Assembly: GCA_951406725.2 (NCBI GenBank)
Contig: OX597841.1
Location: 22,258,001 to 22,322,000, forward strand
Source: Octopus vulgaris
Taxonomy: Eukaryota
Direction of reading: 5' to 3'
Length of the DNA stretch: 64,000 nt
In this document: piece after piece, positions 1 to 64,000 of the stretch
How the letters are laid out: each line of letters begins with the position of its first letter
Position numbering within the stretch: the first letter of the stretch is position 1
Notes under the pieces: model-generated
Told to the model about the DNA's origin: nothing
Database searches by the model: none
What the model saw: the letters and a program-made list of their open reading frames with translations, nothing else
Position numbers and translations under genes: made by a program

Positions 1-384
1 AGTTTGTAAGCTATTTGTTCTTTAATTTCTTGCAATTTCAACCAATCAATGACGTCTATTCAGGTGAATACAATTTCTGCCGTAGTTTGTCAAAAACTTC
101 CTGCACAGATACACACATTACATATTATATATTCGTTTAAGAATCAGAATGGGAATCTTTTCGGTTTGAACGGCAGTTTTTTTAAATAATTTCCACGTAA
201 CTAAACACTTTTAAACTTCGTATTCTGGTAGAATGTGTTTATAAAATATCTTTTCTCGTGGCTTTCTTGAGAAAATTCTGTAGTTTGTAAGCTATTTGTT
301 CTTTAATTTCTTGCATTTCGGCAATTTCAACCAATCAATGACGTCTATTGAGGTGAATACAATCTGTCCGGATCTTTGTCAACA

Positions 385-1143
385 ATAATTTTTTGCGCTG
401 TCAGCAATTAAAGCAAAGTCATTGGCATAGGGAAGTTCCCAGGGTCATACTGTCTTGAATTCCTCCGTTATTACCTGGAGGACTATGATAAATAGGAGGG
501 GGCTGAGGACTGAACCTTGGTGGACCCCTACATCTACCCTGAATTCTTCAGCGTACTCGTTGCCAACCCGAACCTTAAGTGCAGCATCCCTGTACATGGC
601 TTGCACGGCTCTCACTAACCATTCATCTATCCCTAGTTTCCTCATTGACCACCAGATAAGTGATCAGGGGACCCTGTCAAAGGCTTTCTCCATGTCAACG
701 AAAGCGAGGTACAGGGGCTTATCTTTGGCTAGGTATTTCTCCTGCAGCTGTCTTACCAGAAATATAGCATCAGTGGTGCTTTTCCCTGGCACGAAACCAA
801 ATTGCATCTCATCCAAACTGACTCTCTCCCTAATTAGTTGGGCTATGACCCTCTCCGTGACCATCATGACCTGATCCAACAGCTTGATACCTCTGTAATT
901 ATTTGTATCTAAACCATCACCTTTACCTTTGTAGCAGTTGACTATGGTGCTGCTACACCAGTCGTTGGGTATGACTCCTTCGTGTATCACCTGGTTTACT
1001 GTATGGGTGACTAGGCTATAGCCGACACTGCCAGATATTTTGAGCATCTCTGCAGTAATTCCTGATGGGCCGGGGACTTTCCCTGTCTTCATACTTGTAA
1101 TTGCCTTATCTATCGAGGTGCTGACAACTCAGATAGCTGGTCA

Positions 1144-1146
<3 letters not shown>
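385..1146 (-). mobile_element. RTE-clade LINE reverse-transcriptase relic
   Basis: KGKGD..NYRGIKLL, QFGFVPGKSTTDAIF, AFVDMEKAFDRVP, GVHQGSVLSPLLF; in-frame stop after DRVP; truncated at both ends. Confidence 0.9.
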
Positions 1147-1190
<44 letters not shown>

Positions 1191-1219
1191 CTCATAACAA
1201 TTCTGCTTGTCGTTGTTAC

Positions 1220-1447
1220 TTAACCCTTTCATTACTGTATTTATTTTGAGATGCTCTGTGTTACTTTCAATTACTTTAAATATAACAAAGAATTTAGTAA
1301 AATAACTTAGTTATCATTCAGGTAGTGTTAGGAACATAAATTGTGACTAAGGTTTGGTGGAAGATTTTAACTCAAAACTTGTGAAAACAAAACATTTGTA
1401 CTTAGAGCCAGAGCCGGTTTCAGCCGGGTTGGTAATGAAAGGGCTAA
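1220..1447 (+). mobile_element. ~220-bp piggyBac-like MITE (also 8949-9175, 15687-15914, 25694-25921, 34650-34876, ~52398-52623, ~52763-52978, ~60312-60526, and reversed at ~43848-44070)
   Basis: TTAA-CCCTTTC(A/G)TTAC ... GTAA(C/T)GAAAGGG-(T/C)TAA terminal inverted repeats; TTAA targets and CCC ends are piggyBac hallmarks. Confidence 0.75.
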
Positions 1448-2189
1448 ATGTTAAGTAGCAATAAAATACATCACTAAGGAAAGCTGTTGTTCTGGCTGTC
1501 AACTTGTGAGGTGTTATTGTTTTCAACTAAGAACCATAGCTATGGGAAAATTTGCTATGGGAAAATTGAAGATTTGATTTCGATTTTAGTGCTAGCTTGT
1601 TTGCAAGGAAAATTTATCCCACGTGTTTTGTTACAGCTTGTTTAATAAATCGAGAGGTATTTATTATAGGAAAATGAATGAGGTATTTCCCTTGTCTGTT
1701 AAAGGAAAATATATTGGTTATATATGTGGATCCCTTCCAGGGGCCGTAGCCATATAATTATAGATTTTTTATTAAACTTCAATGAATGTTACTTTAACAT
1801 ATTTGCAATGTTTCACAGAATTTCAACAGGTGTAGACAGCAAATTGATACAAACAACTTGTATAAGATGTTATATATTACATCTCATATAAAATCCATTC
1901 TATCTGTGTGTGTGTGTGTATGGCTTCTAGGATCTCTGGCATCTGCCTAATGTCGGGCACGAAAATACCTTTGAAAGCAATGAAGTCATAAAAGAATCAT
2001 CCATAACTTGCAGTAAGCAACATTTATTAAAATAAAAGTATTCAGAACACAGAAAACATGTAACAAAAACAATTTGCAAACATATTTACATTCCTATATA
2101 ACAGTTAAGAACATCACCATTATTGTATTACGCATGCGCGGAAGTGTTTGTTCGACTAGGTACTGCTGGCTTAATTACACACGACTCTA

Positions 2190-2286
2190 GTCAGAGAAGG
2201 GGTGCGTATTATACACAAGGTTTAGGTTTTTCAGAGGTACAGCTCCCTAAAAATCCCCTGCATATTATACTCAAGGATTTACGGTA
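2190..2286. mobile_element. One end of a Tc1/mariner-pogo-type DNA element
   Basis: Repeated tgc(g/a)tattatac(a/t)caagg subterminal motif ending ...gatttacggTA; partner TIR not found. Confidence 0.45.
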
Positions 2287-2289
2287 CTC

Positions 2290-2585
2290 CTTTCAGTCGA
2301 ATACTTCTTTGCAGACTATGTTGTTTGTGTAAGTTCTCCCTCTTCTTTCCCTGTTCTTGTCAGTCTTGTTAAATTTAACCCTCACATCAGATCATTTGCG
2401 AGACCTTCAGAATGCAACATACAGCTGACCATGGTTGAATACAGGTTCAGGCAAGAATGGCCCCACTTTATGAAATGTCTGCCCTTGTAAGCTTTATTGA
2501 TAGTCATTGCATGACAGGTGAACAGGAGTCTGGTTTCTTTCTAAAGAGAATGGCAAGTTTGGGATGCGCATGTGTCAAGTGATAG
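2290..2585 (-). pseudogene. Helitron RepHel (PIF1-type helicase) C-terminal relic; minus strand at ~16745-17035 and ~26750-27050, plus strand at ~9465-9755 and ~35165-35460
   Basis: Across frameshifts reads LPFSLERNQTPVHLS/AMTINK/QGQTFHKVGPFLPEPVFNHGQLYVAF*R...TNNIVCKEVF, matching the consensus QFPVRLAFAMTINKSQGQ..VF.HGQLYVA.SR..T.NIVY.EV. Confidence 0.85.
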
Positions 2586-2867
2586 GCAATACAAAAAACT
2601 TAGTTCAATTAAAAACAAAAGCAGTTTTCTTTTCACTATGCACTCACCATTGTCACCACCACCACCACCACCCTCTGTCTTTCTGTCTTTTTTTAATCTC
2701 ACCATCAGAACATCACCCCTCTACTGAAATTATATTCCTAACACTTTTCTGTATCACTTTGAACTGACTTTTTAATCATGTAATACATATTATGTACACC
2801 CCTGTCACACTTCATGTTCTCACTCATCTTTTTCTCTCTCTCCCCTTTCTCTGATCATGTGAATGTT

Positions 2868-3019
2868 TACCCTTTCGTTACCAACCCGGCTGAAACTGGC
2901 TCTGGCTCTAAACAAATGTCTTGTTTTCATAAGTTTTGAGTTAAAATCTTCCACCAAACCTTAGTCACAATTTATGTTCGTAACACTAGCTGAATGATAA
3001 CTAAGTTATTTTACTAAAT
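2868..3019 (-). mobile_element. Inverted, truncated copy of the same MITE (also 17320-17474, 27333-27487)
   Basis: Reverse complement of ~1292-1443. Confidence 0.8.
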
Positions 3020-3020
3020 C

Positions 3021-3356
3021 TTTCAACATCAATGGAAATTGTAGCTGAGATACCAGTGCCGGTGGCACGTAAGAGAACCGTCCGAACGTGGCCGTTGCCA
3101 GCGCCGCCCCGACTGGCCTCCGTGCCAGTGACATGGCCAGTTGCCAGCCTCGTCTGGCACCTGTGCAGGTGGCACGTAAAAAGCACCCACTACACTCTCA
3201 GAGTGGTTGGCGTTAGGAAGGGCATCCAGCTGTAGAAAAAACACTGCCAGATCAGACTGGGCCTGGTGCAGCCTCCTGGCTTCCCAGACCCCAGTTGAAC
3301 TGCCCAACCCATGCTAGCATGGAACAACAGACGTTAAACGATGATGATGATGATGA
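3021..3356 (+). mobile_element. SINE-like element with (GAT)n tail (also ~10381-10634, 17476-17808, 27489-27819; reversed at ~50769-51045 and ~58554-58830)
   Basis: Dispersed copies carrying ggcacgtaaaaagcacccactacact..ggcgttaggaagggcatccagc and the tail gacgttaaacgatgatgat; same tail type as the RTE 3' ends at 42.9-43.5 kb. Confidence 0.7.
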
Positions 3357-4036
3357 CTTCAGTCAAAATAGTGAACTTTATTAAGTCAAAGCCTTTGCAA
3401 TCGCGCCTATTTGAGAAGTTGTGCAAAGAGATGAGAAGCGATCATAAATCACTTCTTTTGCACACAGAAATACGATGGCTCCCTAGGGGGCAAGTGTTAA
3501 CAAGACTTGCAGAACTCCACGAAGAAGTAGCTATATTTCTAGAAGATAAAAGCGATTTTGCGAAATATTTGCGTGACGAAGAATTTGTTCTGAGGCTTAC
3601 GTATTTAGCAGATATTTTTTCGAAATTAAACGACCTGAATTTGTATTTACAAGGAACAGAAGGTATCAGTATATTTGCAATTCATGAGAAAATTCGAGGT
3701 TTTATGAAAAAACTTGTCTTGTGGAAAAATCGTATTAACAAGCGAAATTATGACCGTTTTGAAACATTTGAAATTTTTGTAATGGAGAATAAAGCAAAAG
3801 TTGATGATGGTATAATCATTGAGATATCTGAACACTTGAATAAGTTAAATGAAAGTTTTGAATTTTATTTTCATAAAGTGATGAATACTATACAACAGAA
3901 AAGATGGATTATGAACCCCTTTCAGCCTGACGTGACGACTGGAATATCAACAAAAGCCGGTGAGGAACTTATTGATTTATCCGAAGACTCTTCCTTGAAA
4001 ATGACTTTTAACACAGGAATATGGTGTCTCTCCTGA
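3341..4036 (+). mobile_element. hAT (Buster/Charlie, SCAND3/ZBED8-like) transposase fragment, open 231-aa ORF
   Basis: VKIVNFIKSKPLQSRLF..LC, LLLHTEIRWL.RG.VL.R, LTYLADIFSKLNDLNLYLQG, WIMNPF; N-terminal catalytic region and C-terminal dimerisation domain absent. Confidence 0.88.
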
Positions 4037-4080
4037 ATGAAAATGTTTGTGAGAAGTTAAGCACTACTTTGAGAGAAAGA
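4013..4080 (-). pseudogene. Orphan zinc-finger remnant (present in cassettes A-E)
   Basis: Reads SFSQSSA-[1-nt deletion]-TSHKHFHSGETPYSC. Confidence 0.75.
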
Positions 4081-4277
4081 TATAATAATAATAATAATTG
4101 TGTACAGTGCTCAGATGCACTACAACTCATCTAAAGTGTATGTATAATCAGGTGTAGTTTCGGCGGATTTCGGAAAGCATTAAAGGATGCAGTGTCATGG
4201 CAGTCAACAACTGACGCAGGCAGTTTATTCCATGCTTCAGCAACTCTGAGCGTGAAAAAATGTTTCCGAAAGTCATG
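4081..4277 (-). mobile_element. CR1/L2-group LINE 3' end with (ATT)n tail (also ~11360-11566, 18535-18732, 28545-28752, 36710-36946)
   Basis: Minus strand reads [24 protein letters not shown], the FF..R....WN.LP C-terminal signature; homologous to 22296-22672. Confidence 0.8.
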
Positions 4278-4286
4278 ATATGGTTT

Positions 4287-5108
4287 CTATCCTATATGAA
4301 CAAGTATGTGAGAATTTAAAACACTTCGGTCAGAGAATGAGGTACCACAGACATCACAGGGATAAGGCTTCTCTCCTGTATGAATACGTATGTGCGTAGT
4401 CAAGTTACCTTTTCGAGAGAATGATTTACCACAAGTGTCACAGTGAAATAGCTTCTCCCCTGTATGAATACGTTTGTGTCTAGTCAAGTTATTACTTTGA
4501 GGGAAAGATTTACCGCAGATGCCACAGTGAAACGGCTTCTCCCCTGTATGAACACGTATGTGATAATTTAAAGCACTTTGGGAACCGAATGATGTACCAC
4601 AGACATCACAGTGATATGGCTTCTCTCCAGTATGAATACGTTGGTGTGTACTCAAGCTACCTTTTCTAGGGAATGATTTACCGCAAACGTCACAGTGAAA
4701 TAGCTTCTCCCCTGTATGAACAAGTATGTGAGAGTTTAAAGCACTCTGGTCAGAGAATGATGTACCACAGACATCACAACGATAAGGCTTCTCCCCTGTA
4801 TGAATACGTTTGTGTCTAGTCAAGTTATTATTTTGAGGGAAAGATTTACCACAGATGTCGCAGTGAAATGGCTTCTCCCCTGTATGAATACGTTGGTGTG
4901 TAGTCAAGTTAATTTTTTTAGAGAATGATTTACCACAGGTGTCACAATGAAATGGATTTTCCCCTGTATGAACACGTTTGTGCATATTTAAGCGACCCTT
5001 TTGTGAGAAACACTTTTTACAGACATCACAGTCATATGACAGTTTTTGTTTCCCCTCTTCTCTATCTTCTGGAAAAATCAGTTCCTTTAGATTCTCACTC
5101 TTTTCCAT
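4287..5108 (-). CDS. C2H2 zinc-finger protein A, 273 aa, 9 fingers
   Basis: ORF of repeated CxxC-x12-HxxxH fingers with TGEKP linkers, all in one exon; ends HIG* at a mutated linker. Confidence 0.9.
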   Translation of the reverse strand: MEKSENLKELIFPEDREEGKQKLSYDCDVCKKCFSQKGRLNMHKRVHTGENPFHCDTCGKSFSKKINLTTHQRIHTGEKPFHCDICGKSFPQNNNLTRHKRIHTGEKPYRCDVCGTSFSDQSALNSHILVHTGEKLFHCDVCGKSFPRKGSLSTHQRIHTGEKPYHCDVCGTSFGSQSALNYHIRVHTGEKPFHCGICGKSFPQSNNLTRHKRIHTGEKLFHCDTCGKSFSRKGNLTTHIRIHTGEKPYPCDVCGTSFSDRSVLNSHILVHIG

Positions 5109-5466
5109 TATTTTTGTCCAAAAATCACAGTATATAATCTTTTTTCACCTTTTCGCTTCCATAGTGTTTTGTTTACAAATATTTCAACTGCTGTATTTCT
5201 GTCCATTGTTAATTTTGTCCCAAAACATTTTACTAAAATAATCCAAGTTTAATTCTTACACAGACTTATCTTGTGGACACTCCAGCCAGTGATATCCAGA
5301 AGGTTTGCTAATAACACAATTCAGAGTAAATATATCAGAGGAATTCCACCACAGATTTATAGAAACAATCTTATATAACTGTTTTGTACAATATTTCCAT
5401 TTTGGTCTTTAAAAGATGATAAATAATGAGAATGTATCTTCAGTTATGCCAATGTCATCTGATATT

Positions 5467-5495
5467 CTGAAATAATAAAGAAACAACAGTGTAAG
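5467..5495 (-). other. Conserved splice acceptor of the ZF exon (also at ~12882, 21098, 30026, 38259, 48694, 56495)
   Basis: Minus strand cttacactgttgtttctttatt(a/c)tttcAG|aatatcagatg, 310-360 nt upstream of each ATG in genes A-G. Confidence 0.75.
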
Positions 5496-5989
5496 ATATA
5501 GAGGCTATTTAAAAAAATACAGATTCAACATTTCCATAGAGATAAACTCTAGAAATAAACATTTAACTGAACAACAGAACTTTCTAATTTATTAATATTT
5601 ACATCACAAAATCCTGTTTGAAGCTAACATATTTGTAAACTCCAGCTCCACATTCACACACACACACACGTTTATATATATATATATATACTCTTCCTTG
5701 TGTTAGTTGTTTTGACTGTGCCTATACTGGAGCATCATCTTAGAGGGTATTAGTTGATCAAATCAACCCTAGGACTTCATTTTTGAGCCTAGTACTTATA
5801 TTGACCTCTTTTGTGAAACCACTAAATTATGGGGACATAAACACACCAACACTGGTTATCAAACAGTCACAAAGACACACAGATATATATATGTATATAC
5901 ACATAAATACTCATTAATATATATAGGGCTTCTTTCAGTTTCCATTCCAGAAAGCACACGATCCCCAAAGTAAAAAAACCCAGGATTTT

Positions 5990-6660
5990 ACAACATTCAG
6001 AGTTTTGAAATGTCCTTTGAAATAATCCTGTCTAAAACCTACAATGATTTTAGTTGAAATCTCTCTAAGCAACGTCAATGGTGAGAAAATAAGGCGAAAT
6101 TACTCATTTTGCCCCGCTTACTTATTTCTTCCCGATCCCGATACCAAGAAACAAACATTCGATGAATTATAATAAAGCATTCTTTATAACATCCCACGGA
6201 AGTTTCCAGAAGAGTTCTGAAATGTCGTTTAGAATAATTCTGTCAAAACTTACAATGATTTCAGTTGAAATCTATCTAAACAATATCAATACTGTAAAAC
6301 TGTGGCGAAATTACTCATTTTGCCCCGCTTACTAATGTCGTCGTCTTCCTTTTATCAAGAAACAAACATTCGATAAATTATAATAAAGCATTGGTTTTTC
6401 AACATTTCTGTGGTTGGAGTTTATTTGGGAATACTTCCCAAACTAAAACACAACAAACGAACGTGGAAACGATGGAGCGTGTAGGAAGAAATGAGGAATT
6501 ACTCATTTTGCCCCACCTAACTATTTTGCCCCCTTCCCGATACCAAGTGACAAACATTTGATAAATTATAATAAAGCATTGGATTCTCAGCATTTCTGTG
6601 GTTGGAGTTTATTTTAAGAACATTTCTCCACCTAAAACACACAACAAACAAACTTAAAGA
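5990..6660. repeat. Degenerate ~200-bp intronic repeats marked by aaattactcattttgcccc
   Basis: Motif at ~6100, 6311, 6499; also ~13540, 13752, 22097, 23396, 23609, 23795, 40070, 41507. Confidence 0.7.
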
Positions 6661-6772
6661 AGAAACGATGGAGCGTGTGGGAGGTTGCCGCCATAGCTAG
6701 AAATAGCAGCCAAATGTGGAACAAAATCTGATTCACAAAGTATCGAAAGGTTAAATGTTTTCGTTGTTTAAT

Positions 6773-6960
6773 ACTTACGGAAATGTCTTTATAAAGGATG
6801 GTGTTGTTGTTGTTGTTATGAGTGCATCAGGTGGGAGAGAAATGTATTACAAATGTGTTTCGGAGTGAATTGAGAGAAATTCTGGCGCCAAACAAAGCTT
6901 GTCAAGACGTAATGAATAGAAGCGGAAATAGGTTTAGTGCGCATGCGTATGTAATAGTTG
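6773..6960 (-). promoter_or_regulatory. Putative promoter and non-coding first exon of gene A
   Basis: TGCGCATGCG (NRF1-like) at 6938-6947, adjacent GCGGAA (ETS-like), minus-strand donor GTAAGT at 6773-6778; module repeated above each of genes A-G. Confidence 0.65.
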
Positions 6961-7101
6961 TGCGTGATATTCACATTTTGGCACAAGGCCAGCAATTTCA
7001 GGGGAGGGGAGGGTGCGTAAGTCGATTACCGCGGACCGCAGTTGTTAACTGGTATTTATTTTATTGAACCCCAGCAAAAAGCTGAAAGGCAAACTTTATT
7101 T

Positions 7102-7618
7102 GGATCTTTTCGCTTTGACCGACAGATTTTTAAAATAATTTCCACGTAACTAAACACTTTGAAACTTCGTATACTGGTAGAATGTGTTTATAAAACATCT
7201 TTTTCTCTTGGCATTGTTGAGAAAATTCTGTAGTTTGTAAGCTATTTGTTCTTTAATTTCGGCAATTTCAACCAAACAATGACGTCTATTGAGGTGAATA
7301 CAATTTCTGCCGTAGTTTGTCAACAACTTCCTGCACAGATACACACATTACATATGATATATTCGTTTAAGAATCAGAATGGGGATCTTTTCGGTTTGAA
7401 CGGCAGTTTTTTTAAATAATTTCCACGTAACTAAACACTTTTAAACTTCGTATTCTGGTAGAATGTGTTTATAAAACATCTTTTTCTCGTGGCTTTCTTG
7501 AGAAAATTATGTAGTTTGTAAGCTATTTGTTCTTTAATTTCTTGCATTTCGGCAATTTCAACCAATCAATGACGTCTATTGAGGTGAATACAATCTGTTC
7601 AGATCTTTGTCAACAACA
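7102..7618. repeat. Direct duplication (~280-bp period) of a repeat-element end; also 1-385, ~14342-14870, 24357-24875, 33316-33835
   Basis: Two copies of gatcttttcg(c/g)tttga...caatgacgtctattgaggtgaatacaat; longer single relative at 42362-42810. Confidence 0.75.
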
Positions 7619-7621
7619 ATT

Positions 7622-8378
7622 TTTTGCGCTGTCAGCAATTAGAGCAAAGTCATCAGCATAGGGGAGCTCCCAAGGGCATACTGTCTTGAATTCCTCCGTT
7701 ATTACCTGGAGGACTATGATAAATAGGAGGGGGCTGAGGATTGAACCTTGGTGGACCCCTACCTCTACCCTGAATTTTTCAGTGTACTCGTTGCCAATCC
7801 TAACCTTAAGTGCAGCATCCCTGTACATGGCTTGCATGGCTCTCACTAACCATTCATCTATCCCTAGTTTCCTCATTGACCACCAGATAAGTGATCAGGG
7901 GACCCTGTCAAAGGCTTTCTCCATGTCAACGAAAGCGAGGTACAGGGGCTTATCTTTGGCTAGGTATTTCTCCTGCAGCTGTCTTACCAGAAATATAGCA
8001 TCAGTGGTGCTTTTCCCTGGCACGAATCCAAACTGCATTTCATCCAAACTGACTCTCTCCCTAATTAGTTGGGCTATGACCCACTCCGTGACCATCATTA
8101 TCTGATCCAACAACTTGATACCTCTGTAATTATTTGTATCTAAACCATCACCTTTACCTTTGTAGCAGTTGACTATGGTGCTGCTACACCAGTCATTGAG
8201 TATGACTCCTTCGTGTATCACCTGGTTAACTGTACGGGTGACTAGGCAATAGCCGACACTGCCAGATATTTTGAGCATCTCTGCAGTAATTCCTGATGGG
8301 CCGGGGACTTTCCCTGTCTTCATACTTGTAATTGCCTTATCTATCGAGGTACTGACAACTTGGATAGCTGGTCAGTAC
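7622..8378 (-). mobile_element. RTE LINE RT relic (cassette B)
   Basis: Same ends and same stop as 385-1146; YADD motif readable. Confidence 0.9.
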
Positions 8379-8393
8379 ATATATATATATATA

Positions 8394-8907
8394 CTAGCAG
8401 TATCGCCCGGCGTTGCTCGGGTTTGTAAGGGAAATAACTATATAAGCATTTTTTAGAGAGTTACTTCCCTTATAGATGCCAATTCCGGCTTTCTTAGCCA
8501 TTTCTGTTTTGGTGTCTTCAAGCCATGAAGTCGTTGTTCTAAAAGAACGCTGGTCTTCTTGACAACGCTTTACGACGTTGATTTCCTTACACTCCCTTCC
8601 CCACAGCTTCACGAGGGAGGGAAGAAAGGGGAGAAGCAAACAGGTGCAGGTGTGACCATGGACGCCAACTCCGCCGCCATCGACACACGAAAAATTATGC
8701 ATTAAAATGGAATAAAAAATTATGTTAAATTATTTTTAAAATCGTAGACTCATCGTAGACACGCGCTAATACTCAGACGGGCTTAATATGAATCACGACT
8801 ATAAGATACCCGAATTTGGTTAAACTGCACCGCAAAATGTGGGAGTAGTTAGGAATCTAAATCGAAGGGGACAGACACTCACACAACTACAGTTTTATAT
8901 ATATAGA
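8394..8907 (-). mobile_element. Non-autonomous Helitron, ~514 bp
   Basis: Minus strand starts TC(tatatatataaaac), ends with hairpin CCCGagcaacgcCGGG then CTAG; inserted between A and T with no TSD; empty site in the other four cassettes. Confidence 0.82.
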
Positions 8908-10634
8908 TATATATAAAATCTCATAACAATTCCGCTTGTCATTGTTACTTAACCCTTTCATTACTGTATTTATTTTGAGATGCTCTCTGTTACTTTCAAT
9001 TACTTTAAATATAACAAAGAATTTAGTAAAATAACTTAGTTATCATTCAGCTAGTGTTAGGAACATAAATTGTGACTAAGGTTTGGTGGAAGATTTTAAC
9101 TCAAAACTTATGAAAACAAGACATTTGTACTTAGAGCCAGAGCCAGTTTCAGCCGGGTTGGTAACGAAAGGGTAACACATTCACATGGTCAGAGAAAGGG
9201 GGAGAGAGAGAAAAAGAGTGAGTGAGAAGCATGAAGTGTGGCAGGGGAGTACGTAATATGTATTACATGATTAAAAAGTCAGTTCAAAGTGATACAGAAA
9301 AGTGTTAGGAATATAATTTCAGTAGAGGGGTGATGTTCTGATGGTGAGATTAAAAAAAGACAGAAAGAGAGAGGGTGGTGGTGGTGGTGGTGACAATGGT
9401 GAGTGCATAGTGAAAAGAAAACTGCTTTTGTTTTTAATTGAACTAAGTTTTTTGTATTACCTATCACTTGACACATGCGCATCCCAAACTTGCCATTCTC
9501 TTTAGAAAGAAACCAGACTCCTGTTCACCTGTCATGCAATGACTATCAATAAAGCTTACAAGGGCAGACATTTCATAAAGTGGGGCCATTCTTGCCTGAA
9601 CCTGTATTCAACCATGGTCAGCTGTATGTTGCATTCTGAAGGTCTCGCAAATGATCTGATGTGAGGGTTAAATTTAACAAGACTGACAAGCACAGGGAAA
9701 GAAGAGGGAGAACTTACACAAACAACATCGTCTGCAAAGAAGTATTCGACTCAAAGGAGTACCGTAAATCCTTGAGTATAATATGTAGGGGATTTTTAGG
9801 GGGTTGTACAACTGAAAAACCTAAACCTTGTGTATAATACGCACCCCTTCTCTAACTAGAGTCGTGCGTAATTAAGCCAGCAGTACCTAGTCGAACAAAC
9901 ACTTCCGCGCATGCGTAATACAATAATGGTGATGTTCTTAACTGTTATATGGAAATGTAAATATGTTTGCAAATTGTTTTTGTTACATGTTTTCGGTGTT
10001 CTGAATACTTTTATTTTAATAAATGTTGCTTACTGCAAGTTATGGATGATTCGTTTATGACTTCATTGCTTTCAAAGGTATTTTCGTGCCCGACATTAGG
10101 CAGATGCCAGAGATCCTAGAAGCCATACACACACACACACAGATAGAACGGATTTTATATGAGATGTAATACATAACATCTTATACAAGTTGTTTGTATC
10201 AATTTGCTGTCTACACCTGTTGAAATTCTGTGAAACATTGCAAATATGTTAAAGTAACATTCAGTTTGTTACTAGGCTCATTGAAGTTTAATAAAAAATC
10301 TATAATTATATGGCTACGGCCCCTGGAAGGGATCCACATATATAACCAATATATTTTCCTTTAACAGACAAGGGAAATACCGGTGACATGTAAAAAGCAC
10401 CATCCGATCATGGCCACTTGTTAGCTTCGTCTGGCACCTGTGCAGGTGGCACATAAAAAGCACCCACTACACTCTCGGAGTGGTTGGCGTTAGGAAGGGC
10501 ATCCAGCTGTAGAAAAAACACTGCCAGATCAGACTGGGCCTGGTGCAGCCTCCTGGCTTCCCAGACCCCAGTTGAACTGCCCAACCCATGCTAGCATGGA
10601 ACAACAGACGTTAAACGATGATGATGATGATGAT

Positions 10635-11313
10635 TTCAGTCAAAATAGTGAATTTTATTAAGTCAAAGCCTTTGCAATCGCGCCTATTTGAGAAGTTGTG
10701 CAAAGAGATGAGAAGCGATCATAAATCACTTCTTTTGCACACATAAATACGATGGCTCTCTAGGGGGCAAGTGTTAACAAGACTTGCAGAACTCCGCGAA
10801 GAAGTAGCTATATTTTTAGAAGATAAAAGCGATTTTGCGAAATATTTGCGTGACGAAGAATTTGATCTGAGGCTTATGTATTTAGCAGATATTTTTTCGA
10901 AATTAAACGACCTGAATTTGTATTTACAAGGAACAGAAGGTATCAGTATATTTGCAATTCATGACAAAATTTGAGGTTTTATGAAAAAACTTGTCTTGTG
11001 GAAAAATCGTATTAACAAGCGAAATTATGACCGTTTTGAAACATTTGAAATTTTTGTAATGGAGAATAAAGCAAAAGTTGATGATGGTATAATCATTGAG
11101 ATATCTGAACACTTGAATAAGTTAAATGAAAGTTTTGAATTTTATTTTCATAAAGAGATGGATACTATACAACAGAAAAGATGGATTATGAACCCCTTTC
11201 AGCCAGACGGGACGACTGGAATATCAACAAAAGCCGGTGAGGAACTTATTGTTTTATCCGAAGACTCTTCCTTGAAAATGACTTTTAACACAGGAATATG
11301 GTGTCTCTCCTGA
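10635..11313 (+). pseudogene. hAT transposase fragment, disrupted (cassette B)
   Basis: Premature TAA (~10744) and TGA (~10972). Confidence 0.88.
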
Positions 11314-11576
11314 ATGAAAATGTTTGTGAGAAGTTAAGCACTACTTTGAGAGAAAGATTTAATAATAATAATAATAATTGTGTACAGTGCTCAGGTGCAC
11401 TACAACTCATCTAAAGTGTATATATAATCAGGTGTAGTTTCGGCGGATTTCGGAAAGCATTAGGGCCTTAAAGGATGCAGTGTCATGGCAGTCAACAACT
11501 GACGCAGGCAGTTTATTCCATGCTTCAGCAACTCTGAGCGTGAAAAAATGTTTCCAAAAGTCATGATATGGTTTCT

Positions 11577-11785
11577 AACCTATATGAACAAGTATGTGAG
11601 AATTTAAAAGACTTTGGTCAGAGAATGATTTACCACAGACTTCACAGGGATAAGGCTTCTCTCCTGTATGAATACGTATGTGCGAAGTCAAGTTACCCTT
11701 TCGAGAGAATGATTTACCACAAGTGTCACAGTGAAATAGCTTCTCCACTGTATGAACACTTATGTGAGAGTTTAAAGCACTCTGG
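11577..11785 (-). pseudogene. Out-of-frame terminal fingers of gene B
   Basis: Reads [36 protein letters not shown]...HILVHIG*, homologous to the last fingers of C/D. Confidence 0.8.
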
Positions 11786-12523
11786 TCACTCTGTATGAAT
11801 ACGTTTGTGTCTAGTCAAGTTATAACTCTGAGGGAAAGATTTACCACAAATGTCACAGTGAAACAGCTTCTCCCCTGTATGAACACGTATGTGAGAATTT
11901 AAAGCACTTTGGGAACAGAATGATGTACCACAGACATCACAATGAAAAGGCTTCTCTCCTGTATGAATACGTATGTGTGTAGTCAGGCCACCTTTCTGAA
12001 AGAATGATTTACCACAAATGTCACAGTTAAATGGCTTCTTCCCTGTATGAATACGTTGGTGTGTAGTCAAGTTAATTTTTTTAGAGAATGATTTACCACA
12101 GGTGTCACAATGAAATGGATTCTCCCCTGTATGAACAAGTATGTGAGAGTTTAAAGCACTCTGGTCAGAGAATGATGTACTACAGACATCACAACGATAA
12201 GGCTTCTCCCCTGTATGAATACGTCTGTGTCTAGTCAAGTTAAAACTTTGAGGGAAAGATTTACCACAGATGTCGCAGTGAAATGGCTTCTCCCCTGTAT
12301 GAACACGTTCGTGTGTAGTCAAGTTACTTATTTTAGAGAATGATTTACCACAGGTGTCACAATGAAATGGATTTTCCCCTGTATGAACACGTTTGTGCAT
12401 ATTTAAGCGACCCTTTTTTGAGAAAGACTTTTTACAGACATCACAGTCATGTGACAATTTTTGTTTCCCCTCTTCTCTATCTTCAGGAAAAATCAGTTCC
12501 TTTAGATTCTCACTCTTTTCCAT
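11786..12523 (-). CDS. C2H2 zinc-finger protein B, 245 aa, 8 fingers, truncated by a frameshifting deletion
   Basis: 8 intact fingers, then a ~41-nt deletion relative to C/D gives HTE*. Confidence 0.85.
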
Positions 12524-13291
12524 TATTTTTCTTCAAAAATCACAGTATATAATCTTTTTTCACCTTTTCGCTTCCATAGTGTTTTGTTTACAAATATTTC
12601 AACTGCTGTATTTCTGTCCATTGTTAATTTTGTCCCAAAACATTTTACTAAAATAATCCAAGTTTAATTCTTACACAGACTTATCTTGTGGACACTCCAG
12701 CCAGTGATATCCAGAAGGTTTGCTAATAACACAATTCAGAGTAAATATATCAGAGGAAATCCACCACAGATTTGTAGAAACAATCTTATATATCTGTTTT
12801 GTACAATATTTCCATTTTGGTCTTTAAAAGATGATAAATAATGAGAACGTATCTTCAGTTATGCCAATGTCATCTGATATTCTGAAAGAATAAAGAAACA
12901 ACAGTGTAAGATATGGAGGCTATTTAAAAAAATACAGATTCAACATTTCCATAGAGATAAACTCTAGAAATAAACATTTACCTGAACAACAGAACTTTTT
13001 AATTTATTAAAATTTACATCACAAAATCTTGTGTGAAGCTAACATATTTGTAAACTCCAGCTACACATTCACACACACACACACGTTTATATATATATAT
13101 ACTCTTCCTTGTGTTAGTTGTTTTGACTGTGCCTATACTGGAGCATCATCTTAGAGGGTATTAGTTGATCAAATCAACCCTAGGACTTCATTTTTGAGCC
13201 TAGTACTTATATTGGCCTCTTTTGTGAAACCACTAAATTATGGGGACATAAACACACCAACACTGGTTATCAAACAGTCACAAAGACACAC

Positions 13292-13330
<39 letters not shown>

Positions 13331-14012
13331 CACATAAATACTCATTAATATACATATATATAGGGCTTCTTTCAGTTTCCATTCCAGAAAGCACGCGATC
13401 CCCAAAGTAAAAAAACACAGGATTTTACAACATTCAGAGTTTTGAAATGCCCTTCGGAATAATTCTGTCTAAAACCTACAATGATTTCAGTTGAAATCTT
13501 TCTAACCAGTGTCATAATGGTGAGAGAATAAGGAGAAATTACTCATTTTGCCCCGCTTACTAATTTCGTCCCCTTCCCGATACCAAGAAACAAACATTCG
13601 ATGAATTATAAAAAAGCATTCTTTATAACATCCCACGGAAGTTTCCAGAAGAGTTCTGAAATGTCGTTTAGAATAATTCTGGTTAAAACCTACAATAAAT
13701 TCAGTTGAAATCTTTCTAAGCAATGTTATAATGGTGAGAGAATAAGGAGAAATTACTCATTTTGCCCCGCTTACTAATTTCTTCCCCTTCCCTATATCAA
13801 GTGATAAATTATAATAAAGCATTGGTTTCTCAATATTTCTGTGGTTGGAGTTTATTTTAAGAACATTTCTCCAACTAAAACACACAACAAACAAACGTGG
13901 AAAAATGATGGAGCGTGTAGGAGGTTGCCGCCATAGCTAGAAATAGCAGCCAAATGTGGAACAAAATCTGATTCACAAAGTATCGAAAGGTTAAATGTTT
14001 TCGTTGTTTAAT

Positions 14013-14200
14013 ACTTACGCAAATGTCTTTATAAAGGATGGTGTTGTTGTTGTTGTTATGAGGGCGTCGGGTGGGAGAGAAATGTATAATAAATGTGTTT
14101 GGGAGTGAATTAATGGAAAATCTGGCGCCAAACAAAGCTTGTCAAGATGTAATGAATAGAAGCGGAAATAGGTTTAGTGCGCATGCGTATGTAATAGTTG
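14013..14200 (-). promoter_or_regulatory. Putative promoter/first exon of gene B
   Basis: Donor 14013-14018, TGCGCATGCG 14178-14187. Confidence 0.65.
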
Positions 14201-14872
14201 TGCGTGATATTCACATTTTGGCACAAGGCCAGCAATTTCAGGGGAGGGGAGGGTGCGTAAGTCGATTGCCGCGGACCTCAGTTGTTAACTGGTATTTATT
14301 TTATTGAACCCCAGCAAAAAGGTGAAAGGCAAACTTTATTTGGATCTTTTCGCTTTGACCGACAGATTTTTTAAATAATTTCCACGTAACTAAACACTTT
14401 TAAACTTCGTATACTGGTAGAATGTGTTTACATAAAACATCTTTTTCTCTTGGCTTTCTTGAGAAAATTCTGTAGTTTGTAAGCTATTTGTTCTTTAATT
14501 TCTTGCATTTCGGCAATTTCAACCAATCAATGACGTCTATTAAGGTGAATACAATTTCTGCCGTAGTTTGTCAACAACTTCCTGCACAGATACACACATT
14601 ACATATTATATATTCGTTTAAGAATCAGATTGGGTATCTTTTCGGTTTGAACGGCAGTTTTTTTAAATAATTTCCACGTAACTAAACACTTTTAAATTTC
14701 GTATTCTGGTAGAATGTGTTTATAAAATATCTTTTTCTCGTGGCTTTCTTGAGAAAATTCTGTGGTTTGTATGCTATTTGTTCTTTAATTCCTTGCATTT
14801 CGGCAATTTCAACCAATCAATGACGTCTATTGAGGTGAATACAATCTGTCCGGATCTTTGTCAACAATAATT

Positions 14873-15624
14873 TTTTGCGCTGTCAGCAATTAAAGCAAAG
14901 TCATCAGCATAGGGAAGCTCCCAGGGGCATACTGTTTTGAATTCCTCCGTTATTACCTGGAGGACTATGATAAATAGGAGGGGGCTGAGGACTGAACCTT
15001 GGTGGACCCCTACATCTACCCTGAATTCTTCAGCGTACTCGTTGCCAACCCTAACCTTAAGTGCAGCATCCCGTACATGGCTTGCACAGCTCTCACTAAC
15101 CATTCATCTATCCCTAGTTTCCTCATTGACCACCAGATAAGTGATCAGGGGACCCTGTCAAAGGCTTTCTCCATGTCAACGAAAGCGAGGTACAGGGGCT
15201 TATCTTTGGCTAGGTATTTCTCCTGCAGCTGTCTTACCAGAAATATAGCATCAGTGGTGCTTTCCCCTGGCACGAAACCAAATTGCATCTCATCCAAACT
15301 GACTCTCTCCCTAATTAGTTGGGCTATGACCCTCTCCGTGACCATCATGACCTGATCCAACAGCTTGATACCTCTGTAATTATTTGTATCTAAACCATCA
15401 CCTTTACCTTTGTAGCAGTTGACTATGGTGCTGCTACACCAGTCGTTGGGTATGACTCCTTCGTGTATCACCTGGTTTACTGTATGGGTGACTAGGCTTT
15501 AGCCGACACTGCCAGATATTTTGAGCATCTCTGCAGTAATTCCTGATGGGCCGGGGACTTTCCCTGTCTTCATACTTGTAATTGCCTTATCTATCAAGGT
15601 ACTGACAACTCGGATAGCTGGTCA

Positions 15625-15628
<4 letters not shown>
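14873..15628 (-). mobile_element. RTE LINE RT relic (cassette C)
   Basis: Same fragment plus a 1-nt deletion (cccgtac) shared with cassette D. Confidence 0.9.
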
Positions 15629-15657
<29 letters not shown>

Positions 15658-17792
15658 CTCATAACAATTCTGCTTGACGTTGTTACTTAACCCTTTCATT
15701 ACTGTATTTATTTTGAGATGCTCTGTGTTACTTTCAATTACTTTAAATATAACAAAGAATTTAGTAAAATAACTTAGTTATCATTCAGCTAGTGTTAGGA
15801 ACATAAATTGTGACTAAGGTTTGGTGGAAGATTTTAACTCAAAACTTGTGAAAACAAAACATTTGTACTTAGAGCCAGAGCCGGTTTCAGCCGGGTTGGT
15901 AATGAAAGGGCTAAATGTTAAGTAGCAATAAAATACATCACTAAGGAAAGCTGTTGTTCTGGCTGTCAACTTGTGAGGTGTTATTGTTTTCAACTAAGAA
16001 CCATAGAATTTGCTATGGGAAAATTGAAGATTTGATTTCGATTTTAGTGCTAGCTTGTTTGCAAGGAAAATTTATCCCACGTGTTTTGTTACAGCTTGTT
16101 TAATAAATCGAGAGGTATTTATTATAGGAAAATGAATGAGGTATTTCCCTTGTCTGTTAAAGGAAAATATATTGGTTATATATGTGGATCCCTTCCAGGG
16201 GCCGTAGCCATATAATTATAGATTTTTTATTAAACTTCAATGAATGTTACTTTAACATATTTGCAATGTTTCACAGAATTTCAACAGGTGTAGACAGCAA
16301 ATTGATACAAACAACTTGTATAAGATGTTATATATTACATCTCATATAAAATCCATTCTATCTGTGTGTGTGTGTGTATGGCTTCTAGGATCTCTGGCAT
16401 CTGCCTAATGTCGGGCACGAAAATACCTTTGAAAGCAATGAAGTCATAAAAGAATCATCCATAACTTGCAGTAAGCAACATTTATTAAAATAAAAGTATT
16501 CAGAACACAGAAAACATGTAACAAAAACAATTTGCAAACATATTTACATTCCTATATAACAGTTAATAACATCACCATTATTGTATTACGCATGCGCGGA
16601 AGTGTTTGTTCGACTAGGTACTGCTGGCTTAATTACACACGACTCTAGTCAGAGAAGGGGTGCGTATTATACACAAGGTTTAGGTTTTTCAGAGGTACAG
16701 CTCCCTAAAAATCCCCTGCATATTATACTCAAGGATTTACGGTACTCCTTTCAGTCGAATACTTCTTTGCAGACTATGTTGTTTGTGTAAGTTCTCCCTC
16801 TTCTTGTCAGTCTTGTTAAATTTAACCCTCACATCAGATCATTTGCGAGACCTTCAGAATGCAACATACAGCTGACCATGGTTGAATACAGGTTCAGGCA
16901 AGAATGGCCCCACTTTATGAAATGTCTGCCCTTGTAAGCTTTATTGATAGTCATTGCATGACAGGTGAACAGGAGTCTGGTTTCTTTCTAAAGAGAATGG
17001 CAAGTTTGGGATGCGCATGTGTCAAGTGATAGGTAATACAAAAAACTTAGTTCAATTAAAAACAAAAGCAGTTTTCTTTTCACTATGCACTCACCATTGT
17101 CACCACCACCACCACCACCCTCTCTCTCTCTGTCTTTTTTTAATCTCACCATCAGAACATCACCCCTCTACTGAAATTATATTCCTAACACTTTTCTCTG
17201 TATCACTTTGAACTGACTTTTTAATCATGTAATACATATTATGTACTCCCCTGTCACACTTCATGCTTCTCACTCACTCTTTTTCTCTCTCTCCCCCTTT
17301 CTCTGATCATGTGAATGTGTTACCCTTTCGTTACCAACCCGGCTGAAACTGGCTCTGGCTCTAAGTACAAATGTCTTGTTTTCATAAGTTTTGAGTTAAA
17401 ATCTTCCACCAAACCTTAGTCACAATTTATGTTCCTAACACTAGCTGAATGATAACTAAGTTATTTTACTAAATCTTTCAACATCAATGGAAATTGTAGC
17501 TGAGATACCAGTGCCGGTGGCACGTAAGAGAACCGTCCGAACGTGGCCGTTGCCAGCGCCGCCCCAACTGGCCTCCGTGCCAGTGACATGGCCAGTTGCC
17601 AGCCTCGTCTGGCACCTGTGCAGGTGGCACGTAAAAAGCACCCACTACACTCTCAGAGTGGTTGGCGTTAGGAAGGGTAACCAGCTATAGAAACACTGCC
17701 AGATCAGACTGGGCCTGGCGCAGCCTCCTGGCTTCCCAGACCCCAGTTGAACTGCCCAACCCATGCTAGCATGGAACAACAGACGTTAAACG

Positions 17793-18488
17793 ATGATGAT
17801 GATGATGACTTCAGTCAAAATAGTGAACTTTATTAAGTCAAAGACTTTGCAATCGCGCCTATTTGAGAAGTTGTGCAAAGAGATGAGAAGCGATCATAAA
17901 TCACTTCTTTTGCACACAGAAATACGATGGCTCCCTAGGGGGCAAGTGTTAACAAGACTTGCAGAACGCCACGAAGAAGTAGCTATATTTTTAGAAGATA
18001 ATAGCGATTTTGCGAAATATTTGCGTGACGAAGAATTTGTTCTGAGGCTTACGTATTTAGCAGATATTTTTTCGAAATTAAACGACCTGAATTTGTATTT
18101 ACAAGGAACAGAAGGTATCAGTATATTTGCAATTCATGAGAAAATTCGAGGTTTTATGAAAAAACTTGTCTTGTGGAAAAATTGTATTAACAAGCGAAAT
18201 TATGACCGTTTTGAAACATTTGAAATTTTTGTAATGGAGAATAAAGCAAAAGTTGATGATGGTATAATCATTGAGATATCTGAACACTTGAATAAGTTAA
18301 ATGAAAGTTTTGAATTTTATTTTCATAAAGTGATGAATACTATACAACAGAAAAGATGGATTATGAACCCCTTTCAGCCTGACGTGACGACTGGAATATC
18401 AACAAAAGCCGGTGAGGAACTTATTGATTTATCCGAAGACTCTTCCTTGAAAATGACTTTTAACACAGGAATATGGTGTCTCTCCTGA
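17793..18488 (+). mobile_element. hAT transposase fragment, open 231-aa ORF (cassette C)
   Basis: Near-identical to 3341-4036. Confidence 0.88.
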
Positions 18489-18741
18489 ATGAAAATGTTT
18501 GTGAGAAGTTAAGCACTACTTTGAGAGAAAGATTTAATAATAATAATAATAATTGTGTACAGTGCTCAGGTGCACTACAACTCATCTAAAGTGTATGTAT
18601 AATCAGGTGTAGTTTCGGCGGATTTCGGAAAGCATTAAAGGATGCAGTGTCATGGCAGTCAACAACTGACGCAGGCAGTTTATTCCATGCTTCAGCAACT
18701 CTGAGCGTGAAAAAATGTTTCCGAAAGTCATGATATGGTTT

Positions 18742-20739
18742 CTATCCTATATGAACAAGTATGTGAGAATTTAAAACACTTCGGTCAGAGAATGAGGTAC
18801 CACAGACATCACAGGGATAAGGCTTCTCTCCTGTATGAATACGTATGTGCGTAGTCAAGTTACCTTTTCGAGAGAATGATTTACCACAAGTGTCACAGTG
18901 AAATAGCTTCTCCCCTGTATGAACACTTATGTGAGAGTTTAAAGCAGTCTGGTCAGAGAATGATGTACCACAGACATCACAACGATAAGGCTTCTCCCCT
19001 GTATGAATACGTTTGTGTCTAGTCAAGTTATTACTTTGAGGGAAAGATTTACCACAGATGTCACAGTGAAATGGTTTCTCCCCTGTATGAACACGTATGT
19101 GTGAATTAAAAGCACTTCGGCCAAGGAATGATGCAAAACAGACATCACAGTGATATGGCTTCTCTCCAGTATGAATACGTTGGTGTGTAGTCAAGCAAAC
19201 TTTTCTAGGGAATGAATTACCGCAGATGTCACAGTGAAATAGCTTCTCCCCTGTATGAACAAGTATGTGAGAGTTTAAAGCACTCTGGTCAGAGAATGAT
19301 GTACCACAGACATCACAACGATAAGGCTTCTCCCCTGTATGAATACGTTTGTGTCTAGTCAAGTTATTATTTTGAGTGAAAGATTTACCACAGATGTCGC
19401 AGTGAAATGGCTTCTCCCCTGTATGAACAAGTATGTGAGAGTTTAAAGTACTCTGGACAGAGAATGATGTACCACAGACATCACAACGATAAGGCTTCTC
19501 CCCTGTATGAATACGTTTGTGTCTAGTCAAGTTATTACTTTGAGGGAAAGATTTACCACAGATGTCACAGTGAAATGGTTTCTCCCCTGTATGAACACGT
19601 ATGTGTGAATTAAAAGCACTTCGGCCAAGGAATGATGCAAAACAGACATCACAGTGATATGGCTTCTCTCCAGTATGAATACGTTGGTGTCTAGTCAAGC
19701 TACCTTTTCTAGGGAATGATTTACCGCAGATGTCACAGTGAAATAGCTTCTCCCCTGTATGAACAAGTATGTGAGAGTTTAAAGCACTCTGGTCAGAGAA
19801 TGATGTACCACAGACATCACAACGATAAGGCTTCTCCCCTGTATGAATACGTTTGTGTCTAGTCAAGTTATTATTTTGAGGGAAAGATTTACCACAGATG
19901 TCGCAGTGAAATGGCTTCTCCCCTGTATGAACAAGTATGTGAGAGTTTAAAGTACTCTGGGCAGAGAATGATGTACCACAGACATCACAACGATAAGGCT
20001 TCTCCCCTGTATGAATACGTTTGTGTCTAGTCAAGTTATTACTTTGAGGGAAAGATTTACCACAGATGTCACAGTGAAATAGCTTCTCCCCTGTATGAAC
20101 AAGTATGTGAGAGTTTAAAGCACTCTGGTCAGAGAATGATGTACCACAGACATCACAACGATAAGGCTTATCCCCTGTATGAATACGTTTGTGTCTAGTC
20201 AAGTTATTATTTTGAGGGAAAGATTTACCACAGATGTCACAGTGAAATAGCTTCTCCCCTGTATGAACAAGTATGTGAGAGTTTAAAGCACTCTGGTGAG
20301 AGAATGATGTACCACAGACCTCACAACGATAAGGCTTCTCCCCTGTATGAATACGTTTGTGTCTAGTCAAGTTATTACTTTGAGGGAAAGATTTACCACA
20401 GATGTCGCAGTGAAATGGCTTCTCCCCTGTATGAATACGTTTGTGTCTAGTCAAGTTATTATTTTGAGGGAAAGATTTACCACAGATGTCGCAGTGAAAT
20501 GGCTTCTCCCCTGTATGAATACGTTGGTGTGTAGTCAAGTTAATTTTTTTAGAGAATGATTTACCACAGGTGTCACAGTGAAATGGATTTTCCCCTGTAT
20601 GAACACGTTTGTGCATATTTAAGCGACCCTTTTTTGAGAAAGACTTTTTACAGACATCACAGTCATGTGACAATTTTTGTTTCCCCTCTTCTCTATCTTC
20701 AGGAAAAATCAGTTCCTTTAGATTCTCACTCTTTTCCAT
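18742..20739 (-). CDS. C2H2 zinc-finger protein C, 665 aa, 23 fingers
   Basis: 23 fingers with internal 2-finger (168 bp) and 6-finger (504 bp) repetition. Confidence 0.92.
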   Translation of the reverse strand: MEKSENLKELIFPEDREEGKQKLSHDCDVCKKSFSKKGRLNMHKRVHTGENPFHCDTCGKSFSKKINLTTHQRIHTGEKPFHCDICGKSFPQNNNLTRHKRIHTGEKPFHCDICGKSFPQSNNLTRHKRIHTGEKPYRCEVCGTSFSHQSALNSHILVHTGEKLFHCDICGKSFPQNNNLTRHKRIHTGDKPYRCDVCGTSFSDQSALNSHILVHTGEKLFHCDICGKSFPQSNNLTRHKRIHTGEKPYRCDVCGTSFSAQSTLNSHILVHTGEKPFHCDICGKSFPQNNNLTRHKRIHTGEKPYRCDVCGTSFSDQSALNSHILVHTGEKLFHCDICGKSFPRKGSLTRHQRIHTGEKPYHCDVCFASFLGRSAFNSHIRVHTGEKPFHCDICGKSFPQSNNLTRHKRIHTGEKPYRCDVCGTSFSVQSTLNSHILVHTGEKPFHCDICGKSFTQNNNLTRHKRIHTGEKPYRCDVCGTSFSDQSALNSHILVHTGEKLFHCDICGNSFPRKVCLTTHQRIHTGEKPYHCDVCFASFLGRSAFNSHIRVHTGEKPFHCDICGKSFPQSNNLTRHKRIHTGEKPYRCDVCGTSFSDQTALNSHISVHTGEKLFHCDTCGKSFSRKGNLTTHIRIHTGEKPYPCDVCGTSFSDRSVLNSHILVHIG

Positions 20740-21543
20740 TATTTTTCTTCAAAAATCACAGTATATAATCTTTTTTCACCTTTTCGCTTCCATAGTGTTT
20801 TGTTTCCAAATATTTCAACTGCTGTATTTCTGTCCATTGTTAATTTTGTCCCAAAACATTTTACTAAAATAATCCAAGTTTAATTCTTACACAGACTTAT
20901 CTTGTGGACACTCCAGCCAGTGATATCCAGAAGGTTTGCTAATAACACAATTCAGAGTAAATATATCAGAGGAATTCCACCACAGATTTATAGAAACAAT
21001 CTTATATATCTGTTCTGTACAATATTTCCATTTTGGTCTTTAAAAGATGATAAATAATGAGAATGTATCTTCAGTTATGCCAATGTCATCTGATATTCTG
21101 AAAGAATAAAGAAACAACAGTGTAAGATATGGAGGCTACTTAAAAAAATACAGATTCAACATTTCCATAAAGATAAACTCTAGAAACAAACATTTAACTG
21201 AACAACAGAACTTTCTAATTTATTAGAATTTACATGAGAAAATCTTGTGTGAAGCTAACATATTTGTAAACTCCAGCTACACATTCACACACGTTTATAT
21301 ATATATATACTCTTCCTTGTGTTAGTTGTTTTGACTGTGGCTATACTGGAGCATCACCTTAGAGGGTGTTAGTTGATCAAATCAACCCTAGGACTTCATT
21401 TTTTAGCCTAGTACATATATTGGCCTCTTTTGTGAAACCACTAAATTATGGGGACACAAACATACGAACACTGGTTATGAAGTGTTGGTGGGGCGTCAAA
21501 CAGTCACAAAGATATATATGCATATATACATAAATACTCATTA

Positions 21544-21574
<31 letters not shown>

Positions 21575-22295
21575 TTGGGCTTCTTTCAGTTTCCATCTAC
21601 CAAATCCAATGACAAGGATTTAGTCGGCTAATGTCTATTGTATAAAATACTTGCCTAAGTAGGTTCGCAGTGGGACTGAACCTGGAAACATATATATATA
21701 TATATATATATATATGCTTACACGTTAATATATACGTACGTGTATGTATATACATGTGTGTGTATGTGAAGGTTTTGGGGTTAGTGGTGTGAGCAATCAG
21801 CTCCTAATAAGGTCATAATTTCAATTCCCAGCAGTGTGCTGTGTTGTTGAGCAAGACATGTTGCTCCAGGTTCACTCAGCTGACAAAAGTGAATTGTACC
21901 AGTAATTTGAAGGGCCAGCCTTATCACATTAGTAAGGTGGATCAGAATTGGGTAGAAAGTTGAGGGAAAATTTGCTGAAAATAAAAAGGAGGTGGCACCC
22001 GACTGTGTTATGGACAGCAACTGGAAGAAGTAGGATGGCCAATTTCTAGTGGTAAATATAAAGTGAAGGAGAAAATACAAAAATAAAAAAAGGGGGTTAC
22101 TCATTTTGCCCCACTTACTAATTTTGGTTCCCTTTCTCTATATCAAGAAACAAACATAGGATGCAGAAAGTGATGTAGATGTTCTTCGGTTTCTATTTGG
22201 CTGTCTTCATATTTATTATGGTTGAATGAGATATTCCCACAAAGATATTATATTTAAATTGACCTAATATGTTGGGATTGACATGTGCCCTTCAT

Positions 22296-22672
22296 TTAAC
22301 CATCTTACAAACAATAACTCTGAGCACCTTTTCGAACTCCACCCGTCTAACACCCGTGGACATATTTACAAAGTCAGAAAACAGCACAGCTCCCATGACT
22401 TCAGGAAACATTTTTTCACGCTGAGAGATGCTCAAACATGGAACAAACTGCCGGCATCAGTTGTTTGTTGTCGGAGCATTGCATCCTTCAAAACTTCCTG
22501 AGATTCGCCAACGCTACACCTGATTTTCTCCCCTCCATATACACGCAAGCATGTATCTGACTCATACATTGTTCGCTTCCCAGACATTTGTACATCACTG
22601 CATACACTTCATTACACACTTTTGACAAGTTGTGGTGCACCTGAGCACTGTATACAATAATTTCATTATTAT
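22296..22672 (+). mobile_element. CR1/L2-group LINE 3' end in the gene C intron (also ~31230-31606 in D)
   Basis: [33 protein letters not shown], then 3'UTR and attatt tail. Confidence 0.8.
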
Positions 22673-24030
22673 AACTTAAACCTGATTTCTTTTACAACTT
22701 GCTGTCGATAAAATGACAAGAGCGGTCAAATACCTTTCCTGGAGACGTATTAAAGTGTCAATTCCAAAGATATTTTCATTTGGTTCTCGTTCATTTTTCC
22801 AAATTCAATTCCATATAAATACTTGAGAGTAATTTCCCTTCGTCAATAAAGATCCAGGTGATTAAACGGGAAGGCGGCCCTAAATTCCGGTCTGAAAGCT
22901 ATGTCCCACAGAGATGACAAGAATTAAAGCACCTCTCTGTTTCGTTTAGACAAATCTGAAGCTAGTACAAGATTTAAGACGGCATTCCTTCGACATAATT
23001 CGACAAAAGTCAAACCATTTCACTTTGGGTATTTTCCGTGGAAGCAAATGACAATTCGATTCTGTTTGCAAATTTTCGGATTTTACATACACACATGAAA
23101 CGGGTGTAGAACGAATATGCAAGGCTTTCTTTCTTCGAGTTTATACCCTTATGACTTCTGGTCATTATGGAGGAAAGCAACGTCGGGTATCTTTAATTCT
23201 ACAACAAGAACTGTATGTGGGAATGAGTAGCTTCCAGAAAGCACGCGATCCACTAAGTAAAAATCGGAAAAAAAACCCAGGATTTTACAACATTCAGAGT
23301 TCTGAAATGTCCTTTAGAATAATTCTGGCTAAAACCTACAATGATATCAGTTGAAATCTTTCTAAGCAATGCCAATAGTGGAAAAAAAAGGCGAAATTAC
23401 TCATTTTGCCCCGCTTATTAATTTCGTCCCATTCCCCACACCAAGAACCAAACATTCGATGAATTATAAAAAAGCATTCTTTATAACATCCCACGGAAGT
23501 TTCCAGAAGAGTTCTGAAATGTCGTTTAGAATAATTCTGGCTAAAACCTACAATGATTTCAGTTGAAATCTATCTAACTAATATCAACAGTGTAAAAGTG
23601 AGGCGAAATTACTCATTTTGCCCCGCTTACTAATGTCGTCCCCTCTCTTTATCAAGAAACAAACATTCAATATATTATAATAAAGCATTGGTTTTTCAAC
23701 ATTCCTGTGGTTGGAGTTTATTCGGGAATACTTCCCAAACTAAAACACAACAAACGAACGTGGAAACGATGGCGCGTGTAGGAAGAAATGAGGAATTACT
23801 CATTTTGCCCCACCTACCAATTTTGTCCCCTTCCCATTGGTTTCTCAGCATTTCTGTGGTTGGAGTTTATTTTAAGAATATTTCTCCACCTAAAACACAC
23901 AACAAACAAACTTAAAGAAGAAACGATGGAGCGTGTAGGAGGTTGCCGCCATAGCTAGAAATAGCAGCCAAATGTGGAACAAAATCTGATTCACAAAGTA
24001 TCGAAAGGTTAAATGTTTTCGTTGTTTAAT

Positions 24031-24215
24031 ACTTACGCAAATGTCTTTATAAAGGATGGTGTTGTTGTTGTTATGAGTGCATCAGGTGGGAGAGAAATGT
24101 ATTATAAATGTGCTTGGGAGTGAATTGAGAGAAATTCTGGCGCCAAACAAAGCTTGTCAAGATGTAATAAATAGAAGCGGAAATAGGTTTAGTGCGCATG
24201 CGTATGTAATAGTTG
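24031..24215 (-). promoter_or_regulatory. Putative promoter/first exon of gene C
   Basis: Donor 24031-24036, TGCGCATGCG 24193-24202. Confidence 0.65.
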
Positions 24216-24877
24216 TGCGTGATATTCACATTTTGGCACAAGGCCAGCAATTTCAGGGGAGGGGAGGGTGCGTGAGTCGATTACGGCGGACCTCAGTTGT
24301 TAACTGGTATTTATTTTATTGAACCCCAGCAAAAAGGTGAAAGGCAAACTTTATTTGGATCTTTTCGCTTTGACCGACAGATTTTAAAAATAATTTCCAC
24401 GTAACTAAACACTTTTAAACTTCGTATACTGGTAGAATGTGTTTATAAAACATCTTTTCCTCTTGGCTTTCTTGAGAAAATTCTGTAGTTTGTAAGCTAT
24501 TTGTTCTTTAATTTCGGCAATTTCAACCAATCAATGACGTCTATTCAGGTGAATACAATTTCTGCCGTAGTTTGTCAAAAACTTCCTGCACAGATACACA
24601 CATTACATATTATATATTCGTTTAAGAATCAGAATGGGAATCTTTTCGGTTTGAACGGCAGTTTTTTTAAATAATTTCCACGTAACTAAACACTTTTAAA
24701 CTTCGTATACTGGTAGAATGTGTTACATAAAATATCTCTTTCTCGTGGCTTTCTTGAGAAAATACTGTAGTTTGTAAGCTATTTGTTCTTTAATTTCTTG
24801 CATTTCGGCAATTTCAACCAATCAATGACGTCTATTGAGGTGAATACAATCTCTCCGGATCTTTGTCAACAATAATT

Positions 24878-25629
24878 TTTTGCGCTGTCAGCAATTAAAG
24901 CAAAGTCATTGGCATAGGGATGTTCCCAGGGTCATACTGTCTTGAATTCCTCCGTTATTACCTGGAGGACTATGATAAATAGGAGGGGGCTGAGGACTGA
25001 ACCTTGGTGGACCCCTACATCTACCCTGAATTCTTCAGCGTACTCGTTGCCAACCCTAACCTTAAGTGCAGCATCCCGTACATGGCTTGCACAGCTCTCA
25101 CTAACCATTCATCTATCCCTAGTTTCCTCATTGACCACCAGATAAGTGATCAGGGGACCCTGTCAAAGGCTTTCTCCATGTCAACGAAAGCGAGGTACAG
25201 GGGCTTATCTTTGGCTAGGTATTTCTCCTGCAGCTGTCTTAGCAGAAATATAGCATCAGTGGTGCTTTCCCCTGGCACGAAACCAAATTGCATCTCATCC
25301 AAACTGACTCTCTCCCTAATTAGTTGGGCTATGACCCTCTCCGTGACCATCATGACCTGATCCAACAGCTTGATACCTCTGTAATTATTTGTATCTAAAC
25401 CATCACCTTTACCTTTGTAGCAGTTGACTATGGTGCTGCTACACCAGTCGTTGGGTATGACTCCTTCGTGTATCACCTGGTTTACTGTATGGGTGACTAG
25501 GCTATAGCCGACACTGCCAGATATTTTGAGCATCTCTGCAGTAATTCCTGATGGGCCGGGGACTTTCCCTGTCTTCATACTTGTAATTGCCTTATCTATC
25601 AAGGTACTGACAACTCGGATAGCTGGTCA

Positions 25630-25633
<4 letters not shown>
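24878..25633 (-). mobile_element. RTE LINE RT relic (cassette D)
   Basis: Same fragment. Confidence 0.9.
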
Positions 25634-25664
<31 letters not shown>

Positions 25665-27803
25665 CTCATAACAATTCTGCTTGACGTTGTTACTTAACCC
25701 TTTCATTACTGTATTTATTTTGAGATGCTCTGTGTTACTTTCAATTACTTTAAATATAACAAAGAATTTAGTAAAATAACTTAGTTATCATTCAGCTAGT
25801 GTTAGGAACATAAATTGTGACTAAGGTTTGGTGGAAGATTTTAACTCAAAACTTGTGAAAACAAAACATTTGTACTTAGAGCCAGAGCCGGTTTCAGCCG
25901 GGTTGGTAATGAAAGGGCTAAATGTTAAGTAGCAATAAAATACATCACTAAGGAAAGCTGTTGTTCTGGCTGTCAACTTGTGAGGTGTTATTGTTTTCAA
26001 CTAAGAACCATAGAATTTGCTATGGGAAAATTGAAGATTTGATTTCGATTTTAGTGCTAGCTTGTTTGCAAGGAAAATTTATCCCACGTGTTTTGTTACA
26101 GCTTGTTTAATAAATCGAGAGGTATTTATTATAGGAAAATGAATGTGGTATTTCCCTTGTCTGTTAAAGGAAAATATATTGGTTATATATGTGGATCCCT
26201 TCCAGGGGCTGTAGCCATATAATTATAGATTTTTTATTAAACTTCAATGAATGTTACTTTAACATATTTGCAATGTTTCACAGAATTTCAACAGGTGTAG
26301 ACAGCAAATTGATACAAACAACTTGTATAAGATGTTATATATTACATCTCATATAAAATCCATTCTATCTGTGTGTGTGTGTGTATGGCTTCTAGGATCT
26401 CTGGCATCTGCCTGTCGGGCACGAAAATACCTTTGAAAGCAATGAAGTCATAAAAGAATCATCCATAACTTGCAGTAAGCAACATTTATTAAAATAAAAG
26501 TATTCAGAACACAGAAAACATGTAACAAAAACAATTTGCAAACATATTTACATTCCTATATAACAGTTAAGAACATCACCATTATTGTATTACGCATGCG
26601 CGGAAGTGTTTGTTCGACTAGGTACTGCTGGCTTAATTACACACGACTCTAGTCAGAGAAGGGGTGCGTATTATACACAAGGTTTAGGTTTTTCAGAGGT
26701 ACAGCTCCCTAAAAATCCCCTGCATATTATACTCAAGGATTTACGGTACTCCTTTCAGTCGAATACTTCTTTGCAGACTATGTTGTTTGTGTAAGTTCTC
26801 CCTCTTCTTTCCCTGTTCTTGTCAGTCTTGTTAAATTTAACCCTCACATCAGATCATTTGCGAGACCTTCAGAATGCAACATACAGCTGACCATGGTTGA
26901 ATACAGGTTCAGGCAAGAATGGCCCCACTTTATGAAATGTCTGCCCTTGTAAGCTTTATTGATAGTCATTGCATGACAGGTGAACAGGAGTCTGGTTTCT
27001 TTCTAAAAAGAATGGCAAGTTTGGGATGCGCATGTGTCAAGTGATAGGTAATACAAAAAACTTGGTTCAATTAAAAACAAAAGCAGTTTTCTTTTCACTA
27101 TGCACTCACCATTGTCACCACCACCACCACCACCCTCTGTCTTTCTGTCTTTTTTTAATCTCACCATCAGAACATCACCCCTCTACTGAAATTATATTCC
27201 TAACACTTTTCTGTATCACTTTGAACTGACTTTTTAATCATGTAATACATATTATGTACACCCCTGTCACACTTCATGCTTCTCACTCACTCTTTTTCTC
27301 TCTCTCCCCCTTTCTCTGATCATGTGAATGTGTTACCCTTTCGTTACCAACCCGGCTGAAACTGGCTCTGGCTCTAAGTACAAATGTCTTGTTTTCATAA
27401 GTTTTGAGTTAAAATCTTCCACCAAACCTTAGTCACAATTTATGTTCCTAACACTAGCTGAATGATAACTAAGTTATTTTACTAAATCTTTCAACATCAA
27501 TGGAAATTGTAGCTGAGATACCAGTGCCGGTGGCACGTAAGAGAACCGTCCGAACGTGGCCGTTGCCAGCGCCGCCCCGACTGGCCTCCGTGCCATGACA
27601 TGGCCAGCTGCCAGCCTCGTCTGGCACCTGTGCAGGTGGCACGTAAAAAGCACCCACTACACTCTCAGAGTGGTTGGCGTTAGGAAGGGTAACCAGCTAT
27701 AGAAACACTGCCAGATCATCTAGGCCTGGCACAGCCTCCTGGCTTCCCAGACCCCAGTTGAACTGCCCAATCCATGCTAGCATGGAACAACAGACGTTAA
27801 ACG

Positions 27804-28499
27804 ATGATGATGATGATGACTTCAGTCAAAATAGTGAACTTTATTAAGTCAAAGACTTTGCAATCGCGCCTATTTGAGAAGTTGTGCAAAGAGATGAGAA
27901 GCGATCATAAATCACTTCTTTTGCACACAGAAATACGATGGCTCCCTAGGGGGCAAGTGTTAACAAGACTTGCAGAACTCCACGAAGAAGTAGCTATATT
28001 TCTAGAAGATAAAAGCGATTTTGCTAAATATTTGCGTGACGAAGAATTTGTTCTGAGGCTTACGTATTTAGCAGATATTTTTTCGAAATTAAACGACCTG
28101 AATTTGTATTTACAAGGAACAGAAGGTATCAGTATATTTGCAATTCATGAGAAAATTCGAGGTTTTATGAAAAAACTTGTCTTGTGGAAAAATTGTATTA
28201 ACAAGCGAAATTATGACCGTTTTGAAACATTTGAAATTTTTGTAATGGAGAATAAAGCAAAAGTTGATGATGGTATAATCATTGAGATATCTGAACACTT
28301 GAATAAGTTAAATGAAAGTTTTGAATTTTATTTTCATAAAGTGATGAATACTATACAACAGAAAAGATGGATTATGAACCCCTTTCAGCCTGACGTGACG
28401 ACTGGAATATCAACAAAAGCCGGTGAGGAACTTATTGATTTATCCGAAGACTCTTCCTTGAAAATGACTTTTAACACAGGAATATGGTGTCTCTCCTGA
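27804..28499 (+). mobile_element. hAT transposase fragment, open 231-aa ORF (cassette D)
   Basis: Near-identical to 3341-4036. Confidence 0.88.
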
Positions 28500-28761
28500 A
28501 TGAAAATGTTTGTGAGAAGTTAAGCACTACTTTGAGAGAAAGATTTAATAATAATAATAATAATAATAATAATTGTGTACAGTGCTCAGGTGCACTACAA
28601 CTCATCTAAAGTGTATGTATAATCAGGTGTAGTTTCGGCGGATTTCGGAAAGCATTAAAGGATGCAGTGTCATGGCAGTCAACAACTGACGCAGGCAGTT
28701 TATTCCATGCTTCAGCAACTCTGAGCGTGAAAAAATGTTTCCGAAAGTCATGATATGGTTT

Positions 28762-29667
28762 CTATCCTATATGAACAAGTATGTGAGAATTTAAAACACT
28801 TCGGTCAGAGAATGAGGTACCACAGACATCACAGGGATAAGGCTTCTCTCCTGTATGAATACGTATGTGCGTAGTCAAGTTACCTTTTCGAGAGAATGAT
28901 TTACCACAAGTGTCACAGTGAAATAGCTTCTCCCCTGTATGAACACTTATGTGAGAGTTTAAAGCAGTCTGGTCAGAGAATGATGTACCACAGACATCAC
29001 AACGATAAGGCTTCTCCCCTGTATGAATACGTTTGTGTCTAGTCAAGTTATTACTTTGAGGGAAAGATTTACCACAGATGTCACAGTGAAATGGTTTCTC
29101 CCCTGTATGAACACGTATGTGTGAATTAAAAGCACTTCGGCCAAGGAATGATGCAAAACAGACATCACAGTGATATGGCTTCTCTCCAGTATGAATACGT
29201 TGGTGTGTAGTCAAGCTACCTTTTCTAGGGAATGATTTACCGCAGATGTCACAGTGAAATAGCTTCTCCCCTGTATGAACAAGTATGTGAGAGTTTAAAG
29301 CACTCTGGTCAGAGAATGATGTACCACAGACATCACAACGATAAGGCTTCTCCCCTGTATGAATACGTTTGTGTCTAGTCAAGTTATTACTTTGAGGGAA
29401 AGATTTACCACAGATGTCGCAGTGAAATGGCTTCTCCCCTGTATGAATACGTTGGTGTGTAGTCAAGTTAATTTTTTTAGAGAATGATTTACCACAGGTG
29501 TCACAGTGAAATGGCTTCTCCCCTGTATGAACACGTTTGTGCATATTTAAGCGACCCTTTTTTGAGAAAGACTTTTTACAGACATCACAGTCATGTGACA
29601 ATTTTTGTTTCCCCTCTTCTCTATCTTCAGGAAAAATCAGTTCCTTTAGATTCTCACTCTTTTCCAT
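28762..29667 (-). CDS. C2H2 zinc-finger protein D, 301 aa, 10 fingers
   Basis: Ends nearly identical to C but 13 fewer fingers. Confidence 0.9.
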
Positions 29668-30612
29668 TATTTTTCTTCAAAAATCACAGTATATAATCTT
29701 TTTTCACCTTTTCGCTTCCATAGTGTTTTGTTTCCAAATATTTCAACTGCTGTATTTCTGTCCATTGTTAATTTTGTCCCAAAACATTTTACTAAAATAA
29801 TCCAAGTTTAATTCTTACACAGACTTATCTTGTGGACACTCCAGCCAGTGATATCCAGAAGGTTTGCTAATAACACAATTCAGAGTAAATATATCAGAGG
29901 AATTCCACCACAGATTTATAGAAACAATCTTATATATCTGTTCTGTACAATATTTCCATTTTGGTCTTTAAAAGATGATAAATAATGAGAATGTATCTTC
30001 AGTTATGCCAATGTCATCTGATATTCTGAAAGAATAAAGAAACAACAGTGTAAGATATGGAGGCTACTTAAAAAAATACAGATTCAACATTTCCATAAAG
30101 ATAAACTCTAGAAACAAACATTTAACTGAACAACAGAACTTTCTAATTTATTAGAATTTACATGAGAAAATCTTGTGTGAAGCTAACATATTTGTAAACT
30201 CCAGCTACACATTCACACACGTTTATATATATATATACTCTTCCTTGTGTTAGTTGTTTTGACTGTGGCTATACTGGAGCATCACCTTAGAGGGTGTTAG
30301 TTGATCAAATCAACCCTAGGACTTCATTTTTTAGCCTAGTACATATATTGGCCTCTTTTGTGAAACCACTAAATTATGGGGACACAAACATACGAACACT
30401 GGTTATGAAGTGTTGGTGGGGCGTCAAACAGTCACAAAGATATATATGCATATATACATAAATACTCATTAATATACATATATATATATATATATATATA
30501 TTGGGCTTCTTTCAGTTTCCATCTACCAAATCCAATGACAAGGATTTAGTCGGCTAATGTCTATTGTATAAAATACTTGCCTAAGTAGGTTCGCAGTGGG
30601 ACTGAACCTGGA

Positions 30613-30651
<39 letters not shown>

Positions 30652-32989
30652 TTACACGTTAATATATACGTACGTGTATGTATATACATGTGTGTGTATG
30701 TGAAGGTTTTGGGGTTAGTGGTGTGAGCAATCAGCTCCTAATAAGGTCATAATTTCAATTCCCAGCAGTGTGCTGTGTTGTTGAGCAAGACATGTTGCTC
30801 CAGGTTCACTCAGCTGACAAAAGTGAATTGTACCAGTAATTTGAAGGGCCAGCCTTATCACATTAGTAAGGTGGATCAGAATTGGGTAGAAAGTTGAGGG
30901 AAAATTTGCTGAAAATAAAAAGGAGGTGGCACCCGACTGTGTTATGGACAGCAACTGGAAGAAGTAGGATGGCCAATTTCTAGTGGTAAATATAAAGTGA
31001 AGGAGAAAATACAAAAATAAAAAAAGGGGGTTACTCATTTTGCCCCACTTACTAATTTTGGTTCCCTTTCTCTATATCAAGAAACAAACATAGGATGCAG
31101 AAAGTGATGTAGATGTTCTTCGGTTTCTATTTGGCTGTCTTCATATTTATTATGGTTGAATGAGATATTCCCACAAAGATATTATATTTAAATTGACCTA
31201 ATATGTTGGGATTGACATGTGCCCTTCATTTAACCATCTTACAAACAATAACTCTGAGCACCTTTTCGAACTCCACCCGTCTAACACCCGTGGACATATT
31301 TACAAAGTCAGAAAACAGCACAGCTCCCATGACTTCAGGAAACATTTTTTCACGCTGAGAGATGCTCAAACATGGAACAAACTGCCGGCATCAGTTGTTT
31401 GTTGTCGGAGCATTGCATCCTTCAAAACTTCCTGAGATTCGCCAACGCTACACCTGATTTTCTCCCCTCCATATACACGCAAGCATGTATCTGACTCATA
31501 CATTGTTCGCTTCCCAGACATTTGTACATCACTGCATACACTTCATTACACACTTTTGACAAGTTGTGGTGCACCTGAGCACTGTATACAATAATTTCAT
31601 TATTATAACTTAAACCTGATTTCTTTTACAACTTGCTGTCGATAAAATGACAAGAGCGGTCAAATACCTTTCCTGGAGACGTATTAAAGTGTCAATTCCA
31701 AAGATATTTTCATTTGGTTCTCGTTCATTTTTCCAAATTCAATTCCATATAAATACTTGAGAGTAATTTCCCTTCGTCAATAAAGATCCAGGTGATTAAA
31801 CGGGAAGGCGGCCCTAAATTCCGGTCTGAAAGCTATGTCCCACAGAGATGACAAGAATTAAAGCACCTCTCTGTTTCGTTTAGACAAATCTGAAGCTAGT
31901 ACAAGATTTAAGACGGCATTCCTTCGACATAATTCGACAAAAGTCAAACCATTTCACTTTGGGTATTTTCCGTGGAAGCAAATGACAATTCGATTCTGTT
32001 TGGAAATTTTCGGATTTTACATACACACATGAAACGGGTGTAGAACGAATATGCAAGGCTTTCTTTCTTCGAGTTTATACCCTTATGACTTCTGGTCATT
32101 ATGGAGGAAAGCAACGTCGGGTATCTTTAATTCTACAACAAGAACTGTATGTGGGAATGAGTAGCTTCCAGAAAGCACGATCCACTAAGTAAAAATCGGA
32201 AAAAAAACCCAGGATTTTACAACATTCAGAGTTCTGAAATGTCCTTTAGAATAATTCTGGCTAAAACCTACAATGATATCAGTTGAAATCTTTCTAAGCA
32301 ATGCCAATAGTGGAAAAAAAAGGCGAAATTACTCATTTTGCCCCGCTTATTAATTTCGTCCCATTCCCCACACCAAGAACCAAACATTCGATGAATTATA
32401 AAAAAGCATTCTTTATAACATCCCACGGAAGTTTCCAGAAGAGTTCTGAAATGTCGTTTAGAATAATTCTGGCTAAAAAATCTTTCTACAATGATTTCAG
32501 TTGAAATCTATCTAACTAAATATCAACAGTGTAAAAGTTCTGAGTCGCGAAATTGATTTCTCATTTTGCCCATTTTGCCCGCTTACTAATGTCGTCCCCT
32601 CTCTCTTTATCAAGAAACAAACATTATAATATATTATAATAAAGCATTGGTTTTTCAACATTCCTGTGGTTGGAGTTTATTCGGGAATACTTCCCAAACT
32701 AAAACACAACAAACGAACATGGAAACGATGGCGCGTGTAGGAAGAAATGAGGAATTACTCATTTTGCCCCACCTACCAATTTTGTCCCCTTCCCATTGGT
32801 TTCTCAGCATTTCTGTGGTTGGAGTTTATTTTAAGAATATTTCTCCACCTAAAACACACAACAAACAAACTTAAAGAAGAAACGATGGAGCGTGTAGGAG
32901 GTTGCCGCCATAGCTAGAAATAGCAGCCAAATGTGGAACAAAATCTGATTCACAAAGTATCGAAAGGTTAAATGTTTTCGTTGTTTAAT

Positions 32990-33175
32990 ACTTACGCAAA
33001 TGTCTTTATAAAGGATGGTGTTGTTGTTGTTATGAGTGCATCAGGTGGGAGAGAAATGTATTATAAATGTGCTTGGGAGTGAATTGAGAGAAATTCTGGC
33101 GCCAAACAAAGCTTGTCAAGATGTAATAAATAGAAGCGGAAATAGGTTTAGTGCGCATGCGTATGTAATAGTTGT
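32990..33175 (-). promoter_or_regulatory. Putative promoter/first exon of gene D
   Basis: Donor 32990-32995, TGCGCATGCG 33152-33161. Confidence 0.65.
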
Positions 33176-33837
33176 GCGTGATATTCACATTTTGGCACAA
33201 GGCCAGCAATTTCAGGGGAGGGGAGGGTGCGTAAGTCGATTACGGCGGACCTCAGTTGTTAACTGGTATTTATTTTATTGAACCCCAGCAAAAAGGTGAA
33301 AGGCAAACTTTATTTGGATCTTTTCGCTTTGACCGACAGATTTTAAAAATAATTTCCACGTAACTAAACACTTTTAAACTTCGTATACTGGTAGAATGTG
33401 TTTATAAAACATCTTTTCCTCTTGGCTTTCTTGAGAAAATTCTGTAGTTTGTAAGCTATTTGTTCTTTAATTTCGGCAATTTCAACCAATCAATGACGTC
33501 TATTCAGGTGAATACAATTTCTGCCGTAGTTTGTCAAAAACTTCCTGCACAGATACACACATTACATATTATATATTCGTTTAAGAATCAGAATGGGAAT
33601 CTTTTCGGTTTGAACGGCAGTTTTTTTAAATAATTTCCACGTAACTAAACACTTTTAAACTTCGTATACTGGTAGAATGTGTTACATAAAATATCTCTTT
33701 CTCGTGGCTTTCTTGAGAAAATACTGTAGTTTGTAAGCTATTTGTTCTTTAATTTCTTGCATTTCGGCAATTTCAATCAATCAATGACGTCTATTGAGGT
33801 GAATACAATCTCTCCGGATCTTTGTCAACAATAATTT

Positions 33838-34593
33838 TTTGCGCTGTCAGCAATTAAATCAAAGTCATTGGCATAGGGATGTTCCCAGGGTCATACTGTC
33901 TTGAATTCCTCTGTTATTACCTGGAGGACTATGATAAATAGGAGGGGGCTGAGGACTGAACCTTGGTGGACCCCTACCTCTACCCTGAATTTTTCACTGT
34001 ACTCGTTGCCAACCCTAACCTTAAGTGCAGCATCCCTGTACATGGCTTGCACGGTTCTCACTAACCATTCATCTATCCCTAGTTTCCTCATTGACCACCA
34101 GATAAGTGATCAGGGGACCCTGTCAAAGGCTTTCTCCATGTCAACGAAAGTGAGGTACAGGGGCTTATCTTTGGCTAGGTATTTCTCCTGCAGCTGTCCT
34201 ACCAGAAATATAGCATCAGTGGTGCTTTTCCCTGGCACGAAACCAAACTGCATTTCATCCAAACTGACTCTCTCCCTAATTAGTTGGGCTATGACCCTCT
34301 CCGTGACCATCATTATCTGATCCAACAACTTGATACCTCTGTAATTATTTGTATCTAAACCATCACCTTTACCTTTGTAGCAGTTGATTATGGTGCTGCT
34401 ACACCAGTCATTGGGTATGACTCCTTCGTGTATCACCTGGTTAACTGTACGGGTGACTAGCCTCTAGCCGACACTGCCAGATATTTTGAGCATCTCTGCA
34501 GTAATTCCTGATGGGCCGGGGACTTTCCCTGTCTTCATACTTGTAATTGCCTTATCTATCGAGGTACTGACAACTCGGATAGCTGGTCAGTAC
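33838..34593 (-). mobile_element. RTE LINE RT relic (cassette E)
   Basis: Same fragment. Confidence 0.9.
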
Positions 34594-36169
34594 ATATATA
34601 TATATATATATATATAAAATCTCATAACAATTCTGCTTGTCATTGTTACTTAACCCTTTCATTACTGTATTTATTTTGAGATGCTCTGTGTTACTTTCAA
34701 TTACTTTAAATATAACAAAGAATTTAGTAAAATAACTTAGTTATCATTCAGCTAGTGTTAGGAACATAAATTGTGACTAAGGTTTGGTGGAAGATTCTAA
34801 CTCAAAACTTATGAGAACAAAACATTTGTACTTAGAGCCAGAGCCAGTTTCAGCCGGGTTGGTAACGAAAGGGTAACACATTCACATGGTCAGAGAAAGG
34901 GGGAGAGAGAGAAAAAGAGTGAGTGAGAAGCATGAAGTGTGGCAGGGGAGTACGTAATATGTATTACATGATTAAAAAGTCAGTTCAAAGTGATACAGAA
35001 AAGTGTTAGGAATATAATTTCAGTAGAGGGGTGATGTTCTAATGGTGAGATTAAAAAAAGACAGAAAGAGAGAGGGTGGTGGTGGTGGTGGTGACAATGG
35101 TGAGTGCATAGTGAAAAGAAAACTGCTTTTGTTTTTAATTGAACTAAGTTTTTTTGTATTACCTATCACTTGACACATGCGCATCCCAAACTTGCCATTC
35201 TCTTTAGAAAGAAACCAGACTCCTGTTCACCTGTCATGCAATGACTATCAATAAAGCTTACAAGGGCAGACATTTCGTAAAGTGGGGCCATTCTTGCCTG
35301 AACCTGTATTCAACCATGGTCAGCTGTATGTTGCATTCTGAAGGTCTCGCAAATGATCTGATGTGAGGGTTAAATTTAACAAGACTGACAAGAACAGGGA
35401 AAGAAGAGGGAGAACTTACACAAACAACATAGTCTGCAAAGAAGTATTCGACTGAAAGGAGTACCGTAAATCCTTGAGTATAATATGCAGGGGATTTTTA
35501 GGGAGCTGTACCCCTGAAAAACCTAAACCTTGTGTATAATACGCACCCCTTCTCTAACTAGAGTCGTGCGTAATTAAGCCAGCAGTACCTAGTCGAACAA
35601 ACACTTCCGCGCATGCGTAATACAATAATGGTGATGTTCTTAACTGTTATATGGAAATGTAAATATGTTTGCAAATTGTTTTTGTTACATGTTTTCTGTG
35701 TTCTGAATACTTTTATTTTAATAAATGTTGCTTACTGCAAGTTATGGATGATTCTTTTATGACTTCATTGCTTTCAAAGGTATTTTCGTGCCCGACATTA
35801 GGCAGATGCCAGAGATCCTAGAAGCCATACACACACACACACAGATAGAATGGATTTTATATGAGATGTAATATATAACATCTTATACAAGTTGTTTGTA
35901 TCAATTTGCTGTCTACACCTGTTGAAATTCTGTGAAACTTTGCAAATATGTTAAAGTAACATTCAGTTTGTTACTAGGCTCATTGAAGTTTAATAAAAAA
36001 TCTATAATTATATGGCTACGGCCCCTGGAAGGGATCCACATATATAACCAATATATTTTCCTTTAACAGACAAAGGAAAGACCTCATTCATTTTCCTTTA
36101 ATAAATACCTCTCGATTTATTAAACAAGCTGTAATAAAAATGTGGGATAAATTTTCCTTGCAAACAAGC

Positions 36170-36663
36170 AAGATAAAAGCGATTTTGCGAAATATTTGCG
36201 TGACGAAGAATTTGTTCTGAGGCTTACGTATTTAGCAGATATTTTTTCGAAATTAAACGACCTGAATTTGTATTTACAACGAACAGAAGGTATCAGTATA
36301 TTTGCAATTCATGACAAAATTTGAGGTTTTATGAAAAAACTTGTCTTGTGGAAAAATTGTATTAACAAGCGAAATTATGACCGTTTTGAAACATTTGAAA
36401 TTTTTGTAATGGAGAATAAAGCAAAAGTTGATGATGGTATAATCATTGAGATATCTGAACACTTGAATAAGTTAAATGAAAGTTTTGAATTTTATTTTCA
36501 TAAAGAGATGAATACTATACAACAGAAAAGATGGATTATGAACCCCTTTCAGCCAGACGTGACGACTGGAATATCAACAAAAGCCGATGAGGAACTTATT
36601 GTTTTATCCGAAGACTCTTCCTTGAAAATGACTTTTAACACAGGAATATGGTGTCTCTCCTGA
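36170..36663 (+). pseudogene. hAT transposase fragment, 5'-deleted and disrupted (cassette E)
   Basis: Starts abruptly at aagataaaagcg; shares the TGA of cassette B. Confidence 0.85.
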
Positions 36664-36708
36664 ATGAAAATGTTTGTGAGAGGTTAAGCACTACTTTGAG
36701 AGAAAGAT

Positions 36709-36758
<50 letters not shown>

Positions 36759-37165
36759 TGTGTACAGTGCTCAGGTGCACTACAACTCATCTAAAGTGTA
36801 TATATAATCAGGTGTAGTTTCGGCGGATTTCGGAAAGCATGAGGGCCTTAAAGGATGCAGTGTCATGGCAGTCAACAACTGACGCAGGCAGTTTATTCCA
36901 TGCTTCAGCAACTCTGAGCGTGAAAAAATGTTTCCGAAAGTCGTGATATGGTTTCTATCCTATATGAACAAGTATGTGAGAATTTAAAAGACTTTGGTCA
37001 GAGAATGATTTACCACAGACTTCACAGGGATAAGGCTTCTCTCCTGTATGAATACGTATGTGCGAAGTCAAGTTACCTTTTCGAGAGAATGATTTACCAC
37101 AAGTGTCAAAGTGAAATAGCTTCTCCACTGTATGAACACTTATGTGAGAGTTTAAAGCACTCTGG

Positions 37166-37903
37166 TCACTCTGTATGAATACGTTTGTGTCTAGTCAAGT
37201 TATAACTCTGAGGGAAAGATTTACCACAAATGTCACAGTGAAACCGCTTCTCCCCTGTATGAACACGTATGTGAGATATTAAAGCACTTTGGGAACCGAA
37301 TGATGTAGCACAGACATCACAATGAAAAGGCTTCTCTCCTGTATGAATACGTATGTGTGTAGTCAGGCCACCTTTCTGAAAGAATGATTTACCACAGATG
37401 TCACAGTTAAATGGCTTCTTCCCTGTATGAATACGTTGGTGTGTAGTCAAGTTAATTTTTTTAGAGAATGATTTACCACAGGTGTCACAATGAAATGGAG
37501 TCTCCCCTGTATGAACAAGTATATGAGAGTTTAAAGCACTCTGGTGAGAGAATGATGTACTACAGACATCACAACGATAAGGCTTCTCCCCTGTATGAAT
37601 ACGTCTGTGTCTAGTCAAGTTAAAACTTTGAGGGAAAGATTTATCACAGATGTCGCAGTGAAATGGCTTCTCCCCTGTATGAACACGTTCGTGTGTAGTC
37701 AAGTTACTTATTTTAGAGAATGATTTACCACAGGTGTCACAATGAAATGGATTTTCCCCTGCATGAACACGTTTGTGCATATTTAAGTGACCCTTTTTTG
37801 AGAAAGACTTTTTACAGACATTACAGTCATATGAGAGTTTTTGTTTCCCCTCTTCTCTACCTTCAGGAAAAATCAGTTCCTTCACTTTCTCACTCTTTTC
37901 CAT
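37166..37903 (-). CDS. C2H2 zinc-finger protein E, 245 aa, 8 fingers, truncated like B
   Basis: Same HTE* deletion junction (ggtcactctgtatg) as B; out-of-frame fingers follow at ~36957-37165. Confidence 0.85.
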
Positions 37904-39204
37904 TATTTTTCCTTCAAGTTCACAATATACGTTCTTTTTTTATTCTTTTTGCTTCTATAGTCTTTTGTTTACAAATATTTCAACTGTTGTATTTCTGGAC
38001 ACTGTTACCTTTGTCCCAAAACAACTAAATTTATCCACGTTCAATCTGCAAACAGGCTCATCTTGTAGACACACCAGCCAGTGATGTCCAGAAGGTTTGC
38101 TAATAACACAATTCAGAGTAAATATATCAGAGGAATTCCACCATAGATTTGTAGAAACAATCTTATATATCTGTTCAGTAAAATATTTTCATTCTGGTCT
38201 TTAAAAGATGATAAATAATGAGAATGTATCTTTGGTTATGCCAATGTCATCTGATATTCTGAAATAATAAAGAAACAACAGTGTAAGATATAGAGGCTAC
38301 TTAAAAAAATACAGATTCAACATTTCCATAGAGATAAACTCTAGAAATAAACATTTACCTGAACAAAAGAACTATTCACTTTATTAAAATTTACAAGAGA
38401 AAATCTTGTGTGAAGCTAACATATTTGTAAACTCCAGCTCCACATTCACACACATTCTTCTACTTATTTCAGTTGTTTTGACTGTCGCCATGCTGGAGCA
38501 CCACCTTAGAGGGTTTTAGTAGATCAAATCTACCTAGGACTCATTTTTTGAGCCTAGTACATATTGTATTGACCTCTTTTGTGAAACCACTAAATTATGG
38601 GCACATAAACACACATATACATATTTACATTAACACACACACACCGCAAAATCCTAAGTAATTTGCACACTTGTGTTATTGACGCAGGCAATTTTCAGGA
38701 TAAAAATTATTAAAAAAAGCTTGTAAAATTCTCACCCAAAAGTTTTCAGAATTGCCAATATGGCCAGGAGCAAAAGGTTTTCAATTTAGTTGTATTTAGC
38801 ATAATTTCACCTATGATTAGATTTTATTAAACTTTCCTTAAATAAAAATAATTTCTGTTTAACAGGTATCACATTCTGGGGAGAGTCATTTTCTTTTTGT
38901 GCCTTATAACGTAACACACTCACTGGTAAAATTTCCACTTATTTCTTATTTTTATTTTCCTAAAATTTTCGTTGCGTCTTGCAACCTTTTCAAAGCTATT
39001 AAATTACAAAGTGTTTATATTGTTTATAATAAACTTTATTTTACATTTTTTGCCCACAAGATTACGACCAATCTTTAGTATACTGCTGAGGTGTGGCAAA
39101 ATAAGTTTAATTAGCAATAAACATCAGCTTGGATGACACTCAACCGACAGAGGTGACCCATCAAACTGATTATGGAAACAGAATTCTGATGCATAGAACA
39201 CAAC

Positions 39205-39602
39205 TCTTTACTCTCTTTCACTTGTTTCAGTCATTTGACTGCGGCCATTCTGGAGAACCACCTTTAGTCGAGCAAATCGACCCCGAGACTTATTCTTTGT
39301 AAGCCCAGTACTTATTCTATCGGTCTCTTTTGCCAAACCGCTAAGTGACGGGGACGTGAACACACCAGCATCGGTTGTCAAGCGATGCTAGGGGGACAAA
39401 CACAGACACACAAACATATACACACACATACATATATATACATATATACGACGGGCTTCTTTCAGTTTCCGTCTACCAAATCCACTCACAAGGCATTGGT
39501 CGGCCCGAGGCTATAGCAGAAGACACTTGCCCAAGGTGCCACGCAGTGGGACTGAACCCGGAACCATGTGGTTGGTAAGCAAGCTACTTACCACACAGCC
39601 AC
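39205..39602 (-). mobile_element. tRNA-derived SINE family 1 (also ~44340-44710 minus; ~48899-49300 and ~56699-57095 plus; fragments in introns)
   Basis: Head ggcgcaggagtggctgtgtggtaag...ggttcagtccc with A/B-box-like motifs, internal TA/TG microsatellite, aagagt tail. Confidence 0.75.
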
Positions 39603-40339
39603 TAGAAGAGTCAAGTGGGGTTGGTTATAAAGCCATTCTTAAAACAGAACTCCGCCTTCTTTATTTTCTTTTCGTTTTCACAGCAGATCTTATCAGAAAC
39701 ATCATCCGGATACTTTATTCGCAACCTGAATTACAATCGGGTTGAAAGACGATGCGAAATTCCTTGAAAATGAAAAAAGACCACGTTTCGGACTGCAATT
39801 TCGACAACCAATTGCCATTCCTAAACATAATGTAACAACAATAACGATGTAACGAGATTCCAAACAGGCGGGGAATAAAACAAAGAGAAATTGGAAATTA
39901 CTTATTTTGCCCCGCTTACTTATTTCTTCCCCTTCCCTATATCAAGTGACAAACATTCGATAAATTATAATAAAGCATTGGTTTCTCAATATTTCTGTGG
40001 TTGGAGTTTATTTTAAGAATATTTCTCCAACAAAAACAAAAAACAAACTTAAAAGGGAAAACTAGGAAATTACTCATTTTGCCCCGCTTACTAATTTCGT
40101 CCCCTTCCCTATATCAAGTGACAAGCATTCGATCAATTATAATAAAGCATTGGTTTCCCAACATTTCTCTGGTCGGAGTGTATTTTGGGGATATTTCTCC
40201 AACTAAAACACACAACAAACTTAAAGAAGAAACGATGGAGCGTGTGGGAGGTTGCCGCCATAGCTAGAAATAGCAGCCAAATGTCGAACAAAATCTGATT
40301 CACAAAGTATTGAAAGATTAAATGTTTTCGTTGTTTAAT

Positions 40340-41950
40340 ACTTACGGAAATGTCTTTATAAAGGATGGTGTTGTTGTTATGAGTGCGTCAGGTGGAAGAG
40401 AAATGTTTTATAGATTGTGTTTGGGAGAAATTCTAGGCACCAGGGAGTCTTGTACTGCAGTGATGAATGGAGACGGAAGAACGTTTAGTGCGCATGCGTA
40501 TGAGATGTTGGCTTCAAATTTTTAGCACAAGGCCAGCAATATCGAGGGAGGGGTGGGTGCCTAAGTCGAATCCATGGACCAGTGATTTTCAAACTTTTTG
40601 CTGTTGTTGTTATGAGTGCGTCAGGTGGTAGAGAAATGTATTACAAATGTGTTTGGGAGTGAATTGAGAGGAATTCAAAGACGTACTGAATGGAAGCGGA
40701 AGTATATTCTGTGCGCATGCGTATGAAATATTGGTTTCACATTTCGACACAAGGCCAGCAATTTCGGAGGCGGGGGCGGGGGTGCTGCGGCCGGAGGCGG
40801 AGGCGGGGGCGGGGGTGCTGCGGCCGAAGTCGATGACTTGGACGGCGAGCTGGCAGAAACGTTAGCAGGCCGGGCGAAATGCGTAGCCGTATTTCGTTTG
40901 TCGTTACGTTCCGAGTTCAAATTCCGCCGAGGTCGACTTTACCTTTCATCCTTTCGGGGGTCGATAAATTAAGTACCAGTTACGCACTGGAGTCGATGTA
41001 ATCGACTTAATACCTATGTCTGTCCTTGTTTGTCCCCTCTGTGTTTAGCCCCTTGTGGGTAGTAAAGAAATAGGTATTTCGTCTGCCGTCACAAGGGGTT
41101 AAACACAGAGAGGACAGACAAATGGATTAAGTCGATTACATCGACTCCAGTGCGTAACTGGTACTTATTTAATCGACCCCGAAAGGATGAAAGGCAAAGT
41201 CGACCCTGGTGGAATTTTTTGAGACAAATTAAATATTTTTCGAACAAAGTAAATAATTTTTTAAACTAAGTAAATAAATTATTTATTTTTATAAACAAAC
41301 TAAAGTTAGGGTCAAGAAGTCGTTGTAGGATCGACTACTTACGACTAGCTAGCGCGTATGCGCGCACCGGGACCACTGTTCGCTAGTAGTACCCCGGACT
41401 GCAACTTCAACAACTATGATGATTAAATTTCAGTCCTAAATACAATCCAGCAACACTCACAAATATAATGATTCCGAAAAGGTACAGATAAAATTAAGAT
41501 AAGAAATTACTCATTTTGCCCCGCTCAGTAATTATGTCCAATTCTCTATATCAAGTGACAAACATTCGATAAATTATAATAAAGCATTGGTTTCTCAACA
41601 TTTCTGTGGTCGGAGTTTATTTGAGGATATTTCTCAAACTAAAACACACAACAAACTAACGTGGAAAACGATGGAGCGTGTAGAAGGTTGCCGCCATAGC
41701 TAGAAAAAGCAGCCAAATGTCGCACACATCAAAGGACATCTGAGACACAAAGTATTAAACAATTAAATGCTTTCATTCTTTAATACTTACGCAAATGTCT
41801 TTACAAAGGATGGTGTTGTTGTTAGAAGTGCGTCAGGCGGTAGAGAAATGTATTATAAATGTGTTTGGGAGTGAATTGAGAGAAATTCTGGCTCCGGACA
41901 CGTTTGTCAAGGTGCGAAGTATATTCTATGCGCATGCGTATGAAATATTG
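40340..41950 (-). promoter_or_regulatory. Three diverged promoter/first-exon modules upstream of gene E
   Basis: TGCGCATGCG at 40489, 40712 and 41929; donors at 40340 and 41785; the middle copy lacks its own donor. Confidence 0.6.
40845..41075 (+). mobile_element. tRNA-derived SINE family 2 (also ~51652-51825 and ~59412-59592 plus; ~41090-41217, ~53160-53390 and ~60705-60935 minus)
   Basis: Head ggcgagctggcagaaacgttag...gagttcaaattcc (B box) and shared core gtcgac..cctttcggggtcgat..aagtaccagt. Confidence 0.72.
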
Positions 41951-42361
41951 GTTTCACATTTCGACACAAGGCCAGCAATTTCGGTGGGAGGAGGGGGGGT
42001 GCTGCGGCCGAAGTCGATGACATGGACCGCAGTAGTCAACTGGTATTTAATTTATTGAACCCCCCCCCCCCCAGCAAAAAGGTGAAAGGCAAAGTGGACC
42101 ATACAGGAATTTGGGAATACCTACACAATTGTACCTCCCTCGGGTTTCTTTCTTTATAACTTTCAGAGAAAAATTTTTAATGAAATTTTCAATACATACG
42201 CCAAAGATGGTGTAGATTACGACTGCTTTGGAATTTGTTCTGAAGGAAAAAAAACCCCAGAAAACCCAGGCTAACGTTTACAATATTAACGAAATAGAAA
42301 CGAACTAAAAAAGGGCAACGGGTGTAAACTTTCAGGAAAATGGTTTTTTAAATGAAATTTT

Positions 42362-42810
42362 GGATCTTTTCGCTTTGACCGGCAGATTTTTAAAATAATT
42401 TCTTTGTAACTAAACACTTTTAAACTTCGTATACTTGTAGAATGCATTTATAAAACATCTTTTTCTCTTGGCTTCCTTGAGAAAATTCTGTAGTTTGTAA
42501 GCTATTTGTTGTTAAATTTCTTGCATTTCGGCAATTTCAACCAATCAATGACGTCTATTGAGGTGAATTCAATTTCTGACGTAAACATTTTCTGGCAGTG
42601 TCATATGAAAATATCCCTGTTATTAATGAGAAAAAAGATACTCTGTGGCCATAAACTGAGGGGTCACTTGTAAACATAGCTGGATAACAAAACCATTCCC
42701 TATTTAGTGTCCACCCATAATTATGACCCTAGTATCGATCTATTGCATTTTAATCTGTTTTAGGGTTAGGGTTGAGTTAGGGTTAGGGTTATGGGTGGGG
42801 GTAAGGGTAT
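42362..42810. mobile_element. Repeat element with internal (TTAGGG)n, possibly Helentron-associated
   Basis: First half matches the 7102-7618 repeat; TTAGGG-like array at ~42760-42800. Confidence 0.45.
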
Positions 42811-42914
42811 CTACGAGCTGGGATATCAATGTCCTCCTCTAACAATTGTTTGCAGATTTTCACAGCTTTGTTGGTAGAGATACTTGTTCCAGTTACAAAT
42901 CTCATATCAATTGC

Positions 42915-43530
42915 ATCATTATCATCATTGTTTGACCGTGGTCGAGACAATGGAATTTACCATGCTACGCCAGACTTCACGGTCCATCATAGCATCACGG
43001 AGGTCCTGTTGCTGGATGCCTGTATTCCTGGAGACTACATCAGGGTAGGAGAGTGTGCGCCCTCTGGTATCGCGAGTAGATGGCTTCCAAAGGAGAAGAG
43101 TAGAAATTACCTCGTTTTCAGCTCTACAACAATGTCCAGCAAACTGGACTCTTCTACCTTTCACAAGAGATATGTATGTATGTATATATATATATATATA
43201 TATATATCATCATCATCATCATTCGAACATGGTGGAGACAATGGAATTTACTATGTTACGCCAGACTTCATGGTCCATCATAGCATTACGGAGGTCCTGT
43301 TGCTGGATGCCTGTATCCCTGGAGATTACATCAGGGTAGGAGAGTGTGCGCCCTCTGGTACCGCGAGCAGATGGCTTCCAGAAGAGAAGAGCAGAAATTG
43401 CCTTGTTTTCAGCTCTACAACAATGTCCAGCAAACTGGACTCTCCTACCTTTCACAAGAGATGACACAGGTGGTAATTTCCCATATATTTGTACTTTGGT
43501 TGGATGACGCTTCCACGAGAGATTTTGATT
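42915..43530 (-). mobile_element. Two tandem RTE-like LINE 3' ends with (GAT)n tails
   Basis: RRVQFAGHCCR..LLWKP..RGR..AMMDREVWR at 42925-43164 and again at 43219-43530, separated by (TA)n. Confidence 0.8.
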
Positions 43531-44707
43531 TTTACAGACATACATACACACAAACACAAGGGTGTTGTCTATAATGACTATGTATATAGGAGTAACTTCA
43601 TCACCACACACCACTGCCATGGGCTGTAATCTTCTCAACCGTATTCTACACTCCCACTTCAACGGGTCCAATATTAAACTGCTTCCCTTTTTCATATCAT
43701 TCCCATTCTTTCAATACCACAACCCATTTTCACTTACCCAAAGACCTCCACCCCTCATGAACCCTCCCACCCGTACCCCATGTTCTTCTTCTTGTCCACT
43801 TCAATACAGATTCAGCTCAGCATATATCCAACCTCATCCAGTTGATCTTAACCCTTTTGTCACTAACTCGGCCAGCCCCGGCTCTGTGGTAAAATGTCTT
43901 GTTTTTGTAAGTTCTGAATTAAAATCTTCCACCAAACCTTAGTCACAATTTATATTCCTAACACTAGCTTAATTGATAACTAAGTTATTTTACAAATTTC
44001 TTTGTTATATTTAAAATAATTGAAAGAAACTCAGAGTATCTCAAAATAAATACAGTAACGAAACGGTTAATCTTGCATCATCTTTGTTTGTGTTGGTGTG
44101 TGTTTCTCTCATCTTTTACTTGTTTCAGTCATTTGACTGTGGCCATGCTGGGGCAACACCTGAAAGAAATTTTATTCAAATAAATCCACCCTAGTACTTG
44201 TCTTTTTGTTAAGCCTGGCGCTTATTCTGTCAGTCCCTTTTGCTGAACAGCTAAGTCACGAGAAGGCAAACAGACCACCACCAGTTGTCAAGCAATACTG
44301 AGAGACAAACACAAAGATGTATATAGATACGTATATATACTCTTTTACTCGTTTTAGTCATTTGACTGCGGCCATGCTGGAGCACCACCTTTAGTCGAGC
44401 AAATCGACCCCGGGACTTATTCTTTGTAAGCCCAGTACTTATTCTATCGGTCTCTTTTGCTGAACCGCTAGGTGACGGGGACATTAACACACCAGCATCG
44501 GTTCTCAAGTGATGTTGGATGGGACAAACACACATATACATATATACGACGGGCTTCTTTCAGTTTCCGTCTACCAAATCCACTCACAAGGCTTTGGTCG
44601 GCCCGAGGCTATAGTAGAAAACGCCTGCCCAAGGTGCCACGCAATGGGACTGAACCCGGAACCATGTGCTTGGTAAACAAGCTACTTACCACACAGCCAC
44701 TCCTGCG

Positions 44708-44753
<46 letters not shown>

Positions 44754-44754
44754 G

Positions 44755-45241
44755 TGTTGGTTATAATTTTCGCTTGAGTTAACTGTGGCTGGTTCATCTT
44801 GATGTAGCTGTGTGTTGTTATGCATTCACTGGTCTATTCTGTCTGCCTGGAGTTACCGAATACAAAAGAATGACAAGAAGAACCAGGTAAATTCAATGCA
44901 ACTGTTATTTATTGCAACCCCTTATAAAAATACATGGCAAATGTCTTACATATTGTGAAGTAACAGGTTTGGCAAGTTTTAACGAACTCTATCTGGAACA
45001 GTGGGAGTTGTATCACAGTTGAAATTCTGTAGCATGTTCATGGTTTGGTTCTGTGTGTTGGGCAGCATCATTTGTTGTGATCTCATCTCTTTCTCCCCCT
45101 CCTTCTTTCTGCTTAAAAGAGTGAGGAACCATTCCTTATATAACAACAACTAGTGGGCAGGAAGAGAATTTTTCTGCTTTGGGATAAAGACACTTGCTCA
45201 AACACTAATTGGCTAATTAAGACAATTTGATCTTTACAACA
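44755..45241 (-). mobile_element. Candidate solo LTR (related pieces at ~51120-51330, 51870-52380, 58910-59100, 59635-60160)
   Basis: TGTTG...CAACA ends; minus-strand TATATAA followed by AATAAA; no clean TSD. Confidence 0.45.
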
Positions 45242-46072
45242 CAGTTAGTCCAACACTAATCATGTGATCGATGTTGACAATACTGAAATACACACATCAT
45301 CCTAATAATCATTTAATGTCCGTTAACAACAGAAAAACACAAAACTATAGCAAAAGTAAATAAGAAATTTTAAGGAAAATTAACTAAGTGTATGGACTTA
45401 GTTGAAATTTTAAGTCACTTCTGTTAGTAGATTATGAACTTGCTTTAATCAGTAAGTCTGTCAACAACTAAGAAACACAAAAACTTCTCAAAAGTTTATG
45501 AGGAAGTTATAGGCAAATTTAATGAAGTATACAGATTGAAGTCAAATTTAAGAAGTTACTTCCGTCAGTAAATTATGAAATTACTCTTATCAGTAAAACT
45601 CAGTTTTGTCTGTAAATAGCAATTAAAAACTTGTGAAAAAAAAGAGTGAGTGAGATATATATATATACATATATTCAAAATGTGACCACGTGTGTACCGT
45701 TGGCAATTTTTTTCCCTCTGTCTTCCCTTCTCCTATGTTTCCGACAAAGAGCTCCGCTCGAAACGTTAAACCCTCCTTCTTTCCTGAGTGTCCAATAATA
45801 CTATATTTGTTTCACGTCCTTGCGTTGTTGGGTTTTTTTTTCGTTTTTGTGCTTTCATGTTTGGATTAACTTTATATACATATATATATATATATAGAGA
45901 GAGAGAGCTAGCTAGTTAGACAAACAAATAAGATAGATATAGATAGAAAAGATATAGACAAAAAGACACAGAGATATTGAATGTGCAATCATGAGTATCA
46001 TTTTATATATGTGTGTATAAATATATATTTTTCACATGTAAATAAATGCTAAAAGAATGTATTTTCAAATCC

Positions 46073-46078
46073 TTTATT
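46073..46078 (-). terminator. Candidate polyadenylation signal of gene F (equivalents at ~53981 for G and ~61521 for H)
   Basis: Minus-strand AATAAA in a block conserved 280-370 nt downstream of the three stop codons. Confidence 0.45.
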
Positions 46079-46104
46079 CAATGCATTTGTTGTTACTTGT
46101 AGGG

Positions 46105-46329
46105 TTAGCTCTTTAGCATTTAAAGTGGCCATACCTGGTCCAAATTTTCTATCTATCTTATGGTCAAACTAGCCAGAGTTGGCCTCTTGCACCTACCCTA
46201 CAATGTCATTCTAAATACAAACAATCATATCGTAAAACTTGAAAGCTGTGAGATAATGCATGACCAGTTGAAAATAATGTGAATAAATAAACATCACATT
46301 CGACAGAATAACCTGCATGGTAAAGGGTT
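46105..46329. mobile_element. Degenerate piggyBac-like MITE in the 3' UTRs of F, G (~54100-54325) and H (~61640-61865)
   Basis: Ends ttagctctttagcat ... atggtaaagggtt resemble TTAACCCTTTAGCAT TIRs. Confidence 0.5.
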
Positions 46330-46358
46330 CAGTCACCACTCACAGAGAAAAGGTTTTC

Positions 46359-48353
46359 TCATGTATGGAAACGTTTGTGAGTAGTTAAGTTGCCACTTTG
46401 AGAGAATGACTTGCCACAGATATCACAGCGAAATGGCTTCTCTCCTGTATGAACACGCTTGTGACTAGTTAAAGCAGTACTTCCAGAAAATGATTTGCCA
46501 CAGATATCACACTGATATGGCTTCTCTCCTGTATGAATACGCTTGTGACTAGTTAAAGCACAACTCTGAGAAAATGATACCCCACAGATATCACAAGAAT
46601 ATGGTGTCTCTCCTGTATGAATACGTTTATGAGTAGTTAGGTTACTACTGGCAGCAAAAGATTTATTACAGATGTCGCAGTGATATGGCTTCTCACCTGT
46701 ATGAATACGTTTATGATCAGTCAAAGCACAGTTGCGAGGGAATGATTTACCACAGATATTACAAGAATATGGTTTCTCTCCTGTATGTGTACGTTTGTGA
46801 GAATTGAAAGCACTTCGGTCTGAGAATGATTTACTACAGGTGTTACACTGATATGGCCTCTCTCCTGTATGAACACGTTTGTGACGACTGAAATAGCTCT
46901 TCTCAGAGAATAACTTACCACAGACATCACAGCGATATGGCGTCTCTCCAGTATGAATACGTTTGTGTTTAGTTAATCTGTCATTTGTAGACAATGATTT
47001 ACCACAAATGTCACAGTGAAATCGCTTTTTCCCTGTATGAACAAGTGTGTGTGTATTTAAAGCACTTTGATTAGAGAATGATGTACCACAGATATCACAA
47101 TGATAAGGCTTCTCCCCTGTATGAATACGTTTGTGTATAGTCATGTAACCATTTGAGGAGAAGAATTTTCCACAGATATCACAGTGGTATGGCTTCTCTC
47201 CTGTATGGATATATTTGTGTTTAGATAAGTTGAAACTCAAGGAGAATGACTTGCCACAGATATCACAAGGATACGGCTTCTCTCCTGTATGGAAACGTTT
47301 ATGAGTAGCTAAATTGCCACGTTGAGAGAATGATTTACCACAGATTTCACAGCGAAATGGCTTCTCTCCTGAATGGAAACGTTTATGATTCATTAGGGTA
47401 CTACTAAGAGAGAAAGATTTATTACAGATATCACAGTGATACGGCTTCTCTCCTGTATGGACATATTTATGCTTAGCTAAGTTGTCATTTCGGGAGAATA
47501 ATTTACCACAGATATCACAAGAATAAGGTGTCTCTCCTGTATGAATACGCTTGTGAATAGTCAGGGTACTACTTACAGAGAAAGATTTGTTACAGATGTT
47601 GCAGCGATATGGCTTCTCACCCGTATGAATACGTTTGTGAGAATTTAAACTGCTTTTGCTTGAGAGCGATTTGCCACAGATATTACAGGAATATGGTGTC
47701 TCACCTGAATGAATACGTTTGTGCATATTCAAGAGACCCTTATGAGAGAATGATTTACTGCAGATGTTACACTGATATGGCTTCTCTCCTGTATGAACAC
47801 GCTTGTGAGAAATGAAAGTACTTCGGTCAGAGAATGATTTACCACAGATGACACAGTGAAATGGCTTCTCCCCTGTATGAATACGTTTATGAGTAATTAG
47901 GCTATTACTCTGAGAGAAAGATTTGTTACAGATGTCACAGTGATATGGTTTCTCTCCAGTATGAACACGTTTGTGAGAAGTCAAAGAACTGTTGCTAGAA
48001 AATGATTTACCACAGATATTACAGGAATATGGTGTCTCTCCTGTGTGAATACGTTTATGATGCGTTAAAGCACTACTGTGAGAAAATGATTTACCACAGA
48101 TGTCACAGTGAAATGGCTTTTCGCCCGTATGAATACGTTGGTGTGTGGTCAAGTTACTACTTGCAGAAAATGATTTACCACAGACGTCACAGTGAAATGG
48201 CTTCTCTACTGTATGAATACGTTTGTGCTTATTCAAGCTGCCCTTTTGAGAGAAAGACTTTTTACATACATTACAATTATGCGATAATTTCCGTCTCCTC
48301 TTTGCTTTTTCTTCTGGAAAAGTCAAATCCTTTGCTTTCTCACTCTTCTCCAT
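46359..48353 (-). CDS. C2H2 zinc-finger protein F, 664 aa, 23 fingers
   Basis: 23 diverse fingers; ends HT* at a degenerate linker. Confidence 0.93.
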   Translation of the reverse strand: MEKSEKAKDLTFPEEKAKRRRKLSHNCNVCKKSFSQKGSLNKHKRIHTVEKPFHCDVCGKSFSASSNLTTHQRIHTGEKPFHCDICGKSFSHSSALTHHKRIHTGETPYSCNICGKSFSSNSSLTSHKRVHTGEKPYHCDICNKSFSQSNSLITHKRIHTGEKPFHCVICGKSFSDRSTFISHKRVHTGEKPYQCNICSKSFSHKGLLNMHKRIHSGETPYSCNICGKSLSSKSSLNSHKRIHTGEKPYRCNICNKSFSVSSTLTIHKRIHTGETPYSCDICGKLFSRNDNLAKHKYVHTGEKPYHCDICNKSFSLSSTLMNHKRFHSGEKPFRCEICGKSFSQRGNLATHKRFHTGEKPYPCDICGKSFSLSFNLSKHKYIHTGEKPYHCDICGKFFSSNGYMTIHKRIHTGEKPYHCDICGTSFSNQSALNTHTLVHTGKKRFHCDICGKSLSTNDRLTKHKRIHTGETPYRCDVCGKLFSEKSYFSRHKRVHTGERPYQCNTCSKSFSDRSAFNSHKRTHTGEKPYSCNICGKSFPRNCALTDHKRIHTGEKPYHCDICNKSFAASSNLTTHKRIHTGETPYSCDICGVSFSQSCALTSHKRIHTGEKPYQCDICGKSFSGSTALTSHKRVHTGEKPFRCDICGKSFSQSGNLTTHKRFHT

Positions 48354-49069
48354 ATTTTTTCTTTCAAAATTACAATAGATATATTTTTTCCTTCTCTTTG
48401 CTTCTACACTGTTTTGTTTACAAATATTTCAACTGCTGTATTTCTGTCCAGTGATACTTTCGTCTGAATACTCTCTAGTAAACTTATCCAAGTTTAATTT
48501 CCACACAGACACATCTTGTAGACACTCCAGCCAGTGAAGTCCAGAAAGTTTGCTAAGAACACGTTTCAAAGTTGATTTCTACGACACATTTTCAGAAACA
48601 ATCTTATACATCTCTTCTGTACAATATTTTGGTCTTTAAAAGATGATAAATAATGAGAATGTATCTTCAGTTATACCAATGTCATCTGATATTCTGAAAG
48701 AATAAAGAAACAACAGTGTAAGATATAGAGGCTACTTAAAAAATACTGATTCAACATTTCCATAAAGATAAACTCTAGAAATAAACATTTAACTGAACAA
48801 CAGAATTTTAAATTTATTAAAATTTACATCTTATGTGAAGCTAACATATTTGTAAACTCCAATTACACATTCACATTTAAAAATAAATACACACGCAAGG
48901 CACAGGAGTGGCTGTGTGGTAAGTAGCTTGTTTACCAACCACATGGTTCCGGGTTCAGTCCCATTGCATGGCACTTTGGGCAAGTGTCTTCTAATATATC
49001 CTCAGGCCGACCAAAGCCTTGTGAGTGGATTTGGTAGACGGAAACTGAAAGAAGCCCGTCGTATATATG

Positions 49070-49100
<31 letters not shown>

Positions 49101-49678
49101 TTGTGTTTGTCCCCCTAGCATTGCTTGATAACCGATGCTGGTGTGTTTATGTCCCCGTTACTTGGCGGTTCGGCAAAAGAGACCCATAGAATAAGTACTG
49201 GGCTTACAAAAGTATAAGTCCCGGGGTCGAGTTGCTCGATTAAAAAGGCGGTGCTCCAGTATGACCGCAGTCAAAATGACTGAAACAAGTAAAAGAGTAA
49301 AGAGTACACACACACACACACACACAGTGAGAACAGTCAAAATCAAAATCAAACGAAATGAAATCAGATATCAGAAAGCAGAACCAAAATCGAGGTCGAT
49401 CAACATCAGTGGAAGTTGCAGCAGTGGTTAAGCGAACCATCCGATCGTGGTCGCTGCCGGCTCCGCCTGGCCCCCGGGCCGGTGGCACGTAAAAAGCACC
49501 CACTACACTCATTGGAGACAAGATCGGGATTCGTAGTGGGTGCGAAAAACAAATGGGGAAACGATGGAGCGTGTAGAAGGTAGGCTCCATAGCTAGAAAT
49601 AGCAGCCAAATGTCGCACACATCAAAGGACATCTAAAACACCAAAGTATTGAAAGATTAAACGATTTCATTGTTTAAT

Positions 49679-49860
49679 ACTTACGGAAATGTCTTTATAA
49701 AGGATGGTGTTGTTGTTAGAAGTGCTTCAGGTGGTTGAGAAATGTATTATAAATGTGTTTGGGAGTGAATTGAGAGAAATTCTGGCACCAGACATGTGCG
49801 CAGAGATTTCAGGAATGGAGGCGGAAATACGCTTAGTGCGCATGCGTATGAAACATTCAT
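49679..49860 (-). promoter_or_regulatory. Putative promoter/first exon of gene F
   Basis: Donor 49679-49684, GCGGAA plus TGCGCATGCG 49837-49846. Confidence 0.65.
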
Positions 49861-49936
49861 TTCACATTTTGTCACAAGGCCAGCAATTTCGGTGACGGGG
49901 GGGTGGGTCCCTAAAGTCGATTACACGAACCTCAGT

Positions 49937-50327
49937 GGATGGAAGCACTCCGTCGGTTACGACGATGAGGGTTCCGGTTGATCCGAATCAACGGAACAAC
50001 CTGCTCGTGAAATTAAAGTGTAAGTGGCTGAGCACTCCACAGACACGTGTACCCTTAACGTAGTTCTCGGGGATATTCAGCGTGACACAGAGAGTGACAA
50101 GGCCGGCCCCTTGAAATACAGGTACAACAGAAACAGGAAGTAAGAGTGAGAGAAAGTTGTGGTGAAAGAGTACAGCAGGGATCACCACCATCCCCTGCCG
50201 GAGCCTCGTGGAGCTTTTAGGCGTTTTCGCTCAATAAACACTCACAACGCCCGGTCTGGGAATCGAAACCGCGATCCTATGACCGCGAGTCCGCTGCCCT
50301 AACCACTGGGCCATTGCGCCTCCACTA
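49937..50327 (-). mobile_element. Full-length tRNA-derived SINE family 3 (also ~57728-58117)
   Basis: Minus-strand head ggcgcaatggcccagtggttagggcagcggactcgcgg..ggtttcgattcc; ~12-bp TSD acgaacct(c/t)agt at 49925 and 50328. Confidence 0.8.
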
Positions 50328-50727
50328 ACGAACCTTAGTAGTCAACTGGTAATTTATTTTATTGACCCGCCAAAAAAAGGCGAAAGGCAAACCTGACCCC
50401 GAAACGATGAAAGGCACAGTCGACTTCCCCGTAGTTTCGGTATACGTAGAAAAGGTGCACCCTGCCTACTGGATCGATTCAATCTGACGTGTGATTTAGG
50501 TAGGGGGATACTTTGGCTGCTATTTTTAGCGAGTCGAGCGGCCAGGTAGAGGCTCTTTCATTGGTTTGATTGCGTGATGAGATTTTTTGACACCTATACG
50601 TACGTATATATATATATATCATCGGCAGAAGTCTGAGAGTAAGTCAAAAGATAAGAGTTTCAAGTATTGGCACTCATGAAACACGAATTTGGCCATTGTC
50701 ACTCTGTAACTTCTGCCTATCATTAAC

Positions 50728-50771
<44 letters not shown>

Positions 50772-53700
50772 TCATCATCACCATCATCGTTTAACGTCCG
50801 TTTTAAGTGCTAGCATGGGTTGGACGGTTCGACCGGGGTCTCGTAAGCCATGGAGGCTGCACCAGGCTCCAGTCTGATTTGGCAGTGTTTCTACAGCTGG
50901 ATGCCCTTCCTAACGCCAACCACTCCGTGAGTGTAGTGGGTGATTTTTACGTGCCACCGGCACAGGAGCCAGAGCAGGGTGGCAAACAGCCTCGATCGGT
51001 TGGTGCTTTTACGTGTCACCGACACAAACGCCAATCAGGCGACGCTGACAAGAATAAAATTCTAATCATTCTGGATTATGCATTAACTGGTGTAGTAGGT
51101 GTCCCTGGAGTTACCATAAGTAAACAAATGACAAGAAGATCTAGGACTGTTATTTATTACAACCCCTTATAAAAATACATGGCAAATGTCTTACAAATTG
51201 TGAAGTAACAGGTTTGGCAAGTTTTAACGAACTCTATCTGGAACAGTGGGAGTTGTATCATAGTTGAAATTCTGTAGCATCTTCATGGCTTGGTTCCGTG
51301 TGTTGGGCAGCATCTGTTGTTGTGATCTGTCCGTTGCTGTAGAGGAAGTACAAGTTTACCAGGCCAGAGAGAGAGAGATCAGGAATGAAGACAGAAACAG
51401 GAGTGCCGCCACAAAGGAGATACATGGTTACCCAGCCTGAGGGAAATGCAGGAGAAGGAGATAGAGGGTGGGAGACAACACGATGGAGATACTGGCAAAA
51501 TGATGGGCGTATTCACTAGGGAGGGGATCAGAACATAAATGGGGATGGTTGAGTAAGGGAAGAAAGAGATATAGATGGTGGCAAGGGCCAGGACATACCC
51601 TTAAGGTTCAAACGTCATAATATAAGGGACAGGATACTGTAAATGTGGCGAGCTGGCAGGAACGTTAGGCTCTGAGTTCAAATTCCGCTGAGGTCGACAT
51701 CCTTTCGGGGTCGATTAAATAAGTACCAGTTACGCGCTGGAGTCGATGTAATCGACTTAATCCCTTTGTCTGTCCTTGTTTGATTCCTCTCTGTGTTTAG
51801 CCCCTTGTGGGTGGTAAAGGAATAGGATACTGCAAAGGAAGCATGATTAGAGCGTAGGGGGTGTTGAGTTTTAACGAACTCTATCTGGAACAGTGGAAGT
51901 TGTATCACAGTTGAAATTCTGTAGCATTGGTTATGAGTTTTGCTTGCGAGTTAACTGTGGCTGGTTCATCTTGATGTACCTGTGTGTTGGTTATGCATTC
52001 ACTGGTCTAGTCTGTCTGCCTGGAGTTACCGAATACAAAAGAATGACAAGAAGAACCACGTAAATTCAATGCGATTTATTTATTACAACCCTTTATAAAA
52101 ATACATGGCAAATGTCTTACATATTGTGAAGTAACAGGTTTGGCAAGTTTTAACGAACTCTATCTGGAACGGTGGAAGTTGTATCACAGTTGAAATTCTG
52201 TAGCATCTTCCTGGTTTGGTTCTGTGTGCTGGGCAGCATCAGTTGTCCTGATCTCATCTCCATCTCTCCTTCTTTCTCTCTGCACAAAAACGGTAAGGAC
52301 CATTCCTTATATAATGACTGGTGGTCCGGAAGAGAAACTACTATCTTCCGTGCTTGCAATTTCACTTGGCTTCATGTACCTTCTCATTTGTAGTAATTTA
52401 ACACATTCGTTACTGCATTTATTTTGAGATGCTCTGTTTCTTTCAATTACTTTAAATATAACAAAGAATTTAGTAAAATAACTTAGTTACCATTGAGCTA
52501 GTGTTAGGAGCATATATTGTGACTAAGATTTGGTGGAAGATTTGAATTCAAAACTTCTGAAAACAAGACATTTGTACTCAGAACCAGAGCCGGTTTCAGC
52601 CGGGTTGGTATTGAAGGGGTTAAACACACCTCTACATTTGGGCAGATGGACATAAGAACTTGGAAGGGTGTGAACTGAAGGAAATTAGGCTGTTATTTCT
52701 AGCATATAGAATGACCACACTGAGGTCTCCATCTCTCATGTCTTCTGCTGATTAATTTTCTTCTTAACCCTTTCATTACTGTATTTATTTTGAGATGCTC
52801 TGTTTCTTTCAATTACTTTAAATATAACAAAGAATTTAGTAAAATAACTTAGTTATCATTGAGCTAGTGTTAGGAGCATATATTGTGACTAAGATTTGGT
52901 GGAAGATTTGAATTCAAAACTTCTGAAAACAAGACATTTGTACTCAGAGCCAGAGCCAGTTAGTAACGAAAGGGTTAAAGATTAATAGCCAGGAAGACAA
53001 TATGCTTCCTATAAATATAAATGTTGGGTTTCTTTCAGTTTCCCTCTAAAAAACCCACTCACAAGGGTTTGTTCAGCTTACTGTTCTAGTAGAATAGACT
53101 TGCATAAGGTGCCATGTAGTGGGACTGATCCCAGAAGCATGCAGTTGGTTCATACCTATTTCTTTACTAAGCACAAGGGGCTAAACACAGAGAGGACAAA
53201 CAAGGAAAGACAAACGAATTAAGTCGATTATATCGACCCCAGTGCGTAACTGGTACATATTTAATCGACCCCGAAAACATTAAAGCCAAACTCGACCCCA
53301 GCCGAATTTGAACTCAGAACGTTAGCGGCAGATGAATTACCGCAAAGCGTTTCGCCCGGCATGCTAATGGTTCTGCCAGCTGGCCGCCTTGCATAGGAAG
53401 CAAGGTTCATACCACACGGCCACACCTATTGGTTTTAACAGATTCTTAAAATTCATGCAGGACAAAATTTAAAATATGCAAAAAAGTTGCTTTTAATAAA
53501 AAAAAAATATCCCACAGGTGAGATACCTGAGATGTGGTGAAATAAACTCTGGAGTTAGGAGGCTGTTATCACACACAGCTCTATCTCCTCTCCTGGGTGA
53601 TTACATTTATAGTTAGAGAGTGTGTCCCTAATTCTTTATGTTTTGGCATAGAAGGAACTTCCACAATTACAACAATTCCCTGATGAATAGTTTGGTTAAT

Positions 53701-54354
53701 GCCATGGAGAAAGCCAACAAAACTACCACAATTTTAGAAGCTCAAAATGCTTATTGTTCTTATGAATTGTCACATTGATAGTCATACATCTATATGAATA
53801 GATACACATTTAGTTAACACCAGAAGTGCCGAGCGGTCATTTTTCACCAATTCTGCTAATTACTTTTTAATTCCTACAACTGTATTGAATGTGCAATCAT
53901 GAGCATCATATCAAGTATATGTGCATAGATATATATTTTTCACATGTAAATAAATGCTAAAAGAATGTATTTTCAAATCCTTTATTCAATGCATTTGCTG
54001 ATATTTAAAATAAATTGTATTAAATGTGATTTTCAATGACAGTCAAAAATGGTCCCCTATGGTCCTTGTAGGAAGTAAGAAATGTTGTTACTTGTAGGGT
54101 TAGCTCTTTAGCATTTAAAGTTGCCATATCTGGTCCAAATTTTCTATCTATCTTACAGTCAAACTAGCCAGAGTTGGCCTCTTGCACCTACCCTACAATG
54201 TCATTCTAAATACAAACAATCATATCGTAAAAACTTGAAAGCTGTGAGATAATGCATGACCAGTTGAAAATAATGTGAATAAATAAACATCACATTCGAC
54301 AGAATAACCTGCATGGTAAAGGGTTCAGTCACCACTCAGGGAGAAAAGGTTTTC

Positions 54355-56181
54355 TCATGTATGAATACGCTTGTGAGAAGTTAAGTTACTACTTTGAGAG
54401 AATGATTTGCCACAGATATCGCAGTGATATGGCTTCTCTCCTGTATGAATACGCTTGTGACTAATTAAAGAAGTACTTAGAGAAAATGATATACCACAGA
54501 TATCGCAGTGATATGGCTTCTCACCTGTATGAATACGTTTATGAGTAGTTAAAACGCTACTCTGAGGGAATGATTTGCCACAGATATCACAGTGATATGG
54601 CTTCTCTCCTGTATGAATACGCTTGTGCATTGTCAAAGAAGGATTTACAGAAAATGATAGACCACAGATATCACAGTGGTATGGCTTCTCACCTGTATGA
54701 ATACGTTTGTGATAATTTAAAGCGGTGTTGCGAGGGAATAATTTACCACATATATTACAAGAATATGGTTTCTCTCCTGTATGTGTACGTTTGTGAGTAG
54801 TGAGAGAACTACTATGAGAGAATGATTTACCACATATATTACAAGAATATGGTTTCTCTCCTGTGTGTGTACGTTTATGATAAGTTAAAGAGGAGTTGCG
54901 AGGGAATGATTTACCACATATATTACAAGAATATGGTTTCTCTCCTGTATGTGTACGTTTGTGAGAAGTAAGAGAACTACTATGAGAGAATGATTTACCA
55001 CATATATTACAAGAATATGGTTTCTCACCTGTATGAATACGCTTGTGACTACTTAAAGCAGTATGGTCGGAGAAGGATTTACCACACACATCACAGTGAT
55101 ACGGCTTCTCTCCAGTATGAATACGTTTGTGTCTAGTCAATTTATCATTTGTAGACAATGATTTACCACAAATGTCACAGCGAAATCGCTTTTCCCCTGT
55201 ATGAACAATCGTGTGTGAATTTAAAGCACTCTGTTGAGAGAATGATGTACCACAGACATCACATTGAAAGGGCTTCTCTCCTGTATGAATACGTTTGTGT
55301 ACAAGCAATTTGGAACTTTGAGAGAATGATTTACCACAGATATCACAAGAATATGGTGTTTCTCCTGTATGAATACGTTTATGAGTAATTAGGTTACTAC
55401 TGGTAGAGAAAGATTTGTTACAGACATCACAGTGAAATGGCTTCTCTCCCGTATGGATATATTTATGTTTAGCTAAGTTGTCATTTCGGGAGAATGATTT
55501 ACCACAGATATCACAAGAATATGGCTTCTCTCCTGTATGAATACGCTTGTGAATAGTCAGATTACTAATTACAGTGAAAGACTTGTTACAGGTGTTGCAG
55601 CGATATGGTTTCTCTCCTGCATGAACACGTTTGTGAGCAGTCAAAGAACTGCTGAGAGAAAATGATTTACTGCAGATATTACAAGAATATGGTGTCTCTC
55701 CTGTGTGAATACGTTTATGATCAGTTAAAGTATTACTGTGAGAGAACGATTTACCACAGATGTCACAGTGAAATGACTTCTCACCTGTATGAACACGTTG
55801 ATGTGAAATCAACTCCATTTTTTCAGAGAACGATTTACCACAAACATCACAGTGAAATGGCTTCTCTCCCGTATGGATATATTTATGTTTAGCTAAGTTG
55901 TCATTTCGGGAGAATGATTTACCACAGATATCACAGTGAAATGGTTTCTCTCCTGTATAAATACGTTTGTGTATAGTCAATTTGCTATTTGCAGAGAATG
56001 ATTTACCACAAATGTCACAGTGAAATGGCTTTTCACCTATATGAATACATTTCTGCTTATTCAAGTTACCCTTTTCAGAGAAGGACTTTTTACAGACATC
56101 ACATTCGTGTGACAATATACGTCTCTTCTTCACTTTGTCTTCTAGAAAAGTCAAATCCTTTGCTTCCTCACTATTTTCCAT
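54355..56181 (-). CDS. C2H2 zinc-finger protein G, 608 aa, 21 finger units
   Basis: Finger 1 (QKCIH) and finger 2 (HKRIY) each lack a His ligand; the rest are canonical. Confidence 0.93.
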   Translation of the reverse strand: MENSEEAKDLTFLEDKVKKRRILSHECDVCKKSFSEKGNLNKQKCIHIGEKPFHCDICGKSFSANSKLTIHKRIYTGEKPFHCDICGKSFSRNDNLAKHKYIHTGEKPFHCDVCGKSFSEKMELISHQRVHTGEKSFHCDICGKSFSHSNTLTDHKRIHTGETPYSCNICSKSFSLSSSLTAHKRVHAGEKPYRCNTCNKSFTVISNLTIHKRIHTGEKPYSCDICGKSFSRNDNLAKHKYIHTGEKPFHCDVCNKSFSTSSNLITHKRIHTGETPYSCDICGKSFSQSSKLLVHKRIHTGEKPFQCDVCGTSFSQQSALNSHTIVHTGEKRFRCDICGKSLSTNDKLTRHKRIHTGEKPYHCDVCGKSFSDHTALSSHKRIHTGEKPYSCNICGKSFSHSSSLTSHKRTHTGEKPYSCNICGKSFPRNSSLTYHKRTHTGEKPYSCNICGKSFSHSSSLTTHKRTHTGEKPYSCNICGKLFPRNTALNYHKRIHTGEKPYHCDICGLSFSVNPSLTMHKRIHTGEKPYHCDICGKSFPQSSVLTTHKRIHTGEKPYHCDICGISFSLSTSLISHKRIHTGEKPYHCDICGKSFSQSSNLTSHKRIHT

Positions 56182-57469
56182 TTTATTTCTTTGAAAATCA
56201 CAATAGATAGATTTTTTCCTTCTCTTTCCTTCTATAGTGTTTTGTTTACAAATATTTCAACTGCTATATTTCTGTCCAGTAAATTTATCCAAGTTTAATT
56301 TCCACACACACACATCTTGTAGACACTCCAGCCAGTGAAGTCCAGAAAGTTTGCTAAGAACACATTTCAAAGTGGAATTCTACGACACATTTTCAGAAAC
56401 AATCTTATACATCTGTTCTGTACAATATTTTGGTCTTTAAAAGATGATAAATAATGAGAACGTATCTTCAGTTATGCCAATGTCATCTGATATTCTGAAA
56501 TAATAAAGAAACAACAGTGTAAGATAGGGAGGCTACTTAAAAAATACAGATTCAACATTTCCATAAAGATAAACTCTAGAAATAAACATTTAACTGAACA
56601 ACAGAATTTTAAATTTATTAAAATTTACATCTTATGTGAAGCTAACATATTTGTAAACTCCAATTACACATTCACATTTAAAAATAAATACACACACAAG
56701 GCACAGGAGTGGCTGTGTAGTAAGTAGCTTGTTTACCAACCACATGGTTCCGGGTTCAGTCCCATTGCATGGCACTTTGGGCAAGTGTCTTCTACTATAT
56801 CCTCAGGCCGACCAAAGCCTTGTGAGTGGATTTGGTAGACGGAAACTGAAGGAAGCCCGTCGTATATATGTATATATGTATGTGTGTGTGTTTGTGTTTG
56901 TCCCCCTAGCATTGATTGATAACCGATGCTGGTGTGTTTATGTCCCCGTTACTTGGCGCTTCGGCAAAAGAGTCCCATAGAATAAGTACTGGGCTTACAA
57001 AAGTATAAGTCACGGGGTCGAGTTGCTCGATTAAAAAGGCGGTGCTCCAGTATGACCGCAGTCAAAATGACTGAAACAAGTAAAAGAGAAAAGAGTACAC
57101 ACACACACACACACACAGTGAGAACAGTCAAAATCAAAATCAAAGGAAATGAAATCAGATATCAGAAAGCAGAACCAAAATCGAGGTCGATCAACATCAG
57201 TGGAAGTTGCAGCAGTGGTTAAGCGAACCATCCGATCGTGGTCGCTGCCGGCTCCGCCTGGCCCCCGGGCCGGTGGCACGTAAAAAGCACCCACTACACT
57301 CATTGGAGACAAGATCGGGATTCGTAGTGGGTGGGAAAAACACATGGGGAAACGATGGAGCGTGTAGAAGGTAGGCTCCATAGCTAGAAATAGCAGCCAA
57401 ATGTCGCACACATCAAAGGACATCCGAGACACCAAAGTATTGAAAGATTAAACGATTTCATTGTTTAAT

Positions 57470-57650
57470 ACTTACGGAAATGTCTTTAAAAAGGATGGTG
57501 TTGTTGTTGGAAGTGCGTCAGGTGGTTGAGAAATGTATTATAAATGTGTTTGGGAGTGAATTGAGAGAAATTCTGGCACCAGACATGTGCGCAGAGATTT
57601 CAGGAATGGAGGCGGAAATACGCTTAGTGCGCATGCGTATGAAACATTCA
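57470..57650 (-). promoter_or_regulatory. Putative promoter/first exon of gene G
   Basis: Donor 57470-57475, TGCGCATGCG 57628-57637. Confidence 0.65.
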
Positions 57651-60600
57651 TTTCACATTTTGTCACAAGGCCAGCAATTTCGGTGAGGGGGGGGAGTGGT
57701 GCCTAAAGTCGATTACACGAACTTTAGTGGATGGAAGCACTCCGTCGGTTACGACGACGAGGGTTCCGGTTGATCCGAATCGACGGAACAGCCTGCTCGT
57801 GAAATTAACGTGTAAGTGGCTGAGTACTCCACAGACATGTGTACCCTTAACGTAGTTCTCGGGGATATTCAGCGTGACACAGAGAGTGACAAGGCCGGCC
57901 CCTTGAAATACAGGTACAACAGAAACAGGAAGTAAGAGTGAGAGAAAGTTGTGGTGAAAGAGTACAGCAGGGATCACCACCATCCCCTGCCGGAGCCTCG
58001 TGGAGCTTTTAGATTTTTTCGCTCAATAAACACTCACAACGCCCGGTCTGGGAATCGAAACCGCGATCCTATGACCGCGAGTCCGCTGCCCTAACCACTG
58101 GGCCATTGCGCCTCCACTAACGAACCTTAGTAGTCAACTGGTAATTTATTTTATTGACCCGCCAAAAAAGGCGAAAGGCAAAACTGACCCCGAAACGGTA
58201 AAAGGCACAGTCGACTTCCCCGTAGTTTCGGCATACGTAGAAAAGGTGCACCCTGCCTACTGGATCGATTCAATCTGACGTGTGATTTAGGTAGGGGGAT
58301 TCTTTGGCTGCTATTTTTAGCGTGTCGAGCGGCCAGGTAGAGGCTCTTTCATTGATTTGATTGCGTGATGAGATTTTTTGACACCTATACGTACGTATAT
58401 ATATATATCATCGGCAGAAGTTTGAGAGTGAGTCAAAAGCTAAGAGTTTCATGTATTGGGCACTCATGAAACACGAATTTGGCCATTGTCACTCTGTAAC
58501 TTCTGCCAATCATTAACGTGTGTGTTTATATATATATATATATATATTTTTATATCATCATCATCACCATCATCGTTTAACGTCCGTTTTAAGTGCTAGC
58601 ATGGGTTGGACGGTTCGACCGGGGTCTGGTAAGCCATGGAGGCTGCACCAGCCTCTAGTCTGTTTTGGCAGTGTTTCTACAGCTGGATGCCCTTCCTAAC
58701 GCCAACCACTCCGTGAGTGTAGTGGGTGATTTTTACGTGCCACCGGCACAGGAGCCACAGCAGGGTGGCAAACAGCCACGATCGGTTGGTGCTTTTACGT
58801 GTCACCGACACAGACGCCAGTCAGGCGACGCTGCCAAAAATAAAATTCTAATCATTCTGGATTATGCATTAACTGGTGTAGTCGGTGTCCCTGGAGTTAC
58901 CATGTATAAACAAATGACAAGAAGATCTAGGACTGTTATTTATTACAACCCCTTATAAAAATACATGGCAAATGTCTTACAAATTGTGAAGTAACAGGTT
59001 TGGCAAGTTTTAACGAACTCTATCTGGAACAGTGGGAGTTGTATCACAGTTGAAATTCTGTAGCATGTTCATGGTTTGGTTCCGTGTGTTGGGCAGCATC
59101 TGTTGCTGTAGAGGAAGTACAAGTTTACCAGGCCAGAGAGAGAGAGATCAGGAATGAAGACAGAAACGGGTGTGCCGCCACAAAGGAGATACATGGTTAC
59201 CCAGCCTGAGGGAAATGCAGAAGGAGATAGAGGGTGGGAGACAACACGATGGAGATACTGGCAAAATGATGGGCGTATTCAATAGGGAAGGGATCAGAAC
59301 ATAAATGGGGATGGTTGAGTAAGGGAAGAAAGAGATATAGATGGTGGCAAGGGCCAGGACATACCCTTAAGGTTCAAACGTCATAATATAAGGGACAGGA
59401 TACTGTAAATGTGGCGAGCTGGCAGGAACGTTAGGCTCTGAGTTCAAATTCCGCTGAGGTCGACATCCTTTCGGGGTCGATTAAATAAGTACCAGTTACG
59501 CACTGGAGTCGATGTAATCGACTTAATCCCTTTGTCTGTCCTTGTTTGTGTCCTCTCTGTGTTTAGCCCCTTGTGGGTAGTAAAGGAATAGGATACTGCA
59601 AAGGAAGCATGATTAGAGTGTAGGGGGTGTTGAGTTTTAACGAACTCTATCTGGAACAGTGGGAGTTGTATCACAGTTGAAATTCTGTAGCATTGGTTAT
59701 GAGTTTTGCTTGCGAGTTAACTGTGGCTGGTTCATCTTGATGTACCTGTGTGTTGGTTATGCATTCACTGGTCTAGTCTGTCTGCCTGGAGTTACCGAAT
59801 ACAAAAGAATGACAAGAAGAACCACGTAAATTCAATGCGATTTATTTATTACAACCCTTTATAAAAATACATTGCAAATGTCTTACATATTGTGAAGTAA
59901 CAGGTTTGGCAAGTTTTAACGAACTCTATCTGGAACGGTGGAAGTTGTATCACAGTTGAAATTCTGTAGCATCTTCCTGGTTTGGTTCTGTGTGCTGGGC
60001 AGCATCAGTTGTCCTGATCTCATCTCCATCTCTCCTTCTTTCTCTCTGCACAAAAACGGTAAGGACCATTCCTTATATAATGACTGGTGGTCCAGAAGAG
60101 AAACTAGTATCTTCAGTGCTTGCAATTTCACTTGGCTTCATGTACCTTCTCATTTGTAATAATTTAACACTTTCGTTACTGTATTCGTTACAGATGGACA
60201 TAAGAACTTGGAAGGGTGTGAACTGAAGGAAATTAGGCTGTTATTTCTAGCATATAGAGTGACCACACTGAGGTCTCCATCTCTCATGTCTTCTGCTGAT
60301 TAATTTTCTTCTTAACCCTTTCATTACTGTATTTATTTTGAGATGCTCTGTTTCTTTCAATTACTTTAAATATAACAAAGAATTTAGTAAAATAACTTAG
60401 TTATCATTGAGCTAGTGTTAGGAGCATATATTGTGACTAAGATTTGGCGGAAGATTTGAATTCAAAACTTCTGAAAACAAGACATTTGTACTCAGAGCCA
60501 GAGCCAGTTAGTAACGAAAGGGTTAAAGATTAATAGCCAGGAAGACAATATGCTTCCTATAAATATAAATGTTGGGTTTCTTTCAGTTTCCCTCTAAAAC

Positions 60601-61894
60601 CCACTCACAAGGGTTTGTTCAGCTTACTGTTCTAGTAGAATAGACTTGCATAAGGTGCCATGTAGTGGGACTGATCCCAGAAGCATGCAGTTGGTTCATA
60701 CCTATTTCTTTACTAAGCACAAGGGGCTAAACACAGAGAGGACAAACAAGGAAAGACAAACGAATTGTCGATTATATCGACCCCAGTGCGTAACTGGTAC
60801 ATATTTAATCGACCCCGAAAACACGAAAGCCAAACTCGACCTCAGCCGATTTTGAACTCAGAACGTTAGCGGCAGATGAATTACCGCAAAGCGTTTCGCC
60901 CGGCATGCTAACGGTTCTGCCAGCTGGCCACCTTGCATAGGAAGCAAGGTTCATACCACACGGCCACACCTATTGGTTTTAACAGATTCTTAAAATTCAT
61001 GCAGGACAAAATTTAAAATATGCAAAAAAGTTGCTTTTAATAAAAAAAATATCCCACAGGTGAGATACCTGAGATGTGGTGAAATAAACTCTGGAGTTAG
61101 GAGGCTGTTATCACACACAGCTCTATCTCCTCTCCTGGGTGATTACATTTATAGTTAGAGAGTGTGTCCCTTATTCTTTGTTTTGGCATAGAAGGAACTT
61201 CCACAATTACAACAATTCCCTGATGAATAGTTTGGTTAATGCCAAGGAGAAAGCCCACAACACTACCACAATTTTAGAAGCTCAAAATGCTTATTGTTCT
61301 TATGAATTGTCACATTGATAGTCATACATCTATATGAATAGATACACATTTAGTTAACACCAGAAGTGCCGAGCGGTCATTGACCACCAATTCTGCTAAT
61401 TACTTTTTAATTCCTACAACTGTATTGAATGTGCAAACATGAGCATCATATCAAGTATATGTGCATAGATATATATTTTTCACATGTAAATAAATGCTAA
61501 AAGAATGTATTTTCAAATCCTTTATTCAATGCATTTGCTGATATTTAAAATAAATTGTATTAAATGTGATTTTCAATGACAGTCAAAAATGGTCCCCTAT
61601 GGTCCTTGTAGGAAGTAAGAAATGTTGTTACTTGTAGGGTTAGGTCTTTAGCATTTAAAGTTGCCATATCTGGTCCAAATTTTCTATCTATCTTATGGTC
61701 AAACTAGCCAGAGTTGGCCTCTTGCACCTACCCTACAATGTCATTCTAAATACAAACAATCATATCGTAAAAACTTGAAAGCTGTGAGATAATGCATGAC
61801 CAGTTGAAAATAATGTGAATAAATAAACATCACATTCGACAGAATAACCTGCATGGTAAAGGGTTCAGTCACCACTCACAGAGAAAAGGTTTTC

Positions 61895-63973
61895 TCATGT
61901 ATGAATACGCTTGTGAGAAGTTAAGGCACTACTTTGAGAGAATGATTTGCCACAGCTATCACAGGGATATGGCTTCTCTCCTGTATGAACACGCTTGTGA
62001 CCGGTTAAAGCGCTACTCTGGGAGAATGATTTGCCACAGATATCACAGTGATATGGTGTCTCTCCTGTATGAATACGTTTATGAGTAGTTAGGTTACTGC
62101 TGGCAGAGAAGGATTTGTTACAGATGTCACAGTGATGTGGCTTCTCTCCTGTATGAATACGTTTATGATCTGTCAAAGCACAGTTGCGAGGGAATGATTT
62201 ACCACATATATTACAAGAATATGGTTTCTCTCCTGTATGTGTACGTTTGTGAGAAGCGAGAGCACTACAACGTGAGAATGATTTACTACAGATGTTACAC
62301 TGATATGGCTTCTCTCCTGTATGAATGCGTTTGTGAGAATTGGAAGCACTTTGGTCAGAGAAAGATTTACCACACACATCACAGTGATATGGCTTCTCGC
62401 CAGTATGAATACGTTTGTGTCTAGTCAATTTGTTATTTGCAGAGAATGATTTACCACAAATGTCACAGCGAAATCGCTTTTCCCCTGTATGAACAATCGT
62501 GTGTGAATTTAAAGCACTCTGTTGAGAGAATGATGTACCACAGACATCACAGTGAAAGGGCTTCTCTCCTGTATGAATACGTTTGTGTACAAGCAATTCG
62601 TAACTTGTACAGAATGATTTACCACAGATATCACAGTGGTATGGCTTTTCTCCTGTATGGAAACGTTTATGGATAGCTAAGTTGCCAAGTTGAAAGAATG
62701 ATTTACCACAGATTTCACAGTGAAATGGCTTCTCTCCTGTATGAATGCGTTTGTGTTTAGTTAGGGTACTTCTACGAGAGAAAGTTTTATTACAGACATC
62801 ACAGTGAAATGGCTTCTCTCCGGTATGGATATATTTATGTTCAGCTAAGTTGTCATTTCGGGAGAATGATTTACCACAGATATCACAAGAATAAGGTGTC
62901 TCTCCTCTATGAATACGCTTGTGAATAGTCAGAATACTACTTACAGAGAAAGACTTGTTACAGATGTTGCAGCGATATGGCTTCTCACCCGTATGAATAC
63001 GTTTGTGAGAAGTTAAACTGCTTTTGCTTGAGAGCGATTTGCCACAGATATTACAGGAATATGGTGTCTCAACTGAATGAATATGTTTGTGCCTATCCAA
63101 GCCACCCTTTTGTGAGAATGATTTACTACAGATGTTACACTGATATGGCTTCTCTCCTGTATGAATACGCTTGTGAGAAATGACAACACTTCGGTCAGAG
63201 AATGATTTACCACAGATGACACAGTGAAATGGCTTCTCCCCTGTATGAATACGTTTATGAGTAATTAGGGTATTACTCTGAGAGAAAGATTTGTTACAGA
63301 TGTTGCAGTGATATGGCTTCTCCCCTGTATGAATACGTTTATGAGAAGTTAGCTGATTACTGACACAAAAAGATTTGTTGCAGATGTCACAGTGATATGG
63401 TTTCTCTCCTGTATGAACACGTCTGTGAGCAGTCAAAGAACTGCTGAGAGAAAATGATCTACTGCAGATATTACAAGAATATGGTGTCTCTCCTGTGTGA
63501 ATACGTTTATGATCAGTTAAAGTATTACTGTGAGAGAATGATTTACCACAGATGTCACAGTGAAATGGCTTCTCTCCTGTATGAACACGTTGGTGTGAAA
63601 TCAACTCCATTTTCTGAGAGAATGATTTACCACAAACATCACAGTGAAATGGCTTCTCTCCTGTATGAATACGTTTGTGTGTAGTCAATCTGCTATTTGC
63701 AGAGAATGATTTACCACAAATGTCACAGCGAAATGGCTTCTCTCTTGTATGAATACGTTTGTGTCTAGTCAATTTGCTATTTGCAGAGAATGATTTACCA
63801 CAAATGTCACAGTGAAATGGCTTTTCACCTATATGAATACATTTCTGCTTATTCAAGTTACCCTTTTCAGAGAAGGACTTTTTACAGACATCACATTCGT
63901 GTGACAATATACGTCTCTTCTTCACTTTGTCTTCTAGAAAAGTCAAATCCTTTGGTTCCTCACTATTTTCCAT
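61895..63973 (-). CDS. C2H2 zinc-finger protein H, 692 aa, 24 finger units
   Basis: Finger 1 degenerate as in G; its upstream exon and promoter lie beyond the window. Confidence 0.93.
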   Translation of the reverse strand: MENSEEPKDLTFLEDKVKKRRILSHECDVCKKSFSEKGNLNKQKCIHIGEKPFHCDICGKSFSANSKLTRHKRIHTREKPFRCDICGKSFSANSRLTTHKRIHTGEKPFHCDVCGKSFSQKMELISHQRVHTGEKPFHCDICGKSFSHSNTLTDHKRIHTGETPYSCNICSRSFSLSSSLTAHRRVHTGEKPYHCDICNKSFCVSNQLTSHKRIHTGEKPYHCNICNKSFSQSNTLITHKRIHTGEKPFHCVICGKSFSDRSVVISHKRIHTGEKPYQCNICSKSFSQKGGLDRHKHIHSVETPYSCNICGKSLSSKSSLTSHKRIHTGEKPYRCNICNKSFSVSSILTIHKRIHRGETPYSCDICGKSFSRNDNLAEHKYIHTGEKPFHCDVCNKTFSRRSTLTKHKRIHTGEKPFHCEICGKSFFQLGNLAIHKRFHTGEKPYHCDICGKSFCTSYELLVHKRIHTGEKPFHCDVCGTSFSQQSALNSHTIVHTGEKRFRCDICGKSFSANNKLTRHKRIHTGEKPYHCDVCGKSFSDQSASNSHKRIHTGEKPYQCNICSKSFSRCSALASHKRTHTGEKPYSCNICGKSFPRNCALTDHKRIHTGEKPHHCDICNKSFSASSNLTTHKRIHTGETPYHCDICGKSFSQSSALTGHKRVHTGEKPYPCDSCGKSFSQSSALTSHKRIHT

Positions 63974-64000
63974 TTTATTTCTTTGAAAATCACAATAAAT

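What the first reader, a model, noticed from the sequence alone, without database searches (positions are those of the whole stretch)
1220..3019. MITE-flanked ~1.4-kb segment present in two orientations that track ZF gene subtype
Seen: in cassettes A, C and D the segment lies between inverted copies of one piggyBac-like MITE. In B (9176-10381) and E (34877-36170) it is reverse-complemented, with the switch point inside the left MITE (right flank gggctaaatg versus gggtaacacatt). The far junction is lost by two different deletions: into the SINE in B, into the hAT fragment in E. Forward copies carry HIG*-ending genes and an open hAT ORF; reversed copies carry HTE*-truncated genes and a dead hAT ORF. 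Inference: inversion by recombination between inverted MITEs; forward copies keep both repeats and could still flip.
Basis: partly seen in the sequence, partly recalled or inferred. Interest (0 to 1): 0.7.

Follow-up and report, generated by a model that had tools for sequence, protein, structure and literature searches.

The report
Old locked inversion in zinc-finger array
In a tandem array of seven zinc-finger genes, a 1.4-kb stretch of transposon debris lies backwards in three copies, likely from one old recombination between two inverted mini-transposons; all three reversed copies have lost one repeat, so this looks like an ordinary one-off rearrangement and not a working switch.

Summary
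The inversion is real; the link to gene subtype and the switch idea are not supported. The array has seven cassettes, two just upstream of the window, in the order reversed, forward, forward, reversed, forward, forward, reversed. Reversed copies carry a chimeric piggyBac-family MITE whose 3' end has the right copy's alleles, as expected after recombination inside the repeat. All 3 reversed copies lack the second MITE, through two different deletions. They share 5 derived substitutions and fall on one side of the tree in three regions, which favours one origin. The upstream reversed copy has an intact 17-finger HIG*-ending gene. 'HTE*' is one 41-bp frameshift deletion shared by B and E. The 'open hAT ORF' is a non-catalytic internal fragment. 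The E-type junction appears in runs under three other species labels, so the event is old. The closest match is human-chimpanzee repeat-mediated inversions with deletions. Side result: the event created 1.4-kb, 96-97% identical inverted repeats around four whole genes; none has flipped in this assembly. An unchecked earlier scan note reports another transposon-mediated inversion elsewhere in this genome.

The parts
386..1140 (-). LINE reverse-transcriptase fragment, left flank of every cassette
   Evidence: Pfam RVT_1, E 4.7e-9; dispersed family at about 92% identity
1220..1447 (+). Left piggyBac-family MITE of cassette A (TTAA 1220-1223, element 1224-1443, degraded target copy CTAA)
   Evidence: TTAA on the left in 23 of 23 and on the right in 21 of 23 dispersed copies; ends shared with piggyBac elements L127 and L134
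1448..2865 (+). Inverted segment in its forward state: three repeat remnants (old repeat 1448-1856, young repeat about 1950-2286, old repeat 2284-2852); no ORF of 150 aa
2866..3023 (-). Right MITE of cassette A, inverted, outer about 65 bp missing, inner target copy degraded
3045..3356 (+).
3357..4014 (+). Internal 660-bp fragment of a dispersed hAT transposon of about 2.55 kb; lacks the DESTD, TDGA and HC..H motifs and the C-terminal dimerisation region
   Evidence: Pfam Dimer_Tnp_hAT over cut-off in the part of dispersed copy L067 beyond the fragment
4086..4272 (-). About 190-bp insertion after the stop codon, resembling a LINE 3' end (recalled), with an AATAAA at 4229; present in A, B, C, D, E, Z1 and absent in Z2
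4287..5144 (-). C2H2 zinc-finger exon of cassette A, 9 fingers, ends HIG*
8949..9172 (+). Chimeric MITE of cassette B (left flank and 5' part of the left copy, 3' alleles and flank of the right copy)
9177..10381 (-). Reversed segment of B; far junction at A-position 1682 joins the SINE with 2 bp (CC) of microhomology
   Evidence: same junction in run X3
11786..12532 (-). Zinc-finger exon of B, 8 fingers, cut at HTE* by a 41-bp deletion; HIG tail remains at 11575-11814
15687..17478 (+). Forward MITE-segment-MITE unit of cassette C
18742..20748 (-). Zinc-finger exon of C, 23 fingers, HIG*
25694..27491 (+). Forward MITE-segment-MITE unit of cassette D
28762..29676 (-). Zinc-finger exon of D, 10 fingers, HIG*
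34650..34873 (+). Chimeric MITE of cassette E
34878..36169 (-). Reversed segment of E; far junction at A-position 1595 joins hAT position 3543; the same junction is in upstream cassette Z2
   Evidence: junction in runs X5, X6, X7
37166..37939 (-). Zinc-finger exon of E, 8 fingers, same 41-bp deletion as B

Best explanation
A 1.4-kb stretch of repeat debris between two inverted piggyBac-family MITEs lies reversed in three of seven tandem zinc-finger cassettes, likely from one old crossover between the MITEs followed by two separate deletions that removed the second MITE, with both forms then likely multiplied by unequal crossover. Shown: the two orientations, the chimeric MITE, the two deletion junctions, loss of the second repeat in all reversed copies, shared derived alleles in reversed copies, and mosaic ancestry along the cassettes. 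Inferred: a single event, an intact inverted intermediate (not found), forward as the ancestral state, and no function. The segment lies beyond the first poly(A) motif downstream of the gene. The apparent links to gene ending and hAT frame come from shared descent of near-copies.
For: Chimeric MITE: right-copy alleles at 1381, 1391, 1416, 1436 in Z2 (4 of 4), B (4 of 4), E (3 of 4); no fixed left/right difference in 1289-1380. The degraded target copy TAAC is shared by forward right MITEs and the chimeras, so it predates the split, which favours homology over a transposase cut (need for TTAA recalled). Derived alleles shared by Z2+B+E, polarised with dispersed family copies: LINE 808, repeat 2093, hAT 3688, 3695, 3975. 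Orientation needs 1 change on 3 of 3 trees (support 94, 96, 91). E-type junction in runs X5, X6, X7 (organisms B, C, D); B-type junction and a forward contig in X3; forward contig in X5. 0 of 7 copies is an intact inverted form. Forward as ancestral: 3 of 5 homologues of the old repeat share AATTCTGCTT upstream of a single TTAA with the MITE's left flank (15-25 of 5000 shuffles, 41-51 of 5000 random windows). Precedent: 12 of 49 repeat-mediated human-chimpanzee inversions came with deletions, median size 1452 bp (PMC2603318, passages).
Against: Two different far junctions need three events under this model but only two under the first rival. The intermediate is not seen. Only 5 derived sites unite the reversed copies, at least one at a CpG (3695), and in the LINE tree the three leave an open fork rather than a supported clade. 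All three pairings among Z2, B, E are supported in different tracts, so gene conversion could have created the shared alleles. Of the four MITE sites, two have the left allele as derived (it could postdate the split), one is polymorphic in the family, and the one derived right allele (1416) is in 6 of 23 family copies. The empty-site match is 10 bp, offset by 3 bp, absent in 2 of 5 homologues, and the 3 positives are not independent.
Confidence: 0.68

Rival explanations
1. Two independent one-step events: a replication or repair template switch in the MITE homology, a copy of the segment backwards, then a return by microhomology at different points (B-type and E-type). The MITE pair would be a mild recurrent inversion substrate over evolutionary time.
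For: Needs only two events; explains why both deletions remove the second MITE and why no intact inverted copy exists (0 of 7). The B junction has 2-bp microhomology. 63 of 203 other human-chimpanzee inversions have a repeat at one breakpoint only (PMC2603318, passages).
Against: Both events would have to strike the same sub-lineage (5 shared derived sites) and spare the four forward copies. Deletion-type joins are common here: the shared ancestor already had them at 3023, 3356 and 4014.
Confidence: 0.17
2. One inversion with deletion (E-type); B arose later by a non-homologous join between a reversed cassette's left half and an early forward cassette's SINE-hAT-gene half, with later conversion.
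For: B, E and the forward copies share the 190-bp insertion after the stop codon that Z2 lacks; hAT site 3960 groups B with forward copies. The B junction was listed only for organism A and the E junction for B, C, D (list cut).
Against: B's hAT shares three derived alleles with Z2 and E, lacks forward-derived alleles at 3482, 3519, 3879, and keeps SINE bases missing from all four forward copies.
Confidence: 0.08
3. An active, reversible switch: forward cassettes flip the segment in germ line or soma and so affect the neighbouring zinc-finger gene.
For: 4 of 4 forward copies keep both repeats; the two repeats are closer to each other than family copies usually are (0 differences over 1289-1380 in C, matched by 1 of 253 family pairs); piggyBac elements with open frames exist in the genome.
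Against: No intact inverted copy (0 of 7); no allele mixing in forward repeats; longest perfect match only 49-89 bp; both inner TTAA sites degraded and the outer end of the right MITE missing; gene ending does not follow orientation; the first AATAAA lies about 1.2 kb before the segment; the open-frame piggyBacs L119 and L120 have different terminal repeats, and the two with matching ends carry stops.
Confidence: 0.04
4. A piggyBac transposase cut the two inward-facing MITE ends and the segment was rejoined backwards (alternative transposition).
For: The MITE ends match a piggyBac family in this genome (L127, L134).
Against: The chimeras carry right-copy alleles up to 63 bp inside the element, and the right end had already lost its TTAA.
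Confidence: 0.03

Closest known systems
Retrotransposon recombination-mediated inversions (Alu-RMI, L1-RMI) between human and chimpanzee (PMC2603318; 12 passages)
   Same: Two oppositely oriented copies of one short repeat, a chimeric element at the breakpoint, about 1.4 kb (their median 1452 bp), and deletions that remove internal sequence and one repeat (12 of 49).
   Different: Here the repeat is a 220-bp piggyBac MITE, and the two orientations coexist as paralogues in one tandem array rather than as species differences.
Recurrent human inversions mediated by large inverted repeats (PMC3961182; 12 passages)
   Different: Those show no fixed differences and many shared alleles between orientations and involve large repeats. 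Here the orientations carry fixed differences, the shared repeat is about 157 bp, and reversed copies have lost a repeat.
Cephalopod C2H2 zinc-finger gene clusters (PMC9068888, 6 passages; PMC12513265, 12 passages)
   Same: Tandem, repeat-rich, lineage-specific C2H2 expansion.
   Different: The passages seen do not treat cassette-level rearrangements; 'inversion' occurs 0 times in the main text of PMC12513265. Supplements were not looked at.
Programmed invertible switches (bacterial hin/fim type; recalled, no call)
   Same: A segment between inverted repeats seen in two orientations.
   Different: No dedicated recombinase, no conserved crossover site, no reciprocal product and no promoter or coding part was found in the segment.

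Membership tests
Repeat recombination-mediated inversion | Oppositely oriented copies of one element span both breakpoints in the ancestral form | tested here: met
   4 of 4 forward copies
Repeat recombination-mediated inversion | Chimeric element at the breakpoint of the derived form | tested here: met
   Left flank plus right-copy 3' alleles and flank in 3 of 3 reversed copies; the sites are individually weak
Repeat recombination-mediated inversion | Reciprocal chimeric element at the second breakpoint | tested here: inconclusive
   Absent in 3 of 3 reversed copies because the region is deleted; deletions of this kind are reported for the class
Repeat recombination-mediated inversion | Ancestral state shown by target-site or outgroup comparison | tested here: inconclusive
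   TTAA sites cannot polarise; a 10-bp empty-site match in 3 of 5 homologues favours forward
piggyBac-family MITE | TTAA target duplication and CCC...GGG terminal inverted repeats, short, non-coding, dispersed | tested here: met
   23 of 23 left and 21 of 23 right TTAA; 838 first-look candidates, 40 scored
piggyBac-family MITE | Terminal repeats shared with transposase-bearing piggyBac elements | tested here: met
   2 of 30 PF13843 loci (L127, L134) carry CCCTTTCGTTAC-type ends around 2.5-2.6-kb elements
Recurrent (toggling) inversion | Alleles shared between orientations, no fixed differences | tested here: not met
   Fixed differences in LINE, segment and hAT; one orientation change on 3 of 3 trees. 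These are paralogues from one assembly, not a population sample
Recurrent (toggling) inversion | Both repeats intact in both orientations | tested here: not met
   0 of 3 reversed copies keep the second repeat
Recurrent (toggling) inversion | Both orientations at one locus in reads | not testable with these tools
   Only short contigs were served; none spans the repeat and both flanks
Functional hAT transposase gene | Catalytic D, D, E motifs and C-terminal dimerisation domain | tested here: not met
   The fragment begins after DESTD, TDGA, HC..H and ends before YICE (catalytic roles recalled); no Pfam hit for the fragment

The most novel reading that the evidence does not exclude
The old inversion turned the array into a better flipping substrate than the MITEs ever were: neighbouring forward and reversed cassettes now form 1.35-1.45-kb inverted repeats (96-97% identical, perfect runs of 223-325 bp, 5.2-7.2 kb apart) that bracket four whole zinc-finger genes (Z2, A, B, D). 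These genes could invert recurrently between animals or between cells, giving a structural route to zinc-finger diversity in cephalopods.
Probability: 0.06. Interest if true: 0.6.

Novelty: new member of a known kind. Interest (0 to 1): 0.2.

Why it matters
As it stands, little. It is a well-resolved example of how short transposons, deletions and unequal crossover remodel a cephalopod-type zinc-finger array, and the two junctions are usable markers for dating the array across related species. It would matter more only if long reads showed whole zinc-finger genes inverting between the 1.4-kb repeats.

Tried and rejected
1. Gene conversion from a forward copy into reversed E at 2236-2355, where E matches forward at 7 sites in a row: not supported. 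At least four of these sites (2242, 2260, 2294, 2317) are derived in Z2+B and E keeps the ancestral base. 2. Using target-site copies to decide which orientation is ancestral: both inner sites are one change from TTAA. 3. Empty-site test for the right MITE: homologues L058 and L059 do not continue into 3024 onward, so uninformative. 4. The first contig layout on 1190-4270 was swamped by high-copy repeats, with 392 joints not shown. 5. No cover of 1450-1545 in X6 and X7: not taken as absence of the forward form. The loose-end list was cut (25 rows not shown), so unlisted junctions are not absent. 6. No RNA holder on record was listed and no RNA-like run was laid, so expression is untested. 7. 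No solved-structure hit for the hAT fragment; no Pfam hit for it or for a 347-aa frame of L066. 8. Assembly artefact: B-type, E-type and forward forms occur in runs of other samples, so the forms are real. Copy number is not validated, and Z1 and C are 99.1% identical over 9.7 kb, which could be a haplotype duplicate. 9. Literature: five searches listed no paper whose title or abstract start describes this locus; the library is partial. 10. No earlier scan note near this place.

Full report
Setting. The window is G000:C28:22258001-22322000 in a 2.8-Gb animal assembly. Earlier, unchecked scan notes call this genome an octopus; the C2H2 clusters fit that, but I did not test the species. A self-comparison shows five cassettes of 7-10 kb in the first 39 kb. 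A genome search with the segment gave seven near-full hits, all on C28: the five in the window and two just upstream (40 of 4604 first-look candidates scored, the rest of those scored being partial repeat hits). With 50 kb upstream and 20 kb downstream fetched, the array reads Z2 reversed, Z1 forward, A forward, B reversed, C forward, D forward, E reversed. All seven zinc-finger exons lie on the minus strand.

The observation. Forward copies have a full MITE, about 1.4 kb of segment, and an inverted MITE that lacks its outer 65 bp or so. B and E are reverse complements of A 1682-3023 and 1595-3023 at about 96%. The far junction joins 1682 to the SINE in B (2-bp microhomology) and 1595 to hAT position 3543 in E and Z2. 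B keeps SINE and hAT sequence that E lacks, and E keeps segment sequence that B lacks, so neither is a simple further deletion of the other. The structural description is right.

The MITE. In 23 dispersed copies, 23 have TTAA on the left and 21 on the right. Two of 30 piggyBac-transposase loci (L127, L134) carry the same terminal repeat around 2.5-2.6-kb elements; both have stop codons, and the two best open-frame elements have other ends. So it is a piggyBac-family MITE.

Where the switch lies. Left and right MITEs differ at four fixed sites, all in the last 65 bp. The MITE of Z2, B and E has the left flank but right-copy alleles at 4, 4 and 3 of these 4 sites. The crossover therefore maps to 1289-1380 if the left alleles predate the event, or to 1289-1415 if not: family copies show the left allele as derived at 1381 and 1391, the right allele as derived only at 1416 (also seen in 6 of 23 family copies), and 1436 as polymorphic. 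The inner target copy of the right MITE was already degraded in both forms, which argues against a transposase cut (the need for TTAA is recalled). The two repeats are unusually alike: 4 differences over about 155 bp in C against a family mean of 9.4, and none over 1289-1380, matched by 1 of 253 family pairs. That fits sibling insertions or past conversion.

Which way is old. The segment's left part belongs to an old repeat family. Three of five homologues that reach its start share AATTCTGCTT upstream of a single TTAA with the MITE's left flank (15-25 of 5000 shuffles; 41-51 of 5000 random windows); two do not. This is modest support for forward as ancestral. The deleted junctions cut through repeats on both sides and are clearly derived.

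How many events. Polarised with dispersed family copies, Z2, B and E share derived bases at LINE 808, repeat 2093 and hAT 3688, 3695, 3975. The forward copies share their own set: five in the LINE, two in the young repeat, three in the hAT, and a 17-bp deletion at 1784. Orientation needs one change on each of three trees (support 94, 96, 91); the reversed copies form a supported clade in two and an open fork in the LINE tree (the first 145 LINE columns were left out because E follows A and D there, a crossover tract). All three pairings among Z2, B and E occur in different tracts, so the array is mosaic. One inversion followed by two deletions is the best reading; two independent inversion-plus-deletion events in one sub-lineage remain possible.

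Age. On 1450-1800, contigs from X5, X6 and X7 (organism labels B, C, D; two studies) end at 1595 and run on into hAT sequence, which is the E-type junction. X3 (organism A, another sample) shows the B-type junction at 1682 and a forward contig over 1450-1638; X5 also has a forward contig over 1450-1655. Each rests on a single contig and on the run labels, and 25 loose-end rows were not shown. Four of 24 listed runs were laid in this call. The reversed form thus predates the split of these labelled organisms, and both forms coexist in at least two.

The claimed link to gene subtype. It fails. Z2 is reversed and encodes an intact 497-aa, 17-finger protein ending HIG*. The tally is forward 4 HIG* and 0 HTE*, reversed 1 HIG* and 2 HTE*. 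HTE* comes from one 41-bp deletion shared by B and E; the last two fingers and the HIG tail remain downstream out of frame. The hAT stop does follow orientation (3 of 3 against 0 of 4) but is one shared CGA-to-TGA change. The 'open ORF' is an internal 660-bp piece of a 2.55-kb dispersed hAT element. It starts after the DESTD, TDGA and HC..H motifs, ends before the dimerisation region, and takes its only start codons from the SINE's (GAT)n tail. By my reading, about 8 of 12 changes in the forward lineage alter an amino acid, which gives no sign of constraint.

Can it still flip. Reversed copies cannot flip back through the MITEs. Forward copies keep about 157 bp of inverted homology with perfect runs of only 49-89 bp, show no mixed alleles, and no intact inverted copy is in the assembly (0 of 7). 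The segment is repeat debris lying 1.2 kb or more beyond the first AATAAA after the stop (a motif only).

A by-product. Neighbouring forward and reversed cassettes now form inverted repeats of 1.35-1.45 kb at 96-97% identity, 5.2-7.2 kb apart, with perfect runs of 223-325 bp, around the genes of Z2, A, B and D. None is flipped in this assembly, and my test for exchange between orientations was not supported.

Comparison with the literature. Human-chimpanzee inversions mediated by inverted Alu or L1 pairs have chimeric breakpoint elements, a median size of 1452 bp, and deletions in 12 of 49 cases (PMC2603318, passages). This is the same kind of event. Recurrent human inversions show shared alleles across orientations and large repeats (PMC3961182, passages), which is not met here. 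Cephalopod C2H2 expansions are described in PMC9068888 and PMC12513265 (passages). Five searches listed nothing on this locus; supplements were not examined.

Verdict. A real but ordinary and old repeat-mediated inversion, locked in its reversed copies, with no demonstrated tie to gene subtype. New member of a known kind; interest 0.2.

Noticed in passing
G000:C28:22244852-22246381 (Z2 gene, L004) and all seven exons: The shared HIG* ending looks like a nonsense change in a TGEKPY linker: a degraded further finger follows the stop, joined directly in Z2 and split by a 190-bp insertion in the other six.
   Followed up: partly
window 4287-5144, 11786-12532, 18742-20748, 28762-29676, 37166-37939; Z1, Z2: Finger number ranges from 8 to 23 (17, 23, 9, 8, 23, 10, 8) among cassettes that are 96-99% identical elsewhere, which points to fast gain and loss of fingers within the exon.
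   Followed up: partly
window 14474-24486 and the 9.7 kb just upstream of the window: Cassettes C and Z1 are 99.1% identical over 9.7 kb, and the order reversed-forward-forward repeats twice: a recent higher-order duplication or an uncollapsed haplotype.
   Followed up: partly
window 8394-8895: An insertion of about 500 bp inside the (TA)n microsatellite of cassette B only; not identified.
   Followed up: no
L119 (G000:C15:60546331-60550380), L120 (G000:C4:74655017-74659066): Two 2.6-kb piggyBac elements with both TTAA ends and open frames of 581 and 554 aa over the transposase domain, possibly recent.
   Followed up: no
window 46340-64000 and L006-L007: A second tandem array of about 7.8-kb zinc-finger cassettes (17-23 fingers, ending HT*) carries the same MITE family as direct pairs or single copies (52398-52961, 60312-60509).
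   Followed up: no
A-positions 2236-2355 in B and Z2: Seven differences shared by Z2 and B cluster in 120 bp of the segment, far denser than elsewhere; cause unknown.
   Followed up: partly
L070 and L071 (G000:C5:2580541-2584153, 2457773-2461385): Two 3.6-kb stretches 99.9% identical, in opposite orientation and 120 kb apart on C5.
   Followed up: no

What the first reader, a model, noticed from the sequence alone, without database searches (positions are those of the whole stretch)
18742..20739. Finger array behaving as a coding minisatellite (23 versus 10 fingers in near-identical cassettes)
Seen: C alternates Q(N/S)NNLTR fingers with xQS(A/T)LNS fingers in 168-bp dimers. Fingers 8-13 repeat as 14-19 (504 bp), with new changes at helix positions (AQST to VQST, RKGSLTR to RKVCLTT). 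D has nearly identical flanks but 13 fewer fingers, and A has 9. Established: PRDM9 arrays evolve this way. Inference: a diversity generator for DNA-binding specificity; the periodic array may read a periodic target such as a satellite.
Basis: partly seen in the sequence, partly recalled or inferred. Interest (0 to 1): 0.75.

Follow-up and report, generated by a model that had tools for sequence, protein, structure and literature searches.

The report
Fast-evolving octopus zinc-finger array
An octopus zinc-finger gene has copied blocks of its own fingers to reach 23 and differs from a near-twin gene next door mostly at the amino acids that contact DNA, which likely reflects selection for new binding targets, as is known for mammalian zinc-finger clusters; what it binds is unknown.

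Summary
Gene C is a fingers-only octopus C2H2 gene (24-residue leader, 23 fingers). It has 168-bp and 504-bp internal repeats; fingers 8-13 and 14-19 differ at 6 of 504 bases, all amino-acid changing. A second 23-finger copy (Z) lies just left of the window, so the length is not a one-off mis-assembly. D is an exact 10-finger subset of Z, most likely a contraction. C and Z differ at 15 bases: 14 change an amino acid and 9 fall at DNA-contact positions, about 10 times the flank rate. Conversion from neighbouring fingers may supply about half of these. The trait is cluster-wide: dN/dS at contact positions is 1.6-1.75 over 806 other fingers, and 7 of 52 long arrays are minisatellite-like. It is not PRDM9: no PR/SET domain on this chromosome, and the PRDM9 diversity statistic is average. 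A periodic target is not supported: the predicted hexamer repeat occurs in a LINE-like element but is not enriched. Verdict: known KRAB-ZNF-type cluster dynamics, measured here in octopus. The scan's notes showed no earlier finding of this.

The parts
18742..20739 (-). Gene C coding sequence: 665 aa = 24-aa leader + 23 C2H2 fingers, one coding exon, no effector domain seen
   Evidence: an in-frame stop lies just upstream of 20748, so no upstream exon can join in frame at the 21098 acceptor
18736..20667 (-). Finger array of C (23 x 84 bp); 17 of 23 fingers have a twin within 3 nt
19576..20079 (-). Fingers 8-13, first copy of the 504-bp block
19072..19575 (-). Fingers 14-19, second copy of the 504-bp block (6 differences, all non-synonymous)
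19197..19216 (-). Three C-specific changes in finger 18 (K>N, +2 G>V, +3 S>C); a 24-mer over +2/+3 is unique in the assembly
19691..19691 (-). Finger 12 position +6 T>R; this letter is carried by a contig of run X17, while X1, X4 and X11 show only the T-type letter
21098..24036 (-). GT-AG intron between a non-coding first exon and the finger exon; the joined contigs match a paralogue's exon end, so they show the family's structure, not C's own expression
   Evidence: (joint in 2 of 4 runs)
28756..29595 (-). Array of D: 10 fingers, each identical to a finger of Z (Z1, 2, 4, 17-23; Z = G000:C28:22252244-22254175, left of the window)
4281..5036 (-). Array of A: 9 fingers, more diverged sister cassette
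11569..12451 (-). Cassette B: 8 fingers, then a frameshift and stop, with remaining fingers out of frame
36949..37831 (-). Cassette E: same frameshift as B
17790..18488 (+). Transposase-like fragment duplicated with the cassette (hAT-like label recalled; no Pfam match)
15145..15498 (-). Reverse-transcriptase fragment duplicated with the cassette
   Evidence: RVT_1, E 4.9e-9

Best explanation
Gene C is a fingers-only C2H2 gene of the octopus zinc-finger cluster whose array holds recent in-frame copies of 2- and 6-finger blocks, likely made by unequal crossing-over, and whose new copies are likely being diversified at DNA-contact residues by positive selection helped by gene conversion. Shown: the block repeats, the twin 23-finger copy Z, D as an exact finger subset of Z, the excess of changes at -1/+2/+3/+6, and the same excess across the cluster. 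Inferred: unequal crossing-over as the cause, D as a contraction, selection as the cause of the excess, and transposable elements or other repeats as the likely targets (by analogy with KRAB-ZNF and FiNZ-ZNF genes). The periodicity is most likely a by-product of how the array grew, not a match to a periodic target.
For: C vs Z: 9 changes in 211 non-synonymous contact sites (0.043), 5 in 1248 other non-synonymous sites (0.0040), 1 in 464 synonymous sites (0.0022); flanks 31 of 7210 (0.0043); Fisher p 1.3e-6. With structural residues removed from the null, 9 of 15 against an 18% share gives p 3.7e-4. The S-finger codon -1 shows four different derived residues (H, A, V, Y). Cluster without this family: 806 unique fingers, dN/dS 1.61-1.75 at contact and 0.49-0.51 at other positions, with no change at the four zinc ligands. 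None of the 15 C/Z differences hits a zinc ligand or shifts the frame. Contigs of run X17 carry two contact-site variants. Finger-number change and contact-site selection in young paralogues are documented for primate KZNFs (PMC3126818, passages) and zebrafish FiNZ-ZNFs (PMC10547256, passages).
Against: Counts are small: 15 bases, or 9 events of which 6 touch contact codons. 5 of 9 contact variants have a 28-37 nt exact match in another cluster finger (null fraction 0.03-0.14), so conversion can import them without selection at this gene; without them the excess is 4 of 211 (p 0.017), or 3 of 211 (p 0.07). The flank rate omits 385 poorly aligned columns with 46 differences; with them it is 77 of 7595 (0.010) and the excess is about 4-fold. 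Finger trees are distorted by conversion, so the dN/dS values are approximate. Most C-specific variants are unverified in independent reads; they are transversion-rich (3:12 against 10:11 in the flank). Expression of C itself and any binding are not shown.
Confidence: 0.68

Rival explanations
1. Neutral turnover: the array expands and contracts as any tandem repeat does, and conversion from neighbouring fingers, which already differ mostly in the helix, imitates selection.
For: 5 of 9 contact variants have long donor matches. Flanks are mosaics. Neighbours B and E are frameshifted. Non-contact non-synonymous divergence between C and Z equals the flank rate, as expected under weak constraint.
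Against: Cluster-wide dN/dS is above 1 at each of the four contact positions at all three thresholds while the rest is 0.5; conversion redistributes such variants but does not create that excess. The finger-18 variant has no exact donor in the assembly. Four contact variants without long donors remain (p 0.017).
Confidence: 0.15
2. The Q/S dimer array reads a periodic DNA target, predicted from the recalled finger code as (NTCGAA)n, such as the (ATCGAA)n tract in a LINE-like repeat.
For: The three-period pattern has 238 matches against 6 for the reversed control. All 6 loci inspected lie in one interspersed repeat; 1 of the 6 has a reverse-transcriptase piece upstream on the same strand. None of the 18 Q fingers in Z/C/D changed a contact residue.
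Against: 0 two-period matches in a 1-Mb genome sample (0.82 expected), and 128 of 948 comparable patterns have at least one three-period match per Mb against 0.085 per Mb for this one. The six-finger core pattern gives 58 scattered matches against 107 for its control. Recent changes break up the S fingers rather than keep them uniform. The code is approximate and recalled.
Confidence: 0.07
3. Assembly effect: Z and C are two alleles placed in tandem by an uncollapsed haplotype, or the 23-finger length or its variants are errors.
For: Z-A aligns to C-D over 14.9 kb at 97.8%, offset 24.5 kb. No piece listed spans the array. The exact proteins are not in the protein collection (0 of 4).
Against: The 23-finger layout occurs twice with independent substitutions. 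Divergence is uneven (5' flank A-D 35 of 833, C-D 0 of 833), unlike two haplotypes. No N lies in 464 kb. Differences cluster at contact codons, which errors would not do. If Z and C are alleles, the contact-site excess stands and becomes polymorphism.
Confidence: 0.08
4. C is the finger exon of a PRDM9-like recombination-hotspot gene.
For: Coding minisatellite behaviour and changes at -1, +3 and +6 resemble mouse Prdm9 (PMC3890296, abstract).
Against: 0 of 15 PR/SET matches lie on C28. An in-frame stop precedes the start codon and the first exon is non-coding. Diversity proportion 0.315, rank 32 of 67, against rank 1 and about 0.67 for several placental PRDM9 rows (PMC5519329, passages).
Confidence: 0.01

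Closest known systems
Cephalopod C2H2 zinc-finger expansion (PMC12513265, part 1 of 7 and passages; PMC9068888, passages)
   Same: Clustered tandem C2H2 genes in an octopus genome; the only proteins found with this leader are from Octopus vulgaris, O. sinensis and O. bimaculoides (5 hits).
   Different: The passages seen treat gene numbers, phylogeny and expression, and call a transposon arms race an open question; they give no finger-level turnover or dN/dS. PMC10547256 reports high entropy at contact positions for its species set, which includes octopus (passage; its supplement not seen).
Young KRAB-ZNF clusters of primates and mouse (PMC3126818, passages; PMC12575710, passages)
   Same: Segmental duplication of multi-gene blocks together with their transposons, gain and loss of fingers, and contact-residue divergence among recent paralogues.
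   Different: No KRAB domain: a 24-aa leader and fingers only. Targets and co-repressor unknown.
PRDM9 finger minisatellite (PMC3890296, abstract; PMC5519329, passages; bioRxiv 10.1101/848366, passages)
   Same: 84-bp coding repeat with unit gain and loss, near-identical fingers, non-synonymous change at contact codons.
   Different: No PR/SET, SSXRD or KRAB; repeat units of 2 and 6 fingers with distinct frameworks rather than a homogenised single unit; one of many such arrays in a cluster; allelic polymorphism untested.
Zebrafish FiNZ-ZNFs (PMC10547256, passages) and hemipteran ZF271-like genes (PMC6444547, passages)
   Same: Lineage-specific clustered expansions; ZF271-like genes are fingers-only with pseudogenes; FiNZ clades show positive selection at base-contacting residues.
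   Different: FiNZ genes have an N-terminal domain and were shown to repress transposons; nothing functional is shown here.

Membership tests
PRDM9 | PR/SET methyltransferase domain in the same gene | tested here: not met
   PF21549 search: 15 matches, none on C28; in-frame stop upstream of the start codon
PRDM9 | KRAB and SSXRD domains | tested here: not met
   Only 24 residues precede finger 1; neither family is among the 25 of 45 Pfam rows shown
PRDM9 | Top-ranked share of amino-acid diversity at contact residues | tested here: not met
   0.315, rank 32 of 67 arrays, median 0.314; first finger and the stop-containing last finger left out
PRDM9 | Finger array evolving by unit gain/loss with contact-site change | tested here: met
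   (between paralogues)
PRDM9 | High allelic diversity within the species; meiotic expression; hotspot control | not testable with these tools
   Only short-read contigs were offered; finger 12 differs between runs at one site, a hint only
KRAB-ZNF | N-terminal KRAB domain | tested here: not met
KRAB-ZNF | Clustered birth and death, finger-number change, contact-site selection in young paralogues | tested here: met
KRAB-ZNF | Binds and represses transposable elements | tested here: inconclusive
   Predicted motif occurs in a LINE-like repeat but is not enriched; binding untested
Octopus expanded C2H2 family | Tandem C2H2 fingers with TGEKP linkers in a dense cluster | tested here: met
   58 arrays of 4 or more fingers in 464 kb; 534 candidates for the 5' region
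Octopus expanded C2H2 family | Leader shared with Octopus proteins | tested here: met
   5 of 5 hits to residues 1-40 are Octopus proteins, 69-80% identical

The most novel reading that the evidence does not exclude
C, Z and D are a fingers-only invertebrate counterpart of a PRDM9-style hypervariable locus: polymorphic in finger number and contact residues among living octopuses, and chasing a changing tandem tract such as the (ATCGAA)n in a LINE-like family, so that array length tracks tract length. The second family with runs of identical QRNNLTT fingers would then read (NAA)n microsatellites in the same way.
Probability: 0.08. Interest if true: 0.78.

Novelty: new member of a known kind. 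Interest (0 to 1): 0.45.

Why it matters
Octopuses have over a thousand C2H2 genes, and whether they are in an arms race with transposons is described as open (PMC12513265, passage). This locus gives direct sequence evidence of dN/dS above 1 at contact residues in an octopus cluster and a natural allelic series: Z, C and D share flanks and framework but differ in finger number and in a few contact residues. That makes the question testable with three constructs. The mechanism itself is known from mammals and fish, so the gain is a new lineage and a clean test case, not a new principle.

Tried and rejected
Periodic target: the 238-versus-6 count looked strong but fell against a proper null and with the six-finger core pattern. 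PRDM9 membership: rejected. Homologue search with residues 1-110 returned mostly generic vertebrate finger proteins and was uninformative; leader-only searches found 5 Octopus proteins but no orthologous array. Exact look-up of C, Z, D and A found 0 of 4. No RNA holder listed on record; the runs laid are only guessed to be RNA and their depth was not used. No independent read check of the finger 15, 16 and 18 variants was obtained, so these stay unverified. Literature searches for finger-level selection or array turnover in octopus listed no such paper; the library lacks most subscription journals, the 2015 octopus genome paper was not held, and no supplements were read, so an earlier description cannot be excluded. 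Earlier scan notes: none near this place or with these words.

Full report
Setting. The window is G000:C28:22258001-22322000 in a 2.80-Gb genome. It lies in a dense C2H2 zinc-finger cluster: 58 arrays of four or more fingers in the 464 kb around it, with no N. The only proteins found with the leader of gene C are named from Octopus vulgaris, O. sinensis and O. bimaculoides (5 hits). Large clustered C2H2 expansions are known in octopus (PMC12513265, part 1 of 7 and passages; PMC9068888, passages).

The observation. It is real. C has 23 in-frame fingers, D 10 and A 9. TRF reports period 168 with 11.2 copies. Finger distances in C fall from 25.5 at lag 1 to 11.2 at lag 2 and 7.8 at lag 6, while arrays F, G and H stay at 21-29. 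Fingers 8-13 and 14-19 differ at 6 of 504 bases, all non-synonymous, 4 of them at -1, +2, +3 or +6. 17 of 23 fingers have a twin within 3 bases.

Gene anatomy. The protein is 665 aa: a 24-residue leader and fingers only. An in-frame stop precedes the start. Contigs from 2 of 4 runs join 21097 to 24039, matching a GT-AG intron at 24036-21098 after a non-coding first exon. The two letters at that joint fit a paralogue's exon end, so this shows the family's structure and not that C itself is expressed; the runs are only guessed to be RNA. None of 15 PR/SET matches is on C28.

A second 23-finger gene, Z, lies at C28:22252244-22254175, 24.5 kb from C, with the same finger order. The cassettes run Y(17) Z(23) A(9) B(8, frameshifted) C(23) D(10) E(8, frameshifted). 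A 68-base junction of the family occurs 9 times in the assembly, all in Z, C and D. All 10 fingers of D are identical to fingers of Z (1, 2, 4, 17-23). The 5' flanks differ at 3 of 3639 columns between C and D and at 21 between Z and C. D is therefore nested within the 23-finger pair by its 5' flank, and most likely lost 13 fingers (inference). The flanks are mosaics, since the 3' flank of D shares 10 sites with A, so conversion could mislead this polarity. A and Y suggest that the older layout had about ten fingers and that the blocks were added in the ancestor of Z and C (inference).

Contact-residue change. C and Z differ at 15 of 1932 bases; 14 are non-synonymous and 9 lie at -1, +2, +3 or +6. 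Rates are 0.043 at contact sites, 0.0040 at other non-synonymous sites, 0.0022 at synonymous sites and 0.0043 in the flanks (Fisher p 1.3e-6). The flank figure leaves out 385 poorly aligned columns; with them it is 0.010 and the excess about 4-fold. Removing structural residues from the null still gives p 3.7e-4. By comparison with D and the class majority, 11 of the 15 changes arose in C, 3 in Z and 1 cannot be placed (my reading). One codon, -1 of the S fingers, has four different derived residues, while none of the 18 Q fingers changed a contact residue (noticed after the fact).

Checks against that reading. Merging nearby changes leaves 9 events, 6 at contact codons. Five of 9 contact variants have exact matches of 28-37 bases in other fingers among the 1029 held, rarer than most random changes would give (fraction 0.03-0.14), so conversion likely contributes. 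Without these the excess is 4 of 211 (p 0.017), or 3 of 211 (p 0.07) if one within-array case is dropped too. The finger-18 variant is unique in the assembly. Independent support for the variants is partial: run X17 has a contig over 19664-19756 with no difference from C, covering the finger-12 R, and a contig with the +3 Thr of an S finger as in Z9; X1, X4 and X11 show only the T-type letter at 19691. The other variants are unverified.

How special is it? Only moderately. Among 79 arrays in 664 kb (not a random sample: 80 kb were chosen for likeness to C's 5' region), 7 of 52 arrays with ten or more fingers have at least half their fingers twinned and 18 of 52 have some twin. Four of the seven belong to a second family with runs of identical QRNNLTT fingers and differing counts. 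Excluding the Y-E family, 806 unique fingers give dN/dS of 1.61-1.75 at contact positions and about 0.5 elsewhere, at three distance thresholds. Z/C/D exceed this share only modestly (10 of 19 against 242 of 874, p 0.035). These values come from minimum-spanning links between fingers and are approximate. By the statistic of Baker et al. (PMC5519329, passages) C is average: 0.315, rank 32 of 67; full-length PRDM9 genes span 0.33-1.0 in vertebrates (bioRxiv 10.64898/2026.09.07.749791, passages).

The periodic target. The recalled finger code gives GAA for QxNNLTR and NTC for DQSALNS, so the dimer would read (NTCGAA)n. Three periods occur 238 times against 6 for the reversed control. All 6 loci inspected are an (ATCGAA)n tract in one interspersed repeat, with a reverse-transcriptase piece upstream in 1 of 6. 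LINEs make up 12.9% of the O. vulgaris genome (PMC13282606, part 1 of 3). But in 100 evenly spaced 10-kb stretches of C1-C5 the two-period pattern has 0 matches (0.82 expected), and 128 of 948 comparable patterns have at least one three-period match per Mb, over ten times the 0.085 per Mb of this one. The six-finger core gives 58 scattered matches against 107 for its control. The tract is a candidate for a binding test and no more.

Mechanism, committed. Misaligned exchange between 84-bp units adds and removes finger blocks, exchange between cassettes copies whole genes with their transposon fragments, conversion moves short helix tracts between fingers, and selection likely favours changed contact residues. 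The first three are read from sequence patterns; the last rests on the rate excess; the target, probably a repeat, is analogy. Confidence 0.68.

Comparison with what is known. This is how young KRAB-ZNF clusters behave (PMC3126818, passages; PMC12575710, passages), and zebrafish FiNZ-ZNFs show contact-site selection (PMC10547256, passages). Fingers-only clustered families exist in true bugs (PMC6444547, passages). It works partly like the PRDM9 array (PMC3890296, abstract; bioRxiv 10.1101/848366, passages) but fails three defining tests. My searches listed no finger-level study in octopus; supplements and the 2015 genome paper were not seen. Verdict: a real, well-marked new member of a known kind; interest 0.45.

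Noticed in passing
G000:C28:7113993-7115420, 10453507-10454598, 10606519-10607862, 10991301-10992812 (L042, L044, L046, L048): A second, purer finger minisatellite: RKGHLSM followed by runs of QRNNLTT fingers with 84-bp period, up to five identical in a row; 17, at least 13, 16 and 12+5 fingers. By the recalled code it would read (NAA)n. A better test case for a periodic target than C.
   Followed up: partly
G000:C28:22252244-22254175 (L020): Gene Z, the 23-finger twin of C just left of the window.
   Followed up: yes
window 11569-12451 and 36949-37831: Cassettes B and E share the same frameshift after finger 8, so the broken copy was itself duplicated.
   Followed up: partly
L061-L068 (for example G000:C1:5900222): An (ATCGAA)n tract of variable length inside an abundant LINE-like repeat whose 3' part has about 80 aligned pieces per Mb in the sample.
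   Followed up: partly
G000:C30:2771385-2786934, 4170089, 5455674-5459961; C22:47256308: Several closely similar PR/SET-domain matches, four on C30; whether any is a full PRDM9 was not examined.
   Followed up: no
window 21098-24200 and 20740-21097: The spliced 5' UTR (start set arbitrarily at 24200) holds seven upstream ATGs, one opening a 32-codon frame that overlaps the main start.
   Followed up: no
window 8896-10381 and 34597-36182: A 1.4-kb segment is inverted in the cassettes of B and E relative to those of A, C and D.
   Followed up: no
G000:C28:22415652-22416995: Another array with a recent four-finger (336-bp) block duplication and changed helix residues.
   Followed up: no
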